Source: an uncultured Candidatus Saccharibacteria bacterium (GTDB lineage: Bacteria > Patescibacteriota > Minisyncoccia > UBA6257 > WO2-44-18). From it: a DNA stretch of 46,897 nucleotides. Under the pieces are notes generated by a model. The model was given only the letters and a program-made list of their open reading frames with translations, was not told the DNA's origin and did no database searches. The stretch is from contig CAYHXN010000003.1 in the NCBI GenBank assembly GCA_964360605.1, positions 1 through 46,897 on the forward strand, written 5' to 3'. Positions 1-46,897 of the stretch are shown one piece after another (position 1 is the first letter of the stretch; every line of letters begins with the position of its first letter). Both the position numbers and the translations under genes were made by a program.

Positions 1-914
1 GGGCGAAAATCGTTTTCCAGATAAACCAGCGGCTGAACCGGCGCGGTCGGTAATTTCAGTTTTTGCGGCTCGGATTTAAAATTTTTAATAGCCTGTTTTA
101 AGCGCGTGACGCTCACCGGTTTGCGGGTGGTGAAAGCGACGGTCAAAAAATGACCGTCGCGAGTCGGCACGCGGTTGCACTGGGCGGAAATTTTAATATT
201 GGCAAATTTTATGCCGTTTTTCTTTAATTCTCCAAGAAGTTTCAACGGCTCGGTTTCCACCTTCGGCTCCTCGCCGCCAATCATCGGAATCACGTTGTCT
301 AAAATATCCAGCGACGGCACGCCGGGATATCCCGCTCCGGAAATTGCTTGCATACTGGTTACCATTATTTTAGAAACGCCAAACTTTTGATGAATAGGTT
401 TTAAAGCCATCGCCAGCGGGACAGCAACGCAATTCGGGTTAGTTACGATAAATCCGCTCCATTTTCTTTTCGCTTGTTGTAACGGAATAATTTTTATATG
501 GTCAGGATTAACTTCGGGGACTAAAAGCGGCACGTCCGGCTCCATCCGCCAGTTTTTAGCATTGGAAACAACGGCTAATCCGGCAACAGCAAAAGATTTT
601 TCAATTTCCTTAGCAACATCGGCGTCCAAGCCGGAAAACACTAACGAACAGCCCTCTTTTTTAAATAATTTGGGATCGCAAGATGAAATTTTCATTTTGG
701 CGACTGCCAGAGGAACATCAATATTTTGCTTCCAACGACTTGCCCCGCCTTTGGCTGGGTTCTCCATTAAATCGCCGTAGCGTTTTCCCGCGGATTCCTT
801 GGACGCTCCGAGCGCGGCAATTTCAAACCACGGATGGTTTTGCAATAAAACTATAAATTTCTGACCAACGGTTCCGGTGGCACCGAGAATGCCAATTTTC
901 AGTTTACTGTTCAT
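1..914 (-). CDS. asd: aspartate-semialdehyde dehydrogenase; the C-terminal end runs off the window
   Basis: Absent from the ORF track because it leaves the window. Reverse translation from the ATG at 914-912 gives MNSKLKIGILGATGTVGQKF (Rossmann GATGxVGQ). The same frame gives MVTSMQAISGAGYPGVPSLDILDNVIPMIGGE near 365-270 (the SGAG region typical of Asd). Confidence 0.85.
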   Translation of the reverse strand, partial: MNSKLKIGILGATGTVGQKFIVLLQNHPWFEIAALGASKESAGKRYGDLMENPAKGGASRWKQNIDVPLAVAKMKISSCDPKLFKKEGCSLVFSGLDADVAKEIEKSFAVAGLAVVSNAKNWRMEPDVPLLVPEVNPDHIKIIPLQQAKRKWSGFIVTNPNCVAVPLAMALKPIHQKFGVSKIMVTSMQAISGAGYPGVPSLDILDNVIPMIGGEEPKVETEPLKLLGELKKNGIKFANIKISAQCNRVPTRDGHFLTVAFTTRKPVSVTRLKQAIKNFKSEPQKLKLPTAPVQPLVYLENDFR

Positions 915-924
915 AATTTAATCA

Positions 925-1512
925 TTATTCTTCTCCAACGAGAGGATATTTATCAGAATTTTTTGTTAACTCAGTTAAGCTCTCTTTAAGCCAGTCGGGA
1001 ATATACTTTTCCACGACTTGCTCTACAGCGTCGATTTTCGCTTTCAGAATTAAATCTTCAGACGCGGGTGTTTCTTTTTCTACTTCTTTAGAAAAATCTA
1101 GGGTTTGCTGGACCTCTTTTATATGCTTCAAGCGCTCTTTTTCGGGAAGTTTAGATTGCTCATCCTTTTTAGAAACAATGCTTTCAATGCGGTCTCTGAT
1201 CGGACAAAAGACTATATTAGGATTCTCTCCCTTGGGAATGTCTTTTTTTCTGCAAACGCCGGCTTCAATATAATAATCAGGCCCCCAAGCAGATCGCTGA
1301 AGATAAACCATTAATAACTTATCTTTTTCTCTTTTTAACCAAAGTGCTGCGCCACTCTCTTTTTCAAGATTAGCCCCTTCCAATGATTGGGCCAGCGCCC
1401 GCTCTATCATTCTTTTTATTTCTTTTATTTTTTCCTTACTCTTTTCGGACTTGGATTTATACTCTTTAACTTCTGGTTCTGATGATTCATATTTAGGTTT
1501 AAATTTTTCCAT
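925..1512 (-). CDS. hypothetical K/E-rich protein, 195 aa, located between thrA and asd
   Basis: Track ORF, tightly packed: 1 nt after the thrA stop and 10 nt before the asd start. No motif recognised. Confidence 0.6.
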   Translation of the reverse strand: MEKFKPKYESSEPEVKEYKSKSEKSKEKIKEIKRMIERALAQSLEGANLEKESGAALWLKREKDKLLMVYLQRSAWGPDYYIEAGVCRKKDIPKGENPNIVFCPIRDRIESIVSKKDEQSKLPEKERLKHIKEVQQTLDFSKEVEKETPASEDLILKAKIDAVEQVVEKYIPDWLKESLTELTKNSDKYPLVGEE

Positions 1513-1513
1513 T

Positions 1514-3874
1514 TTAGTGTTTCCAAAGATTTTTTGTTGTTTTTATTATTCCGGCTAAAACGGCGGCGGCGGTAACTTCAGCGCCGGCGCCGGGACCTTT
1601 AATGACTAATGGATTTTTATCGTAATAATTACTGTAAATCGCGACTACGTTATCCGTTCCGGTAACATTCGCCAACGGATCGCCTATTTCAACCTCCTTT
1701 AATTTAGCAGAAATTTTGCCATTAGTTAAAACGCCGACGTAGCGCAAAACCCTTCCCTGTTTTTGAGCTTTTCCTAGCTTTTTCTTCATTACTTCATCGC
1801 TGTAGCCCGCAAGGTTTTCTAAACTGACATCGGACAGTTCTTTTTCCCAGCCAAGTTCCCGAGCTAAAATCAAAAGCTTTCGCCCCACGTCCTGACCGCT
1901 TAAATCCTCACGCGGGTCTGGTTCGGTATATCCTTTGGCCTTAGCTTCTTTTACTAAATCGCTAAATTTCTGTTTTCCTAAATAGTTATTGAATAAATAA
2001 CTTAGAGTGCCGGAAAAAATTCCTTCAATTTTTTTAATCTTGTCCCCAGCCGCTACCAACTCTTTTACTGACGCGAGAATAGGTAATCCGGCGCCGACAT
2101 TCGCTTGATAATGAAAGGCTTTATTTTGTTCTTTAAGAGCTTGGCGCAATTGGCGATAAAATTTCATCGGTAAAACATTGGCTTTTTTATTGGGGGTTAC
2201 AATATCAAAACCGGCGCTGACGATTTCCTGATATTTTTTGGCAATCGCTTCGCTGGCGGTGCAATCCACGAAGATTTTTTGATTGCCGGAAAGTTTTTTA
2301 GCTTTTTCTAAGAATTCTTCTAAATTGGTCTTTTGTCCTGATTGTTTAAGAGTTTTTCTCCAATTCCTTAAGTCAATGCCGTTTTCATCAATCACCATCT
2401 TATCAATATCGGCGATACCGCATACTTTAAAATGAGTATTGAGCTGACGAAGCAATTCTCCACCCACAATACCGGTCCCGACTAAAAATATCCTAGTCGC
2501 GCCAGAATCGCCAAAAAACTCGTGGTGAATCGCCTGTATCGCTCTGGATTTTTCCGAAGAATCCACTACGCAGGAAATATTTCTTTCCGAACCGCCTTGG
2601 GCTATGGCGGCAACGTTAATATTGTTTTTCCCGAGAGCTGAAAAAATTCTTCCGGCAATCCCCGGCACGCCACGCATATCTTCTCCAACGACCGCAATAA
2701 TGCTTTGACTGTCTTTTTTTTCTAAAGACACTTTGCCTTTTTGAATTTCTGAGCGAAATTCTTCTTTTAAGCCAAAAATCGCCTTTTCGCCGTCAGATTT
2801 GTTTACCGCTAAACAAATTGTGTGCTCGGAAGAAGCTTGGGCGATTAAAATCACGTTGACTTTTCTATTCGCGACAGCCGTAAAAACTCGTTCAGCCGTT
2901 CCGGGAACGCCCGCAAGCTCCGTACCGCCAATAGTGATAAGGGAGATATTGTCCATGGCAGAAATGTTTTTAACCGATTGGGAATTAGGAACTGGGAATT
3001 TGGAATTCCGTATTATAGTGCCCGAATGTTTAGGATTAAAAGTGTTTTTTATCAAAATCGGGATGTTTTTCTTGATGGCCGGAAGCATAGTGGACGGATG
3101 AATCACTTTAGCGCCAAAATAGGCCATTTCAAAAGCATCTTCATAACTGATTTCCGGTAAGGTAAAGGCGGCGGGAACAATTCTGGGATCGGCAGTGAGG
3201 ATGCCATCGGCATCAGTCCAAATTTCAATGACCTCTACCCCTAAAGCGGCGCCAAAAATCGCTGCACTGTAATCAGAACCGCCGCGGCCGAGAGTAGTCG
3301 TTCGTCCTTTGTTGTCGGAAGCGATAAAACCAGTAATGATGGGCGTGGGATGAAGGCCGTATTTATTGTTGAAAATTATTTTCTGATATAAATGAATTAT
3401 ATTATTAGTTTTGGGAAAATTTACAGCAGCGTTTTGGAAATTGGAATCGGTTTTTATGAATGCCCCCGCATTTAAATCTATTGCCGGAGTTTCCTTACGA
3501 AGATAAGAGGCAACTAGATTAGCCGATAACCGCTCGCCAAAACTGACTACTAAATCTAATGAGGCCGGTGAAGCTTTCCCGTTGGATAGGATTTTTTTAA
3601 TCACAGCTTCCAGCTCGTTAAGAAATCTGATAGGCGGCGACACTTTCAATTCCTTGGCAGTAGCCAAATGCATTTCTTTAACCCAATTAAAATCTAAAGC
3701 CAATAACTTATCTGTAACCCCTTGCATTGCTGAAACAACAACGGCTAGTCGGTTACCCTTCAATAAGCTCTGGGTAGAATTAAGAATGATTCTGCACACA
3801 TTTTTAATTCGCGCCGCGTCCCCCACCGAAGAACCGCCGAATTTTAATACTTTAGTAAATTTTGATTTTTGCAT
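1514..3874 (-). CDS. thrA: bifunctional aspartokinase / homoserine dehydrogenase
   Basis: 786 aa. N-terminal KFGGSSVGDA kinase motif, two ACT-like regions, and a C-terminal VGTGIVGG Rossmann plus homoserine dehydrogenase region. Confidence 0.9.
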   Translation of the reverse strand: MQKSKFTKVLKFGGSSVGDAARIKNVCRIILNSTQSLLKGNRLAVVVSAMQGVTDKLLALDFNWVKEMHLATAKELKVSPPIRFLNELEAVIKKILSNGKASPASLDLVVSFGERLSANLVASYLRKETPAIDLNAGAFIKTDSNFQNAAVNFPKTNNIIHLYQKIIFNNKYGLHPTPIITGFIASDNKGRTTTLGRGGSDYSAAIFGAALGVEVIEIWTDADGILTADPRIVPAAFTLPEISYEDAFEMAYFGAKVIHPSTMLPAIKKNIPILIKNTFNPKHSGTIIRNSKFPVPNSQSVKNISAMDNISLITIGGTELAGVPGTAERVFTAVANRKVNVILIAQASSEHTICLAVNKSDGEKAIFGLKEEFRSEIQKGKVSLEKKDSQSIIAVVGEDMRGVPGIAGRIFSALGKNNINVAAIAQGGSERNISCVVDSSEKSRAIQAIHHEFFGDSGATRIFLVGTGIVGGELLRQLNTHFKVCGIADIDKMVIDENGIDLRNWRKTLKQSGQKTNLEEFLEKAKKLSGNQKIFVDCTASEAIAKKYQEIVSAGFDIVTPNKKANVLPMKFYRQLRQALKEQNKAFHYQANVGAGLPILASVKELVAAGDKIKKIEGIFSGTLSYLFNNYLGKQKFSDLVKEAKAKGYTEPDPREDLSGQDVGRKLLILARELGWEKELSDVSLENLAGYSDEVMKKKLGKAQKQGRVLRYVGVLTNGKISAKLKEVEIGDPLANVTGTDNVVAIYSNYYDKNPLVIKGPGAGAEVTAAAVLAGIIKTTKNLWKH

Positions 3875-3882
3875 TTTGAATT

Positions 3883-3909
3883 AAAAACCCCGACTTATTG
3901 AGGTCGGAG
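3883..3909 (-). terminator. attenuator terminator hairpin 8 nt upstream of the thrA ATG
   Basis: Minus strand reads CTCCGAC-CTCAATAA-GTCGGGG followed by TTTTT. It lies inside the thrA leader, downstream of the Thr-codon leader ORF. Confidence 0.6.
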
Positions 3910-3942
3910 TTATTTTACAAATTTTAGAATAAAACTACAACC

Positions 3943-3990
3943 TCAAGCTTGAGCCCTGGAAACAGTAGTTGTAGTCGTAAAACGAATCAT
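3943..3990 (-). CDS. thr-operon-type leader peptide MIRFTTTTTVSRAQA
   Basis: ATG ATT CGT TTT ACG ACT ACA ACT ACT GTT TCC AGG GCT CAA GCT TGA read on the minus strand. Five consecutive Thr codons directly upstream of thrA. No clear SD. Confidence 0.6.
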   Translation of the reverse strand: MIRFTTTTTVSRAQA

Positions 3991-4043
3991 TAAATTAATA
4001 ATAGCACGCTCTTACAAAATCTCTATTCCGATTTTTCCACAAG

Positions 4044-4072
4044 TTGACTTAAAAACAAATCTGCCTTATAAT
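4044..4072 (+). promoter_or_regulatory. sigma70-type promoter TTGACT-N17-TATAAT
   Basis: TTGACT at 4044-4049 and TATAAT at 4067-4072, about 25 nt upstream of the 4097 ATG, which has a GAGAGG SD. Confidence 0.55.
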
Positions 4073-4096
4073 TTCTCCGATCTTTGAGAGGTGAAT

Positions 4097-4375
4097 ATGA
4101 GCGGCCCGAAACAATATTCTGGACAAAGGTTTTATTGCGACCACTGCGGAAAAAATTTTCGCTCCGGAGATATGATTGCCGTTTGGCAGAACCACACCTT
4201 CTGTTATCCAATAAATACCGAACATGGAGCCGGAAACTGCATAAATAAATGGCAAAGGAAACATTGGCAAAGATTGGAAGAACTAAACATTATGATCAGC
4301 AGGGAAAAATTTGACTTGATGATTTTTAAATGCGAGGAAAACGAAGAAGACGGCAACTATCCCGCTTATATATAA
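4097..4375 (+). CDS. small hypothetical protein with a CxxC pair (possible zinc-ribbon-like)
   Basis: Track ORF 4091-4375. The ATG at 4097 is preferred because of the GAGAGG SD. Own promoter and terminator present. Confidence 0.5.
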   Translation: MSGPKQYSGQRFYCDHCGKNFRSGDMIAVWQNHTFCYPINTEHGAGNCINKWQRKHWQRLEELNIMISREKFDLMIFKCEENEEDGNYPAYI

Positions 4376-4383
4376 AAACAAAA

Positions 4384-4408
4384 GCCCGCGCCTGACGCGG
4401 GTTCTTTA
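4384..4408. terminator. bidirectional hairpin terminator between convergent genes
   Basis: CCCGCG-cctga-CGCGGG with T-rich runs on both strands. Sits between the 4375 stop (+) and the tyrS stop at 4410 (-). Confidence 0.65.
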
Positions 4409-4409
4409 T

Positions 4410-5561
4410 TTACGCTAAAAGCCGCAAAAATTTTCTTTTGCCTACTTTTAAAACCGCTTCTTTAGTTATTGTGATCATTTCTTCGGGATTAGTTTTTTTC
4501 TCTTCATTAATTTGGACGCCTCCTTGTTCAATAAGGCGTCGCGCTTCACTCCGGCTTGGAGCGGCATCAACCTCCAAAAGCAAGTCAATAAGTTTATAGC
4601 TATTGGCTCTTAGTTTATGGCGTGGCATTTCTGACGGCGCGCCGTGTTTGGAAAAAACATTGATAAAATTCTCTTGAGCTTCATTGCCGGCTTTTTCGCC
4701 GTGGTATTGAGAAACAATAATCCGAGCGAGTTTTAATTTTGCTTCTTTGGGATCGTTAATTTTGCGATCTTCGTCAGTAAGTAGGGTATAATATTTATCA
4801 ATTAAATTATCCGGCACGCTCATAATTTTTCCGAACATATCAGCAGGTTCGGCATCTAAACCGATATAATTCCCAACACTCTTGCTCATTTTTTTAACGC
4901 CGTCGGTTCCTTCCAAAAGCGATGTGGTCAAAATATCTTGTTCCGGCAGTCCGTAAGCGCGCTGGAGACGCCGCCCCATAAGCAGATTAAATTTCTGGTC
5001 GGTGCCGCCAATCTCCACGTCGGCTTTTACCATAACCGAATCATAGCCCTGCAATAACGGGTAAACGGTTTCCAAAAGTGAAATTTCTTTTTGCGCCTTG
5101 AGCCGTTTTTGAAAATCGTCCCGCTCCAGCAAACGCTGAATGCTTTCTTTGCCCTCTAGTTCTAAAATTAAATTCGGATTTTGGGCATACCACTTGCTGT
5201 TATAATGAATTTCGGCTTTACGAAGATTAATAACCCGACCCGCCTGTTTGAGATATTTTTTCATATTCTGCTTAACCTCTTTTATTGTAAGAGGTTTGCG
5301 GACATCGCTTCGGCCGGACGGGTCGCCAATCATTGCCGTAAAATCCCCGATGATTAAAATTGCCGTATGACCGGCGTCTTGAAACTGGCGGAGTTTGCGA
5401 AGCGGCACGGTATGGCCCAAATGCAAATCCGGCGCAGTCGGATCAATACCAAACTTCACTCTTAACTTCTTCCCATTTTTTAAGACACCTTCCAAATGTT
5501 CTTTGACAATCACCTCTTCCACCCCCCGCTCTAAAAGTTTTTTATTATGGGCTTCTAGCAT
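4410..5561 (-). CDS. tyrS: tyrosyl-tRNA synthetase
   Basis: HLGH (DLHLGHTVPL) and KMSKS class I motifs, plus a C-terminal S4-like domain. Confidence 0.95.
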   Translation of the reverse strand: MLEAHNKKLLERGVEEVIVKEHLEGVLKNGKKLRVKFGIDPTAPDLHLGHTVPLRKLRQFQDAGHTAILIIGDFTAMIGDPSGRSDVRKPLTIKEVKQNMKKYLKQAGRVINLRKAEIHYNSKWYAQNPNLILELEGKESIQRLLERDDFQKRLKAQKEISLLETVYPLLQGYDSVMVKADVEIGGTDQKFNLLMGRRLQRAYGLPEQDILTTSLLEGTDGVKKMSKSVGNYIGLDAEPADMFGKIMSVPDNLIDKYYTLLTDEDRKINDPKEAKLKLARIIVSQYHGEKAGNEAQENFINVFSKHGAPSEMPRHKLRANSYKLIDLLLEVDAAPSRSEARRLIEQGGVQINEEKKTNPEEMITITKEAVLKVGKRKFLRLLA

Positions 5562-5580
5562 GAATTTATTTTATCACTAA

Positions 5581-5605
5581 ATAAAAAATCCGTCAGCGGA
5601 CGGAT
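5581..5605 (-). terminator. hairpin terminator overlapping the stop codon of the phosphatidyltransferase gene
   Basis: ATCCGTC-agcg-GACGGAT followed on the minus strand by TTTTTT. Confidence 0.6.
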
Positions 5606-6138
5606 TCTTCGGTAAGATGATGCACTTGGCCAAGCAAACTGAAGATGGCAAGTAACACAAGAATAATAAAGAAGGAATTTATAGGCAGCCCCAAAAGCAT
5701 CAAGACAACCCAAACAACTTCAGCGCAAGTTTTTGTTTTGCCAAAGATATTAGCTTCGGGATTACAACGAACAGCCATCATAATAATCCGAATGAACACT
5801 AATCCTCCTTCCGCGATTGCCAGCGCTACGAAAAGCCCTAGATTAGGAGGAGAAACCAAAAGCCAGACAGTCGGAATAATCACTAATTTGTCGCAGAGAG
5901 GATCCAGAAAAGAACCGAACTTTGTCTGAGATTTCAAAAGTCTCGCGAAAAACCCGTCCAGAAAATCGGTGAACATGGCTACCGAGAATAAGAAAATCGC
6001 TAAGATATTGTAGCCGCTGGCGATAGACCAGATAATAAAAGGCACAAAAGGCAATCTGGAAAAACTAAAGAAAGATGGGGTTACGTAGCGGAGTGAGTTT
6101 TCGTATTTCTCTATCCAGCCCAAAATCAATTTTTCCAT
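5593..6138 (-). CDS. CDP-alcohol phosphatidyltransferase (PgsA-like)
   Basis: DFLDGFFARLLKSQTKFGSFLDPLCDKL matches the D-x2-DG-x2-AR-x8-G-x3-D-x3-D signature. Multiple TM segments. Confidence 0.85.
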   Translation of the reverse strand: MEKLILGWIEKYENSLRYVTPSFFSFSRLPFVPFIIWSIASGYNILAIFLFSVAMFTDFLDGFFARLLKSQTKFGSFLDPLCDKLVIIPTVWLLVSPPNLGLFVALAIAEGGLVFIRIIMMAVRCNPEANIFGKTKTCAEVVWVVLMLLGLPINSFFIILVLLAIFSLLGQVHHLTEESVR

Positions 6139-6169
6139 TCAAAACCTTCAAAAAGCTTTGGGAATCATA

Positions 6170-6197
6170 AAATAAAAACAGCCCAGAAACAAGGGCT
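6170..6197 (-). terminator. hairpin terminator after clpP
   Basis: AGCCC-N8-GGGCT followed on the minus strand by GTTTTTATTTT. Confidence 0.55.
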
Positions 6198-6201
6198 ATT
6201 T

Positions 6202-6798
6202 TTATTTTTTCTTGATAATTTCGTCTACTACTCCGTACTCTTTGGCCTCCTGGGGACTCATGTAAAAATCGCGGTCAGTGTCTTTATCAATTTTAGACAA
6301 CGGCTGACCGGTGTGTTTAGTAAGAATTTGGTTTAAGCGGTCTTTAATTTTCAGAATATGCTTAGCCGCAATTTCCACTTCTACCGCTTGCCCTTCAACG
6401 CCGCCCATAACTTGATGGAGCATTATTTCGGAGTTGGGTAAAGCAAAACGCTTGCCTTTCTTTCCGGCGGCCAGTAAAACCGCGCCCATAGAAGCCGCCA
6501 TTCCGACGCAAATCGTGGAAACGTCGGGTTTGATGTATTGCATCGTATCATAAATCGCCATACCGGCCGTTACTGATCCGCCCGGAGTATTTACATAAAG
6601 CTTAATGTCCTTTTTCGGATCTTCGTGCTCCAAAAAAATCAGCTGAGCAATAATTAAATTAGCCACGGGATCGGATATCGGCCCGCCTAGAAAAATAATC
6701 CTCTCCTTTAAAAGTCGCGAATAAATATCATAAGCCCGCTCGCCGCCAGCGGTTTTTTCTAAAACGGTTGGAATTAAGTATTGGTTGAATTCATCCAT
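6202..6798 (-). CDS. clpP: ATP-dependent Clp protease proteolytic subunit
   Basis: Typical ClpP sequence ([29 protein letters not shown]). The start is moved to the ATG at 6798 (MDEFNQ); the upstream track extension overlaps tig. Confidence 0.93.
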
Positions 6799-6847
6799 AA
6801 TAATTTTATTTCGTATATTTTCGCGCTTTCGTAAGTTTATTTTAACA

Positions 6848-7993
6848 TTAATTAGATGGGCCCTCAAGACGTTCGAAGACCTTCATATTATCAATGCCCC
6901 CCTTCGGATCAAATTCTATTTTTTCGGCTTCAGCGATCTTATAGAGCAATAAATTTACTTCCACGTTGCGGCGGGCGCGGGGTTTTAATTCTTCCTTAAC
7001 TTGGGCTTCGGTTTTTTTGCCGGAAGAAACAAGATGATTGAAATTTTCCGCCATTTGTTCCAGCGTTTTTTCTATCATAATATCCGGTACGTCCATTTTG
7101 GACTCGGCAATGGCTTCATCTAAAAACTTTAGACGCAGGCGGTCGCGCTCTTTTATTTTCTTCTCATTTTTAATACCGTCTTTGATGCCTAAGCGAAGTT
7201 CTTCTAAATTGGCGAACTTGCCGACATTTTTAGCAAACTCATCGTTAAGCTCCGGAAGCTGGCGATCAAATATCGCGTTCAGCCGTACTTTAAAATCAAT
7301 TTTTTTATCGCGTAATTCTTCCTTCCAATAATCCGCCGGCGCAGTCAAGAGAAAATTCAAATTTTCTCCCTCTTTATGATTTTCCAACTCCTTATCAAAA
7401 CCAGCGATAAAATGGCTTTGGCCTAAAATAAATTTTTCGTTTTTAAAACTGTCCAGCGGCTTGCCATCGCTGACGCTTTCTAAATCAATTTCCACGACGT
7501 CACCGTTATGGGCTTCGTGATTGGCACGAATGGTTTTGGCCCGGGAGTTGCGTAGCCACTCCAAAGATTCGGCGACCTCTTTTTCGTCAACGGAAAATTC
7601 TTTCTTCTCGCCAAAAATCTTCTTGGCAATTTTTTGATAGTTCCCTAAATTAATTTCCGGAAGAATCGTGATTTCGGTTTTGTATTGAAGACCAGCGGGA
7701 CTTTCCTTTAAATCAATTTTAGGAGTATCAATGACCACCCAATTATTTTCTTGAGTTGCTTCGTCCAGACTAAACCGCACCGCCGCTTTAGCGGCTTCTT
7801 CAAAAACCCTGTCCTTATCAATTGCCTGCTCCGCCATCTCCTTGGGGGCAGTTCCCGGACGAAAACCTTTTAAATTTACGCTGGCCAACGCGTGTTCATA
7901 AGCAGCGTCCCAATAATTTTTAAATTCTTTCTCGTCTAAAGAAACCTCTAGAGCGATCTTGGAGCCGGGGAGTTTTTTGAAATTAGTTTTCAT
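6848..7993 (-). CDS. tig: trigger factor
   Basis: N-terminal [14 protein letters not shown] ribosome-binding signature. Start set at the ATG at 7993 ([10 protein letters not shown]). Conserved tig-clpP order. Confidence 0.88.
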
Positions 7994-8079
7994 TGAGATT
8001 GTTATTATAATAGATTTTAATGAAAAAAGCAATAATTTATATGCGGGGTAATCAGATATAAATACCGTAGTCTTCGATA

Positions 8080-8107
8080 AGAAAAAACCGCTATTTAAAT
8101 AGCGGTT
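8080..8107 (-). terminator. palindromic terminator overlapping the stop of the upstream gene
   Basis: AACCGCTATTT/AAATAGCGGTT perfect palindrome, followed on the minus strand by TTTTTT. Confidence 0.55.
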
Positions 8108-8852
8108 CAATTTTATTAAACATTTCCATGCTGACAATTTTACCTTCTAAAAGCATTCGGACATTCTCCAAGTTAAGCTCTTTGGTTCTAGCGTCGGCTT
8201 TTTTCAAAACCGCGGTCAAAGTTTTATCATTTAATACTGTTTCCCGATAAATGGCTTCGGCCAGAAAAGCGTAGTTTTCGTGACAACTAATCGTAGAACG
8301 TCTCCACAAAAATCCGTTGTGGGGAAATCTCTGATTATTAGAATATTGCCGGTAGGCTTCCGTACCACCAGAAGCTTCCGCGCATTTTTCTAAAAACTTA
8401 TCTCCGAGTTCTATTAGGCGGGCGTGAGTTGCTTCGTGCCAAACTGTTGGTTTAGTTTCAATCCCAAAATATTGAGACAAAAGACAAATCCAACCATCGC
8501 TGTGGGTGTGGGCAACATCCTTTTCGCTCTCAAAATGCTCCGAATCGGTACGCACTAGAATCAAAGGGATTGACCGAACAGTTTCCGGAGGCATTTCCAA
8601 AAGCGCTTCTAAAATAGCTCTCGCATCCTCATCAGTTTCAACGTTAAAAATAGGAACTTCTAACGCGGGGTTAACGGGAACATTTTTTTGCCCTGACTGC
8701 GTCTTGGGAACATTATTTTTTTGTAATGAAGAGCTTTTGTCCGCGGATATCTTATTGCCGAACGCGGACTCTAAAAAGAAAAGTGCGGATGAAACGCCAA
8801 TCAACGTTCCAAGTAATACAGAACACAAAATGGCACGCCAACCGATATTCAT
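8091..8852 (-). CDS. membrane-anchored putative zinc metallopeptidase (HExxH), paralog A
   Basis: N-terminal TM helix. WHEATHA motif and shared C-terminal architecture with the ORFs at 12285 and 14828. Confidence 0.6.
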   Translation of the reverse strand: MNIGWRAILCSVLLGTLIGVSSALFFLESAFGNKISADKSSSLQKNNVPKTQSGQKNVPVNPALEVPIFNVETDEDARAILEALLEMPPETVRSIPLILVRTDSEHFESEKDVAHTHSDGWICLLSQYFGIETKPTVWHEATHARLIELGDKFLEKCAEASGGTEAYRQYSNNQRFPHNGFLWRRSTISCHENYAFLAEAIYRETVLNDKTLTAVLKKADARTKELNLENVRMLLEGKIVSMEMFNKIEPLFK

Positions 8853-8930
8853 TAAAGACCTCTAAAATAACTAGTGATATGGTATAACAAAAAAACTGCT
8901 CGGACAAGTAGTTAGTTGTTTATAGATATC

Positions 8931-10865
8931 TTAAAAAAGAAATGGAACCAATAAGAGCGCTACTATATTAATGACTTTAATTAAGGGGTTAATCGCCGGT
9001 CCGGCCGTGTCTTTATAAGGATCGCCGACAGTGTCGCCCGTAACGGCGGCCTTATGCCAATCGGTGCCTTTAGCGCCAGCGGCTTCAATATATTTTTTAG
9101 CGTTGTCCCAGGCCGCGCCTCCGGAAGTCATGGACAACGCGACAAACAATCCGGAAACAATCGTTCCCATTAAAAAACCTCCGAGCGCCTGACCGCCAAG
9201 TAAGATACCGACAGCTAAAACGGAAGCTACTGGCAAAATTGCCGGAAAAATCATTTCTTTCAAGGCGGCTGTCGTTACTATGTCCACGGCTTTGCCATAT
9301 TCCGGTTTGGCGGTACCCGCCATCAGACCGGGAATTTCTCGAAACTGGCGCCGGATTTCTTCCACTACCGCGCCAGCGGCTTTACCAACGGCTTTCATGG
9401 CAATGGAACCAAAAAGATAAGGGATCCCCGCTCCTAAAAAGAGACCGATGACTACATTCGGATTCTGAAGATCAAAAGAAATTCCAGGGAATTGTTTTAC
9501 GTATTCTGAAAAAATAACTAGCGCCGCGAGTCCCGCTGAAGCAATAGCGTATCCTTTAGTTACAGCTTTAGTGGTATTGCCAACAGCGTCTAAGGAATCT
9601 GTAATCTTACGAACGTCTTCCGGCGCGCCGGACATTTCGGCAATACCGCCGGCGTTGTCAGTAATCGGTCCGAAAGAATCAATGGCAATCACGATACCGG
9701 CTACCGAAAGCATGGAAACGGCGGCCACCGCCACGCCATTAATGCCAGCGAAAGCAAAAGCGCCTAAAATTCCCGCCACGATTAGAATAATCGGTAAAAT
9801 CGTAGACTCCATACTGACCGAGAGTCCCATAATAATGTTGGTTCCATGCCCGGATTTGGAAGCTTCGGCAATGCTTTTCACCGGCCGGAATTTTTTGGAA
9901 GTATAATAATCAGTAATCAACACCATACCGCCGGTAACCGCGAGACCAATTAAACTAGAAAAGAAGACTCCGAAAGAATTTTCGCTTAAGAACCAAGTAG
10001 AAGCAAAATAGAAAAGAGCGGCTGATATCACTAAAGAAGCGGTTAATCCCTTATAAAGCGCCCCCATAATGGAGCCGTTTTTACCAAGCCGTACGAACCA
10101 ACTACCTATAATAGAAGCGATGATCGCTAAACCGCCCAAAATCAACGGAAAAACAGAACCCGTTAAAAGCATCGCCGCGATTAAAGTAACGGCGTAAGTT
10201 TCAAAAAGATCGGCGGCCATTCCAGCGCAATCGCCGACATTATCACCGACGTTATCGGCAATCACGCCCGGATTCCGCGGGTCGTCTTCGGGAATACCCG
10301 CTTCTACCTTTCCTACCAAATCAGTTCCCACGTCAGCGGCTTTAGTGAAAATACCGCCGCCTAAACGGGCAAAAATAGAAATCAAACTAGCGCCAAACCC
10401 CAAGCCGATTAAAGAAGAAAAATCTCGGGTAACTAAATAAAAAGCGGTTACCGATAAAAGACCCAACGCCACTACTAAAAATCCTGTAACAGAGCCGGCT
10501 TTAAAAGCAAGAGATAAAGCAGGAGCCGTTCCGTTTTTCGCTGCTTCCGCGGTTTTGGCGTTGGAACGAACCGCGACGTTCATCCCGATGTAACCCGCTA
10601 GCGCGGAAGCAACCGCGCCAACCAAAAAACCAATAGACATTTCCACGCCAAGCGTTACATAAATCAAAACAAATAAAATCGCGGCGACAACCGCTACTGA
10701 TTTATACTGTCGGTTTAAAAACGCCGAGGAACCCTCTTGAATGGCGTGGGAAATTTCTTCCATTTTAGGATTACCCGCCGGTTGCCTGCGCAACCACAAG
10801 ATGATGTAAACGCTGTAAGCGATTGCCAAAATAATCGGCACGAAGGTTAAATAATAGATATTCAT
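8931..10865 (-). CDS. hppA: membrane-bound ion-translocating pyrophosphatase
   Basis: 644 aa polytopic protein. [18 protein letters not shown] and [21 protein letters not shown] signatures. Confidence 0.95.
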
Positions 10866-12133
10866 TATTCTGATTTCTTAACTTCTTTATTTTCCTCCTT
10901 TTTAACTTCGGCGGCGGTCTCGTCTTCAACCACGGCCGCTACTCCGCCTTCTTGCGCTTCTTCCGGCCTGGAAGAAGAACGAACATCAATTTTCCATCCG
11001 GTCAATTTGGCCGCTAGACGCACATTTTGGCCACCTTTGCCGATCGCTAAACTTAATTGGTCGTCTGGGACAAAAACTCTTGCTTCACGCCTTGGTAAAA
11101 TCTCAACGCTTTGGACTTTAGCGGGAGAAATCGCGCTCCCGATAAATTTAGCAGGGTCTTCAGACCATTCTACAATGTCTAGTTTTTCGTTGCCAAGCTC
11201 GTTACTCACCGCCATTACGCGAGTGCCTCGCTGGCCGACACAGGATCCGACCGGATCAATTCCATCAGCTTTGGAAACAACGGCAATTTTAGTACGGCTA
11301 CCCGGTTCACGAGCGATGCCCTTTATTTCAATCAAGTCGTCGTTTATTTCCGGAACTTCCAAGGCAAATAACCGGCTGACGAATTTTGGATGAGAGCGGG
11401 ATAAAATAATGCCCGGGATTCGGCTTTCTTCTTGAACCGCTAAAACATAAAAACGCATCCGATCACCGGTGCGATAGTGTTCGCCGGGAATGCTTTCGTT
11501 ATAAAACATGATGCCGGTAGCGCGACCCAAATCCACGTAAACATTTCCGCGCTCAAAACGCTGGATGACCCCGCTGACAATTTCCCCTTCCTTTCCTTTG
11601 TATTCCCCAAGCACTGATTCTCTTTCCGCTTCACGAAGTTTTTGTAAAACCACCTGCTTGGCGGTCTGGGCGGCAATACGTCCAAAATCATCGTGAGTTT
11701 CCAAGGGAAATTCTAATTCGTCTCCGACTTTGGCATCGGCTTTAATTTTCTTCGCCTCTTCAACCAACAAATGTCTTTCAGAGCTGTAACGCGGCAAAAG
11801 CGGCTCTCCTGTTTCACTAAATTCGCCTTCCTTACCGACCGAAGCTTGGGGTGCAATTGGCTTTCCCGTAGCTCCTTCAGCGGACTCCCCTTCGGCAGCT
11901 TCCTCCACGAACCGCACCGTAGTTTCGTCAACCACGGCTTTGACCTGCCAGAATTTCAAGTCTCCTGTTTTTAAATCAAACTTCGCTTTAATCACTTCGC
12001 CTTTCTGCATATATTCTTTTTTATACGCGGCGGCGATGGAAGACTCTATGGCTTCCAAAATTTTGGCGGCATCAATCCCCTTTTCTTCCGCGATCTGGTC
12101 AACGGCCTTTTTAATACTTTTTAAATCAAACAT
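10865..12133 (-). CDS. nusA: transcription termination/antitermination factor NusA
   Basis: N-terminal domain, S1 and two KH regions ([28 protein letters not shown]). TAATG overlap with hppA. Confidence 0.93.
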
Positions 12134-12223
12134 TTTTTTATTTTTATTTTTTAAATTTGTGGCGGGGAATTTTTTGACTATAAATATAGGTCGCTTATAA
12201 AGCGACCTTATATTGATAAATTC

Positions 12224-12252
12224 ATCATACTCCCCCTGTTTTTAAAAGTCAA
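12224..12252 (-). promoter_or_regulatory. candidate promoter TTGACT-N17-TATGAT for nusA
   Basis: Read on the minus strand. Followed by a 9-bp hairpin AGGTCGCTT-ata-AAGCGACCT (12188-12208) in the leader. Confidence 0.4.
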
Positions 12253-12284
12253 CCCCTTACTAAGATCAAACCGCCCCGAAAGAT

Positions 12285-12962
12285 TTAATTATGTATTTCC
12301 AAAAATTTTTCGTAATCTTTTTGGCTTATAAATTTATATTTTCTTAAAAGCTCCAGTTTTTTTGAGAAAACTTCCCCAAGATCCCGGAACTTCATTCCTG
12401 ACGATCTTAGTAGGTCGTCAAAATCCGACCAAGAATTCGGGTCTAGAGACGAATAGATTGCCGCTACCCAAGTCGCGATATCTTCAAGCTTATGAGTCCC
12501 GCCATAGATGCTGATCACGCCTCTTTCTATCAGCGATTCTTTTCGCGATACCGTCTTGCTTACTTCTAGCCAATCCTTATAAAAATCGCCGCCCAAATGT
12601 ATCAAATGGAATGTATAAGCGTGGGCAGCTTCATGCCAAATAGTTTTCTTACATAAAGGCGCGGTTTTTAAACAAATGATTCCCGTGTAGTTATGACAGT
12701 GAGCCCATTCACTTCCACTAATATGTTTTCCGTCATCGTTGAAAGCTATACATTCTATTGAAGCGATCATTTCCGGTGTCAGCCAATCCAAGGCCTCATC
12801 AATGAGTTTAATCATTCCGTCATCTAATTCTTTCGCTTCTTTTCCGTCGTATATCTGTCTTAAAACCACTCCGTGCCGAGATATTTTTTTGGAAATCGGC
12901 GGTAAAACGCAAGAAGAAAGAAGAAATAAAGAAAATATCCAAAGGCCTGCTCTCAATCGCAT
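12285..12962 (-). CDS. putative HExxH metallopeptidase lipoprotein, paralog B
   Basis: ATG at 12962 with an AGGAG SD. Lipobox-like LFLLSSC and an IWHEAAHA motif. Confidence 0.6.
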   Translation of the reverse strand: MRLRAGLWIFSLFLLSSCVLPPISKKISRHGVVLRQIYDGKEAKELDDGMIKLIDEALDWLTPEMIASIECIAFNDDGKHISGSEWAHCHNYTGIICLKTAPLCKKTIWHEAAHAYTFHLIHLGGDFYKDWLEVSKTVSRKESLIERGVISIYGGTHKLEDIATWVAAIYSSLDPNSWSDFDDLLRSSGMKFRDLGEVFSKKLELLRKYKFISQKDYEKFLEIHN

Positions 12963-13020
12963 CAGTCTCCTGTTTTGAAGTGCTAATTGTAATTGTAGCA
13001 CCTCTTGGGAATTAGGAATT

Positions 13021-13076
13021 GTCCCGCCGTTGGCGGGATCCCGCCTTCTTAAATGTTATCGGAAATGTGGCGGGAG
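13021..13076. repeat. CCCGCC/GGCGGG double-hairpin repeat, left copy (inverted relative to 24805-24860)
   Basis: 13021-13050 is the exact reverse complement of 24831-24860 (30/30). A 9-bp box GTGGCGGGA (13068-13076) lies at the same 17-nt spacing as TCCCGCCAC (24805-24813). Confidence 0.9.
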
Positions 13077-13077
13077 A

Positions 13078-13116
13078 AAATTAAAAATCCCTTGCGTAGC
13101 TATGCTACGCAAGGGA
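13078..13116 (-). terminator. strong intrinsic terminator of the left GC-rich gene
   Basis: 13-bp perfect stem TCCCTTGCGTAGC-tat-GCTACGCAAGGGA, followed on the minus strand by TTTTTAATTTT. Confidence 0.8.
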
Positions 13117-13153
13117 TTAGGAATCTAGGGGCCAGGAAACCAGGGGGCTGAAG

Positions 13154-13753
13154 CTACTTGCGATAACGAAGGAGACGATCGTCGGAGCCCCAGTCGTCCC
13201 CGAGCCAGTAGAAGCCCAGATACCACCGGTCGCCATCCCAGTCGAGGTACGAGACGTAGCGGCTGCCGCTCCCGCCCTGCCAGACCGTTCCGGGGAAGAC
13301 GATGCAATACACACCTTTCGGAGGAATCCAGTTCCTGTACTTATTAAGAAAGGCGTCGGCGTACTTCTGACCCTTGTCGGCATGCATCTTGATGGCGCGG
13401 ATGAGCATTTCCTCTCCGCCAACTCGAGACTCGCCCGAGTTGAGGAACTCACAGAGCTCCAACTCTACCTTGCCGGGCTGGAGACTCTGGTCGCTGTCGC
13501 TGAGCAACTTCAGGTCAAAACGCTGGGCCTCTTTGGCAACGAACGAGCTGACTGGATCAATAGTGAGGGTGAAGGTCGGTATGGGCGGCTTAAGGCCGCA
13601 GACCCGGCGGTAATCTTCGCGGTTGATTTTTGAAATATTGGCATCACGAAGGTCCGTAAGAAGCCCTGATCCTAAAATGGCCTGAATCTGTTCGTTCGGC
13701 GTTTCTTTAAATAGTTCAAGGATTTTTGCCGCTTGGTTCAGGGTTGCCGTCAT
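13154..13753 (-). CDS. hypothetical protein encoded by a GC-rich (about 60%) cassette
   Basis: Track ORF 13154-13768. The ATG at 13753 is preferred (GAAAGGA SD 6 nt upstream). Own promoter and terminator. No family recognised. Confidence 0.6.
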   Translation of the reverse strand: MTATLNQAAKILELFKETPNEQIQAILGSGLLTDLRDANISKINREDYRRVCGLKPPIPTFTLTIDPVSSFVAKEAQRFDLKLLSDSDQSLQPGKVELELCEFLNSGESRVGGEEMLIRAIKMHADKGQKYADAFLNKYRNWIPPKGVYCIVFPGTVWQGGSGSRYVSYLDWDGDRWYLGFYWLGDDWGSDDRLLRYRK

Positions 13754-13836
13754 GGCAAGTCCTTTCAAAATAGGCGTCGCTTTAATTACCGGAACAGCCG
13801 GAAATCAAGCGGGCCTGATTAAAGATTCTGTTGCAA

Positions 13837-13865
13837 ATTATATATTAAATTTTTATTTTTGTCAA
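13837..13865 (-). promoter_or_regulatory. perfect consensus sigma70 promoter TTGACA-N17-TATAAT
   Basis: The minus strand reads TTGACAAAAATAAAAATTTAATATATAAT. It drives the GC-rich gene through a leader of about 77 nt. Confidence 0.7.
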
Positions 13866-13923
13866 CAGATTCAACCGCAAGTTCAAGAGACGCGAGTTTA
13901 TTTTAAAGAAAAATGTATCGGAG

Positions 13924-14012
13924 GCGCGCTGGCTTGGTGTTCAATGTAATTGAACCAGCGCGCTGAGATAAAAGTGGTATAGCGCCGCTGGAGCGCTATG
14001 ACCACGCTTTTT
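13924..14012 (+). other. two tandem GC-rich hairpins, the second followed by a T tract (orphan terminator or small RNA 3' end)
   Basis: Hairpin 1: GCGCGCTGG..GTTCAAT-gta-ATTGAAC-CCAGCGCGC (13924-13963). Hairpin 2: GTGGTATAGCGC-N7-GCGCTATgACCAC (13975-14005), then GCTTTTTCTT. Confidence 0.45.
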
Positions 14013-14053
14013 CTTAAAATAAACGAGCGGTAATTTGACAATTCTTAATTTTA

Positions 14054-14305
14054 AGTGTGAAACATTGTAAAAAGTGTGAAACATTGATTTTATATTACCC
14101 TTAAAAGCTAAAAAATGTTTCACGTGAAACATTGCATTAAGGACTTTGTTAAACTTATAACAAATGTTTGTCGGCAAACACTTTAATAAAAATCATCTGT
14201 ATACTGTAAAGATGTTTGCCGTGAAACATCGCATTAAATTGTTTCACGTGAAACAATTTGTAAAAAATAAGCTTAATGGACTAGAATATGTTTGTCGGCA
14301 AACAT
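14054..14305. repeat. intergenic cluster of ATGTTT-N6-AAACAT palindromes and GTGAAACATTG half sites
   Basis: Half sites at 14054-14067 and 14073-14086. 18-mers at 14115-14132, 14164-14181, 14212-14229, 14239-14256 and 14288-14305. Confidence 0.85.
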
Positions 14306-14306
14306 T

Positions 14307-14765
14307 ATGAAAAATACAAGCGCAACAGGTCAAATAGGCGAAGATTTAGCCTGCGATTATCTAATCGAAAAAGGTTATTCGGTTATTGAACGCAATTTCC
14401 GCCAAAAATGGGGCGAGTTGGATATTATTGCTAAAGCACCAGACGAAACTCTAGTTTTTGTTGAGGTTAAAACAATGCGGTCCCGATTCTCGACGCAGTC
14501 GGAATCGAAGATCCTCGATTCGGCAAACCCGAATCGGGACAATCCGGCAACTTGTGGTGAGCCGAGCCGAACCATTGCCGAATTATTGCCGGAAGATAAC
14601 TTAACTAAGTCAAAATTAATTAAAGTCAAAAGAACCGCAGAGATGTTTGCCGGCAAACATTCCGAACTTATAAATGAGGATAAGGGGTTGCGAATTGACC
14701 TTATTGCGATAACAATGTTTGCCGGCAAACATCCGCAAATTAATCACTACGAAAATATTTTCTAA
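14307..14765 (+). CDS. yraN: YraN-family (UPF0102) endonuclease-like protein with an internal insertion
   Basis: GEDLACDYLIEKGYSVIERNFRQKWGELDIIA...VFVEVKT...RIDLIAI matches the YraN pattern. The ATG at 14307 is preferred over the TTG at 14292. Confidence 0.75.
   Translation: MKNTSATGQIGEDLACDYLIEKGYSVIERNFRQKWGELDIIAKAPDETLVFVEVKTMRSRFSTQSESKILDSANPNRDNPATCGEPSRTIAELLPEDNLTKSKLIKVKRTAEMFAGKHSELINEDKGLRIDLIAITMFAGKHPQINHYENIF
14643..14660. repeat. perfect 18-bp palindrome ATGTTTGCCGGCAAACAT inside yraN
   Basis: In frame; encodes MFAGKH. Confidence 0.9.
14715..14732. repeat. second identical 18-bp palindrome inside yraN
   Basis: In frame; encodes MFAGKH again. Confidence 0.9.
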
Positions 14766-14827
14766 TAATTTGAAATTTATTAGATAATCTGGAATACTAA
14801 AATAGAAATTCTTTGACAAGGTAAACT

Positions 14828-15532
14828 GTGAAACGTCTTGCGGTCTTTTTTCTGGCATCTCTCTTTCTTTGTTCCTGCGGAGTAGCTGAAAAGAAAGTCG
14901 TTAGTGAACACATTCGGTACGCGACGAACGCTACCGCGGAACAAAAACTGGTGATTGACGAAGCGCTGGCTTGGCTAGCTCCCGATGTTCAAAAGTCTGT
15001 TATAGCTATAGAGATAAATAACAATGTAATTCATTTTCTGTCTACGGTAGTAGACGGGGGATTCGCGGCGGCACATTTGTGCCCGTATAATATGGAAAAG
15101 ATATGTATTCGTCCGGAATTTCTTGACGCAGATTTGATATGGCACGAAGCTGGCCATACTCATTTTTTCAAAAAAGATATCCTGCATTATTGGAATGAGT
15201 GGATTAAAATCGCCGGCGATACCTACTTAAAAGGAACTAAAAAGTATTCTGATTATTTACTCGCGTATCCCAAAGACGGAATCCTCACCGCTTATGGCGC
15301 GGTGAACTTTTTAGAAGATTACGCGGTGTGGGTAGAAAAAGTGGTTGAATATGACTATAATTATGGAGCTTCCGGCCGCGATCATTTTGACAATGTTTTT
15401 TCCAAAGTGCGCGGTTCTAAAAATCCGATATATTTAAAAAAACTTAAGTTTCTTTTAGACGGTGGCGCGATTTCTCAACGGCAATATGAAAGAGTAAAGG
15501 TAATTCTCGAAATTAAAAAATCCCCGAAGTAG
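14828..15532 (+). CDS. putative HExxH metallopeptidase lipoprotein, paralog C
   Basis: GTG start with an AAGG SD. Lipobox-like LFLCSCG and an IWHEAGHTH motif. Confidence 0.6.
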   Translation: MKRLAVFFLASLFLCSCGVAEKKVVSEHIRYATNATAEQKLVIDEALAWLAPDVQKSVIAIEINNNVIHFLSTVVDGGFAAAHLCPYNMEKICIRPEFLDADLIWHEAGHTHFFKKDILHYWNEWIKIAGDTYLKGTKKYSDYLLAYPKDGILTAYGAVNFLEDYAVWVEKVVEYDYNYGASGRDHFDNVFSKVRGSKNPIYLKKLKFLLDGGAISQRQYERVKVILEIKKSPK

Positions 15533-15547
15533 GGGATTTGTTTTTTT
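15521..15547. terminator. bidirectional hairpin terminator
   Basis: TCCCC-gaagta-GGGGA, then TTTGTTTTTTT. A run of As precedes it on the other side. Lies between convergent genes. Confidence 0.65.
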
Positions 15548-15869
15548 ATTGTTCTTTTTTCAACTTGTAACGGATGAGAGCATGGAACTGAAAGCCGGTA
15601 GGGAACACTGGCTCGTAGACTTCAGCGAAACGATCTTTGTTTTCTTTTTTCCATTTTTCCATTTCCTTCAACGTTTTTTCAATATCGCTTTGCGTGTCCG
15701 GGCAGGTAAACACTTTCCATTGGTATTCGGTACTTTGGTCTTGAATAATTGATGCTTCTGCCCTAAGCGCAACAGAGCTTGATCCAATACCCCAAGCCAT
15801 TATTCCAAACAACACCGCCAAAATAATAAAAACACCGATAGCGGATGTAAGTGTAACTTCTTCCTTCAC
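15546..15869 (-). CDS. hypothetical single-pass membrane protein
   Basis: Track ORF extends to 15914 (TTG). The GTG at 15869 is preferred because of the AAAGGTGG SD. The start remains uncertain. Confidence 0.5.
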   Translation of the reverse strand: MKEEVTLTSAIGVFIILAVLFGIMAWGIGSSSVALRAEASIIQDQSTEYQWKVFTCPDTQSDIEKTLKEMEKWKKENKDRFAEVYEPVFPTGFQFHALIRYKLKKEQ

Positions 15870-16017
15870 AAACCACCTTTTAAATTTCCGTATATAAATA
15901 TATATGGAACTCAAGATAATTCAAGTAGCCCCAGCGGGGTTTTCTAACACAATCAAAACTGATTATTTCTTAGATTGGAAAATTTATATTGCGCGGAAGA
16001 ACCCGAAAAAAACTTTG

Positions 16018-16088
16018 TGCCCCCACAAGGAATCGAACCTTGGTCAATTGCTTAAGAGGCAACTGCTTTACCATTAAGCTATGGGGGC
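16018..16088 (-). tRNA. tRNA-Lys (anticodon CTT), no encoded CCA
   Basis: Manual cloverleaf: GCCCCCA / D arm GCTT-AATGGTA-AAGC / GTTGC-CTCTTAA-GCAAT / CAAGG-TTCGATT-CCTTG / TGGGGGC-A. Confidence 0.88.
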
Positions 16089-16119
16089 AATCTGTGGATA
16101 ACCTATTTTATATTAATTT

Positions 16120-16388
16120 AGAATCCATCTCAATAATACTCTCTGACGCGATACTAGCCAATTTTATTCAGAACAAGACAGGAGGAGAAAACTGTGCTTT
16201 CAGCACGTTGACGACAACTAACGAAGTTATGGATAAAATTAGCTGTATCCCGAAGGGTTGCGGTCTAAATAGCCGAATCTCTGCGTCGCTCTTCCTCAAT
16301 GAAGCACCTGCTTTATTTCGTCATCGCTCCTTTATCTCGGCTATTTATTCTCGCAACGCGTCTGTGAATTATTATTGAGATGGATTCT
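16120..16388. other. 269-bp noncoding element closed by perfect 19-bp inverted repeats (structured RNA or MITE-like)
   Basis: AGAATCCATCTCAATAATA (16120-16138) against TATTATTGAGATGGATTCT (16370-16388). A second closing helix GACGCG (16145-16150) / CGCGTC (16357-16362). Confidence 0.6.
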
Positions 16389-16410
16389 GATATACTTAAA
16401 AGTATACGAA

Positions 16411-16593
16411 ATGACTAAGAATTTTCTGTTGGTAATTGTAATCGCGGCAGTTGTCGTCGGGGCGGCTATCGGCGGTTACATTTACTGGAAAAAATATCGC
16501 GGCGGAGGCTCGCCGGTTTCCGATAAACTCTTAAAAGAACTATATACGCCCATCAACATTCCGACGAATCCGTTAGAAAACATTAATAAATAA
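16411..16593 (+). CDS. small single-pass membrane protein with an NP-motif tail
   Basis: MTKNFLLVIVIAAVVVGAAIGGYIYWKK... ends in TNPLENINK. Start trimmed to the ATG at 16411. Confidence 0.5.
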   Translation: MTKNFLLVIVIAAVVVGAAIGGYIYWKKYRGGGSPVSDKLLKELYTPINIPTNPLENINK

Positions 16594-16599
16594 TTAAGT

Positions 16600-16818
16600 A
16601 TGAAAAAAAATATTTGGATTGTTATCGCTGTTATAATTGCTGTTGCGGTAGCTGCTTATTTGTATTTCAAGACGACCGAGAAAAAGGGCGCTGTAGGAAC
16701 CGCAGAGGAAGTAAGCGAAGCCGTTCCCAAAATTACTACCAATCCCGGAGCAGAAGTGCCAGAAATTAATCCGATTGATAGAGCCAATCCTTTCAAATAC
16801 CAAAATCCTCTTAGATAA
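16600..16818 (+). CDS. small single-pass membrane protein, paralog-like to the previous ORF
   Basis: MKKNIWIVIAVIIAVAVAAYLYFK... TNPGAEVPEINPIDRANPFKYQNPLR. Its stop is 1 nt before the next start. Confidence 0.55.
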   Translation: MKKNIWIVIAVIIAVAVAAYLYFKTTEKKGAVGTAEEVSEAVPKITTNPGAEVPEINPIDRANPFKYQNPLR

Positions 16819-16819
16819 A

Positions 16820-19800
16820 ATGATAACTAATATATTAAATAGAAAGATAAGCAATAAAATACTGGCAGGCATTATTTTGCTATTGGGAGTTCTTATAAGC
16901 TTTTCAATTATTCAAGTTCAGGCCGCTACCAATGATTCTGTAATTAGTTTTAAAAAAGATCCGACTTCTAATCTTTTTACGCTAACTATAAAAGATCCGG
17001 ATGGAATACAAGAGTTCTCCTTGAGTCCGGTGGGAAAGTTTCCCTACGGCGGGGGACTAAGCGGTTGTCCCAAAACATTCAGCATCAATAACACCTCCTT
17101 TGCCAACCCCGATGATTTTACTCCGGTAATGCCGGCATATATTATTGATTGCAAAAACAACACTCTGAATCTGGAAATTCCACCGCCTGAAGATGGTGTA
17201 ACTAAGAGTCGGGCTATTCAAAAAGAGGAACCGCTACCGCCCCCTCCACTGCCGCCACAAAAACCCAAAGAAGAAAAACCAGCGGAAGAGCGCACTCTTA
17301 GCGACGTACAATATCCAGTTAAGGACTTGGGTGATTGTCAAAACGAAGCAGAATGCCGCAGTTACTGCGATAATTCCGAACACACCAAAGAATGTTTGGC
17401 TTTTGCTAAAAAATACAATCTTTTATCTGACGAGGAAATTAAAGAAGTAACTGATGAGTTTTTAAACGTTAAAAATGGTCCCGGCGGATGCAATTCGGGG
17501 ACTTCCTGTGAGGCTTATTGCAGTAATATTGATCACTTAGACGAATGCATCACTTTTGCGGAAGAAACCGGTTATTATTCTGGCGATGAACTTGCTGAAG
17601 CCCGAAAATTCCAGGCTCTGGTAAAAAGCGGCAAGCAATTCCCGGGCGATTGCAAAGACAGAAATACTTGCGAAATTTATTGCGGCGATTCAAGCCACAT
17701 GGAAGAATGTTTGGATTTTGCGGAAGAAACCGGATTTATGTCACAAGAAGAAATTGATCAGGCAAGAAAAGTCATGCCTTTGATGCAACGCGGCGAAACA
17801 CCCGGGGGATGTAATTCTAAAGAGCAATGCGAAAAGTATTGCTTTGAAGAAGAACATCTTGAGGAATGTATCGCTTTTGCTGACAAAGCCGGACTTCTTT
17901 CCGATGAAGAAAGGGAAATGATTAAAAAAACCGGCGGTAAAGGACCCGGTGGTTGCCGCAGTAAAGATCAGTGCGAATCTTATTGCGAAGCCAACCAAGA
18001 AGAGTGCTTCAATTGGGCGATTGAAAATGACTTGATGAGCGAGACTGATTTACAAAAAATGCGCGAGGGCATGACTCGCTTTAAAGAAGAGTTGGATAAA
18101 ATTCCGCCAGAGGTTGTTCAGTGTCTTAAAGACGCCATTGGAGAAGAAAATTTCAACAGATTGGCAAATGGGCAGCCGGTATTTGATCGCAGTATGGAAA
18201 GCAAAATGAAATCCTGCTTCAACCAAATAACTTCCCAATTGAGTGGACAACTTAATGCTCTTCCACCGGAAGCAGCCGAGTGCATCAAGAACACTATCGG
18301 TGAAGATGGTCTGGAAAAACTCCAAAGTGGGGAATTTGATGAGGATGTGGATTTCCATAGTTTAGAAAGTTGTTTCCAACAATTGCAAACTTCATTTGGC
18401 GGACCGGGCGCTTTTGGAGGACCGGGTGGTTGTCAATCTGAAGAAGAATGCCAAGCTTATTGCGAATCTAACCAAGAAGAATGTCAGGAGTTTGGACCGC
18501 CAGGCGGCGGCGGTTTACCCGGTGGTCCGGGCGGTTTTTCCGGCCCAGGAGGATGTAATTCAATTGAGTCATGTACTGCTTTTTGCCAAGAAGATCCCGA
18601 GGAGTGCCAAAACTTTACTCCTCCGGATGAAGGTCCGGGCGGTGGATTCCCGGGCGGTCCGGGTGGCTGCACTAGCCAAGAAGAATGCCAAGAATACTGT
18701 CAAGAACACCCTACTGAATGCGAAGGTGAAAGAAATAACAATGATACCGAAAGCGAGGAAGAATTCTCGGCCTGTGTTCGTGATGGTATGGCAGAGGAGT
18801 ATGTTTGCGGAATAAATGGTAGGGGCGCTGAACCCGGAATTGAAACAACTTACTTTAATGAGTGCCACGCGAAACAACATGACGTGCAAATTCTCCATGA
18901 TGGTATTTGTAAAAATCATAAACCTTGTTCAGATATTGCTCACCCTGTTTGCGGTAGAGACAACGGAACTTATGTGGCCGAATGTTACGCTAAGGAAAAT
19001 GGCACGGAGGTGAAGCACGAGGGCGTTTGCACGAACGAAGATTTTGACGGGAATGTTCCGAGTGAATGCACGAATCAGGAAGAATGTCAGGCTTATTGTC
19101 AAACCCATTACACCGATCCTGCCTGCGGTGGTACGCCGCCGTCTCCAACTCAAAGTTGCGCTCCACTACCTTCCGGCTTAGTCAGTTGGTTGGACGATGA
19201 TACTTTATCAGATGCTAGCGGTGGCGGCGTCACTCTTGCTCCAGGAAAAGTCGGGCAGGCGTTAAAGTTTGACGGAGTCGGCGGATACGTTAACGATGAA
19301 AATCCTGCGAATTTAAATTTTGGAGCTGGACCGTTTTCCTTAGAGGCTTGGATTAATTGGGATGGCGGCGGATCCTCTAAGGGTAATATCATCAGAAAAT
19401 CAAATTATCCCGTAAGCGGCGATGGAGCGGGTTATTGGCTGATTATAGGTAAAGATAATAGTATATTAGAATTTTTTGCAGGAGAAACTGTTGGCAACGC
19501 GGGCAAATCTAGAGGAAGGGTTTCTGCGCCGATAAGTTCAGGAACTTGGTATTACGTCGCTGCCACAAGAAATAGTTCCGGCTTAATGAGTCTGTACATA
19601 GATGGCCAATTAAAAGGTACTGCCGAAGCCGCAGGCGCTAACACAACTAGCGAAGCTCCGTTCACGCTTGGAGCGTGGGATGATCGATTCGGCATTACAG
19701 AGATGTTCTCGGGCTTGATTGATGAAGTTTCCGTATACAATAAATCACTAAGCACGTCAGAAATTCAAGCTATTTTCAATGCGGGCAACGCCGGTAAGTG

Positions 19801-20056
19801 CTCTAATGAATCGCAACAACAATATCCAGTTCCAGATCAAAATCAATATCAGGAAAAATATCAAAAACAATACGAAGAACAATATCAGCAATACCAACAA
19901 TACCCGACCGGCCCCTCTAATTACCCAACGTCTCCGGAAGAATATTGCAAACAATATCCGGAAAAATGCCAGGGCTATCCGCCCCAATCACGATTGAATC
20001 CGCCAGCACTAGGAGAATTATCGGTTGGATTACTCTTAAACTTTTTGGAAAGATAA
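16820..20056 (+). CDS. large secreted/surface protein: about nine CxxxxxCxxYC..EC repeats, two Kazal-like domains, a LamG/ConA-like domain and a Q/Y-rich tail
   Basis: Signal-like N-terminus (ILAGIILLLGVLISFSIIQVQA). Repeats of the type PGGCNSxxxCExYCxxxxHxEECxxFA. Kazal-like PVCGRDNGTYVAECYA...GVC. LamG-like GQALKFDG...FSLEAWINW...LYIDG...IDEVSVYNKSLS. Confidence 0.85.
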   Translation: MITNILNRKISNKILAGIILLLGVLISFSIIQVQAATNDSVISFKKDPTSNLFTLTIKDPDGIQEFSLSPVGKFPYGGGLSGCPKTFSINNTSFANPDDFTPVMPAYIIDCKNNTLNLEIPPPEDGVTKSRAIQKEEPLPPPPLPPQKPKEEKPAEERTLSDVQYPVKDLGDCQNEAECRSYCDNSEHTKECLAFAKKYNLLSDEEIKEVTDEFLNVKNGPGGCNSGTSCEAYCSNIDHLDECITFAEETGYYSGDELAEARKFQALVKSGKQFPGDCKDRNTCEIYCGDSSHMEECLDFAEETGFMSQEEIDQARKVMPLMQRGETPGGCNSKEQCEKYCFEEEHLEECIAFADKAGLLSDEEREMIKKTGGKGPGGCRSKDQCESYCEANQEECFNWAIENDLMSETDLQKMREGMTRFKEELDKIPPEVVQCLKDAIGEENFNRLANGQPVFDRSMESKMKSCFNQITSQLSGQLNALPPEAAECIKNTIGEDGLEKLQSGEFDEDVDFHSLESCFQQLQTSFGGPGAFGGPGGCQSEEECQAYCESNQEECQEFGPPGGGGLPGGPGGFSGPGGCNSIESCTAFCQEDPEECQNFTPPDEGPGGGFPGGPGGCTSQEECQEYCQEHPTECEGERNNNDTESEEEFSACVRDGMAEEYVCGINGRGAEPGIETTYFNECHAKQHDVQILHDGICKNHKPCSDIAHPVCGRDNGTYVAECYAKENGTEVKHEGVCTNEDFDGNVPSECTNQEECQAYCQTHYTDPACGGTPPSPTQSCAPLPSGLVSWLDDDTLSDASGGGVTLAPGKVGQALKFDGVGGYVNDENPANLNFGAGPFSLEAWINWDGGGSSKGNIIRKSNYPVSGDGAGYWLIIGKDNSILEFFAGETVGNAGKSRGRVSAPISSGTWYYVAATRNSSGLMSLYIDGQLKGTAEAAGANTTSEAPFTLGAWDDRFGITEMFSGLIDEVSVYNKSLSTSEIQAIFNAGNAGKCSNESQQQYPVPDQNQYQEKYQKQYEEQYQQYQQYPTGPSNYPTSPEEYCKQYPEKCQGYPPQSRLNPPALGELSVGLLLNFLER

Positions 20057-20060
20057 ACTT

Positions 20061-20098
20061 AAAACCTCCTTAATGTTACATCGGGGAGGTTTTATTTT
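20061..20098 (+). terminator. intrinsic terminator after the large surface protein gene
   Basis: AAAACCTCC-loop-GGAGGTTTT followed by ATTTTGT. Confidence 0.65.
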
Positions 20099-20099
20099 G

Positions 20100-20171
20100 T
20101 GCCCTCGCCCCGACTCGAACGGGGAATAACAGGTTCGAAGCCTGTCGTGATATCCATTTCACCACGAGGGC
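20100..20171 (-). tRNA. tRNA-Arg (anticodon TCG), no encoded CCA
   Basis: Manual cloverleaf: GCCCTCG / ACAGG-CTTCGAA-CCTGT / CCCCG-TTCGAGT-CGGGG / CGAGGGC-A. Confidence 0.88.
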
Positions 20172-20246
20172 AATATCGCTTATTATAATATAGTAAAGAT
20201 GGAAAAATTTGAAGCTAGTTTTTCGCCAGAAGAAAAATAAAGGTTT

Positions 20247-21806
20247 ATGGAAATTCCTAAAGAAATAGAATCCGTCAGTAAAAAAATCGCCGAAGCGGGC
20301 TTTGAGTCCTATTTAGTGGGCGGATGTGTCCGGGATTATTTATTGGATAAAAAACCCAAAGATTGGGATTTTACCACCAATGCCAAGCCGGAAGAAATTT
20401 TAAAAATTTTTCCCGATAGCGTTTATGAAAATCAATTCGGCACCGTCGGCGTTAAAACCCGATCAGAAAATTCCGCCACGGCTTTAGTGGAAGTTACGAC
20501 TTTCCGTAAAGAAGGAAAATACACTGACAAACGGCATCCCGATGAAATAACTTTCGCCAAAACCGTTGAGGAAGATCTTTCACGAAGAGATTTTACGGTG
20601 AACGCGATAGCTATAGAGTTAACAAGCGACCACCGCCAAGGCGGGGCAGGCAAGCGACAAGCGACAAGTAATAAAACCCGCGCCCATGTCGCTACGCCCA
20701 TGTCGCTGATTGACCCGTTTGGCGGGCAAAAAGATTTGGAGAAAAAAATCATCCGCGCGGTGGGAAACGCTGATGAAAGATTTAAAGAAGACGCCCTCCG
20801 ATTGATGCGCGCTGTTCGTTTTTCCGCCCAATTAGGTTTTGAAATTGAAAAAGATACCGCCAGCGCCGCGGAAAAAAATGCTGGTCTTTTGGAATTTATC
20901 GCTAAAGAACGGATTGCCGAGGAACTTTCTAAATTATTAATGACCGAAAATGCCGCCGATGGCATCCGCAGAATGTCCAAACTGGGACTATTAAAATATG
21001 TTGTTCCGGAATTAGAAGAAGGCGTGGAGATGGAGCAAAATAAGCACCATATTTACACGGTTTTTGAACACAATGTTCGGGCGCTGGACTATGCCGCCCA
21101 ACAAAATTTTCCGCTGGAATTGCGAATCGCTTCATTGCTCCACGACGTTGGAAAGCCTCGGACTCGCGTTTTTAAATCTGACTCGCGCGGCGCCAAAACT
21201 TATCGGGGCAAAAAAGGCGATTGGACTTTCTACCAACACCAGTATGCTGGCGAAAAAATGGCGGTGGAAATTCTGGACCGCCTGAAATTTCCTAAAAAAA
21301 TGATTGAAGAAATCGCCCTTTTAGTTCGCGAACACATGTTTGTTTATGACCCGGAGTTAGTTACGGAAAAAGGAGTGCGCCGATTGGTAAATCGCGTGGG
21401 ACCAGAAAATATTGATAATTTATTTTCCGTTCGCGAAGCCGACCGGATTGGTTCCGGAGTCGCCAAGGCCGTTCCTTACCGCCTGCGGCACCTCAAAGCA
21501 ATGATTGAAAAAGTGAAAAAAGATCCGATCAGCGTCAAAATGTTGAAGGTGAACGGTAATGATGTAATCAAAGAATTAAAAATTGAACCCGGTCCGAAGG
21601 TTGGCCAGATTTTGAGTATTTTATTGGAGGAAACTTTAGATAATCCGAAGTTAAACGAAAAAGAAAAATTAATCAAAAAAATTCATGAATTAAACAAGTT
21701 CTCGGAAAAAGAACTACAAAAAATGATGGCAGCCGCGAAAAAGAAAGCGGCGAATGTCCAAAAAAGAATTGACGAAGAGGTAATGAAGAAGTATTTTGTG
21801 AAGTAA
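20247..21806 (+). CDS. cca: CCA-adding tRNA nucleotidyltransferase with an HD domain
   Basis: GGCVRDYLL, DWDFTT and RRDFTVNA head-domain motifs, an HD region (LLHDVGKP), and a C-terminal extension. Confidence 0.85.
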   Translation: MEIPKEIESVSKKIAEAGFESYLVGGCVRDYLLDKKPKDWDFTTNAKPEEILKIFPDSVYENQFGTVGVKTRSENSATALVEVTTFRKEGKYTDKRHPDEITFAKTVEEDLSRRDFTVNAIAIELTSDHRQGGAGKRQATSNKTRAHVATPMSLIDPFGGQKDLEKKIIRAVGNADERFKEDALRLMRAVRFSAQLGFEIEKDTASAAEKNAGLLEFIAKERIAEELSKLLMTENAADGIRRMSKLGLLKYVVPELEEGVEMEQNKHHIYTVFEHNVRALDYAAQQNFPLELRIASLLHDVGKPRTRVFKSDSRGAKTYRGKKGDWTFYQHQYAGEKMAVEILDRLKFPKKMIEEIALLVREHMFVYDPELVTEKGVRRLVNRVGPENIDNLFSVREADRIGSGVAKAVPYRLRHLKAMIEKVKKDPISVKMLKVNGNDVIKELKIEPGPKVGQILSILLEETLDNPKLNEKEKLIKKIHELNKFSEKELQKMMAAAKKKAANVQKRIDEEVMKKYFVK

Positions 21807-21811
21807 TACTA

Positions 21812-21882
21812 CGGAGCGTAGTGTAATGGCAGCACGAGTCCTTCGGGAGGATTTAGTCGCGGTTCAAATCCGCGCGCTCCGA
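21812..21882 (+). tRNA. tRNA-Pro (anticodon CGG), no encoded CCA
   Basis: Manual cloverleaf: CGGAGCG / AGTCC-TTCGGGA-GGATT / CGCGG-TTCAAAT-CCGCG / CGCTCCG-A. C1-G72 is typical of bacterial tRNA-Pro. Confidence 0.88.
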
Positions 21883-21943
21883 CAGTTAGGTACAAAGTTC
21901 GAATCCTGGGCAACCGACTCCGGCATGATACACTAAAGAATAA

Positions 21944-22801
21944 ATGCCGGGGGTTCAATGCCGCAACTGTAAGAAAATTTTTTTTAAATCCCGAAATAGA
22001 TTTAATGAGAATAAAAAATTGGGATATAATTTTTATTGCTCGATTTTTTGCCAAGGCAAATCATTTAGAAGACGATCGGAATTTATTTGTGAAAATACAA
22101 AGTGTAGAAAAAAATTTGAAAAATTAAGAAAAGAAATTGGCCCGCACAACTATTGTTCCACAAGCTGTGCGGCGATTGTCAACAATCAGAAATTCCCTAA
22201 ATGGAGACCGAAATTAAAGTTGTGTAAGGTATGCGAAAAACAATTTAGGGGCGGTAATAAATATTGTTCCATTCCTTGCTACAAACAATCCCGTGTAAGA
22301 CATGAACCAGACGACTTACTTAAACAGATAAAGTTTGTCTATAAAAAATTCGGTCGGGTTCCGGCAAGACGGGAAGTTCCTAATATAGACGGCGCTTGCA
22401 GATATGCCTTTGGCACATGGAATAATGCCATTGTCGCTGCCGGCTTAACTCCCAATCGTTCTCACGAAAATAGAATGTATAAACGCACTATAACTAAAGC
22501 TAAGGATGGCCATTTTTGCGACTCTATTTCTGAGGCTCTTATTGATAATTGGCTCGAAGAACGCAATATTAAACATGAGAAAAATGTTAAATATCCTAAT
22601 AGTGGGCACGTAGCAGATTGGAAAGTAGGAAATTTTTTTGTTGAATACTTCGGTTTAGCTAAAGATAGTCCTAGGTATGATAGAAACGTGAAAATCAAAC
22701 AAAAACTTTGTAAAAGATCTGGAATAAAATTAATTGAAATCTATCCCACAGATCTATATCCTAAATTAAACTTGAGTGCTAAATTGCGAAGTTTTTTCTA
22801 A
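21944..22801 (+). CDS. multi-CxxC protein with a C-terminal endonuclease-like region (weak resemblance to Vsr/PD-(D/E)xK; possibly homing-endonuclease related)
   Basis: Four or more CxxC pairs at the N-terminus. Middle segment FGRVPARREV..ACRYAFGTWNNAIVAAGL. C-terminal SISEALIDNWLEERNIKHEKNVKYP..ADWKVGNFFVEYFG. Assignment by eye only. Confidence 0.5.
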   Translation: MPGVQCRNCKKIFFKSRNRFNENKKLGYNFYCSIFCQGKSFRRRSEFICENTKCRKKFEKLRKEIGPHNYCSTSCAAIVNNQKFPKWRPKLKLCKVCEKQFRGGNKYCSIPCYKQSRVRHEPDDLLKQIKFVYKKFGRVPARREVPNIDGACRYAFGTWNNAIVAAGLTPNRSHENRMYKRTITKAKDGHFCDSISEALIDNWLEERNIKHEKNVKYPNSGHVADWKVGNFFVEYFGLAKDSPRYDRNVKIKQKLCKRSGIKLIEIYPTDLYPKLNLSAKLRSFF

Positions 22802-22813
22802 TTCCTATCAGCC

Positions 22814-22840
22814 CGACAAAAAAACCGCCGGTGGGCGGTT
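22814..22840 (-). terminator. hairpin terminator
   Basis: AACCGCC-ggtg-GGCGGTT followed on the minus strand by TTTTTGTC. Confidence 0.6.
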
Positions 22841-22849
22841 CAATGCGGG

Positions 22850-23467
22850 TTACTCAATAGTTTTTATTCTGAAAAGGAGATAGGCGGATGCTCTTTCCGG
22901 CTGGGAATTTAAAGGACTTATTTTCTGACTAAAGAAGTAATAGGTTTCGTTAGTCCAGTATATGACTTGGTCAAAGTATTTCCTTATAATCCTTTTGCTA
23001 GTAACCTTATAAAGAAAAAGGTAGTTCTGGAGAGAGCTGTCGTTATCAAGTATCGGGTCTTTCATAAAATCTAAATTGAATTTTTCATCAATAGAAAAGT
23101 CCGGACGATTTAAAAAATTCTTAAGTTTTAAAAATCTTATTCCGCTTTTTATCAGTTCCATGACTTCTGAATCGGTAAGCGGGATTCCTTTATCCAAAGA
23201 ATTAAAAATTAAAACTTCCGTGTCTAAAATTTCTATATTTAAAAGCACTGCCTGCTCAAAAATTTCCTCGCGCTGGCTTTCGGGAAGCTCCATTATGGCC
23301 TGATAAAATCCTTCTTCGCTATTATATTTATTTTTTACAACATTAACTTCAGCTTGATTTCCAGAAAAAGAATAAAGGCCGTAAAGGTTGTATAAGAAAA
23401 AGCTAAGAGAAAAAATAAAAGCTATAAACAAAACCGCGGTCAGAATATTTTTGGCCACCGCTTCCAC
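22850..23467 (-). CDS. hypothetical membrane-anchored protein
   Basis: Track ORF with an N-terminal TM helix. No motif recognised. Confidence 0.5.
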   Translation of the reverse strand: MEAVAKNILTAVLFIAFIFSLSFFLYNLYGLYSFSGNQAEVNVVKNKYNSEEGFYQAIMELPESQREEIFEQAVLLNIEILDTEVLIFNSLDKGIPLTDSEVMELIKSGIRFLKLKNFLNRPDFSIDEKFNLDFMKDPILDNDSSLQNYLFLYKVTSKRIIRKYFDQVIYWTNETYYFFSQKISPLNSQPERASAYLLFRIKTIE

Positions 23468-23496
23468 TTTGAAACAGCTAAGGTTAGAATAGGAAA

Positions 23497-23823
23497 ATGA
23501 AATTTATTTTTCAAGACCCGCGAAAAAACAAGAATTTGCCGGCGCGACTTCGGGAAGCGGGGTACCGATTTGAAAGGCAGGCAAGCCCGGAAGAAATGGT
23601 TTTCATAAAAGGTTTTGAGGGAGCGGATTTTCCCCGCTGGCATCTTTACGCCAAGGAAATTTCCGGCAGCTGGGAATTGAATCTTCACTTGGACCAGAAG
23701 CGTCCGATTTATCGCGGCACATCCGCTCATGGAGGAGAATACGAGGGGCCGTTGGTAAAAAAAGAGTTACAACGCCTTCAAAATATTTTAAATCCGTTGC
23801 CGGATTTAGAAATTACGGAATAG
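23497..23823 (+). CDS. hypothetical 108-aa protein
   Basis: Track ORF. No motif recognised. Confidence 0.45.
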   Translation: MKFIFQDPRKNKNLPARLREAGYRFERQASPEEMVFIKGFEGADFPRWHLYAKEISGSWELNLHLDQKRPIYRGTSAHGGEYEGPLVKKELQRLQNILNPLPDLEITE

Positions 23824-23844
23824 ATCTAACGAAAATACGCCCTA

Positions 23845-23872
23845 TTGACAAATTCTGTGGGGTTGCTATAAT
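23845..23872 (+). promoter_or_regulatory. near-consensus sigma70 promoter TTGACA-N16-TATAAT
   Basis: TTGACA at 23845-23850 and TATAAT at 23867-23872. A leader of about 105 nt runs to the 23984 ATG. Confidence 0.65.
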
Positions 23873-23983
23873 GGGCGCAGAACCTAAATAATACACGCTC
23901 GTTAGTATTGGAGTGGCTTTAAGGTAGGGCATAAGCCTTGCCGCCCTCTAAGCGAGTGACGTTTACCAAAGAAGGAGAGACCT

Positions 23984-24712
23984 ATGAAGGTACCCGAAGT
24001 CAATCCGACCCCTTTCGACCCGGACATGACGATGGCTCTGGAGGAAATGGGTCAGCGGGGCTTCTCTTTGGAGCCCAAAGAGGGCTTCCAAGTGCGGCGG
24101 ACAAGCGTCGCCGCCCACAACTGGCTCAGGACCCAGAAGCTGGGAAGAGATTGGGCCACTCGTGACTCGATCCTCTGGAATGTCCTGATCCTCATGGCCT
24201 GCAAGGCTAAGGGTCGGACCATCAATCTGGAAGAGGTCAAGGGACTTTACCTCCAGCGCTCGGCCGCGCTCGACAAACAGAAAGTCGAGCACGACGAAAT
24301 GGTTCAGCGACGACCGGACCCGGACGCCGGAGACGGCGAGGTCACCTGCACCGTGACGGACCGAAAGTTCGTCCCGATGGTCTGGAACCGGACCGTGGAC
24401 GGAAAAGTTCTCCTCCACGAGAACGGCCCCCGACAGGGTGAGCCGAAGCTCGGGGGAAACTTCCTGCCCTCCAAGGACGGGGAGCCGAAGCCGATCAGCC
24501 GCGAAGGCCTCAATCAGATCAACGACGAGCTGATGAAGAGGGAAGAACCTCGGGAGAGGTCGTTCTCCTACTCGGAGGCGAAACATCTCTCCGCTGGCCA
24601 CGTCGAGCGCAAAGCTCGCGTGGAGAAGGTCGTCGGTTTCATCCCGGAGCGGAAGCGCCGGGGCGATGGCGGCTACCAGGGCGATTCCCGGTCTACGCGG
24701 CACATCCGCTAG
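23984..24712 (+). CDS. hypothetical protein encoded by a GC-rich (about 60-70%) cassette
   Basis: GAAGGAGAG SD 4 nt upstream of the ATG. Own promoter and terminator. The antisense ORF 23963-24703 is judged a GC-rich shadow. Confidence 0.6.
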   Translation: MKVPEVNPTPFDPDMTMALEEMGQRGFSLEPKEGFQVRRTSVAAHNWLRTQKLGRDWATRDSILWNVLILMACKAKGRTINLEEVKGLYLQRSAALDKQKVEHDEMVQRRPDPDAGDGEVTCTVTDRKFVPMVWNRTVDGKVLLHENGPRQGEPKLGGNFLPSKDGEPKPISREGLNQINDELMKREEPRERSFSYSEAKHLSAGHVERKARVEKVVGFIPERKRRGDGGYQGDSRSTRHIR

Positions 24713-24730
24713 TAGCCCAAAACAACAATG

Positions 24731-24765
24731 CCCCGTCCGTCAACCGACGGACGGGGCCTCTTTTT
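24731..24765 (+). terminator. strong intrinsic terminator of the right GC-rich gene
   Basis: 11-bp stem CCCCGTCCGTC-aacc-GACGGACGGGG, then CCTCTTTTT. Confidence 0.8.
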
Positions 24766-24804
24766 AAAATTTAAAACGGAGAACTTGGCCCTTGATTCAT
24801 GATT

Positions 24805-24860
24805 TCCCGCCACCGATTCAATAATTTTTCAGAAGGCGGGATCCCGCCAACGGCGGGACA
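24805..24860. repeat. CCCGCC/GGCGGG double-hairpin repeat, right copy
   Basis: TCCCGCCAC-N17-AGAAGGCGGGATCCCGCCAACGGCGGGACA. Its reverse complement matches 13021-13076 (30-bp and 9-bp perfect blocks). Confidence 0.9.
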
Positions 24861-24961
24861 TACTTCATGATTCCAGAGCTAAGTCCTTCGACAACTAAAT
24901 AAGCGCCTAGCTATCGTCTGAGCTAGGCTAGCCCAAGAAGGACGTTTTAAAAGGAGTTCTT

Positions 24962-25732
24962 ATGAGAACGGAAAATGACGACTCTCTAGTTGATGACGCA
25001 ATTGAAACGGAACCGTATGATTTGAAACATGAAGTATTTGAACTAATGAACGGATCTCTAATTAACGCTAACGATTATTTTGAAAAATTACGTCGAGGTT
25101 ATGGATCGGCACAACAACTTAAGAGCCAAATCATTGATCATTCTAAAAAAGGCATTAAGGCTTTAGGTGAAGACAATGATATTGCGGAAGCGGAGTCTCG
25201 TTACATACTTGCAAGACAAAGTTTTGAGGAGCTGGAACAGACATTTATTCCTTCAGACCTGCTTTGGCAGTTGATGAATGACTCGGGTCAAGAATTGGTA
25301 GAACTACTGGTTGTATTGAAGTTCTATCCGGTCTTGATGGATACGAGAAGGGTTAAGAGTGTCCAAATGCCTACGCTTGAGGAATTGTCGACATCAGGAA
25401 TTACGCCCCAAATGATACTGGCGGGAAATGCTGATGCTATCAGCGAATTGGGAAAAATGATTACCGATATAGCCTACAGAGAATGTTTTTCTACAAAAGA
25501 AGATGTGATTGCTCTTTGGGAACACTGGATTGAAATTGCGGTTGGCCTTCGAAAAATGCTGGGCCAGTTCGCCACAGTTTACAAAATAGCAATTGACGCC
25601 TCCCGAAGAGTAAGTTTTCGCAATGGTAAAAGGGAGTCCGAGGGCTTTCACAGCAAACTGAAGTGGATCGACAAGTTGATTGCAATGAATAAACGGAATG
25701 TTGTGGAGATGAGAACGGGGCTTCACATCTAA
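24962..25732 (+). CDS. hypothetical 256-aa, probably helical, protein
   Basis: AAAGGAG SD and a terminator downstream. No family confidently recognised. Confidence 0.55.
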   Translation: MRTENDDSLVDDAIETEPYDLKHEVFELMNGSLINANDYFEKLRRGYGSAQQLKSQIIDHSKKGIKALGEDNDIAEAESRYILARQSFEELEQTFIPSDLLWQLMNDSGQELVELLVVLKFYPVLMDTRRVKSVQMPTLEELSTSGITPQMILAGNADAISELGKMITDIAYRECFSTKEDVIALWEHWIEIAVGLRKMLGQFATVYKIAIDASRRVSFRNGKRESEGFHSKLKWIDKLIAMNKRNVVEMRTGLHI

Positions 25733-25743
25733 GCGAAGTTAAT

Positions 25744-25772
25744 CCCCGGTGCAATGCATCGGGGCTTTTTTA
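25744..25772 (+). terminator. hairpin terminator
   Basis: CCCCG-N11-CGGGG, then CTTTTTTAT. Confidence 0.6.
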
Positions 25773-25789
25773 TTCCCATATTTATAGAA

Positions 25790-26842
25790 CTATTTCGCAA
25801 AAGGATTCCTTGCCCCGCGCACTTCAAAGTGCAAATGGCATCCGGTCGGCCCGTGAGTCAAACCGGTGTTGCCAATAAAAGCAATAAGGTCTCCTTGCGC
25901 TACATAGTCACCCACAGCAACTGCGTTCTTTTGGGTGTGGGCGTAACGAGTGATAACGCCATTAGGGTGTTCAATATCAACATGATGACCGTAGCCGTCA
26001 TTCCATCCGTAGGATTTTTCCACCGCCACCAAACCTTCGGCAGCCGCGTAAATCGGCGTACCGCAGGCATTGGCAATATCCACGCCGTTAACTGGATGAA
26101 TACGACCCCAGTTCCAGCCGGTAGTAGGCAAGAGAAAATAGCCCGGTAAGTTCGGCAGATTGGCCGCGGCTAAAGCGGTGGAAATTTTAGCAGGTTTGGC
26201 TCCGGGGATAATCAAAGTATCGGAAAAATTTCTGTTATATTTTAAAATCGTCGCCATCTCCACTCCGTAAAGAGCGGCGACGGACTCAACGGTTTCGCCT
26301 TCTTGAACTTGGTGCAAAACTCCGGATACAGGCAAAATTATGATTTCTTGGCCGGGTCGGATAGAATTAGGTTTCAGGTTGTTGGCCCACAAGATAGTAT
26401 TTAAAGAAATATCAAAATTGGCGGCAATCTTAGAAAGAGTATCGCCGGATTGAACTTTGTAAGTCAACAAACCGTTCCGATTGGAAACAATGGATCCGAG
26501 GGGGCTGTTAGAATTTTCTAAGGCGGAACTTTCAATCAAAATAAAACCGGCTAAATCTTCGTCTGTGTTGGCGATAGAAATATCCAACTCTTGAAATTGG
26601 TCAATGTTTAAGAGAGGAGATTCTTCAGCAAACGCCTCTTGCGCTAACAAGAAAGCTGAACCGCCGATAGACAAGCCCCGCTGTTGCGGTCCGCCAAAAC
26701 CAGATGGCACTTCGTCTGACACCATTAAAAACCGCAGATTCAATAAAGACGCCCCTAGAACAAAAACAACCGGTATAACGGTTGTGATGCTTACAAATCG
26801 GCGAATATTTGCTATTTTTTCTTTAATAAGACTTATTTTCAC
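25790..26842 (-). CDS. LysM-domain M23 family peptidoglycan endopeptidase
   Basis: Two LysM repeats (YKVQSGDTLSKIAANF, HQVQEGETVESVAALY). M23 motifs HHVDIEH and GNTGLTHGPTGCHLHFEV. N-terminal TM helix. GTG start. Confidence 0.88.
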   Translation of the reverse strand: MKISLIKEKIANIRRFVSITTVIPVVFVLGASLLNLRFLMVSDEVPSGFGGPQQRGLSIGGSAFLLAQEAFAEESPLLNIDQFQELDISIANTDEDLAGFILIESSALENSNSPLGSIVSNRNGLLTYKVQSGDTLSKIAANFDISLNTILWANNLKPNSIRPGQEIIILPVSGVLHQVQEGETVESVAALYGVEMATILKYNRNFSDTLIIPGAKPAKISTALAAANLPNLPGYFLLPTTGWNWGRIHPVNGVDIANACGTPIYAAAEGLVAVEKSYGWNDGYGHHVDIEHPNGVITRYAHTQKNAVAVGDYVAQGDLIAFIGNTGLTHGPTGCHLHFEVRGARNPFAK

Positions 26843-26866
26843 GCAATTCTATTATATCACATTTTT

Positions 26867-28792
26867 ATGACAAAACCAAGCAATCTAAATGAACGCCAAC
26901 AAGAGGCGGTAAACCACAAAAACGGCCCGCTTTTGATTGCCGCCGGAGCCGGATCCGGGAAAACAAAAACTCTGACCAGTCGGCTCGCCGCCTTAATAGC
27001 GGACGGGATAAAACCGGAAAATATAATCGCCATTACATTTACCAATAAGGCGGCGGAGGAAATGCGTAATCGGACTAGTAGAATATTTAATGCGCCAAGC
27101 GACAAGGACAAAAACATTCAACATGTCACATTGAACAATGCGCTATTTGTCGGCACCTTCCACTCTCTCGGCGCTCGGATCTTGAAAAAAGAAGCGAAGC
27201 TCGTCGGCCGCAATTCTAACTTCACGATTTTTGACGAAGACGACGCCTTAAGTTTATTAAAAAAGGTTTTGAAAAATCTGAACTTAAGTAAAGACCAGCA
27301 AAATCCGCTAGCCGCGCGAGCAAGAATTTCCGATGTGAAAAACGAACTTATCAAACCGGAAGAATACCTGAATCCGCGGGAATTAAAAATTTTTGAGGAA
27401 TATGAGCAGGCGCTTTTGAGAAATAATGCTTTTGATTTTGACGACTTAATTGAAAAAGTAGTGGCAATTTTTTCCAAAAATCCGACGGTTTTAGAAAAAT
27501 ATCAAAATCAATTTCAATATATTTTAGTTGACGAGTATCAAGACGTTAATCCATCGCAATATCAACTTGTCAGATTATTAGCCCAAAAAAACCGAAATAT
27601 CAGCGTTGTCGGCGATGATGCGCAGTCTATTTATGCCTTCCGCGGGTCGGACTTCCGAAATTTTTTGAATTTTGAAAAGGATTGGCCGAATGCCAAAGTA
27701 GTTCTGTTGGAACAAAATTACCGCTCTACCTCCAACATTATTACTGCCGCTTCAGCCCTTATTAAGAACAATAAATCCCAAAAACCCAAAGAGTTGTGGA
27801 CGGAAAATACCAGCGGAGATTTAATTAAAGTCGCCGCTTGTGAAGACGCGGAAACAGAAGCGGATTTTATTGCTGAACAGATTGCTTCGTCGCTCCACCA
27901 AGGCAAAGCTCCTCGCAATAACAAAGAATCCGTCATTGCGAGCGCTAGCGAAGCAATCTCTAACACAGCGATTCTCTATCGCACCAATGCCCAGTCCCGC
28001 GCGATTGAACAAGCATTGATTGTGGCCGATATTCCTTACAAAATCTTTGGCGGCTTAAAATTCTATGAAAGAAAAGAGGTTAAAGACGTAGTGGCGGCTT
28101 TACGAATCGCCAATAATCCCAAAGACGAAATCAGCGCCGAACGCTTGATTAAAAATTTCCGCAAAGCCGAAACCGAAAGACTACTTGGAGAATTGCCACG
28201 GCTTGGTAAAACTCTAAAAATTTTGGAATTGATAAACTTTTTCCTCACGGAAACTAGGTATTTTGATTTTCTGGAAAAGAATTTCCCCAACTCCAAAGAA
28301 CGGATAGAAAACATTAATGAGTTAATTGTTTTTGCCTCCGGATTTGAAAATTTAAGCGAATTTTTAGAGCGGGTTTCGCTTTTACAATCAGCCGATCGAC
28401 CTGCTAAAAACACTGTCATTGCGAGCGCTAGCGAAGCAATCTCTAGGGGATCGCCACGCTCTGCTCGCGATGACGGCTTCGCCGTAAACTTAATGACCAT
28501 TCACCTCGCCAAAGGACTGGAATTTGATAATGTCTTCGTCGCCGGTTGCAATGAAGGAATTTTGCCCCACCAAATGTCTTACGGCTCAATGAACGACACC
28601 GAAGAAGAACGCCGTCTGATGTATGTTGCCATGACCCGTGCCCGAAAAAATCTGTATTTAAGTTTTTATAATCTTCCTTCCCGTTTCTTAGGCGAAATTC
28701 CTCCGGAACTAACCGAAGTAAAACAACTAGGAAGACCGAAATATCAAGAACACGAGGAAGATATCTATACCGAAAACGAGGATTATGCCTAG
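26867..28792 (+). CDS. UvrD/PcrA-family superfamily 1 DNA helicase
   Basis: Walker A AGAGSGKTKTLTSR, DEYQD, and further helicase motifs (VVGDDAQSIYAFRG, YRS, TIHLAKGLEFD, YVAMTRA). Confidence 0.9.
   Translation: MTKPSNLNERQQEAVNHKNGPLLIAAGAGSGKTKTLTSRLAALIADGIKPENIIAITFTNKAAEEMRNRTSRIFNAPSDKDKNIQHVTLNNALFVGTFHSLGARILKKEAKLVGRNSNFTIFDEDDALSLLKKVLKNLNLSKDQQNPLAARARISDVKNELIKPEEYLNPRELKIFEEYEQALLRNNAFDFDDLIEKVVAIFSKNPTVLEKYQNQFQYILVDEYQDVNPSQYQLVRLLAQKNRNISVVGDDAQSIYAFRGSDFRNFLNFEKDWPNAKVVLLEQNYRSTSNIITAASALIKNNKSQKPKELWTENTSGDLIKVAACEDAETEADFIAEQIASSLHQGKAPRNNKESVIASASEAISNTAILYRTNAQSRAIEQALIVADIPYKIFGGLKFYERKEVKDVVAALRIANNPKDEISAERLIKNFRKAETERLLGELPRLGKTLKILELINFFLTETRYFDFLEKNFPNSKERIENINELIVFASGFENLSEFLERVSLLQSADRPAKNTVIASASEAISRGSPRSARDDGFAVNLMTIHLAKGLEFDNVFVAGCNEGILPHQMSYGSMNDTEEERRLMYVAMTRARKNLYLSFYNLPSRFLGEIPPELTEVKQLGRPKYQEHEEDIYTENEDYA
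27879..27961. repeat. in-frame palindromic insertion in the helicase gene
   Basis: AGATTGCTTCG (27879-27889) pairs with CGAAGCAATCT (27949-27959). Contains the 30-mer GTCATTGCGAGCGCTAGCGAAGCAATCTCT (27932-27961). Confidence 0.8.
28415..28483. repeat. second in-frame copy of the same repeat in the helicase gene
   Basis: An identical 30-mer at 28415-28444. Partner arm CTCGCGATGAC at 28464-28474. Confidence 0.8.
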
Positions 28793-29585
28793 AAAATTAG
28801 GACAACATTTTTTAGTTAATCGTTCAGCGATTCAAAAAATCATCGCGTCTTTGGAATTAAAAAATGGGGAAGTGGTTATTGAGATCGGGCCCGGGAAAGG
28901 CGCGCTAACTTTTCCATTGGTAAAACAATGCCAAGTGTCAGGTATTAAGTGTCAGGTTATTGGGATAGAAAAAGATTCTTCTCTTATTGAAGATTTGAAA
29001 TTAAAGATTGAAAATTCTAATCACGAATTAATTCACGGCGACGCATTAAAAATGCTGCCAAAAATAATCTTTAATCTTAAATCTTCAATTTTAAATTATA
29101 AAATTGTGGGAAACATTCCTTATTACATTACCGGAAAGTTATTGCGGGTAATCAGTGAATTGGAAAACAAGCCAACGTTGACCGTTCTGACGATTCAACG
29201 GGAAGTTGCCGAAAGAATTATTGCCAAGCCACTAAAAATGAATTTATTGGCCGCGGCAGTGCAATTTTGGGCTGAACCAAAAATTATCGGGTATCTTAAG
29301 CCTTCGGATTTTTCTCCAGCTCCAGAGGTAAAATCGGCAATTATCCAGCTAGATTCTAGGGTACAGTCAATAACCAATAAGGAAACAGAGCGGTACTATA
29401 AATTCATAAAGATCGCCTTTAAACAACCGAGGAAAACCCTCCTCAATAATTTAAGCAGTGGATTAAGTGTGGATAAGTCAAAAATAGCCGAAATTCTCGC
29501 ACAAAACGCCTTAAAATCCGATGTCCGGCCACAAGATTTAAGTATTGAAAAGTTATCCACTTTATCACGCCTGCTGATCCTTTAA
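28785..29585 (+). CDS. rsmA: 16S rRNA (adenine1518/1519-N6)-dimethyltransferase
   Basis: LGQHFLVN and EIGPGKGALT SAM motifs, and NIPYYIT. 8-nt overlap with the helicase gene. Confidence 0.9.
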   Translation: MPRKLGQHFLVNRSAIQKIIASLELKNGEVVIEIGPGKGALTFPLVKQCQVSGIKCQVIGIEKDSSLIEDLKLKIENSNHELIHGDALKMLPKIIFNLKSSILNYKIVGNIPYYITGKLLRVISELENKPTLTVLTIQREVAERIIAKPLKMNLLAAAVQFWAEPKIIGYLKPSDFSPAPEVKSAIIQLDSRVQSITNKETERYYKFIKIAFKQPRKTLLNNLSSGLSVDKSKIAEILAQNALKSDVRPQDLSIEKLSTLSRLLIL

Positions 29586-29589
29586 GGGT

Positions 29590-29598
29590 TGTTATAAT
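29590..29598 (+). promoter_or_regulatory. extended -10 element TGTTATAAT, 8 nt upstream of an ATG (leaderless candidate)
   Basis: TGt-TATAAT at 29590-29598. No SD before the ATG at 29607. No good -35 seen. Confidence 0.4.
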
Positions 29599-29606
29599 AC
29601 TAATGT

Positions 29607-30047
29607 ATGCGCACGGTAATTTTTGCCGCGATTTTTACCTTAGTAATTTCTTTTATTATGGGCACCGCTTCCGTGTCCGCTCTTTCAACACAAAATAATT
29701 ACCCGAACTATTTTAAAAATTCCGATATCAAAGCTAATCCTACGAAATATCTTCGGGAAGCAGTTAAAACCCAGTATTCTATCCCGGAAGCACGGCAACT
29801 TTTAAGATATCTCGCTACTTATCGCGGTTACGAAACGATTTTACGCCAATCTACTATTCACAATCCGCTGGTTTTCCGGCAAGGCGGGATTCCAACCCCA
29901 ACGCTCGTGCCAACCGCGACACCAATACCCGGACCGCCATTTGATATCCAAACTCCGACAGGAGTCATTCCAGGTTGTCTTAATCTTTTGTGTCCGCCAC
30001 CGCAAGGCGCTCTTTGGGTGCTAGGAATTTGTTGGTGCACACCGTAG
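29607..30047 (+). CDS. small secreted protein with a Pro-rich linker and a Cys/Trp-rich C-terminus
   Basis: Signal-like N-terminus. C-terminus GCLNLLCPPPQGALWVLGICWCTP. Confidence 0.5.
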   Translation: MRTVIFAAIFTLVISFIMGTASVSALSTQNNYPNYFKNSDIKANPTKYLREAVKTQYSIPEARQLLRYLATYRGYETILRQSTIHNPLVFRQGGIPTPTLVPTATPIPGPPFDIQTPTGVIPGCLNLLCPPPQGALWVLGICWCTP

Positions 30048-30091
30048 ATAAAATCCAAATTCCAAAATCTAAATGTCAAAGATTAAAGATA

Positions 30092-30805
30092 ATGTCTAAA
30101 GTAATCTCAATTTGTTTGGCCGTGGGGTCGCTGGTGGTGGCCGGTCTTATTATTTTTGATAATCCAATCTCGGTTACCCAAAAATCCCTATCTTTTGAGA
30201 TTCAAAATTCGGAAACCATTAATTCAATTTCCCAACTCCTAATTACTGAATCTAATTCTACCGAAGAAATCGCGAAAAAATTAACCGAGGACATTATCGC
30301 CAAAAATCCCAACGGTCCGGAAACAGGAAATGACGGAGGACTTTTGTCTTTATCCAATCCCGATAAAATTATTTCGGAAATGCTGGCAGATTCCTTATCT
30401 AAATTTGATTACGATTCCTTAAAACCGGATATTTCTGATAAAGAAATGATTATTTTGTCCGCGGATGACGAAAAATCCAGAACTTCTTATTTAGAATCGT
30501 TAAATGAGATTGTCTCGGATGAGCTTTCCTCTTTGCCAAAGCAACCGGAAGTTGACCAATTTGGAGCTATTGCCGCGGCTTATGACAGAGCAGTAAAAAA
30601 ACTTTATAACCTACCGGTACCAAAATCTTTTAGCTCTATTCATAAAGAGACGGTTCGCCTCTTTTTCGCGCAGGAAAAAATCTTCTCTTATATTGCCGAT
30701 TATCAAAACGATCCGTTAACGGCTTTATTATCGCTTCAGGCGACTGATTTAGTTTCTGAAGAACTGGCGGCGCTTAATGATAAATTTAATTCTTTGAATC
30801 AATGA
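30092..30805 (+). CDS. hypothetical membrane-anchored protein
   Basis: Start trimmed to the ATG at 30092 (MSKVISICLAVGSLVVAGLIIF). ATGA overlap with the next gene. Confidence 0.5.
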   Translation: MSKVISICLAVGSLVVAGLIIFDNPISVTQKSLSFEIQNSETINSISQLLITESNSTEEIAKKLTEDIIAKNPNGPETGNDGGLLSLSNPDKIISEMLADSLSKFDYDSLKPDISDKEMIILSADDEKSRTSYLESLNEIVSDELSSLPKQPEVDQFGAIAAAYDRAVKKLYNLPVPKSFSSIHKETVRLFFAQEKIFSYIADYQNDPLTALLSLQATDLVSEELAALNDKFNSLNQ

Positions 30806-32199
30806 GAAAATTTTTTGGTAAAATTTTAATCATTGCTTTTTGGGGAAGCATATTGGCAGGAACGATGCCTATTTCCACGAAAGCATCTATTCCCACGATT
30901 GAAACTAACGCTGCCGTAATCGCTTCGGAAGTAACTGTCGCGAATATTAAGTCTGTTAAAGAGCCGATAGAAAAAGTTTTGTTGAACATTCTAAAACGCA
31001 CTCTTTTGAATCAAATCGTAAACCAAATTACTTCTTACATTGAGGGTAACGGCGACCCGAAATTTATTACCGATTGGCGGGGATTTTTGAGTCAGGCCGC
31101 GGACAACGCGGCTGGAGAATTTATTAATTCCACCGCCTTGGGTTTTGTCTGCTCGCCTTTTAACCTTCAACTGCGGATAGCGCTTTCGCCTGTGAAAAAA
31201 TTTGACGACCAAGTAAGCTGTTCGCTTACTCAAATTGTCGGCAACGTGGAAGCGTTTTATAACGACTTTAGAACCGGAGGCTGGATCGGATATGCCGAAT
31301 CCTGGGCTCCTCAAAATAATTTTATAGGTGTTCTTTTAATGAGCTCTATTGAACTGGAAAAACAAAAAGCGGCGGCGGTATCCGCGGCTCAGTCTGAAGG
31401 CATTGCCGGCGGCGGATTTCTTTCAATTAAAAAATGCGATGAAAACGGCAAAAACTGCCAGACCACGACTCCGGGAAGAGTAGTTGGAGACTTAGTTGGA
31501 GAAGCAGTGGGCTCGGACATCGCGATGATTGTAAATGCCACCGAACTTAGCGACTATGTCGGCGCCATCGCGGACGCTTTTGTTAATCGTTTGGTGCGCG
31601 AGGGAGTCAACGGGCTCCGGGGAGTCTCTTCAAAACCGGGGGGAGGTGTTCAGCCAATCGGCGCCGTTACCCAAAATTGCGGCGGACTTTCTGGAACAGC
31701 AAGGCAAAATTGCCTAAATTTCATTCAGGCAAATCAAAATTCTTTTAATACCGCGAGGGCCAATCTTTTAGACCAAGTTAATCAAACTCTGGTTCCCCGC
31801 CAAACAATTGCAACCCTTATTAACGATATTATTGCCCTTGAAAATAAACTTATCAATAAACTTCAGGAGCTTTATTCCTGTAGGCCGCGGGAATCCACAA
31901 ATGAAGAAATAATTAAAGAACAAGCGATTGTAAATACCCTGAAGGCTGCTCAAAATGAAAATCAGCTGATTATCGAAGAGGCGCAATTCGCTATCAGCGA
32001 TATGAGGGCGGTTCCCACCGGCGACTGGGCATCTCTTTCCCAGACAGAAACAAAATATGGCGATAAATTTAATCCTACTGCCGCTAGCGACCTTCTTGCC
32101 GATATACAAGAAGAATATGACGCGACCAAAGTGTTAGTAGATTCAAGGGTTAGCGAGTTAAATACCGAAATAGCAATATGCAGAGGAATACCATTTTAA
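30802..32199 (+). CDS. hypothetical secreted 465-aa protein
   Basis: Signal-like N-terminus. Translationally coupled to both neighbours. Confidence 0.55.
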   Translation: MRKFFGKILIIAFWGSILAGTMPISTKASIPTIETNAAVIASEVTVANIKSVKEPIEKVLLNILKRTLLNQIVNQITSYIEGNGDPKFITDWRGFLSQAADNAAGEFINSTALGFVCSPFNLQLRIALSPVKKFDDQVSCSLTQIVGNVEAFYNDFRTGGWIGYAESWAPQNNFIGVLLMSSIELEKQKAAAVSAAQSEGIAGGGFLSIKKCDENGKNCQTTTPGRVVGDLVGEAVGSDIAMIVNATELSDYVGAIADAFVNRLVREGVNGLRGVSSKPGGGVQPIGAVTQNCGGLSGTARQNCLNFIQANQNSFNTARANLLDQVNQTLVPRQTIATLINDIIALENKLINKLQELYSCRPRESTNEEIIKEQAIVNTLKAAQNENQLIIEEAQFAISDMRAVPTGDWASLSQTETKYGDKFNPTAASDLLADIQEEYDATKVLVDSRVSELNTEIAICRGIPF

Positions 32200-34181
32200 A
32201 AAAAATAGGGTTGGTTGCTCTACTGTTCGTCTTATTGCCGACAGCTTCTTTCGCGTTAGATGTCCAAGCAAAGGCAGAGAGCTCTTGGTGGAATCCAGCC
32301 GCTTGGGTTGAGGGCTTTTTTACTTGGACATCCAACGCCATTGTCTATGTTGTTAATTATATTGCCGCGGCTTTAATCGGTTATGCCGCCGTGGCGATTA
32401 AAATGCTTTTGGACCTTAGTCGGCAGCTCACTAATCTGGATTTTGTAAAGGAAGGATTTAAAGTTGTCTTAAGTTTAACTAACTTAGGGTTTGTTCTCGC
32501 CATTATTGTCATTGCTATTGCCACTATCTTGAGAATTGAAAATTACGCCATCAAAAAAACCTTGTGGAAGTTGATTGTGGCGGCGCTGTTGGTAAATTTT
32601 AGCTTTGTTCTAGTCACTCCGATTATTAGTTTTTCCAATACCTTGGGATTTTTCTTCATTAAAGCAACTGTTCCGGATGGCCCAGGCACTGCCAGTTTTG
32701 AAAATTATACCTCTAACTTGGCCAATGCCCTAAACATCCAAAAACTTAGCCTGAATACACCGGCTGAAAATAGCCTTAGTGGGGCGGTACTAGCATTCAG
32801 CAAGGGGTATCTCCAAACCATAGCCACTAGCGCCTTAGTGCTTATTTTTAACGTCGGCCTTGTTCTTTCTTTCTGGGGATTAGCTTTCATGCTTTTAATC
32901 CGAAATATTTATTTAATGATTCTTTTGGTCTTGATGCCGCTCGCCTGGTTGATGTGGATTTTCCCGGCTTATGAAAAACACTGGAAAGAGTGGTGGGAAA
33001 CATTTTTCAAATGGAATTTATTTTTTCCGGCCGTAGCTTTCTTCCTTTATCTTTCAATACTCACTTCCCAGTCATTGGGGGAAGTAATCAAGGGGACCAG
33101 CGAGAATGCTTCCACGGCGATAAAACAATTAAGTTTCTTGGACGAATTGGGTATTGTTGCCGGCCTCCAGGTTCTTGTCCAGATTTTTATATTAGGTTTT
33201 GGAATTGGCGTGGCTCATAAAATGGGAATTGATGGTTCGGAGGGAATAATGAAAATGACCGGCGCGGCCAGAGGTTGGATTACGGGAATGGCTGGAAAAT
33301 TGGCGCGAGCGCCTTTGAAGGGCGCCGCAATGGGTGCGGCGGCCGCTGGAAAAGAATACGGGACTAGACCCGCAAAATTTGGGGCGCGATTATTGTCCAG
33401 TGCGTTATCTTCTCCATTACTACGCCGGATTCCTGGCGCTACAGGAGCGGCTAATGCCCTAGCGGGCATCGGCCAACGCCAAGGAGAAGTTGAAGAATAC
33501 CAGAAGAAAAATTTTGCAAATCTTTCTAAAGAGCAATTTGAGAGCTATATGAAATCCCCGCCACTTGGGCCAATAGCTCAAGCCGCTGTTTTGGCTGAAG
33601 CTGCTAAACGAGGAATGATCGGCAAATTTACACCGGAGCAGCTAGAAAAATTAGCTAACGCCGCTAAAGCGACAAATCCGGGAATGCCTCCGGAAGCGAT
33701 TCCAACCATTAAAGAAATTCTGGCCGTTGATCCAACTTTAGCGCCAAAACTAACTGTGGATTCCAAAACCGGAAAATCAATGAGTATTGTAGACGCGATG
33801 AAAAAGATGGCCGACGACAAGTTTGATCAAATAGAAAAAGATGCTTTGAAAAACAGGGATGTTCTCCTAAACATTAACCCTGGAAAGATGGCGGCTGGAA
33901 TCAGAAAAGGAAATCAATCACTCAGAGACACCTTAAAAACAGAGTTAGAAAAGATTCTTGTTGGCACTCAACTTGCTGCTGTTGGCGAAGCTATCGCGAA
34001 AACGATGAAAGAACTAAAGGATGCTAAACAAATCGGCGATAAAACAGAAACACAGCGGCTGCAATTGCAATTAAAAACTTTCAGAACAACTCTTCAGTCA
34101 GAACGTAACAAAGCCACCGCCGATCAAGGTTCGGCTTATGATAAATTGGCTTTATTTAATCAAATAATCGGAAATCCTTAA
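32178..34181 (+). CDS. polytopic membrane protein in the VirB6/TrbL position
   Basis: Signal peptide, then at least 6 TM helices and a long hydrophilic C-terminal tail. Assigned by architecture and context only. Confidence 0.5.
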   Translation: MQRNTILKKIGLVALLFVLLPTASFALDVQAKAESSWWNPAAWVEGFFTWTSNAIVYVVNYIAAALIGYAAVAIKMLLDLSRQLTNLDFVKEGFKVVLSLTNLGFVLAIIVIAIATILRIENYAIKKTLWKLIVAALLVNFSFVLVTPIISFSNTLGFFFIKATVPDGPGTASFENYTSNLANALNIQKLSLNTPAENSLSGAVLAFSKGYLQTIATSALVLIFNVGLVLSFWGLAFMLLIRNIYLMILLVLMPLAWLMWIFPAYEKHWKEWWETFFKWNLFFPAVAFFLYLSILTSQSLGEVIKGTSENASTAIKQLSFLDELGIVAGLQVLVQIFILGFGIGVAHKMGIDGSEGIMKMTGAARGWITGMAGKLARAPLKGAAMGAAAAGKEYGTRPAKFGARLLSSALSSPLLRRIPGATGAANALAGIGQRQGEVEEYQKKNFANLSKEQFESYMKSPPLGPIAQAAVLAEAAKRGMIGKFTPEQLEKLANAAKATNPGMPPEAIPTIKEILAVDPTLAPKLTVDSKTGKSMSIVDAMKKMADDKFDQIEKDALKNRDVLLNINPGKMAAGIRKGNQSLRDTLKTELEKILVGTQLAAVGEAIAKTMKELKDAKQIGDKTETQRLQLQLKTFRTTLQSERNKATADQGSAYDKLALFNQIIGNP

Positions 34182-34186
34182 ATTTT

Positions 34187-34807
34187 ATGGTCAATAATAC
34201 TACAACTCAATCTTCGATTCTGCATCCACTCAGAACAGCTTTCGAAAAACTTCCTCAACCGATTCAAGAATGGCTGACTTCGGTTCAGGTTACAAACGTA
34301 ATTATTGAAATGAATAAACGACTTAATATGGTGGGAGATTTAGTAAAAATTATTCCGAATTATCTGATTTTACGGCTAGTAGTCGGGGATCTAAAACCGG
34401 AAAATTTTGTTAAAGAATTTCTTGATGAATTAGATATAGACGAATCCGAAGCGATAAAATTAACTACTGAAATCTACCAAAAAATTTTAAAGCCGATTGA
34501 GCCGTCGCTTCGTTCTAGTGTTAATGTAGATGTCGCGAAACTTTTTACGGCTAATCTCGCTTCTCAATCAATACCAAGAATCGTTCCTGCTTTACCCCGG
34601 CCAACGCAGCCGGAAATGGTTCGGCCTAACTCGCCACAGATGATTCAGCCTTTCAGCGAACTCAAGACGAATCCGTCACAAATGGTTCGACCAAGCTCAC
34701 CGCAAGTTTTCAAAATTCCGAATATAGGATCAATTCCAACACACGACGACGAACCGAAAAAAGTACATTATAGCAATATGAAAACAATTTTAAAAGATAA
34801 AATATAA
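34187..34807 (+). CDS. hypothetical protein with a repeated QxMVRPxSPQ C-terminal motif
   Basis: Track ORF. No TM helix and no recognised domain. Confidence 0.5.
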   Translation: MVNNTTTQSSILHPLRTAFEKLPQPIQEWLTSVQVTNVIIEMNKRLNMVGDLVKIIPNYLILRLVVGDLKPENFVKEFLDELDIDESEAIKLTTEIYQKILKPIEPSLRSSVNVDVAKLFTANLASQSIPRIVPALPRPTQPEMVRPNSPQMIQPFSELKTNPSQMVRPSSPQVFKIPNIGSIPTHDDEPKKVHYSNMKTILKDKI

Positions 34808-34823
34808 AATTAAGGAATGACTC

Positions 34824-34900
34824 CCCGCCGATGGCGGGATGCTCATGTTTGTGGCTAAATTTTAGAGCTACACATGAGCCCTAAAATTTAGACAAACATG
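34824..34900 (+). promoter_or_regulatory. structured intergenic RNA with mutually exclusive helices; one sequesters the next start codon
   Basis: CCCGCC-gat-GGCGGG (34824-34838). GCTCATGT (34841-48) / ACATGAGC (34872-79), versus CATGTTTGTggCTAAATTTTAG (34844-65) / CTAAAATTTAGACAAACATG (34881-34900). Confidence 0.5.
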
Positions 34901-35371
34901 GCACAATTTCAAGTACCACAATTTATAGAAACCGAAGATAAGATTATTGGCTCAATGACGCTAAAACAATTTGCGTATATTGCCGCCGCGGGAATGTTGA
35001 GTTTTCTTCTATTTTTCGTACTTCGCTTCGGTTTTTGGCTGGTGATAACGGTGATCCTAAGCATAAGCGCGGCATCGCTGGCGTTTCTAAAATACAATGG
35101 GCAACCGCTTCCTAAAATACTCGGTTCGGCAATTAAATACACGCTCTACCCAAAACTTTATCTTTGGAAAAGAACTACTGCGCAAACCGAGCCGCCGGAA
35201 ATAAATGTGCCGGAATTAAGATCGGAGGCCGTGTCTCCGCTAAAAAGAATCTGGCTGAAAATCAATACCGTTATTCATCCTATTCAACAACGCAGTAAAG
35301 AAAAGAAGATGGATTCGTACAGGCAAACTATTCAACAAAAACAAATGGCAAGGAGAGTGGATTACCGCTAA
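34898..35371 (+). CDS. PrgI/VirB3-like small membrane protein
   Basis: MAQFQVPQFIETEDKIIGSMTLKQF followed by two TM helices, the pattern of PrgI-family proteins. Immediately upstream of VirB4. Confidence 0.6.
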   Translation: MAQFQVPQFIETEDKIIGSMTLKQFAYIAAAGMLSFLLFFVLRFGFWLVITVILSISAASLAFLKYNGQPLPKILGSAIKYTLYPKLYLWKRTTAQTEPPEINVPELRSEAVSPLKRIWLKINTVIHPIQQRSKEKKMDSYRQTIQQKQMARRVDYR

Positions 35372-35380
35372 AATTAAACT

Positions 35381-36046
35381 ATGGCCCAACAAACTTCGCA
35401 GCCCTCTCAAAAACTGGTGAGTATTGAAGAAATCCGGAACGGAATCGTTATTTTAAAAAACGGCGCCTTGCGTCAAATTCTGATGGTTTCCGGAGTGAAC
35501 TTTGATTTGAAATCAGAAGAAGAGCAGGGATTGATTCTTTACGGATATCAAAACCTATTGAATGCTTTGGATTTCTCCATACAATTTTTTATTCACTCCA
35601 GGAAAATCAACATTGAAGGATACTTGGAAAAGTTAACTGGTCGCGAGGAGCAGGAAACTAACGACCTTTTAAAGAATCAGGTTCGAGAATACCGCGAATT
35701 TATTCGTTCTTTCGTCACGGAGAATCCTATTATGCAGAAAAGTTTTTTCGTCGTTATCCCTTACGACCCCATTCAAGTTCCGGAAGCGGCGTTGAAAGTA
35801 GGTAGGGGACTATTTAGCATTTTCCGTAAAAAAACTCCGATATCAACAGGACAGGAAAAAGAACAGCAGTTGGAAAAAGGATTGACCCAATTAAGCCAGC
35901 GTCTAGAACAAGTAATCAACGGGCTCTCGGCAATCGGATTAACCGCGGTCGCTTTAGACACAAATTCCGTTACCGAACTTTTCTACAATCTTTATAATCC
36001 CGAAGCAATTGAGAAAGTAATGCGACAAACAACAAGTGACAAGTAA
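35381..36046 (+). CDS. VirB4 N-terminal domain encoded as a separate ORF
   Basis: LVSIEEIRNGIVILKNGALRQILMVSGVNFDLKSEEEQGLILYGYQNLLNALDFSIQFFIHS resembles the N-terminus of Gram-positive VirB4/TcpF-type ATPases. Confidence 0.55.
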   Translation: MAQQTSQPSQKLVSIEEIRNGIVILKNGALRQILMVSGVNFDLKSEEEQGLILYGYQNLLNALDFSIQFFIHSRKINIEGYLEKLTGREEQETNDLLKNQVREYREFIRSFVTENPIMQKSFFVVIPYDPIQVPEAALKVGRGLFSIFRKKTPISTGQEKEQQLEKGLTQLSQRLEQVINGLSAIGLTAVALDTNSVTELFYNLYNPEAIEKVMRQTTSDK

Positions 36047-36047
36047 C

Positions 36048-37751
36048 ATGGACCAACAATTTAAAGACTTAATCGCCCCGCCAGCATTGGAAATTGACTC
36101 CAATTATTTAAAGCTTGGGAAAAAATTTTCCAAAACTTTGTTTTTATTTTCTTATCCCCGCTATCTCTCCAGCGGTTGGTTCTCCCCAATAATTAACTTG
36201 CCGGAACTTTTAGATATTTCAATTTTCGTTCATCCGATAGACACCGGCTTGGCTCTTAAAAAACTTCGGAAAAAAGTAACCCAAATTCAATCACAGTTAA
36301 GCGAGCAGGAAGAGAAGGGATTAGTGCGCAATCCGGTTCTAGAAACCGCTTACCGAGACATTGAAACTCTGCGCGACGCACTCCAAACTTCCCAAGAAAA
36401 TCTTTTTAATGTCGGAGTTTACGCCACTATTTACGCTGATACGCTGGAAGGAATTAACAAATTAGAAGCGCATATTACCAATCTTCTAGAAAGCCGATTG
36501 ATTTACGTGAAACCCGCCATATTCCAGCAGTTGGAGGGTTTTGGTTCAACTATTCCTCTCGGCAACGACATTCTTTCTATCCATACTCCGTTAAACTCCA
36601 GTCCTGTTTCTTCATTTTTCCCATTCGCTTCCGCGAGCCTTACTTCCGACGATGGAATTCTCTATGGATTGAACCGCCATAATAATACCCTTATTATCTT
36701 TGACCGCTTTTCTTTGGAAAACGCTAATATGGTGATTTTCGCCAAGTCCGGTGCCGGAAAATCCTACGCCACCAAACTGGAAACGCTCCGTCTTTTAATG
36801 CTGGGAACGGATGTAATAATCGTTGATCCGGAAAACGAATATCTTAACCTTGCCAATTCTGTTGGGGGAAGTATTTTTAAAATCGCCCTTACCTCTAACG
36901 ACAACATCAATCCCTTTGATATTCCGAATATCCCCAAGGACGAAGACCCGAACGAAGTTTTACGATCCCATATCGTTAACTTAACCGGACTTATAAAAAT
37001 GATGCTGGGGGAGATCACTTCCGAGGAGGAAGCGATGCTGGACCAGGCAGTCAGCGAAACCTACGCCGCGCGTGATATCGTCCCGGGAAAGGATTTTAGT
37101 CACGCCGAACCGCCGCTTTTGGAAGACTTGGAAAAAGTCTTGGCTAATATGAAGGGCGGCCACGATTTAGCGCAACGGCTTTATCGCTTCACCAAGGGCA
37201 GTTTTGCCGGCTTTACCAATAAACCGACTAACATTGACGTCAAAAACCGCTTGATGGTTTTTTCCATCCGCGATCTAGAAGAAGAACTCCGGCCGATTGC
37301 CATGTATATCATTCTTAACTTCATCTGGAATCTTATCCGGTCAGAATTGAAAAAAAGAGTGTTATTGGTAGACGAAGCTTGGTGGATGATGAAATATCCG
37401 GAAGGTGCCGCCTTTTTATTCAGCTTAGTGAAGAGGGCACGCAAATATTATCTTGGCGTTACAACCATTACTCAAGATGTTGAAGATTTCCTAAATTCCC
37501 CGTTCGGGCGTCCGATTATTACTAACTCTTCTTTACAACTTTTACTGAAACAAGCTCCGGCCAGCATGGATTTGGTTTCTAAAGCGTTTAATCTTACGGA
37601 ATTTGAGAGAAATCTTTTATTGGAAGTCGGCGTCGGACAAGGACTGTTTTTTGCCGGACCAAACCACGTGGCTATTCAGATTATCGCTTCCTATTTAGAA
37701 GACCAGATTATCACTACGAAGCCCGAACAAGTCCTGCAAACGCAGGGATAA
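36048..37751 (+). CDS. virB4: VirB4-family T4SS ATPase (C-terminal two thirds)
   Basis: Walker A FAKSGAGKSYATK and Walker B LLVDEAWWMM. The ATG at 36048 is 1 nt after the previous stop, in a different frame. Confidence 0.8.
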   Translation: MDQQFKDLIAPPALEIDSNYLKLGKKFSKTLFLFSYPRYLSSGWFSPIINLPELLDISIFVHPIDTGLALKKLRKKVTQIQSQLSEQEEKGLVRNPVLETAYRDIETLRDALQTSQENLFNVGVYATIYADTLEGINKLEAHITNLLESRLIYVKPAIFQQLEGFGSTIPLGNDILSIHTPLNSSPVSSFFPFASASLTSDDGILYGLNRHNNTLIIFDRFSLENANMVIFAKSGAGKSYATKLETLRLLMLGTDVIIVDPENEYLNLANSVGGSIFKIALTSNDNINPFDIPNIPKDEDPNEVLRSHIVNLTGLIKMMLGEITSEEEAMLDQAVSETYAARDIVPGKDFSHAEPPLLEDLEKVLANMKGGHDLAQRLYRFTKGSFAGFTNKPTNIDVKNRLMVFSIRDLEEELRPIAMYIILNFIWNLIRSELKKRVLLVDEAWWMMKYPEGAAFLFSLVKRARKYYLGVTTITQDVEDFLNSPFGRPIITNSSLQLLLKQAPASMDLVSKAFNLTEFERNLLLEVGVGQGLFFAGPNHVAIQIIASYLEDQIITTKPEQVLQTQG

Positions 37752-37779
37752 TACCAAGGTTCGTATTAACAATTATTTT

Positions 37780-38175
37780 ATGGGTCCTAAAATTTCAACA
37801 ACCGAAGCGATGTTCCTTATAATGGCCGGCGTGGTCGCCGACCTTATTAACTGGATACCGGTAGTGAATTGGATTGTGGCTATCTTTATGTTTCCGATTA
37901 CCCAGCTCTACTTTAGAATGAAAGGCGTAAGGGGGCAGTACGCTTTAATCGGAAACATAATGGAATTGATTCCGGGATTAAGCGTTCTTCCGGCTTACAC
38001 CATTGCTATGGTCGCCACTATTTATTTAGACCGACATCCGGAATTGATGACTAAGGGACAACAAGGAGTTCTAAAAGAAAAAATGGGGCAAACTTCTGCT
38101 TCTAAAGAAATAAAATCAGCCGCTCCGGTAGCTCAAAAGTCAAAAAGGATAACAGAAGTAATCAAGAAAGTTTAA
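37780..38175 (+). CDS. small polytopic membrane protein
   Basis: About three TM helices and a basic C-terminal tail. Confidence 0.5.
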   Translation: MGPKISTTEAMFLIMAGVVADLINWIPVVNWIVAIFMFPITQLYFRMKGVRGQYALIGNIMELIPGLSVLPAYTIAMVATIYLDRHPELMTKGQQGVLKEKMGQTSASKEIKSAAPVAQKSKRITEVIKKV

Positions 38176-38177
38176 AA

Positions 38178-38846
38178 ATGAAAAACTATAATCTAAAATT
38201 TAAAACGGGGTTTTACTTTTTAGTTGTCATTTTTACTTTTTCTTTTTTATTTTTTCATTTAGTAACCGCGCAGGCGACACCGGAATTTATGGTTAGCTGG
38301 AAGGCCGATTCTTATGTTCCATCGGATTATCGGGGAAAAATTCTACCCTCGCCGTCTTCTTCAATAGAGATGGCGTTTGAGCTTATAGATGGTGGCCGAA
38401 TAGCAAATATCTCCAATAACCAAGTCCGGTGGTACGTGAATGGACGACTTTATCGCTCCGGCGCTGGATTAAAAAGTATCACCTACGTGCCGGCCCAGTT
38501 TGATCGCCAAAATCGGGAGGCGCATATTGAAATTATCGGTTATCGGGGCTTGAACTTAGAAAAGCGATTTACTGTACCAGTAGCGGAACCGAGCGTGGTT
38601 ATCGTTCCCATCAGCCAAAACGAATTTCGGGCTTTGCCGTATTTCTTTAATATCTCCTCATTCAACCAGCTTCAATTTGATTGGCGGGCTAACGACCTTG
38701 CTCCGGAAAATATCGCGGAACATCCGGATTTATTGACTTTAAGCAATCTTGCTCCCGGACTTCCAATATCGTTGTCAGTAACCGTTAAAAACTTAAATGA
38801 GATTCTAGAAATAGCCGGAACATCGTTAAACTTCATCACGCAATGA
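38178..38846 (+). CDS. hypothetical secreted/membrane-anchored protein
   Basis: N-terminal hydrophobic segment ending in TAQA. ATGA overlap with the next gene. Confidence 0.5.
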   Translation: MKNYNLKFKTGFYFLVVIFTFSFLFFHLVTAQATPEFMVSWKADSYVPSDYRGKILPSPSSSIEMAFELIDGGRIANISNNQVRWYVNGRLYRSGAGLKSITYVPAQFDRQNREAHIEIIGYRGLNLEKRFTVPVAEPSVVIVPISQNEFRALPYFFNISSFNQLQFDWRANDLAPENIAEHPDLLTLSNLAPGLPISLSVTVKNLNEILEIAGTSLNFITQ

Positions 38847-39895
38847 GGAATCAACGAATAATAAATCAATACGAATCTACGAATGTAGCAAAACGCCTTG
38901 TATTTTCATTTATTACTGTGTCTATTCTCTATTCTCTATGCTCTATTCTCTTAACGCAGTCAGTTTTTGCGCAAAATAATTCCATTAATAAACCAGCCCT
39001 AGAAGGCTCTTATAAAATTCCTATCCTTACTGAAACCGGAAAAATTCAATACCCGGATCTAAATACGATTACCGATCCTGCGAAACTCGTTTTGACGATT
39101 TTCCAATTTGCCATGGGCGCCGCCGGTATTTTAGCAATAGGAATGATTGTTTTTGGGGGAATCCAATACACCGTTTCCGCCGGTAATCCGGCGATGCAAA
39201 AAGACGCCCGCGATCGGATTTTGAACGCGATCTATGGAGTCGCTCTTCTTTCCGGCTCATTTCTTATTTTGAACACTATTAATCCAAAGCTCGTTAAATT
39301 AAGTACTCCGAAACTAACATCGTTAAATATAGATCTTAATCAGTTAGACGCGGAGAAGGCGCGAAAAGCCTGGAGAGAGGCCGACGAAAAACTAGGACTT
39401 GCTCAGCACGAAGAGCTAGTTTTAAGAGATAAATTCACAAAGGCGCAAGCGAAGGTTGGCACTGGGAAAACCGATTTAGAAAATTTACAATTTAAGACCG
39501 AAGCCCAAAGATTAGTAGTGGAATTAGCTGAAAAAGATTTGGAGAAGCAAAATCTTGCTATTGTACTTCAAAGAAGGGACGCGGAAATAGAAAAAGAGAG
39601 AATAATCTCTAAAATGAGAAAGGAGATACCCGATTTTTCCAAACACTTCCCGGATATTTACAGTACCGATAAGTTTGGGGTGAATAGCTTAAGAAGAACG
39701 ATAACGAACCCTCCCGAAAACACGATACCGCCTTACCTTAAAGAAAAATTAATAAATGAACTTCGGGTATATGAACAATCCTACTCGGCAATAGCTCCTT
39801 TAGAGAAAAAAATTAATGAGTCTGTAATAAATTTAGCGGAAGAACAAAGGCGTTTACAAGAAGTTGAGGAGGAGTGGTCTAAAGCGAAAAAATAA
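38843..39895 (+). CDS. VirB2/TrbC-like T4SS pilin domain fused to a long coiled-coil C-terminal region
   Basis: FQFAMGAAGILAIGMIVFGGIQYTVSAGNPAMQKDARDRILNAIYGVALLSGSFLILNTINP matches the two-helix pilin pattern. The remaining 200 aa or so are K/E-rich. Confidence 0.6.
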   Translation: MRNQRIINQYESTNVAKRLVFSFITVSILYSLCSILLTQSVFAQNNSINKPALEGSYKIPILTETGKIQYPDLNTITDPAKLVLTIFQFAMGAAGILAIGMIVFGGIQYTVSAGNPAMQKDARDRILNAIYGVALLSGSFLILNTINPKLVKLSTPKLTSLNIDLNQLDAEKARKAWREADEKLGLAQHEELVLRDKFTKAQAKVGTGKTDLENLQFKTEAQRLVVELAEKDLEKQNLAIVLQRRDAEIEKERIISKMRKEIPDFSKHFPDIYSTDKFGVNSLRRTITNPPENTIPPYLKEKLINELRVYEQSYSAIAPLEKKINESVINLAEEQRRLQEVEEEWSKAKK

Positions 39896-39897
39896 AC

Positions 39898-40995
39898 ATG
39901 AAAAAGATTATTCTAATAATTTCTATAACGATTTCTGTTCTCGTATTAGTCTTTGTCGTCTGGCGCTTATTAATTCTATCTCAACCGACAACGGACTCCT
40001 CTATGTTAGACGAGGAGGAAACTGCTTCTGGTAAATTACAATTATTATCCAGTGAACCCATTTTTGGGTTCTGGATTGATTTGAGCGGAAATATTTATAC
40101 GGTTTTAGAAAACGGCGCGATTAGCAGACTTTCTCAAGACGGAAAACTGGAACCGCTCTCCGAGCAATCAATACCAAGCATTAGCTCCGTGAATCCCTCG
40201 TCGGACGGGTTAAGAACAATTATTTCTTTCGGTTATCCTACAAAAGAAAGTTTTTCGGTTTTTGATACTAAGACAAACCGATTCATACCCCTATCGGAAG
40301 GAACCTCCAGCGCCGACTGGCATCCCTCTTCTTCAGACCGCCTAGTTTATATTCAAAACCGCGGCGAAAAAAACGTTATTTCAACTTTTACCGTTTCGTC
40401 GCAAAAAAGTTCGGAATTAATAACCCTGTCTCAAAAAGGCCTGCGCTTGGACTGGGCGTCGCCAGAAGAAATTTATCTTTTTGACTTACCGGATAATAAA
40501 TCAACGGGCTCGCTGTGGACATTAAATATCTCCACAAAAACACTAAGGCCGATAATTAAAGAAGAATCTGGGCTTATGACTAAATGGTTCTCTAATAACT
40601 CTTTTGGCTTAAAACTAAGCTTCGTCAACCAACTGCCGTCTTTAGAAATTATAGACCAACAGAATAGAACGCTCGCTAAATTGCCTTTCGTTGGGTTACC
40701 GTCCGAATGCGCCGAAGCTCTCTCCGAAAACCGAATTTATTGCGCCATTCCGGATGCCCAGGACAACCTAAACGGGTTCCTCCGAAGATATCTTAAAAAA
40801 GAAGATTTTTACGCCGATTCTGTTTACGCGATACCTACTAATATCGGGATTGATCAGCGTCTAGAAAATGCCGTCATGCCAATCTCCAGTCCTGCGTTAG
40901 ACGCCAACGTTGATATCTCCGAATTATCCGCTTATAACGGCGATCTCTATTTTATTAACCGAGCCGATCGGTTGCTTTACCGTTTAGATTTATAA
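39898..40995 (+). CDS. membrane-anchored protein, possibly beta-propeller-like
   Basis: N-terminal TM helix. Repeated S-x-DG / hydrophobic strand patterns. Weak call. Confidence 0.45.
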   Translation: MKKIILIISITISVLVLVFVVWRLLILSQPTTDSSMLDEEETASGKLQLLSSEPIFGFWIDLSGNIYTVLENGAISRLSQDGKLEPLSEQSIPSISSVNPSSDGLRTIISFGYPTKESFSVFDTKTNRFIPLSEGTSSADWHPSSSDRLVYIQNRGEKNVISTFTVSSQKSSELITLSQKGLRLDWASPEEIYLFDLPDNKSTGSLWTLNISTKTLRPIIKEESGLMTKWFSNNSFGLKLSFVNQLPSLEIIDQQNRTLAKLPFVGLPSECAEALSENRIYCAIPDAQDNLNGFLRRYLKKEDFYADSVYAIPTNIGIDQRLENAVMPISSPALDANVDISELSAYNGDLYFINRADRLLYRLDL

Positions 40996-41004
40996 AACCA
41001 ATTC

Positions 41005-41034
41005 TTGACTAGAAAGCCTTTGAATTGATATTAT
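41005..41034 (+). promoter_or_regulatory. candidate promoter TTGACT-N18-TATTAT, 7 nt upstream of an ATG (leaderless candidate)
   Basis: TTGACT at 41005-41010 and TATTAT at 41029-41034. ATG at 41042 with no SD. Confidence 0.4.
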
Positions 41035-41041
41035 TTAACAC

Positions 41042-42331
41042 ATGAATACAGAAAGATTTTCTCCCGGAGATTTCCTCCGAGAGCAAGAGGGGGATAAATT
41101 TGATGTTAGCGAGGCGTTGAATAACAAAGATTTCTTAGAATTTTTGACAAAGTACGGGGACGCCGAATCGTTTGATTCGAGCGAAGCCAATACCCAGGAA
41201 ATAGAAAAACGCTTTCAATCATTTGAATCAAAGAATGCTTCCGCAGCGGCATTAAAAGCTTTTTATAAAAAAGAAGTTATAGAGAAAACCATTATCGGGG
41301 GCGAAGCGAAGGGGTGGGAAAAACCGGTTGATGAATATATTGAAAAGGTTGCTATTGAAAATCCGGAGCTTATGACGCTTATCCATGAGACTCTGTACAA
41401 AAAGCAGGAAGCTGAAAAAGAAATAGAGTCTAGAACTTTAGAAATCAAGGATATTCTAAGATTAATTGCCGGAAAAGAGTCTCTAGAAATTATGAAATTT
41501 TCTTTAAAAGACGCGCTTGAGCGCTCGGCCGATCAGGCTCGGGATCTACTTAATCTGGAGAAAAGCAAAAAAGAGGCGTTAGTTCGCCAAAGCGAAAAAG
41601 CTGGTAGATTGGTAGAAATAAAGCGGTCTATGACCGGAGTTAGAGGTCTTTTTAATTTTAAAAACTTTGCCGTAATCGGCTGGATATTCCGCAACCCCGA
41701 AGAAAGAGAGGCGAAGAGGAGGCCGAAGCAGGAACTAGAGGCAATTGCTAAAATCCTAGAAAAATCTTTAAAAAAATCGGAAGAGAAGAAGTTGCCGGAG
41801 CTGGAATCCAACGTTAAAATCTTGACCGAAGTCCTTGAAACCGAAAAGTTAGCGGGGATGGCCAAGGCGGTATTGTTGGATATTTTGCCAACTGGGCAAA
41901 TGGTGAAAGAAAAAGCGGCTCAACATGTTTCTAAATTTATGGAGTCACTAATTAGTTCAAAAGGCAAGAAAGAGTTGGGAGAAAAACCGCTGGAAGAATT
42001 ATTATCAATAAAAAAATCTTTAGAAGACGCTGTATCAGAAGGTGAAGCTTTAAAAATTATGGAGCAAGTAGACGGCGAAAAAACCGAAAAAGCGATGGGC
42101 CAATTAGAAGTAGCTATAGAAAATAGGGTTACTAAAGAAATAATGGATTCGGTTTTTTCCGCCAAGCTTAAATCTAGGCCACTGGAAGAAATGGAAAAAA
42201 TAATAAAAGGATACTTGGACAAACCGTTGAACGAATCGGCTAAAAAAGCTTTGGAGCTTATTCTAAAAAGCCCCAGAGTTTCTCCAGAGAAAAAAATCTT
42301 GCTTAAAAAAATTCTTTTAGAGAAGTTTTAA
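41042..42331 (+). CDS. K/E-rich, probably coiled-coil, cytoplasmic protein
   Basis: Track ORF, 429 aa, no TM helix and no recognised domain. Confidence 0.5.
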   Translation: MNTERFSPGDFLREQEGDKFDVSEALNNKDFLEFLTKYGDAESFDSSEANTQEIEKRFQSFESKNASAAALKAFYKKEVIEKTIIGGEAKGWEKPVDEYIEKVAIENPELMTLIHETLYKKQEAEKEIESRTLEIKDILRLIAGKESLEIMKFSLKDALERSADQARDLLNLEKSKKEALVRQSEKAGRLVEIKRSMTGVRGLFNFKNFAVIGWIFRNPEEREAKRRPKQELEAIAKILEKSLKKSEEKKLPELESNVKILTEVLETEKLAGMAKAVLLDILPTGQMVKEKAAQHVSKFMESLISSKGKKELGEKPLEELLSIKKSLEDAVSEGEALKIMEQVDGEKTEKAMGQLEVAIENRVTKEIMDSVFSAKLKSRPLEEMEKIIKGYLDKPLNESAKKALELILKSPRVSPEKKILLKKILLEKF

Positions 42332-42344
42332 AAAAAATAAACAT

Positions 42345-42536
42345 ATGCAAAAACCAGATTTAGAAAAATATCTAACGGAGGAAATGAGTAATGAGCAAAA
42401 GGGAGCCCTGCACGTTAATCTTGCCCTAGTTTATCTTCAAACTCTGAATAATATAAACGAGCGTTATTTAGAAATGCTCAAAGAAACCACGGAAACTCTT
42501 AAAAGAATCAGTAAGAAAATTGAAAAATCCGCCTAA
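42345..42536 (+). CDS. small hypothetical protein
   Basis: 63-aa track ORF. The terminator overlaps its stop. Confidence 0.4.
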   Translation: MQKPDLEKYLTEEMSNEQKGALHVNLALVYLQTLNNINERYLEMLKETTETLKRISKKIEKSA

Positions 42537-42548
42537 AGCGGATTTTTT
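42525..42548. terminator. bidirectional hairpin terminator shared by convergent genes
   Basis: AAATCCGC-ctaaa-GCGGATTT with T runs on both strands. Confidence 0.65.
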
Positions 42549-42981
42549 ATAGATCGGTCGGCTTAATGACTACGTGCCGATCCTTTCCTTCGCCCATGCT
42601 TTCCGTCTTAACATCCGGCCGAATAGCAAGCTCGGTGTGAACTAAACGACGTTCATAAGCGTTAAGGGACGGCAGGTCAACGGAAGATTTAGAGGTAATG
42701 GCTTTTCTGGCTGCCGCTTGCGCTAATTCAATAATCAAACGCTCCCGTTCTTTGCGGTAATTATTGATATCAATAAAAACAGTTTCTAAATTTTGCTTGC
42801 GAGCAAACAAACGCAAGACGTGTTCAAGGTCGCTCACGAAAGATGGAATAAATTTTTCTAACCATTCGCCTTCATTAATAAAAATCGTAATTTTTTTATT
42901 TTCACTGTTTGAATCAATGCTGACATCGGAAAAACCGGCGCATTCAAGGAGTTTTTGGACTTGTAATTTGATTTGTTCCAT
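42547..42981 (-). CDS. jag: Jag/SpoIIIJ-associated KH-R3H RNA-binding protein
   Basis: R3H-type motif LNAYERRLVHTELA. Conserved position after yidC. Confidence 0.8.
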   Translation of the reverse strand: MEQIKLQVQKLLECAGFSDVSIDSNSENKKITIFINEGEWLEKFIPSFVSDLEHVLRLFARKQNLETVFIDINNYRKERERLIIELAQAAARKAITSKSSVDLPSLNAYERRLVHTELAIRPDVKTESMGEGKDRHVVIKPTDL

Positions 42982-43669
42982 TTAGTTGTTTGTTGATAAT
43001 CAGCTGTTGCCCGATAGAAAACAGGGAAGTAACCAGCCAGTAGAGGCCGACAGCCGACGGCAAGGAGAAAAGGAGGACTACCGTAAGAACCGGACCGACA
43101 AAGACCATACTACGGGCTACCTTAGCCGCGGGATCTTGGGGATCACCGGCCGTCTTTGGCAAAGCTAGCCGTCCTTGAAAATACTGGGCAATAGCCGCCA
43201 AACTAACAATTAATATACTTCGAGTTTGTAAATCAATCAAGCCCAAGAAAGAATGGTAGATCTCTTGGGGGGCTGCTATGAAATCATACAAATTAGACAT
43301 TGCTTCTGCCGTAAAGCCCCCTAAAAACAACTTATAGAGGGTAATGAGTATTGGCAGTTGAAGTAAGATGAGAACAAATCCAGAAAAAGGATTAACTTTG
43401 TGCTCTTTATATAGAGCCATAAGCGCTTGAGCTTGTTTTTCCCGATTATCTTTATGATCGTGTTGGATCTTTTTGATATGAGGCTGGATACGCTGCATCA
43501 AAGTCTGGTTTTTAAAGCTTTTATAAAAAAACGGGTAGAGTAGGGTTCGGATAACGACGGTTAGAAGAATAATGGCTATTCCTAAATCTTCAAAAGCGAC
43601 ATATTTATAAAGGAAAACCAGCCCGTTAAAAAGCGGTTGATATAAGATTGTGTTGAATAGTTCGGACAT
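42944..43669 (-). CDS. yidC: membrane protein insertase YidC (short form)
   Basis: Typical short YidC/Oxa1 pattern (ILYQPLFN, LLYPF, MQRIQP, KVNPFSG, LPILI). Conserved rnpA-yidC-jag order. Confidence 0.9.
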   Translation of the reverse strand: MSELFNTILYQPLFNGLVFLYKYVAFEDLGIAIILLTVVIRTLLYPFFYKSFKNQTLMQRIQPHIKKIQHDHKDNREKQAQALMALYKEHKVNPFSGFVLILLQLPILITLYKLFLGGFTAEAMSNLYDFIAAPQEIYHSFLGLIDLQTRSILIVSLAAIAQYFQGRLALPKTAGDPQDPAAKVARSMVFVGPVLTVVLLFSLPSAVGLYWLVTSLFSIGQQLIINKQLNGTNQITSPKTP

Positions 43670-43677
43670 AGTAATGT

Positions 43678-44004
43678 TTAATTAGTTAATTGGTTGGCTA
43701 AAGCAGAAAGACTTGACTGCAGTTGCCTCTTATCTATATTTGCCGCATTAGGAGAAAAAATTATTAGGTAATCGGCAATCGGCAATTTGTTTTTTACAAC
43801 CTGGAAAAAATTAAAGGATTGCCTTTTCAAATAATTGCGTTTAACTGCCTTTTTAGAGACCTTATTGCTAATAATAACACCAAACCGGCTATAAGGAAGA
43901 TTTCCGGAAAATATTTTCAAGTTGAAAAGCGGGCTTCTGATAATTTTGCCGGATTTTTTACCGACAAAAAGCTGAATCGGCAATTTGTATCGCTTAGTAA
44001 TCAA
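43678..44004 (-). CDS. rnpA: ribonuclease P protein component
   Basis: Basic 108-aa protein with KKAVKRNYLKRQ (RNR-like motif). TTG start. Follows rpmH. Confidence 0.8.
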   Translation of the reverse strand: MITKRYKLPIQLFVGKKSGKIIRSPLFNLKIFSGNLPYSRFGVIISNKVSKKAVKRNYLKRQSFNFFQVVKNKLPIADYLIIFSPNAANIDKRQLQSSLSALANQLTN

Positions 44005-44040
44005 GTTAATAAGCCAATGAGAGCCCGGCTCATTAACTGG

Positions 44041-44175
44041 CTAAACAGAGAGTCGTTTTCGGCCCTTTTGGCGACGATGTCTAAGCACGCGTTGGCCGCC
44101 AGTTTTACGACTACGCTTCAAGAATCCGTGGGTTCTCGCTCTTTTTCTCTTTTTTGGTTGGTAAGTTCTAGACAT
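44041..44175 (-). CDS. rpmH: 50S ribosomal protein L34
   Basis: Not in the track (44 aa). The reverse strand reads [44 protein letters not shown]. Confidence 0.95.
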
Positions 44176-44314
44176 AATAAAATTATTCTAATAAAAATCC
44201 GCGAAAATATCAATTGGGGGTAAGATTTTAGAAAAAATAGTTATGCACAGAAAATTCACATGTTATTACAAATTGTCAATTTGACGGACTGGCTACGAGA
44301 ACTAAAATTAACTA
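44176..44314. other. rpmH-dnaA spacer with a DnaA box (candidate oriC part 1)
   Basis: TTATGCACA at 44241-44249 fits TTATNCACA. AAATTCACA at 44252-44260 fits 7 of 9. Confidence 0.5.
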
Positions 44315-45676
44315 ATGGAACACAATGAAGTTTGGAAGGTTGCTTTGGGAGAAATTGAATTACAAATTTCCAGACCGAACTTTTTAACTTGGTTTAGAAA
44401 CACTTCATTGTTAGGAAAAAAAGAGGGCATCGCCGTTGTTGCTCTGCCAAATACTTTCGCCAAAGAATGGGTAGAAAATAAATACGGAAAAATTGTTCTA
44501 CGGGCTCTCCGCGGAATTGATGAAACCACCAAAAGAGTGGACTACGTCGTGAACGGGGATTATAAAATGCCGGCGGTAAAAGAAAAGCCGTCGGTCAATG
44601 TCCGGTTGGCCTCGTCAGAACAGCTGGGTTTTCCGGAATTTAAGATTGATCCGGAAACAAACCTAAATCCTAGATACGGTTTTAATACTTTTGTAGTCGG
44701 AAAGTCTAATGAGTTAGCCTACACCGCCTGTATGGCCATCGCTGACGTGGTCGGCAGTAAATATAATCCATTATTTATCTATGGAGGTGTTGGCGTCGGA
44801 AAAACGCACCTGATTCAAGCGGTCGGCAACGAAATAAAAAATCGTTATCAAAACCAGATCAAGGTAAAGTACGTCCCTTCCGAAAAATTCACTAACGATG
44901 TCATTGCCGGCATTAGAACCAAAAGAATGGAAGCGGTAAAAGAAAAGTATCGGCTCATTGATGTTTTGATTGTAGACGATATTCAGTTCATAACCGGCAA
45001 AGGAACTACCGAAGAAGAGTTCTTCCATACCTTTAATGCTTTGTATGAAAATAATAAACAAATTATTATCTCTTCCGATCGGCCGCCGAACTTCACTCCG
45101 ACTCTTCATGAAAGATTAAAGTCCCGTTTTGCCGGAGGAATGACAATAGGTATTGATTATCCTGATTACGAATTAAGAATGGCGGTTTTAAAAGGTAAGG
45201 TTCAAGAAAAACGCTACTCCTTGGACGAGTCTTATCTTAAAATAATTGCCGCTAAAGCTAATAAAAATCTCAGGGAGCTTGAGGGTTTATTAAATCAAAT
45301 AATCTTCTATCAACAAAATAAGGGGGAGTTGAATAATAAGGTGGTGGAACAATTAATTAATCAAAACCTTCAAGAACCGTCCCGAAACGCCAATCCTACG
45401 GAAATTATAAACTGCGTGGCAGAGTTCTATGACATCGCCCCAATAGACTTAATGGGACGCTGTCGGAAAAAAGAATTAGTGGCACCGCGCCAAATTGCTA
45501 TGTATCTTTTAAGGGACGTCTTAAGTCTTTCTTATCCGGCAATTGGTGAGAAGCTGGGGAAAAGAGACCACACAACTGCTATCTACGCGTGTGAAAAGGT
45601 GGGAGAAAGTATTAATAAAAACCATAAACTCAACCAGGATATTCTAATGATTAAAGATATGGTCAGTAAAAGTTAA
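44315..45676 (+). CDS. dnaA: chromosomal replication initiator DnaA
   Basis: AAA+ Walker A GGVGVGKTHL, Walker B LIVDDIQF, and a C-terminal DNA-binding helix DHTTAIYA. Confidence 0.97.
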   Translation: MEHNEVWKVALGEIELQISRPNFLTWFRNTSLLGKKEGIAVVALPNTFAKEWVENKYGKIVLRALRGIDETTKRVDYVVNGDYKMPAVKEKPSVNVRLASSEQLGFPEFKIDPETNLNPRYGFNTFVVGKSNELAYTACMAIADVVGSKYNPLFIYGGVGVGKTHLIQAVGNEIKNRYQNQIKVKYVPSEKFTNDVIAGIRTKRMEAVKEKYRLIDVLIVDDIQFITGKGTTEEEFFHTFNALYENNKQIIISSDRPPNFTPTLHERLKSRFAGGMTIGIDYPDYELRMAVLKGKVQEKRYSLDESYLKIIAAKANKNLRELEGLLNQIIFYQQNKGELNNKVVEQLINQNLQEPSRNANPTEIINCVAEFYDIAPIDLMGRCRKKELVAPRQIAMYLLRDVLSLSYPAIGEKLGKRDHTTAIYACEKVGESINKNHKLNQDILMIKDMVSKS

Positions 45677-45781
45677 CAAGTAATCAACAGGGATTAGGGA
45701 TTAAGAATTGGAAATTAAGAACAAAATTAGGTTTATCAACAAATTAACACCCCCCTACTATTACTACTAATTAATAATATT
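45677..45781. other. AT-rich dnaA-dnaN spacer with degenerate DnaA boxes (candidate oriC part 2 / unwinding element)
   Basis: TAATCAACA at 45681-45689 and TTATCAACA at 45733-45741, each one mismatch from TTATCCACA. Very AT-rich tail. Confidence 0.45.
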
Positions 45782-46897
45782 ATGAAACTTATAGTATTAA
45801 GGAATAATTTAAAATCTGGTTTGTCGGCTGTGGAAAGAGCGGTTACAGAAAACTCCGCTTTACCTATTTTAAAAAACGTTTTAATTAAAACTTTTAATAA
45901 TAGAATTAAATTAGTTGGAACTAATTTAGAATTAGGAATCTCTTGTCTTGTTTCAGGGAAAATAATAGAAGAGGGGGAGGTTAACGTACCTTTTGGAGTT
46001 TTATACGGGATTATTAATAATATTGATTCAGAAAAAGTTTCTTTAGAATCGGAAAAAAATAATCTTCATATTAAAACGGATAATTATAACGCGGTGATTC
46101 AAGGAGTTTCATCGGAAGAATTTCCAATAATTCCGAAAATAGAAAACACGGAATATAATTTAGAATTAAACGGAGAAGTTTTAAAAAATTCCCTACTCAA
46201 AGTTTCTTCTTCTGTTCAAATCTCTGAAATCAGACCGGAAATTAGCGGTGTTTTGTTTGATTTTCAAATAACGATATTAAAAATAGCGGCTACCGATAGT
46301 TTTCGTTTATCTGAAGTAACTTTAATTAATAATCAATACACCACTAATCTAAGAAAAGGTTTTAAAGTAATTATTCCTTTAAAAACAATCCAAGAACTTA
46401 TTAGAATTATTCCGGACGATAAACAAGTGACTATTCAAATTGATCCAAATCAAATTTTATTTAAAAACGAAGACGTAGAAATAATTTCCCGATTAATAGA
46501 CGGGAATTATCCGGATTACGAACAAATCATTCCAAAAGAATTTGGTTTAGAAGTTCAAATTAATAAAGGACACGCTTTAAACGCTATTAAATTAGTGAGT
46601 AATTTTAGCGGTAAAGGGAATGATATTTTATTAAAAATCGCCGATGGGAAAAAAGCTGTGGAAATTTATTCTTCTAATCAATATTTAGGAGAGAATAAGT
46701 ATCTCATACCGGCAAAAATCAAAGGCGATAATAACGGTATTGTGGTTTTTAACTGGAGATATTTATTAGATGGTCTCAAGATTATGGATTCAGAAGAAAT
46801 AATATTTGGAATGAATGGAGAAAGTAAGCCGGCAACTATAAAGCCGGCAAACAATCAGTCTTATTTTTATATCTTAATGCCGATTAAGAATAGTTAA
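45782..46897 (+). CDS. dnaN: DNA polymerase III beta sliding clamp
   Basis: 371 aa with a typical N-terminus (MKLIVLRNNLKSGLSAVERAV...LPILKNVLI). Follows dnaA. Confidence 0.93.
   Translation: MKLIVLRNNLKSGLSAVERAVTENSALPILKNVLIKTFNNRIKLVGTNLELGISCLVSGKIIEEGEVNVPFGVLYGIINNIDSEKVSLESEKNNLHIKTDNYNAVIQGVSSEEFPIIPKIENTEYNLELNGEVLKNSLLKVSSSVQISEIRPEISGVLFDFQITILKIAATDSFRLSEVTLINNQYTTNLRKGFKVIIPLKTIQELIRIIPDDKQVTIQIDPNQILFKNEDVEIISRLIDGNYPDYEQIIPKEFGLEVQINKGHALNAIKLVSNFSGKGNDILLKIADGKKAVEIYSSNQYLGENKYLIPAKIKGDNNGIVVFNWRYLLDGLKIMDSEEIIFGMNGESKPATIKPANNQSYFYILMPIKNS

Follow-up and report, generated by a model that had tools for sequence, protein, structure and literature searches.

The longest inverted repeat in a 46.9-kb stretch of DNA from an uncultured Saccharibacteria bacterium of groundwater (here called the window; 46,897 nt) is formed by two copies of a 54-nt double hairpin, which probably arose when a small, non-autonomous mobile DNA element inserted twice, independently and in opposite orientations. 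The repeat would then have an ordinary cause, namely two copies of a dispersed small repeat, and would mark neither a cassette boundary nor an inversion switch. The family to which the copies belong joins traits that are usually found apart: REP-like hairpins, exact gain and loss that leave no target duplication, in-frame copies within housekeeping proteins as known from RPEs, a preference for tRNA-like hairpins and heptamer arrays, and a spread over CPR, Omnitrophota, Bacteroidota and other uncultured phyla. The literature searchable for the core sequence of the element or for its peptide gave no match, and the family is apparently undescribed so far.

A repeat search placed the arms at 13020-13084 and 24796-24860 (65 nt, 82% complementary). 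Within this imperfect repeat sits a perfect 30-mer, AGAAGGCGGGATCCCGCCAACGGCGGGACA, which by direct reading occupies 24831-24860 and is the exact reverse complement of 13020-13049. The perfect 30-bp inverted repeat of the original prediction is thus real and its right arm was correctly placed, but the left arm had been shifted by +1: the left 30-mer had been put at 13021-13050, and the 9-bp box GTGGCGGGA, which does exist, lies at 13067-13075 and not at 13068-13076. The sequence GGCGGGATCCCGCC occurs twice in the window against 0.07 occurrences expected, and a pattern search of the window for CCCGCCNNNGGCGGG returned positions 13023, 24843 and 34824, plus one site with a single mismatch at 744. 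When the left and right regions were compared by blastn, a unit of ~70 nt was the only sequence that they shared, and a search with a family model found two full copies in the 46.9 kb (Table 1). The gene context described earlier, in which each copy follows the terminator of a GC-rich gene and precedes the next gene in the same direction, also held, although its distances needed correction: the element begins 78 nt (left copy) or 92 nt (right copy) after the gene stop and 10 or 47 nt, respectively, after the end of the terminator stem, and is followed by the next start codon at 59 nt (left, start at 12962) or 103 nt (right, start at 24962). Of the two GC-rich genes, one has a DGR target gene as a homologue.

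The element uses one heptamer four times (TCCCGCC / GGCGGGA / TCCCGCC / GGCGGGA), in the order TCCCGCC-23 nt-GGCGGGA/TCCCGCC-AAC-GGCGGGA, so that two 7-bp hairpins abut at the junction GGATCC, the first with an AT-rich loop of 23 nt and the second with a loop of 3 nt. DNA folding of the right copy gave these two hairpins at -15.2 kcal/mol (z = -4.1), and the left copy equaled it in fold and energy. Only the hairpin half is identical between the window copies because their loops differ, which assigns them to different subfamilies; the right-copy spacer is identical to that of a different locus (L136). The ends TCCCGCC…GGCGGGA are terminal inverted repeats that are invariant in 30 copies, and all four boxes agreed in 25 of 26 copies although the search had left them unconstrained, while the loop varies. 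As a consequence of this invariance, the stems give no compensatory-change support within the class, and a double-stranded DNA binding site would fit equally well. Stem variants do exist, in which either all four boxes are changed together or the two hairpins differ. The element carries no gene. At the left copy, homology to a relative (L157) ends at 13077, at the element boundary; at the right copy, the CA that opens the 3' flank completes the 30-mer but is target sequence and lies outside the element.

Table 1. Positions in the window of the two element copies, their target flanks and a single hairpin
Feature	Position	Strand	Sequence and evidence
Right copy, 54-nt element	24805..24858	+	TCCCGCC-ACCGATTCAATAATTTTTCAGAA-GGCGGGA/TCCCGCC-AAC-GGCGGGA; cmsearch with family model, 73.7 bits, E=1e-20
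Left copy, 54-nt element	13022..13075	-	Spacer ACATTTCCGATAACATTTAAGAA, other subfamily; cmsearch, 68.7 bits, E=4e-19
5' target flank, right copy	24790..24804	+	Heptamer-like …GATT CATGATT^; contiguous with 3' flank in the empty site of L118
3' target flank, right copy	24859..24873	+	^CATACTT CATGATT C; empty site of L118 keeps CATACTTCATGATTC
3' target flank, left copy	13007..13021	-	^CAATTCC TAATTCC C; direct reading and flank statistics
Single hairpin	34821..34840	+	CCCCGCC-gat-GGCGGGA, between two genes; pattern match; weak partial match to family model, 16.6 bits, E~0.002

Evidence for mobility came from a related contig (L118) in which the gene, terminator and flanks are as in the window and exactly the 54 nt are absent (GATT^CATAC, with the caret at the junction). 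Global alignment of window positions 24730-24905 with L118 produced one clean 54-nt gap exactly opposite the right copy and a second gap, of 31 nt, opposite a different double hairpin that is present in L118 only; with both gaps removed, 102 of 135 columns were identical. There is no target-site duplication in this empty site, which is contiguous, nor at the insert in the HppA protein gene described below, which is exactly 48 nt (16 aa), nor in tRNA-Thr copies carrying the element, which read GCGCATC^CATGG. Filled and empty sites differ by one exact 54-nt block, and the target is not duplicated. The L118 difference could be an insertion in the window lineage or an excision in L118, with mobility implied either way. 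The precise empty site, additional loci in the same aquifer metagenome and the wide family together support the REP/MITE-like mobile unit that had been among the roles first suggested.

The flanks of 30 unique family copies carry T at position -2 in 25 cases and A at +2 in 28, and the joined flanks show autocorrelation at lags of 7 (0.43) and 14 (0.42), compared with 0.26 in controls. The insertion sites have the form T-N^N-A, and most often they separate two tandem heptamers (…CAAATTC^CAAATTC…) or fall within the loops of T-arm-like hairpins (GGTTC^GAAnCC). The 5' flank reads TTC^ in 9 of 32 copies, a loose motif, and the copies show a bias in how they are oriented to the asymmetric heptamer CAAATTC. 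Eight of 72 copies lie no more than 120 nt from a tRNA gene (1.5% expected; p=1e-5), and in silico deletion of the element from two loci (L015 and L084) restored a tRNA-Ser.

In genomes other than that of the window, where both copies are intergenic, the element is also found inside protein genes. The 48-nt Omnitrophota version lies in frame within unrelated proteins, and the peptide SRPxIxxSGGIPPEAG is read in the same frame in at least six unrelated proteins; HppA, ABC-F, NusB-like and DUF72-like proteins are among those that carry the element peptide. Relative to the window's own HppA, an Omnitrophota HppA has an exact in-frame insert of 16 aa (48 nt), and an ABC-F protein has ~16 to 17 additional residues at the element relative to Escherichia coli YheS.

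Across the family, the core motif is present at >113 genome loci in many phyla, element size ranges from 31 to 57 nt, and the same architecture was seen in MAGs of Doudna-, Uhr-, Harrison- and Saccharibacteria, Omnitrophota, Bacteroidota, Zixibacteria, WOR-3 and Elusimicrobia. Further copies from the same aquifer samples lie at other loci, namely L136, L138 (three loop differences), L142 and L149, while the version in the Bacteroidota genome MAG197, TCCCGCCtttGGCGGGATCCCGCCaaaGGCGGGA, occupies at least 17 loci and resembles a REP doublet. Comparison of neighbors across family loci revealed no recurrent protein family beside the element, and orientation to flanking genes was mixed. The link to GC-rich genes is not general: most members do not adjoin such genes, and GC content upstream of the other family copies is not elevated. 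On the mobile-element reading, the position of both window copies after GC-rich genes is incidental. A generic REP scattered without relation to such genes, the outcome named in advance as refuting the original prediction, is essentially what was found, but the element is not high-copy in this genome. No Rfam family matched at its gathering threshold, and the one match over the element at E<=5, to mir-767, was rejected as meaningless (21 bits against a cut-off of more than 86 bits).

Four other explanations of the repeat were weighed against independent insertion. The four identical, palindromic half-sites, the invariance of the boxes beside a variable loop, and the placement of both copies shortly before a start codon in like orientation would suit a cis-acting operator or RNA element that co-regulates the genes at 12962 and 24962 through a dimeric or tetrameric regulator bound to TCCCGCC half-sites. 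However, copies in other genomes take either orientation to their neighbors and share no downstream gene family, some lie in frame within coding sequences or within tRNA copies, the two genes downstream in the window have no relation to each other, L118 manages without the element at the orthologous site, and Rfam offers no match. We consider the proposed regulator binding site unlikely because of the variable orientation to neighboring genes and the copies inside coding sequences. A recombinational switch, in which exchange between the two copies inverts the 11.7-kb segment that they enclose, could draw on 54 to 65 nt of inverted homology, including the perfect 30-mer, and the segment does start at a switch of gene strand. 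In principle the pair could serve as a substrate for inversion, but the arrangement of the window recurs in all four independent contigs that extend to a junction (two others end at the repeat), with no inverted isomer among the independent assemblies; the ORFs scanned in or near the segment include no invertase or recombinase; both copies belong to a dispersed family, in which they do not stand out; and a flip would set three tRNA genes and the gene for the CCA-adding enzyme against the direction of the genes to the right. A switch is accordingly very unlikely.

It is likewise very unlikely that the element is an attC-like 3' recombination site of mobile cassettes, in each of which it would close a unit that has a strong promoter, a GC-rich gene and a terminator; the original suggestion of a conserved cassette 3' end is not supported. 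Both copies do follow a gene of ~60% GC whose promoter is a 12/12 match to the consensus and whose terminator is strong, against a genomic GC content of 42%; in L118 the homologous gene is also followed by a double hairpin, one of another kind; and the element resembles attC in being an imperfect palindrome 3' of a gene that folds as single-stranded DNA. Against this, the homologue of the second gene in L118 lacks this element at the site, as do the regions downstream of the first gene's homologues in L122 to L127, and elsewhere the family sits beside ordinary genes, in ORFs and in tRNA-like sequences. The ORFs scanned showed no integron integrase, attI or cassette array, and the element has no conserved R'/R'' core (GTTRRRY/RYYYAAC); both upstream genes have consensus promoters of their own, whereas integron cassettes are promoterless, and the element is an indel by itself that comes and goes without the gene. 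That the repeat reflects misassembly or a chimera has almost no probability. Coverage is low (~3 to 4x), and in one sample two contigs are interrupted at the right copy (L120 stops within it and L129 begins just after it), but short-read assemblers are expected to break at a 30-nt exact repeat, and these two contigs are examples of how the element breaks such assemblies. Moreover, the window copies have different loops, and the independent assembly of a second sample has contigs that run through each copy into unique sequence at either side, in the window's arrangement (L130 the left copy, which is identical there, and L119/L128 the right), so the artefact that the original prediction had allowed for is not supported.

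Independent insertion of a mobile element invites comparison with known small repeats. REP/REPIN-RAYT units are similarly short, GC-rich palindromes (imperfect, 20 to 40 nt, often in inverted doublets), non-coding and dispersed, and move without target duplication. They differ in that the 5' GTAG tetranucleotide is absent from the element, the ends and flanks of 30 unique copies being TTC^T…A^CA, and in that REPs are high-copy and extragenic, whereas the element has two copies in 47 kb and its family also occupies ORFs and tRNA copies. No RAYT was seen in the window ORFs scanned or in the 8-kb family loci; RAYTs that accompany REPINs have been described mostly from Gammaproteobacteria and are not known from CPR or Omnitrophota. 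The element shares with the PATEs of IS200/IS605 and with IS91-type HUH elements the lack of terminal duplication and the hairpins at the ends; the favored but loose motif beside the insertion (TTC^, compared with GTTC/CTTG for IS91 and TTAC for IS608) and the orientation bias may be further points of likeness. Unlike these, it is far smaller (31 to 57 nt over the family), its ends are true inverted repeats at the hairpin feet rather than subterminal hairpins with offset cleavage, and the sole tnpA insertion sequence found has unrelated hairpins. Classical bacterial MITEs such as Correia, ERIC and RUP, a class derived from DDE transposons, are likewise small and non-autonomous with terminal inverted repeats, but the element makes no target-site duplication and is below the size of nearly all described MITEs; no parent insertion sequence with matching ends was found. 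The in-frame copies with a conserved peptide recall RPEs, palindromic repeats of ~100 to 150 bp that interrupt unrelated protein genes without shifting the frame and so appear in the proteins as a conserved peptide (PMC10969869, citing Ogata 2000 and 2002). RPEs are, however, confined to Rickettsia and three times larger than members of this family, which spans many phyla, including CPR and Omnitrophota; the likeness is one of descriptions, not of directly compared sequences, and implies no sequence similarity.

Movement of the element would presumably depend on an enzyme that works in trans, recognizes both structure and sequence, and acts on single-stranded DNA in its folded form. The hairpins at the ends, the absence of duplication, the short 5' motif TTC^ and the apparently fixed orientation to an asymmetric target point to an HUH nuclease (Y1/Y2; IS200/IS605-, IS91- or RAYT-like) as the most likely type. 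What counts against an HUH-type enzyme is that the element ends coincide with the hairpin feet, as judged from the L118 empty site, whereas cleavage sites in IS608-type elements lie 10 to 20 nt from the hairpins. The scanned window ORFs include no transposase, integrase or Y1 gene, and the only IS200-type tnpA in 1.1 Mb of flanking DNA (8-kb loci) belongs to an element with end hairpins unlike those described here. Any effect on neighboring genes, or inversion between copies, would be a side effect. A broader reading, which we put forward tentatively and regard as rather doubtful, is that there is an undescribed cross-phylum class of 31- to 57-nt insertion elements, built of two abutting one-heptamer hairpins, that insert without target duplication, keeping register in heptamer micro-arrays and reading frame in protein genes and also entering hairpins that resemble the tRNA T-loop, that extend essential proteins of CPR and Omnitrophota bacteria by short peptide loops, and that are moved by an enzyme or mechanism not linked to known transposon families. 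If the mobilizing enzyme were found, the element would rank among the smallest mobile DNA units known and could serve as a marker of recent genome change in unculturable organisms. The single hairpin listed in Table 1 may be related, as a solo form, to one of the element's two hairpins, or it may be unrelated.

The perfect 30-bp inverted repeat of the original prediction is present in the window: positions 24831-24860 (AGAAGGCGGGATCCCGCCAACGGCGGGACA) are the exact reverse complement of 13020-13049, the coordinates first given being correct for the right arm and one base off for the left. A repeat search returned the longest inverted repeat of the window at this place (arms at 13020-13084 and 24796-24860, 65 nt, 82% complementary), and the 14-mer GGCGGGATCCCGCC occurs twice, against 0.07 occurrences expected. 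When the left and right regions were compared by blastn, the repeat unit was the sole sequence that they shared. We conclude that the inverted repeat exists and that chance falls far short of explaining it. With a family covariance model trained on 30 unique copies, we found only two full copies of the element in the window, scoring 73.7 and 68.7 bits, and each of these, folded as single-stranded DNA, forms a pair of directly adjoining hairpins of 7 bp (-15.2 kcal/mol, z about -4). The single hairpin CCCGCCgatGGCGGG claimed at 34824-34838 was found there by pattern match and is a weak partial match to the model.

The repeat is no assembly artefact. The left copy is spanned by a contig from a second sample (L130, 9.5 kb), as is the right copy (L119/L128, 7.5 kb), in both cases with the order seen in the window; two contigs of the other sample end at the right copy, as expected for a 30-nt exact repeat. 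The suggestion that the repeats form an inversion switch was not borne out, since no inverted isomer was seen and no available contig joins the alternative partners. Read in the sense orientation, which is minus at the left copy and plus at the right, both loci run from a promoter through a GC-rich gene and its terminator to the repeat unit and the next gene.

Features of the element loci and of related loci
Feature	Contig or locus	Position	Strand
Element, left copy	window	13022-13075	-
Element, right copy	window	24805-24858	+
12/12 consensus promoter TTGACA-16/17-TATAAT, left locus	window	13865-13837	-
12/12 consensus promoter TTGACA-16/17-TATAAT, right locus	window	23845-23872	+
Gene 1, ~60% GC, with ribosome-binding site	window	13154-13753	-
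Gene 2, ~60% GC, with ribosome-binding site	window	23984-24712	+
Strong terminator hairpin, left locus	window	13118-13086	
Strong terminator hairpin, right locus	window	24730-24757	
Start of next gene, left locus	window	12962	
Start of next gene, right locus	window	24962	
Homologue of DGR variable region	window	13150-13286	
VR/TR copies, 137 nt each	L125	475-611 and 866-1002	
tRNA-Thr array	L021	1-880	
tRNA-Thr array	L031	2880-3190	
tRNA-Thr array	L080	1-175	
48-nt in-frame version, (F)SRPxIxxSGGIPPEAG(K) (Omnitrophota and others)	L008, L050, L096, L062, L094, L107, L067, L092		

Gene 2 is an ORFan with a single homologue among 5.8 billion proteins, P0002 (66% identity), which lies on a contig (L118) whose promoter, 5' leader, terminator and downstream flank match those of the window. 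In a global alignment of window 24730-24905 with L118, there are two clean gaps. L118 is without exactly the 54 nt from TCCCGCC to GGCGGGA and reads …GTGATT^CATACTTCATGATTC… (^, insertion point), with no duplication of target bases, and it alone carries a 31-nt double hairpin, TCCGCCggaGGCGGAaTCCTCCttcGGAGGA, directly after the terminator T-run (CTCTTTTT^AAAAT); outside both indels, 102 of 135 columns are identical. The two clean gaps imply that two related hairpin elements, no more than 60 nt apart, were gained or lost independently in two related lineages. The alignment also fixes the boundaries of the element and shows that the CA ending the 30-mer as first described is target sequence. The explanation of the inverted repeat is thus ordinary in kind, namely, two copies of a small mobile palindromic repeat, and we consider it probable that these are independent copies of a mobile double-hairpin insertion element. 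The element is a non-coding, non-autonomous insertion that is precisely bounded and leaves its target unduplicated; its preference among targets is loose but clear, and its 7-bp terminal inverted repeats double as hairpin stems.

An exact scan for GGCGGGATCCCGCCNNNGGCGGG over one genome per species returned at least 113 loci. Some matches, in coding sequence of high-GC actinomycetes, look like chance; among the matches listed, and with labels as listed, the remainder are mostly in low- to mid-GC MAGs. Carriers include Doudnabacteria (at least 5 MAGs), Uhrbacteria, Harrisonbacteria, Parcubacteria and Saccharibacteria; Omnitrophota, with 12 or more MAGs; a single Bacteroidota MAG in which 17 or more loci match; and WOR-3, Zixibacteria, Elusimicrobia/Endomicrobiia and others. 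Among the genomes rich in copies are Bacteroidota MAG197 (JBLMZS01), Omnitrophica GWF2_43_52 (MHGF01) and Doudnabacteria MFEY01. The complete four-box layout (TCCCGCC/GGCGGGA/TCCCGCC/GGCGGGA) was found at about 50 loci. The chief difference among these is in the first loop, which measures 3 nt in Bacteroidota, Zixibacteria and Elusimicrobia, about 11 nt in certain Uhrbacteria, about 17 nt in Omnitrophota and 22 to 26 nt in CPR, the class present in the window. More copies occur elsewhere in the same aquifer samples (L136, L138, L142 and L149), the contigs coming from the Hainich groundwater site, whose H51 samples underlie ERZ1292623 and ERZ1292627. The loop of the right copy is identical to that of L136 and differs at three positions from that of L138, and the loop of the left copy is different. 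The window copies therefore come from separate subfamilies, neither derived from the other, which is why perfect sharing is limited to the hairpin half. Copying of the loop from the local target was rejected, as a copy's own flanks are no more similar to it than the flanks of other copies (p=0.26).

In a metagenome scan with box 1 fixed and the central dinucleotides of boxes 2 to 4 free, all boxes were identical in 25 of 26 matches, the other having a single mismatch. The boxes are thus kept alike within a class, so that the stems give no evidence of compensatory change, and independent covariation of the second hairpin was rejected. A structure-only search of the fetched loci did find relatives with different stems, either altered in all four boxes (TCCGCC/GGCGGA in L084 and L088) or with two hairpins unlike each other (L047, L092 and L118); the common denominator is therefore hairpin formation together with TCC…GGA ends. 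Variant boxes of the family comprise TCCGCC, TCCTCC and TCCAGC. Rfam returned nothing at gathering or permissive thresholds and has no model for the element, and a structured RNA was rejected. Carriage by plasmids or phages was likewise rejected: the 54-mer has no match among PLSDB plasmids or INPHARED phages, and IMG/VR gave only four matching contigs, related to one another, in which an ORF contains a half unit of 24 nt. In these phage contigs (L114-L117), the half unit, GGCGGGATCCCGCCAATGGCGGGA, lies in frame in a conserved ORF and is read as GGGIPPMAG. Several Kitasatospora genomes (L027, L042, L055, L083 and L111) carry the core 23-mer with similar flanks, probably as a GC-rich hairpin or terminator that is peculiar to this genus and has no relation to the low-GC family.

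Among the 30 unique CPR-class copies, there is a T at -2 in 25 and an A at +2 in 28, and flanks joined without the element have an autocorrelation of 0.43 at lag 7 and 0.42 at lag 14, against 0.26 in controls. This periodicity places the element in register between tandem heptamers with the consensus CA(A/G)nTTC^CAAnTTC. Because the heptamers vary by locus and occur in the empty site of L118, they are target context and not a duplication made by insertion; a 7-bp target duplication is further contradicted by the 48-nt insert in HppA and by the equal lag-7 and lag-14 periodicity. Orientation on this asymmetric target is biased, the 3' flank starting with CA in 17 copies and the reverse signature (TTG in the 5' flank) occurring in 3. 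The arrays are genome specific (CAAATTC, CAGGTTA or CAAGATT, and AGTTCTC in the Bacteroidota loci L010 and L098), with examples at class-A copies in L037 (4429-4455), L079, L033 and L142. Those in the KsgA gene of the window (28986-29096) were judged to be ordinary coding sequence.

A subclass of the element lies in the loops of T-arm-like hairpins (GGTTC^GAAnCC). In-silico removal of the element from L015/L084 restored a tRNA-Ser(GCT), an intact duplicate of which lies 30 nt downstream, and in L021, L031 and L080, tRNA-Thr(GGT) copies adjoining an intact gene are split exactly at GCGCATC^CATGG. Of the 72 unique copies, 8 have a tRNA gene no more than 120 nt away, where 1.5% would be expected (p=1e-5). 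The simplest reading is that the element has a preference for TTC^NA within the loops of hairpins and that only insertions in dispensable tRNA copies survive. The split copies form tandem arrays of partial tRNA-Thr genes 3' of the intact tRNA-Thr(GGT) in Uhrbacteria and other Patescibacteria, the element splitting each copy. In L021, one interrupted copy is separated from the intact gene by a small ORF for a GIY-YIG nuclease, and additional array units decay into chains of related hairpins.

The 48-nt version of Omnitrophota keeps to a single reading frame across unrelated proteins (HppA, ABC-F, a protein of ~1085 aa, a DUF72-like protein and NusB), encoding the peptide SRPxIxxSGGIPPEAG, and the constancy of the frame implies selection for translatable insertions. 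Compared with HppA of the window, that of L008 has exactly 16 residues inserted between RRQF and (K/R)EI; the ABC-F protein has 16 to 17 residues more than Escherichia coli YheS at the element, and in the NusB homologue the element is situated in the N-terminal region. The 54-nt version is in frame in a Mur-ligase-like ORF of Saccharibacteria.

The original prediction also proposed that the unit is the 3' end of a mobile cassette, and both window copies do follow GC-rich genes. These have ~60% GC in a 42% GC genome, perfect 12/12 sigma-70 promoters and long conserved 5' leaders, and homologues in other CPR genomes keep the promoter and the GC excess (L118 ~95-123; L122 upstream of 758). Pfam gave no match for the protein of either window gene, and the two proteins are unrelated. 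The homologues of gene 1 likewise combine ~60% GC and consensus promoters, and in no case does the element follow them. These homologue loci, that of gene 2 in L118, and the GC profiles at 43 copies, in which upstream GC is not elevated as a rule, led us to reject a general tie to GC-rich upstream genes. The cassette reading is not supported. In L157, from a closer relative of the window organism (NusA 82% identical), only the last ~120 nt of gene 1 and the same terminator-like hairpin are retained (L157 4390-4568 versus window 13267-13077), the downstream lipoprotein gene (12285-12962) is missing, and homology ends at 13077, the element boundary. The remnant is fused to a homologue of window 14034-14085, and some 950 nt, comprising the promoter and the greater part of the gene, are absent. 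A link to a diversity-generating retroelement (DGR) has in its favor that the gene 1 protein is 55% identical to a Harrisonbacteria protein that is a DGR target in its own genome: a second copy of its last 137 nt, 86% identical, lies 391 nt downstream, adenines of this downstream (template) copy account for 16 of the 19 differences, and a reverse transcriptase and a weak bAvd match adjoin. The window has neither template repeat nor reverse transcriptase, gene 1 being an orphaned or remotely served DGR target, and we rejected the link because a reverse transcriptase lies near only one other copy of the element. That the element follows both GC-rich genes is most plausibly coincidental, or else reflects a preference for AT-rich, repeat-bearing post-terminator spacers.

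Nor did the neighborhoods of the element yield a mobilizing enzyme. No transposase or integrase was found among the window ORFs scanned, and when 1179 ORFs of the loci were clustered all against all, no neighboring protein family recurred, and a conserved neighbor gene or autonomous parent was rejected; the orientation of the element to its flanking genes is mixed. A Y1 search of 1.1 Mb of flanking DNA, with a profile seeded with an IS200 TnpA sequence, gave one Pfam-confirmed IS200-type tnpA gene, and an IS200/Y1 link was rejected because that IS bears unrelated end hairpins. By analogy with IS200/IS605, IS91 or REP/RAYT systems, the element is most likely mobilized in trans, while folded as single-stranded DNA, by an enzyme that recognizes structure, whether of HUH type or another; to the HUH mechanism specifically we give only a low probability.

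The element works similarly to REP/REPIN sequences but is without GTAG, is low in copy number and is not solely extragenic. It likewise resembles the IS200/IS605-derived PATEs but ends at the hairpin feet and has no matching IS found, and it is comparable with the Rickettsia palindromic elements, although it is one third their size and occurs in other hosts (PMC10969869). From classical MITEs it differs in making no target duplication, and from attC in having no integrase, attI or core sites. The searchable literature gave no match to the core 14-mer or the peptide and no paper on a CPR/Omnitrophota repeat. The family is moderately interesting in itself for its very small size, its precise gain and loss without target duplication and its spread over many uncultured phyla, and further for its in-frame occupation of essential proteins and its affinity for tRNA-like hairpins and heptamer arrays.

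Elsewhere, the window has housekeeping content (NusA, H+-pyrophosphatase, trigger factor, ClpP, TyrRS, CCA-adding enzyme, UvrD and KsgA), the closest named relatives of its NusA being from Parcubacteria, Harrisonbacteria and Patescibacteria. The 16-bp palindrome TGTTTSNCGNSAAACA occurs seven times within 14116-14731, against 0.04 expected; five copies are in a 520-nt divergent intergenic region and two, both read as MFAGKH, within a UPF0102 (YraN-like nuclease) ORF, and additional TGTGAAACA half-sites are at 14056-14086. The cluster lies at a gene-strand switch near the cumulative GC-skew minimum (~13 kb) and is a possible replication origin or operator array. A WHEAxH motif is present in two predicted lipoproteins that are paralogues (12285-12962, minus strand, and 14828-15532, plus strand; 27% identity, E=5e-17); they are encoded in inverted orientation to each other and bracket gene 1 and the UPF0102 gene. 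A 1093-aa protein (16775-20056, plus strand) contains Cys-rich repeats in its interior (direct-repeat families at 17801-19098) and carries a LamG/ConA-like domain at its C terminus; genes for tRNA-Lys and tRNA-Arg, both on the opposite strand, flank its gene.

Follow-up and report, generated by a model that had tools for sequence, protein, structure and literature searches.

A likely Paceibacteria version of the Patescibacteria-clade T4SS, encoded beside dnaA and dnaN

A chromosomal T4SS of the ultrasmall Patescibacteria (CPR) has been described by Wang et al. (2023, Cell; PMC10633639) and Quinonero-Coronel et al. (2025, Microb Genom; PMC12102498). Derived from monoderm conjugation systems of the MPF-FATA type, it comprises VirB4, TrsD, PrgI, VirB6, and a VirB2-like pilin, is devoid of a relaxase, and is encoded beside dnaA, dnaN, ksgA, and rnpA (PMC12102498; PMC10633639). 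In the Saccharibacterium Ca. Southlakia epibionticum, the locus corresponds to SEML1_0006-0019, and Tn-seq reports the T4SS and its pilin genes as essential, the system being required for epibiotic growth (PMC10633639). Reviews call the role of this T4SS "completely unknown", with uptake and effector delivery put forward as candidates. The trs region of Staphylococcus pGO1/pSK41 (TrsD and TrsE) possesses a small VirB4-N-terminus homologue beside the VirB4 ATPase gene, as the present locus does (PMC12102498). Plasmids of the CD1110 family carry their genes in the order VirD4 - VirB6 - PrgI - x - VirB4 - x - SLT. The ComB system of Helicobacter pylori, a diderm system with VirB7-10 core parts that works with ComEC, contains VirB2-, VirB3-, VirB4-, and VirB6-like parts and is devoid of relaxase, VirD4, and VirB11. 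Review literature treats ComB as a functional precedent for import by a T4SS.

The cluster studied here covers positions 29607-42536 of the 47-kb window (the whole stretch of DNA analysed, 46,897 nt). It comprises 14 ORFs, not the fifteen of an earlier sequence-only reading; as that reading had it, they are co-directional and often overlapping, all on the + strand and tightly packed (inter-ORF spacing of -22 to +90 bp). Public gene calls on the source contig match our ORF calls over the stretch covered. The locus is very probably a Paceibacteria (Parcubacteria/"Harrisonbacteria"-like) version of the Patescibacteria-clade T4SS, from the monoderm MPF-FATA, CD1110-type conjugation machinery; this confidence concerns what the system is and excludes the direction of transport, and similarity is what would place the locus in the published clade. 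The operon would no longer be tied to a relaxase or to a coupling protein encoded at the locus. Like the published systems, the window displays an MPF-FATA VirB4, a separate TrsD-like protein, PrgI/VirB3, a VirB6-like protein, and a PF18895 VirB2-like pilin, at a chromosomal site beside dnaA, dnaN, ksgA, and rnpA, with neither relaxase nor T4CP in the locus. Profiles and the published view thus agree with the chromosomal, minimal, monoderm-type T4SS proposed from the letters (PMC12102498; PMC10633639). That recognition was correct, yet the system is already published. The locus is a typical copy of the described Patescibacteria T4SS: architecture, ksgA, rnpA, dnaA, and dnaN flanks, and functional inference all appeared in 2023-2025, and "poorly described" does not apply.

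Several differences from the described systems can be listed. S. epibionticum has a six-gene pilin array, whereas the single pilin gene of the window encodes a protein with a long extension at its C-terminus, and no lysozyme or peptidase gene lies immediately downstream of virB4, unlike in the published Patescibacteria T4SS (PMC12102498). The FN3/Ig, TolB-like, and o3-family genes described below fall outside all T4SS profiles searched and do not appear to be named in PMC12102498 or PMC10633639. The CD1110/CTn2 monoderm T4SS of Clostridium botulinum pCDC3875 (NZ_KJ776578.1) shares with the window the VirB6 - PrgI - VirB4 order and a CD1110-family VirB4 (about 31% identity), and neither has an outer-membrane core complex. 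However, pCDC3875 encodes a VirD4-like CD1115 coupling protein and a 957-aa SLT transglycosylase, both missing from the window, and combines a single-piece 797-aa VirB4 with a MOBP relaxase and no pilin, in contrast to the two-gene VirB4, the VirB2-like pilin, and the lack of relaxase here. With ComB, the window has in common the VirB2-, VirB3-, VirB4-, and VirB6-like parts and the lack of relaxase, VirD4, and VirB11; in sequence, the relationship seen is that of the shared VirB4 family. In S. epibionticum, comEC is reported to be dispensable, in contrast to the essential T4SS (PMC12102498).

The VirB4 ATPase body (36048-37751) is of the CD1110/MPF-FATA type. It matches positions 183-733 out of 752 of the CD1110-family VirB4 model NF045971 (E 6e-110, 368.8 bits, cutoff 325), the Pfam families PF19044 and PF12846, and the VirB4 C-terminal domain structure PDB 4ag5 (E 4e-42), and retains intact Walker A (GAGKSYATK) and Walker B (LLVDEAWW) motifs. 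The preceding ORF (35381-36046) is predicted to be a TrsD-like protein, the VirB4 N-terminal domain as its own gene: it hits VirB4_plasma (E 1.5e-9) and TrsD NF041427 (E 7.6e-8) and covers positions 3-118 of the CD1110-family VirB4 model, all these NCBIfam matches lying under curated cutoffs (32 versus 200 bits for TrsD). It also aligns with residues 39-161 of a full-length 797-aa clostridial VirB4, and the protein itself carries a precomputed PF26593 TraC-like annotation. The VirB4 ATG lies 1 nt past the TrsD stop, and the separation falls at the domain boundary. The "two pieces" read from the letters are indeed two genes, with Walker A and B present, but not a broken one: this is the standard TrsD plus VirB4, which 73 of the 78 related species loci share, and the two-gene state is the usual one, a small new addition here. 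Orthology to the staphylococcal TrsD seems unlikely. The TrsD score is far under the cutoff, and close relatives (73-77% identity) carry both parts fused, as VirB4s of 783-793 aa, so that the separation has the look of a fission or fusion event at a domain boundary, within the VirB4 lineage of Patescibacteria. The nearest VirB4s all belong to Patescibacteria or Parcubacteria (57-87% identity), and the best plasmid ones are monoderm CD1110-family proteins (≤34% identity).

Upstream of this pair, PF12666 identifies a PrgI/VirB3-like membrane protein (34898-35371; E 1e-12, 48.9 bits, gathering cutoff 27), which bears out the first assignment; PrgI is found in 42 out of 42 full loci, immediately upstream of TrsD. 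Close upstream of the PrgI gene, ORF 32178-34181 encodes a polytopic membrane protein with about 7-8 hydrophobic segments within residues 10-343 and a ~320-aa hydrophilic C-terminal extension ("extended VirB6"). The VirB6/TrbL-position protein proposed earlier stands in its topology and position, with weak profile matches, below cutoff: the CD3337/EF1877 mobilome membrane family reports an E of 8e-4, under cutoff, and, among 39 orthologues, 4 hit TrbL/VirB6 PF04610 (lowest E 2.7e-4). The closest orthologue, from locus L081, is 36% identical and has a precomputed TrbL_3 annotation; an HMM detects homologues in 36 of 42 full loci, and the VirB6-like profile returned no significant match with the clostridial CD1112 VirB6. 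The evidence weakly suggests a VirB6-like protein. Immediately downstream of virB4, o9 (37780-38175) is a small, polytopic, well-conserved membrane protein as judged from its hydrophobic segments (79% identity with the L081 orthologue; homologues in 27 of 42 loci by HMM); it returned no Pfam family and has no similarity with the pilin.

The sole ORF of the window with a pilin domain is 38843-39895, as had been recognised. PF18895 reports a VirB2-like T4SS pilin (E 1e-9, 38.5 bits, gathering cutoff 26.6), and a match with Mbov_0395 pilin-like is also found (E 5e-4). Among its TM segments (residues 19-37, 86-104, and 126-144), the pilin domain corresponds to a signal peptide followed by two TM helices (residues ~84-144), extended by a ~200-aa coiled-coil-like C-terminus. 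The pilins of relatives are mostly single copy, in ORFs of 99 aa to >1000 aa (median ~270 aa). This gene is flanked by two genes for extracytoplasmic proteins, small additions made here. The AF2 model of o10 (38178-38846; pLDDT 78) exhibits an N-terminal helix followed by two β domains, for which Foldseek against the PDB reports tandem FN3/Ig modules (CbhA Fn3, 1.3e-4; Hoc; SiiE) and a profile search reports Hoc (1.4e-3); o10 is thus predicted to be a membrane-anchored protein with two FN3/Ig-like β-sandwich domains, and has homologues in 37 of 42 loci (HMM). The ensuing o12 (39898-40995) has an N-terminal TM segment, and a profile of 21 orthologues hits TolB in the PDB (E 1.7e-12), pointing to a membrane-anchored TolB-like β-propeller. 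Its homologues are found in 37 of 42 loci (HMM), always downstream of the pilin, and it is the final gene ahead of jag in most relatives.

At the other end of the operon, o2 (30092-30805) is an apparently helix-rich protein anchored by an N-terminal TM segment, with homologues at the equal position in 10 close loci. Its gene overlaps by 4 nt with that of its partner o3 (30802-32199), upstream of the VirB6-like gene, and the two homologues are fused in loci L009 and L014 (single ORFs, 725-731 aa). In the secreted o3, a conserved N-terminal domain that contains Cys is followed by a helical bundle at the C-terminus; its AF2 model is poor save for helical residues about 320-460, and searches of Pfam, NCBIfam, and PDB returned no match. 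An HMM finds it in 29 of the 42 full loci, where it invariably lies on the + strand and precedes virB4 by ~6.3 kb. It is a member of a large family without annotation (5418 cluster representatives at E≤1e-3, 2099 at E≤1e-30), another small addition. The soluble o5 (34187-34807), without TM segment, has a Pro-rich repeat tail, a 25-nt direct repeat at 34614/34680 in its gene, tblastn matches at the equal position in 7 loci (patchy conservation), and no family match in Pfam or NCBIfam. Of note, the o2/o3, FN3/Ig, and TolB-like proteins and the pilin extension, candidates for spanning the wall, are membrane-anchored or secreted and fast-evolving.

The 15-gene block had been taken as one system, which does not hold for 29607, 41042, and 42345: without counterpart in most relatives, they are lineage-specific add-ons, also newly added here. 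The small, secreted-type o1 (29607-30047), with one N-terminal hydrophobic, signal-like segment and a Cys-rich C-terminus, returned no tblastn match in 80 related loci and none in Pfam or NCBIfam, and is probably not a core part. The soluble, Glu/Lys-rich, and probably helical o13 (41042-42331) returned no tblastn match in 80 species loci; its only homologue is in the closest relative, L081 (35% identity), indicating a lineage-specific, fast-evolving protein, with a promoter-like site of its own at 41005-41034 and doubtful membership in the machine. The 63-aa o14 (42345-42536), a gene call on the source contig, has no homologue among related loci and is of doubtful significance. In most relatives, the TolB-like gene abuts jag, without counterparts of 41042/42345 between.

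Phylogenetic profiling of the block delineates a conserved core, 30092-40995, inserted between ksgA and jag-yidC-rnpA/dnaA-dnaN, in the order o2/o3 - VirB6-like - (o5) - PrgI/VirB3 - TrsD + VirB4 - o9 - FN3/Ig - VirB2-like pilin - TolB-like. Gene order is kept across 42 Paceibacteria species loci, within PcrA-KsgA-[T4SS]-Jag-YidC-RnpA-DnaA-DnaN; like PrgI, TrsD and VirB4 are present in all 42 full loci, YidC and DnaA in 40, DnaN in 39, and KsgA in 30. The VirB4 of the window shares 87% identity with that of the closest relative (dN 0.085), as compared with 77% for DnaA and 71% for DnaN, so that it is more conserved than DnaA and appears to be under purifying selection. Synteny argues that the locus is a vertically inherited chromosomal operon. 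A decaying, nonfunctional ICE remnant with a frameshifted VirB4 pseudogene could be imagined from the VirB4 spread over two frames, the several orphan ORFs, and the window's lack of relaxase, T4CP, and integrase, but the synteny and conservation contradict it and leave it with next to no probability: the equal locus lies between equal housekeeping genes in 42 species-level relatives, VirB4 is split at a domain boundary, with its start 1 nt past the stop, in the common arrangement, and its conservation exceeds that of DnaA. Moreover, no direct repeats flank the cluster, and its GC content is host-like, as had been stated (0.413 versus 0.422 in the remaining window).

The missing parts bear on function. 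Pfam scans of every larger ORF of the window returned no VirD4/TcpA, relaxase, VirB11, SLT transglycosylase, or integrase, in line with the absences (VirB1 included) first read from the letters, and within the cluster nothing resembling VirB8 or VirB1 was recognised. The absence of a coupling protein holds for the locus, but VirD4 homologues are found in most Patescibacteria genomes, usually distant from virB4 (PMC12102498), and a T4CP elsewhere in the source genome may work with the locus. If the "minimal" look merely reflected the limits of the window, the locus could be a working conjugation or DNA-export apparatus with its relaxase and VirD4-type coupling protein elsewhere. This is very improbable: just 103 of the 3,035 Patescibacteria genomes had a relaxase, the S. 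epibionticum T4SS is essential while its unlinked T4CP homologue is reported to be dispensable (PMC12102498), and neither relaxase, T4CP, nor integrase is found within the 47 kb of the window or the next 4 kb, nor any evident oriT-like repeat. Conjugation is probably not the role of the locus, and host contact or exchange probably is, which matches the published view and the non-conjugative derivative first proposed (PMC12102498; PMC10633639). The VirB6-like protein, PrgI, and o9 would form a membrane translocon onto which the TrsD/VirB4 pair would dock and, spending ATP, extract the pilin from the membrane into a polymerised surface filament or conduit, and o2/o3, the FN3/Ig protein, the TolB-like propeller, and the pilin C-terminal extension may span the wall and touch the host cell. 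The essential output would most likely be host contact and a transfer of material needing no coupling protein, essentiality in Paceibacteria being extrapolated from another class, Saccharimonadia. Transport direction is purely inferred; a contact or uptake conduit is possible, and tentatively favoured over a mainly one-way, coupling-protein-independent export of protein effectors or toxins that manipulate or lyse the host bacterium, with other roles sharing the remaining likelihood. Such export has been speculated for Saccharibacteria (reviews; PMC10633639), and the soluble, lineage-specific 41042, 35% identical where VirB4 is 87%, would be a candidate substrate with its own promoter-like site. 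It is nonetheless the less likely of the two, as the locus has no coupling protein for recruiting cytoplasmic substrates, 41042 has no recognisable secretion signal and is missing from most relatives that retain the machine, and there is no experimental evidence of a translocated protein in Patescibacteria.

Regarding the surroundings, dnaA and dnaN lie 1.8 kb downstream of the cluster. The earlier "next to the origin" stands as dnaA proximity only: no enrichment of DnaA boxes was found, and the switch in GC skew and strand is seen near 13-14 kb of the window. Upstream by 2.8 kb is a gene for an M23+LysM peptidoglycan hydrolase (25790-26842, - strand), and the 4 kb beyond dnaN on the source contig contains the PBP1A, RuvC, and YebC genes. 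Lastly, a terminator scan reports a hairpin at 42523-42547, between the cluster and the convergent jag, with an 11-bp stem (AAAAATCCGC-TTT-GCGGATTTTT) and A/T runs on both sides. This hairpin is likely to act as a terminator in both directions and to mark the operon's 3' end.

The cluster at 29607-42536 comprises 14 co-directional ORFs on the plus strand, separated by intergenic gaps of -22 to +90 bp. The sequence-only reading had counted fifteen ORFs; the gene calls of the public contig agree with the present list over the part covered. A strong hairpin (42523-42547) with A/T runs on both sides ends the cluster opposite the convergent jag gene. Housekeeping genes flank it on both sides, with PcrA/UvrD (26867-28792) and KsgA (28785-29585) upstream, and the minus-strand genes of Jag/R3H, YidC, and RnpA downstream, followed by DnaA (44315-45676) and DnaN. 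The remaining genes of the window encode aspartokinase/homoserine dehydrogenase, TyrRS, ClpP, trigger factor, H+-PPase, NusA, the CCA-adding enzyme, and similar proteins. The GC content of the cluster (0.413) is close to that of the rest of the window (0.422).

This cluster is very probably a copy of the already described Patescibacteria T4SS, and not a new kind of system. Wang et al. (2023) reported that SEML1_0006-0019 of Ca. Southlakia epibionticum form a T4SS locus with pilin genes, in which neither a coupling protein nor a relaxase could be recognised, and Tn-seq in this organism, the only one for which the requirement is known, identified it as essential for epibiotic growth (PMC10633639). 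The Patescibacteria T4SS belongs to the small number of machines whose necessity for the epibiotic lifestyle of CPR bacteria has been demonstrated. Quinonero-Coronel et al. (2025) surveyed 3,035 Patescibacteria genomes and found VirB4 in 2,417, mostly as one monophyletic clade nested in MPF-FATA, with TrsD, PrgI/VirB3, VirB6, and VirB2-like pilins encoded near virB4 (PMC12102498). In that survey, relaxases occurred in only 103 genomes, T4CP (VirD4/TcpA-type coupling protein) homologues lay mostly far from virB4, and in Paceibacteria and Microgenomatia the locus adjoins dnaA, dnaN, rnpA, ksgA, and rpmH; its authors inferred a repurposed system, possibly for import (PMC12102498). These systems are singled out as a distinct novelty in a 2025 T4SS review, and their role is described as "completely unknown" in a 2024 perspective. 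The sequence-only reading had read the sequence accurately, and its functional inference of a repurposed, non-conjugative system possibly used for uptake matches the literature (PMC12102498), but what it presented as a poorly described system was already published (PMC10633639, PMC12102498). To the published picture, the present analysis adds a delimited conserved core, two accessory fold assignments, the size of the o3 family, and the comparison of VirB4 with DnaA conservation.

The VirB4 ATPase is encoded at 36048-37751 and belongs to the monoderm CD1110 family (NCBIfam NF045971, E 6e-110, 368.8 bits against a cutoff of 325), the match covering positions 183-733 of the 752 of the model. It also matches the solved VirB4 C-terminal domain (PDB 4ag5, E 4e-42), and its Walker A (GAGKSYATK) and Walker B (LLVDEAWW) motifs are intact. 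The missing N-terminus is provided by the preceding ORF (35381-36046), which matches CD1110 model positions 3-118 and the TrsD model (E 7.6e-8), both below the curated cutoffs, aligns with residues 39-161 of a 797-aa clostridial VirB4, and has PF26593 TraC-like as its precomputed Pfam family. The ATG of the second gene lies 1 base after the stop of the TrsD-like gene, and the two genes are divided at the linker that joins the N-terminal domain to the remainder of the protein. Both pieces and both motifs had been correctly noted. The two-piece arrangement is no defect of the gene: among the 78 species-representative loci with both parts, TrsD and VirB4 are adjacent in all, split in 73, and fused in 5. 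The fused VirB4 of relatives (783-793 aa) are 73-77% identical, and in the 2025 survey no T4SS feature is reported more often in Patescibacteria than the TrsD plus VirB4 arrangement (PMC12102498). By similarity, all named proteins among the best 120 database matches, as well as the 80 species loci retained, are from Patescibacteria (57-87% identity), while the best plasmid VirB4 is at most 34% identical, a pattern consistent with membership in the Patescibacteria clade. The MPF-FATA ancestry of this VirB4, together with its intact nucleotide-binding motifs, is as expected for a T4SS of that clade. The archaeal Ced DNA-import system was rejected, since CedB (33.7 bits, cutoff 700) and CedD (19.5 bits, cutoff 600) return local P-loop matches only.

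Upstream of the ATPase genes, the ORF at 34898-35371 is a PrgI/VirB3-like protein, as proposed (PF12666, E 1e-12, 48.9 bits against a cutoff of 27). The protein encoded directly upstream of it (32178-34181) is polytopic, also as described earlier, with ~7-8 hydrophobic segments. Its VirB6 profile matches are sub-threshold (CD3337/EF1877, E 8e-4), as are those with TrbL (PF04610, 4/39 orthologues; TrbL_3 on the closest orthologue, in L081, the closest sequenced relative of the window), and hhalign of its profile with clostridial CD1112 VirB6 is not significant. Topology and place fit VirB6, the gene lying just 5' of PrgI as in the clostridial plasmid order VirB6-PrgI-x-VirB4. The proposed VirB2-like pilin domain is borne out at 38843-39895 (PF18895, E 1e-9, 38.5 bits against a cutoff of 26.6), in a protein with a signal peptide and two transmembrane helices followed by a ~200-aa C-terminal extension. 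It is the only pilin-domain ORF of the window, and relatives mostly have one also. The ~200 extra residues after the second helix look coiled-coil. Pilin ORFs of the clade are mostly long, ranging from 99 aa to more than 1000 aa with a median of ~270 aa (ORF starts in relatives being uncurated), and are usually much longer than the ~100-120 aa of canonical VirB2.

Several accessory proteins surround these components. The membrane-anchored product of 39898-40995 is a TolB-like beta-propeller: a 21-orthologue profile matches TolB structures with E 1.7e-12. The predicted model of the 38178-38846 product (o10; pLDDT 78) comprises an N-terminal helix and two beta-sandwich domains, and its match is to tandem FN3/Ig modules; a VirB8-like assignment was discarded, this fold not being NTF2-like. 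The o3 family (30802-32199) is very large, with 5,418 cluster representatives when the limit is E<=1e-3 and 2,099 when it is E<=1e-30, and o3 has no match in Pfam, NCBIfam, or PDB, profile searches included; its upstream neighbour o2 (30092) is fused to it in two relatives. Word-indexed homologue searches returned only 9 proteins for o3 and 4 for o10, which limits the quality of both models, and AF2 on the 9-sequence alignment of o3 gives a pLDDT of 56 (below 50 in the conserved N-terminal domain), too poor to use. The small membrane protein o9 (37780-38175) is 79% identical in L081 and belongs to no known family; considered as a second pilin, it proved dissimilar to the pilin. Names for the o3 family, the small membrane protein, the FN3/Ig protein, and the TolB-like propeller are missing from current T4SS profile sets. 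No VirB8-like or VirB1-like part was found inside the cluster. The sole wall hydrolase nearby is a membrane-anchored M23 peptidase with LysM domains (25790-26842, minus strand), 2.8 kb upstream of the cluster, whose gene has the same place, at the limit of the retrieved flanks, in at least six related loci (L002, L015, L022, L024, L066, and L067). In view of this marginal position and of the six loci, its link to the T4SS is putative: it could be the wall-opening enzyme absent from the cluster or an ordinary cell-division hydrolase.

When one genome per GTDB species was scanned, relatives of this VirB4 turned up in at least 592 loci, of which the best 80 were kept (VirB4 identity 57%-75%). Specific names among these 80 are Harrison-, Jorgensen-, Kaiser-, Nomura-, and Taylorbacteria, Paceibacterota, and Parcubacteria, the rest carrying generic labels or a "Candidatus Saccharibacteria" title. 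In the 42 loci with full 10-kb flanks, PrgI, TrsD, and VirB4 are present in 42/42, YidC and DnaA in 40 each, DnaN in 39, KsgA in 30, and PcrA in 22. The detected genes follow the order of the window in nearly all 42, one locus having an FN3-like match 5' of the VirB6-like gene. Orthologue-based HMMs detect the FN3/Ig and TolB-like proteins in 37 of these loci each, the VirB6-like protein in 36, o3 in 29, and o9 in 27, on the same strand (one o9 match excepted) and at mostly consistent offsets from virB4. By contrast, the ORFs at 29607, 41042, and 42345 have no match in the 80 loci kept from at least 592; 41042 has a homologue in L081 only (35% identical), and the TolB-like gene directly abuts jag in most relatives. 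These three ORFs lie outside the conserved block, and the conserved Paceibacteria core of the locus is 30092-40995. The window offers a clean Paceibacteria example of the T4SS with a defined core and a list of conserved accessory proteins. Between the window and L081, VirB4 is 87% identical, and is more conserved than DnaA (77%), KsgA (72%), and DnaN (71%). The exposed parts diverge far more, with o2, o3, the VirB6-like protein, the FN3/Ig protein, the pilin, and the TolB-like protein only 37-51% identical. Synonymous sites are saturated (pS 0.64-0.79), so that dN/dS is not reliable and only dN and amino-acid identity are usable. One small insertion was seen in L081, where a 133-aa gene of the 23S_rRNA_IVP family (L081 8383-8784) lies between the homologue of 34187 and prgI.

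The mobility genes reported as absent are indeed missing. Relaxase domains are absent from all window ORFs of 100 aa or more, no VirD4/TcpA is present in the window or 4 kb beyond, no notable oriT-type inverted repeat was found, and the window contains no VirB11, SLT transglycosylase, or integrase. Nor do att-type repeats flank the cluster. The possibility raised earlier, that a relaxase, coupling protein, and integrase lie just outside, was not borne out in the 4 kb beyond dnaN, which on the source contig (Hainich groundwater, ENA ERZ1292623) encode PBP1A, RuvC, and YebC. Judged by the gene content of the window and these 4 kb, the locus does not look like a conjugative T4SS or ICE, which would be recognised by a relaxase with oriT, a T4CP, and an integrase, att repeats, atypical composition, and patchy distribution; instead of the latter, the locus is conserved in 42/42 species loci. 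A decaying ICE remnant is excluded by the synteny and conservation results taken together. No relaxase is associated with the locus, and its chromosomal place near dnaA, dnaN, ksgA, and rnpA is that of the Patescibacteria-clade T4SS.

The analysis establishes the gene content of the locus, its conservation, and its context, from which a working scheme can be proposed. The VirB6-like protein, PrgI, and o9 would form the membrane translocon, the TrsD/VirB4 ATPase would drive pilin extraction and the assembly of a filament or conduit, and o2/o3, the FN3/Ig and TolB-like proteins, and the pilin extension, membrane-anchored or secreted and fast-evolving, would lie at the wall and host interface. 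As no T4CP is encoded in the locus, and S. epibionticum can dispense with its unlinked T4CP homologue (PMC12102498), we tentatively favour a contact or uptake conduit, rate it above effector export, a possible but rather doubtful function, and regard conjugation as very improbable. A bolder and unlikely version of the conduit reading is that conserved yet unannotated extracytoplasmic proteins, namely those of the o2/o3 family with its more than 5,000 sequence clusters and no domain known, the tandem FN3/Ig protein, the TolB-like propeller, and the VirB2-like pilin with its C-terminal extension, constitute a Paceibacteria-specific host-contact module, making a conjugation-derived T4SS a feeding or uptake conduit that draws host macromolecules without a T4CP. 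If so, the rapid divergence of these parts as compared with VirB4 would reflect host-range adaptation. The o3 family, the small membrane protein, and the FN3/Ig and TolB-like proteins could be targets once a Paceibacteria co-culture is genetically tractable.

Other features of the window concern its organization. The cumulative GC-skew minimum and a clean gene-strand switch coincide at ~13-14 kb, the genes at 925-13768 being all on the minus strand and most of those after 14292 on the plus strand, whereas dnaA (44315) is 30 kb beyond. The DnaA-box consensus is not enriched (11 matches against 9.4 expected) and is uninformative for oriC. Given this distance and the unenriched boxes, the origin may not adjoin dnaA; alternatively, the GC skew may simply track gene orientation. 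Two GC-rich islands, at 13000-14000 (0.51) and 24000-25000 (0.58) against a window mean of 0.42, contain orphan ORFs (13154-13768, minus strand; 23984-24712, plus strand, the latter with an antisense ORF opposite it at 23963-24703). Neither Pfam, for their ORFs, nor Rfam, at E<0.1, gives a match; the islands may consist of foreign DNA or encode an undescribed RNA. The pcrA ORF contains two 40-nt direct repeats (27923-27962 and 28406-28445), 90% identical, in the same frame and 161 codons apart, each with a short palindrome, while L081 PcrA (L081 1-2181) has an intein instead (Intein_splicing match), which suggests that insertions recur in pcrA. Small selfish insertions differ between otherwise syntenic loci. 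Lastly, a 1093-aa protein with a Laminin_G_3/concanavalin-like lectin domain, encoded between the tRNA-Lys and tRNA-Arg genes (16775-20056, plus strand), is a candidate surface adhesin.
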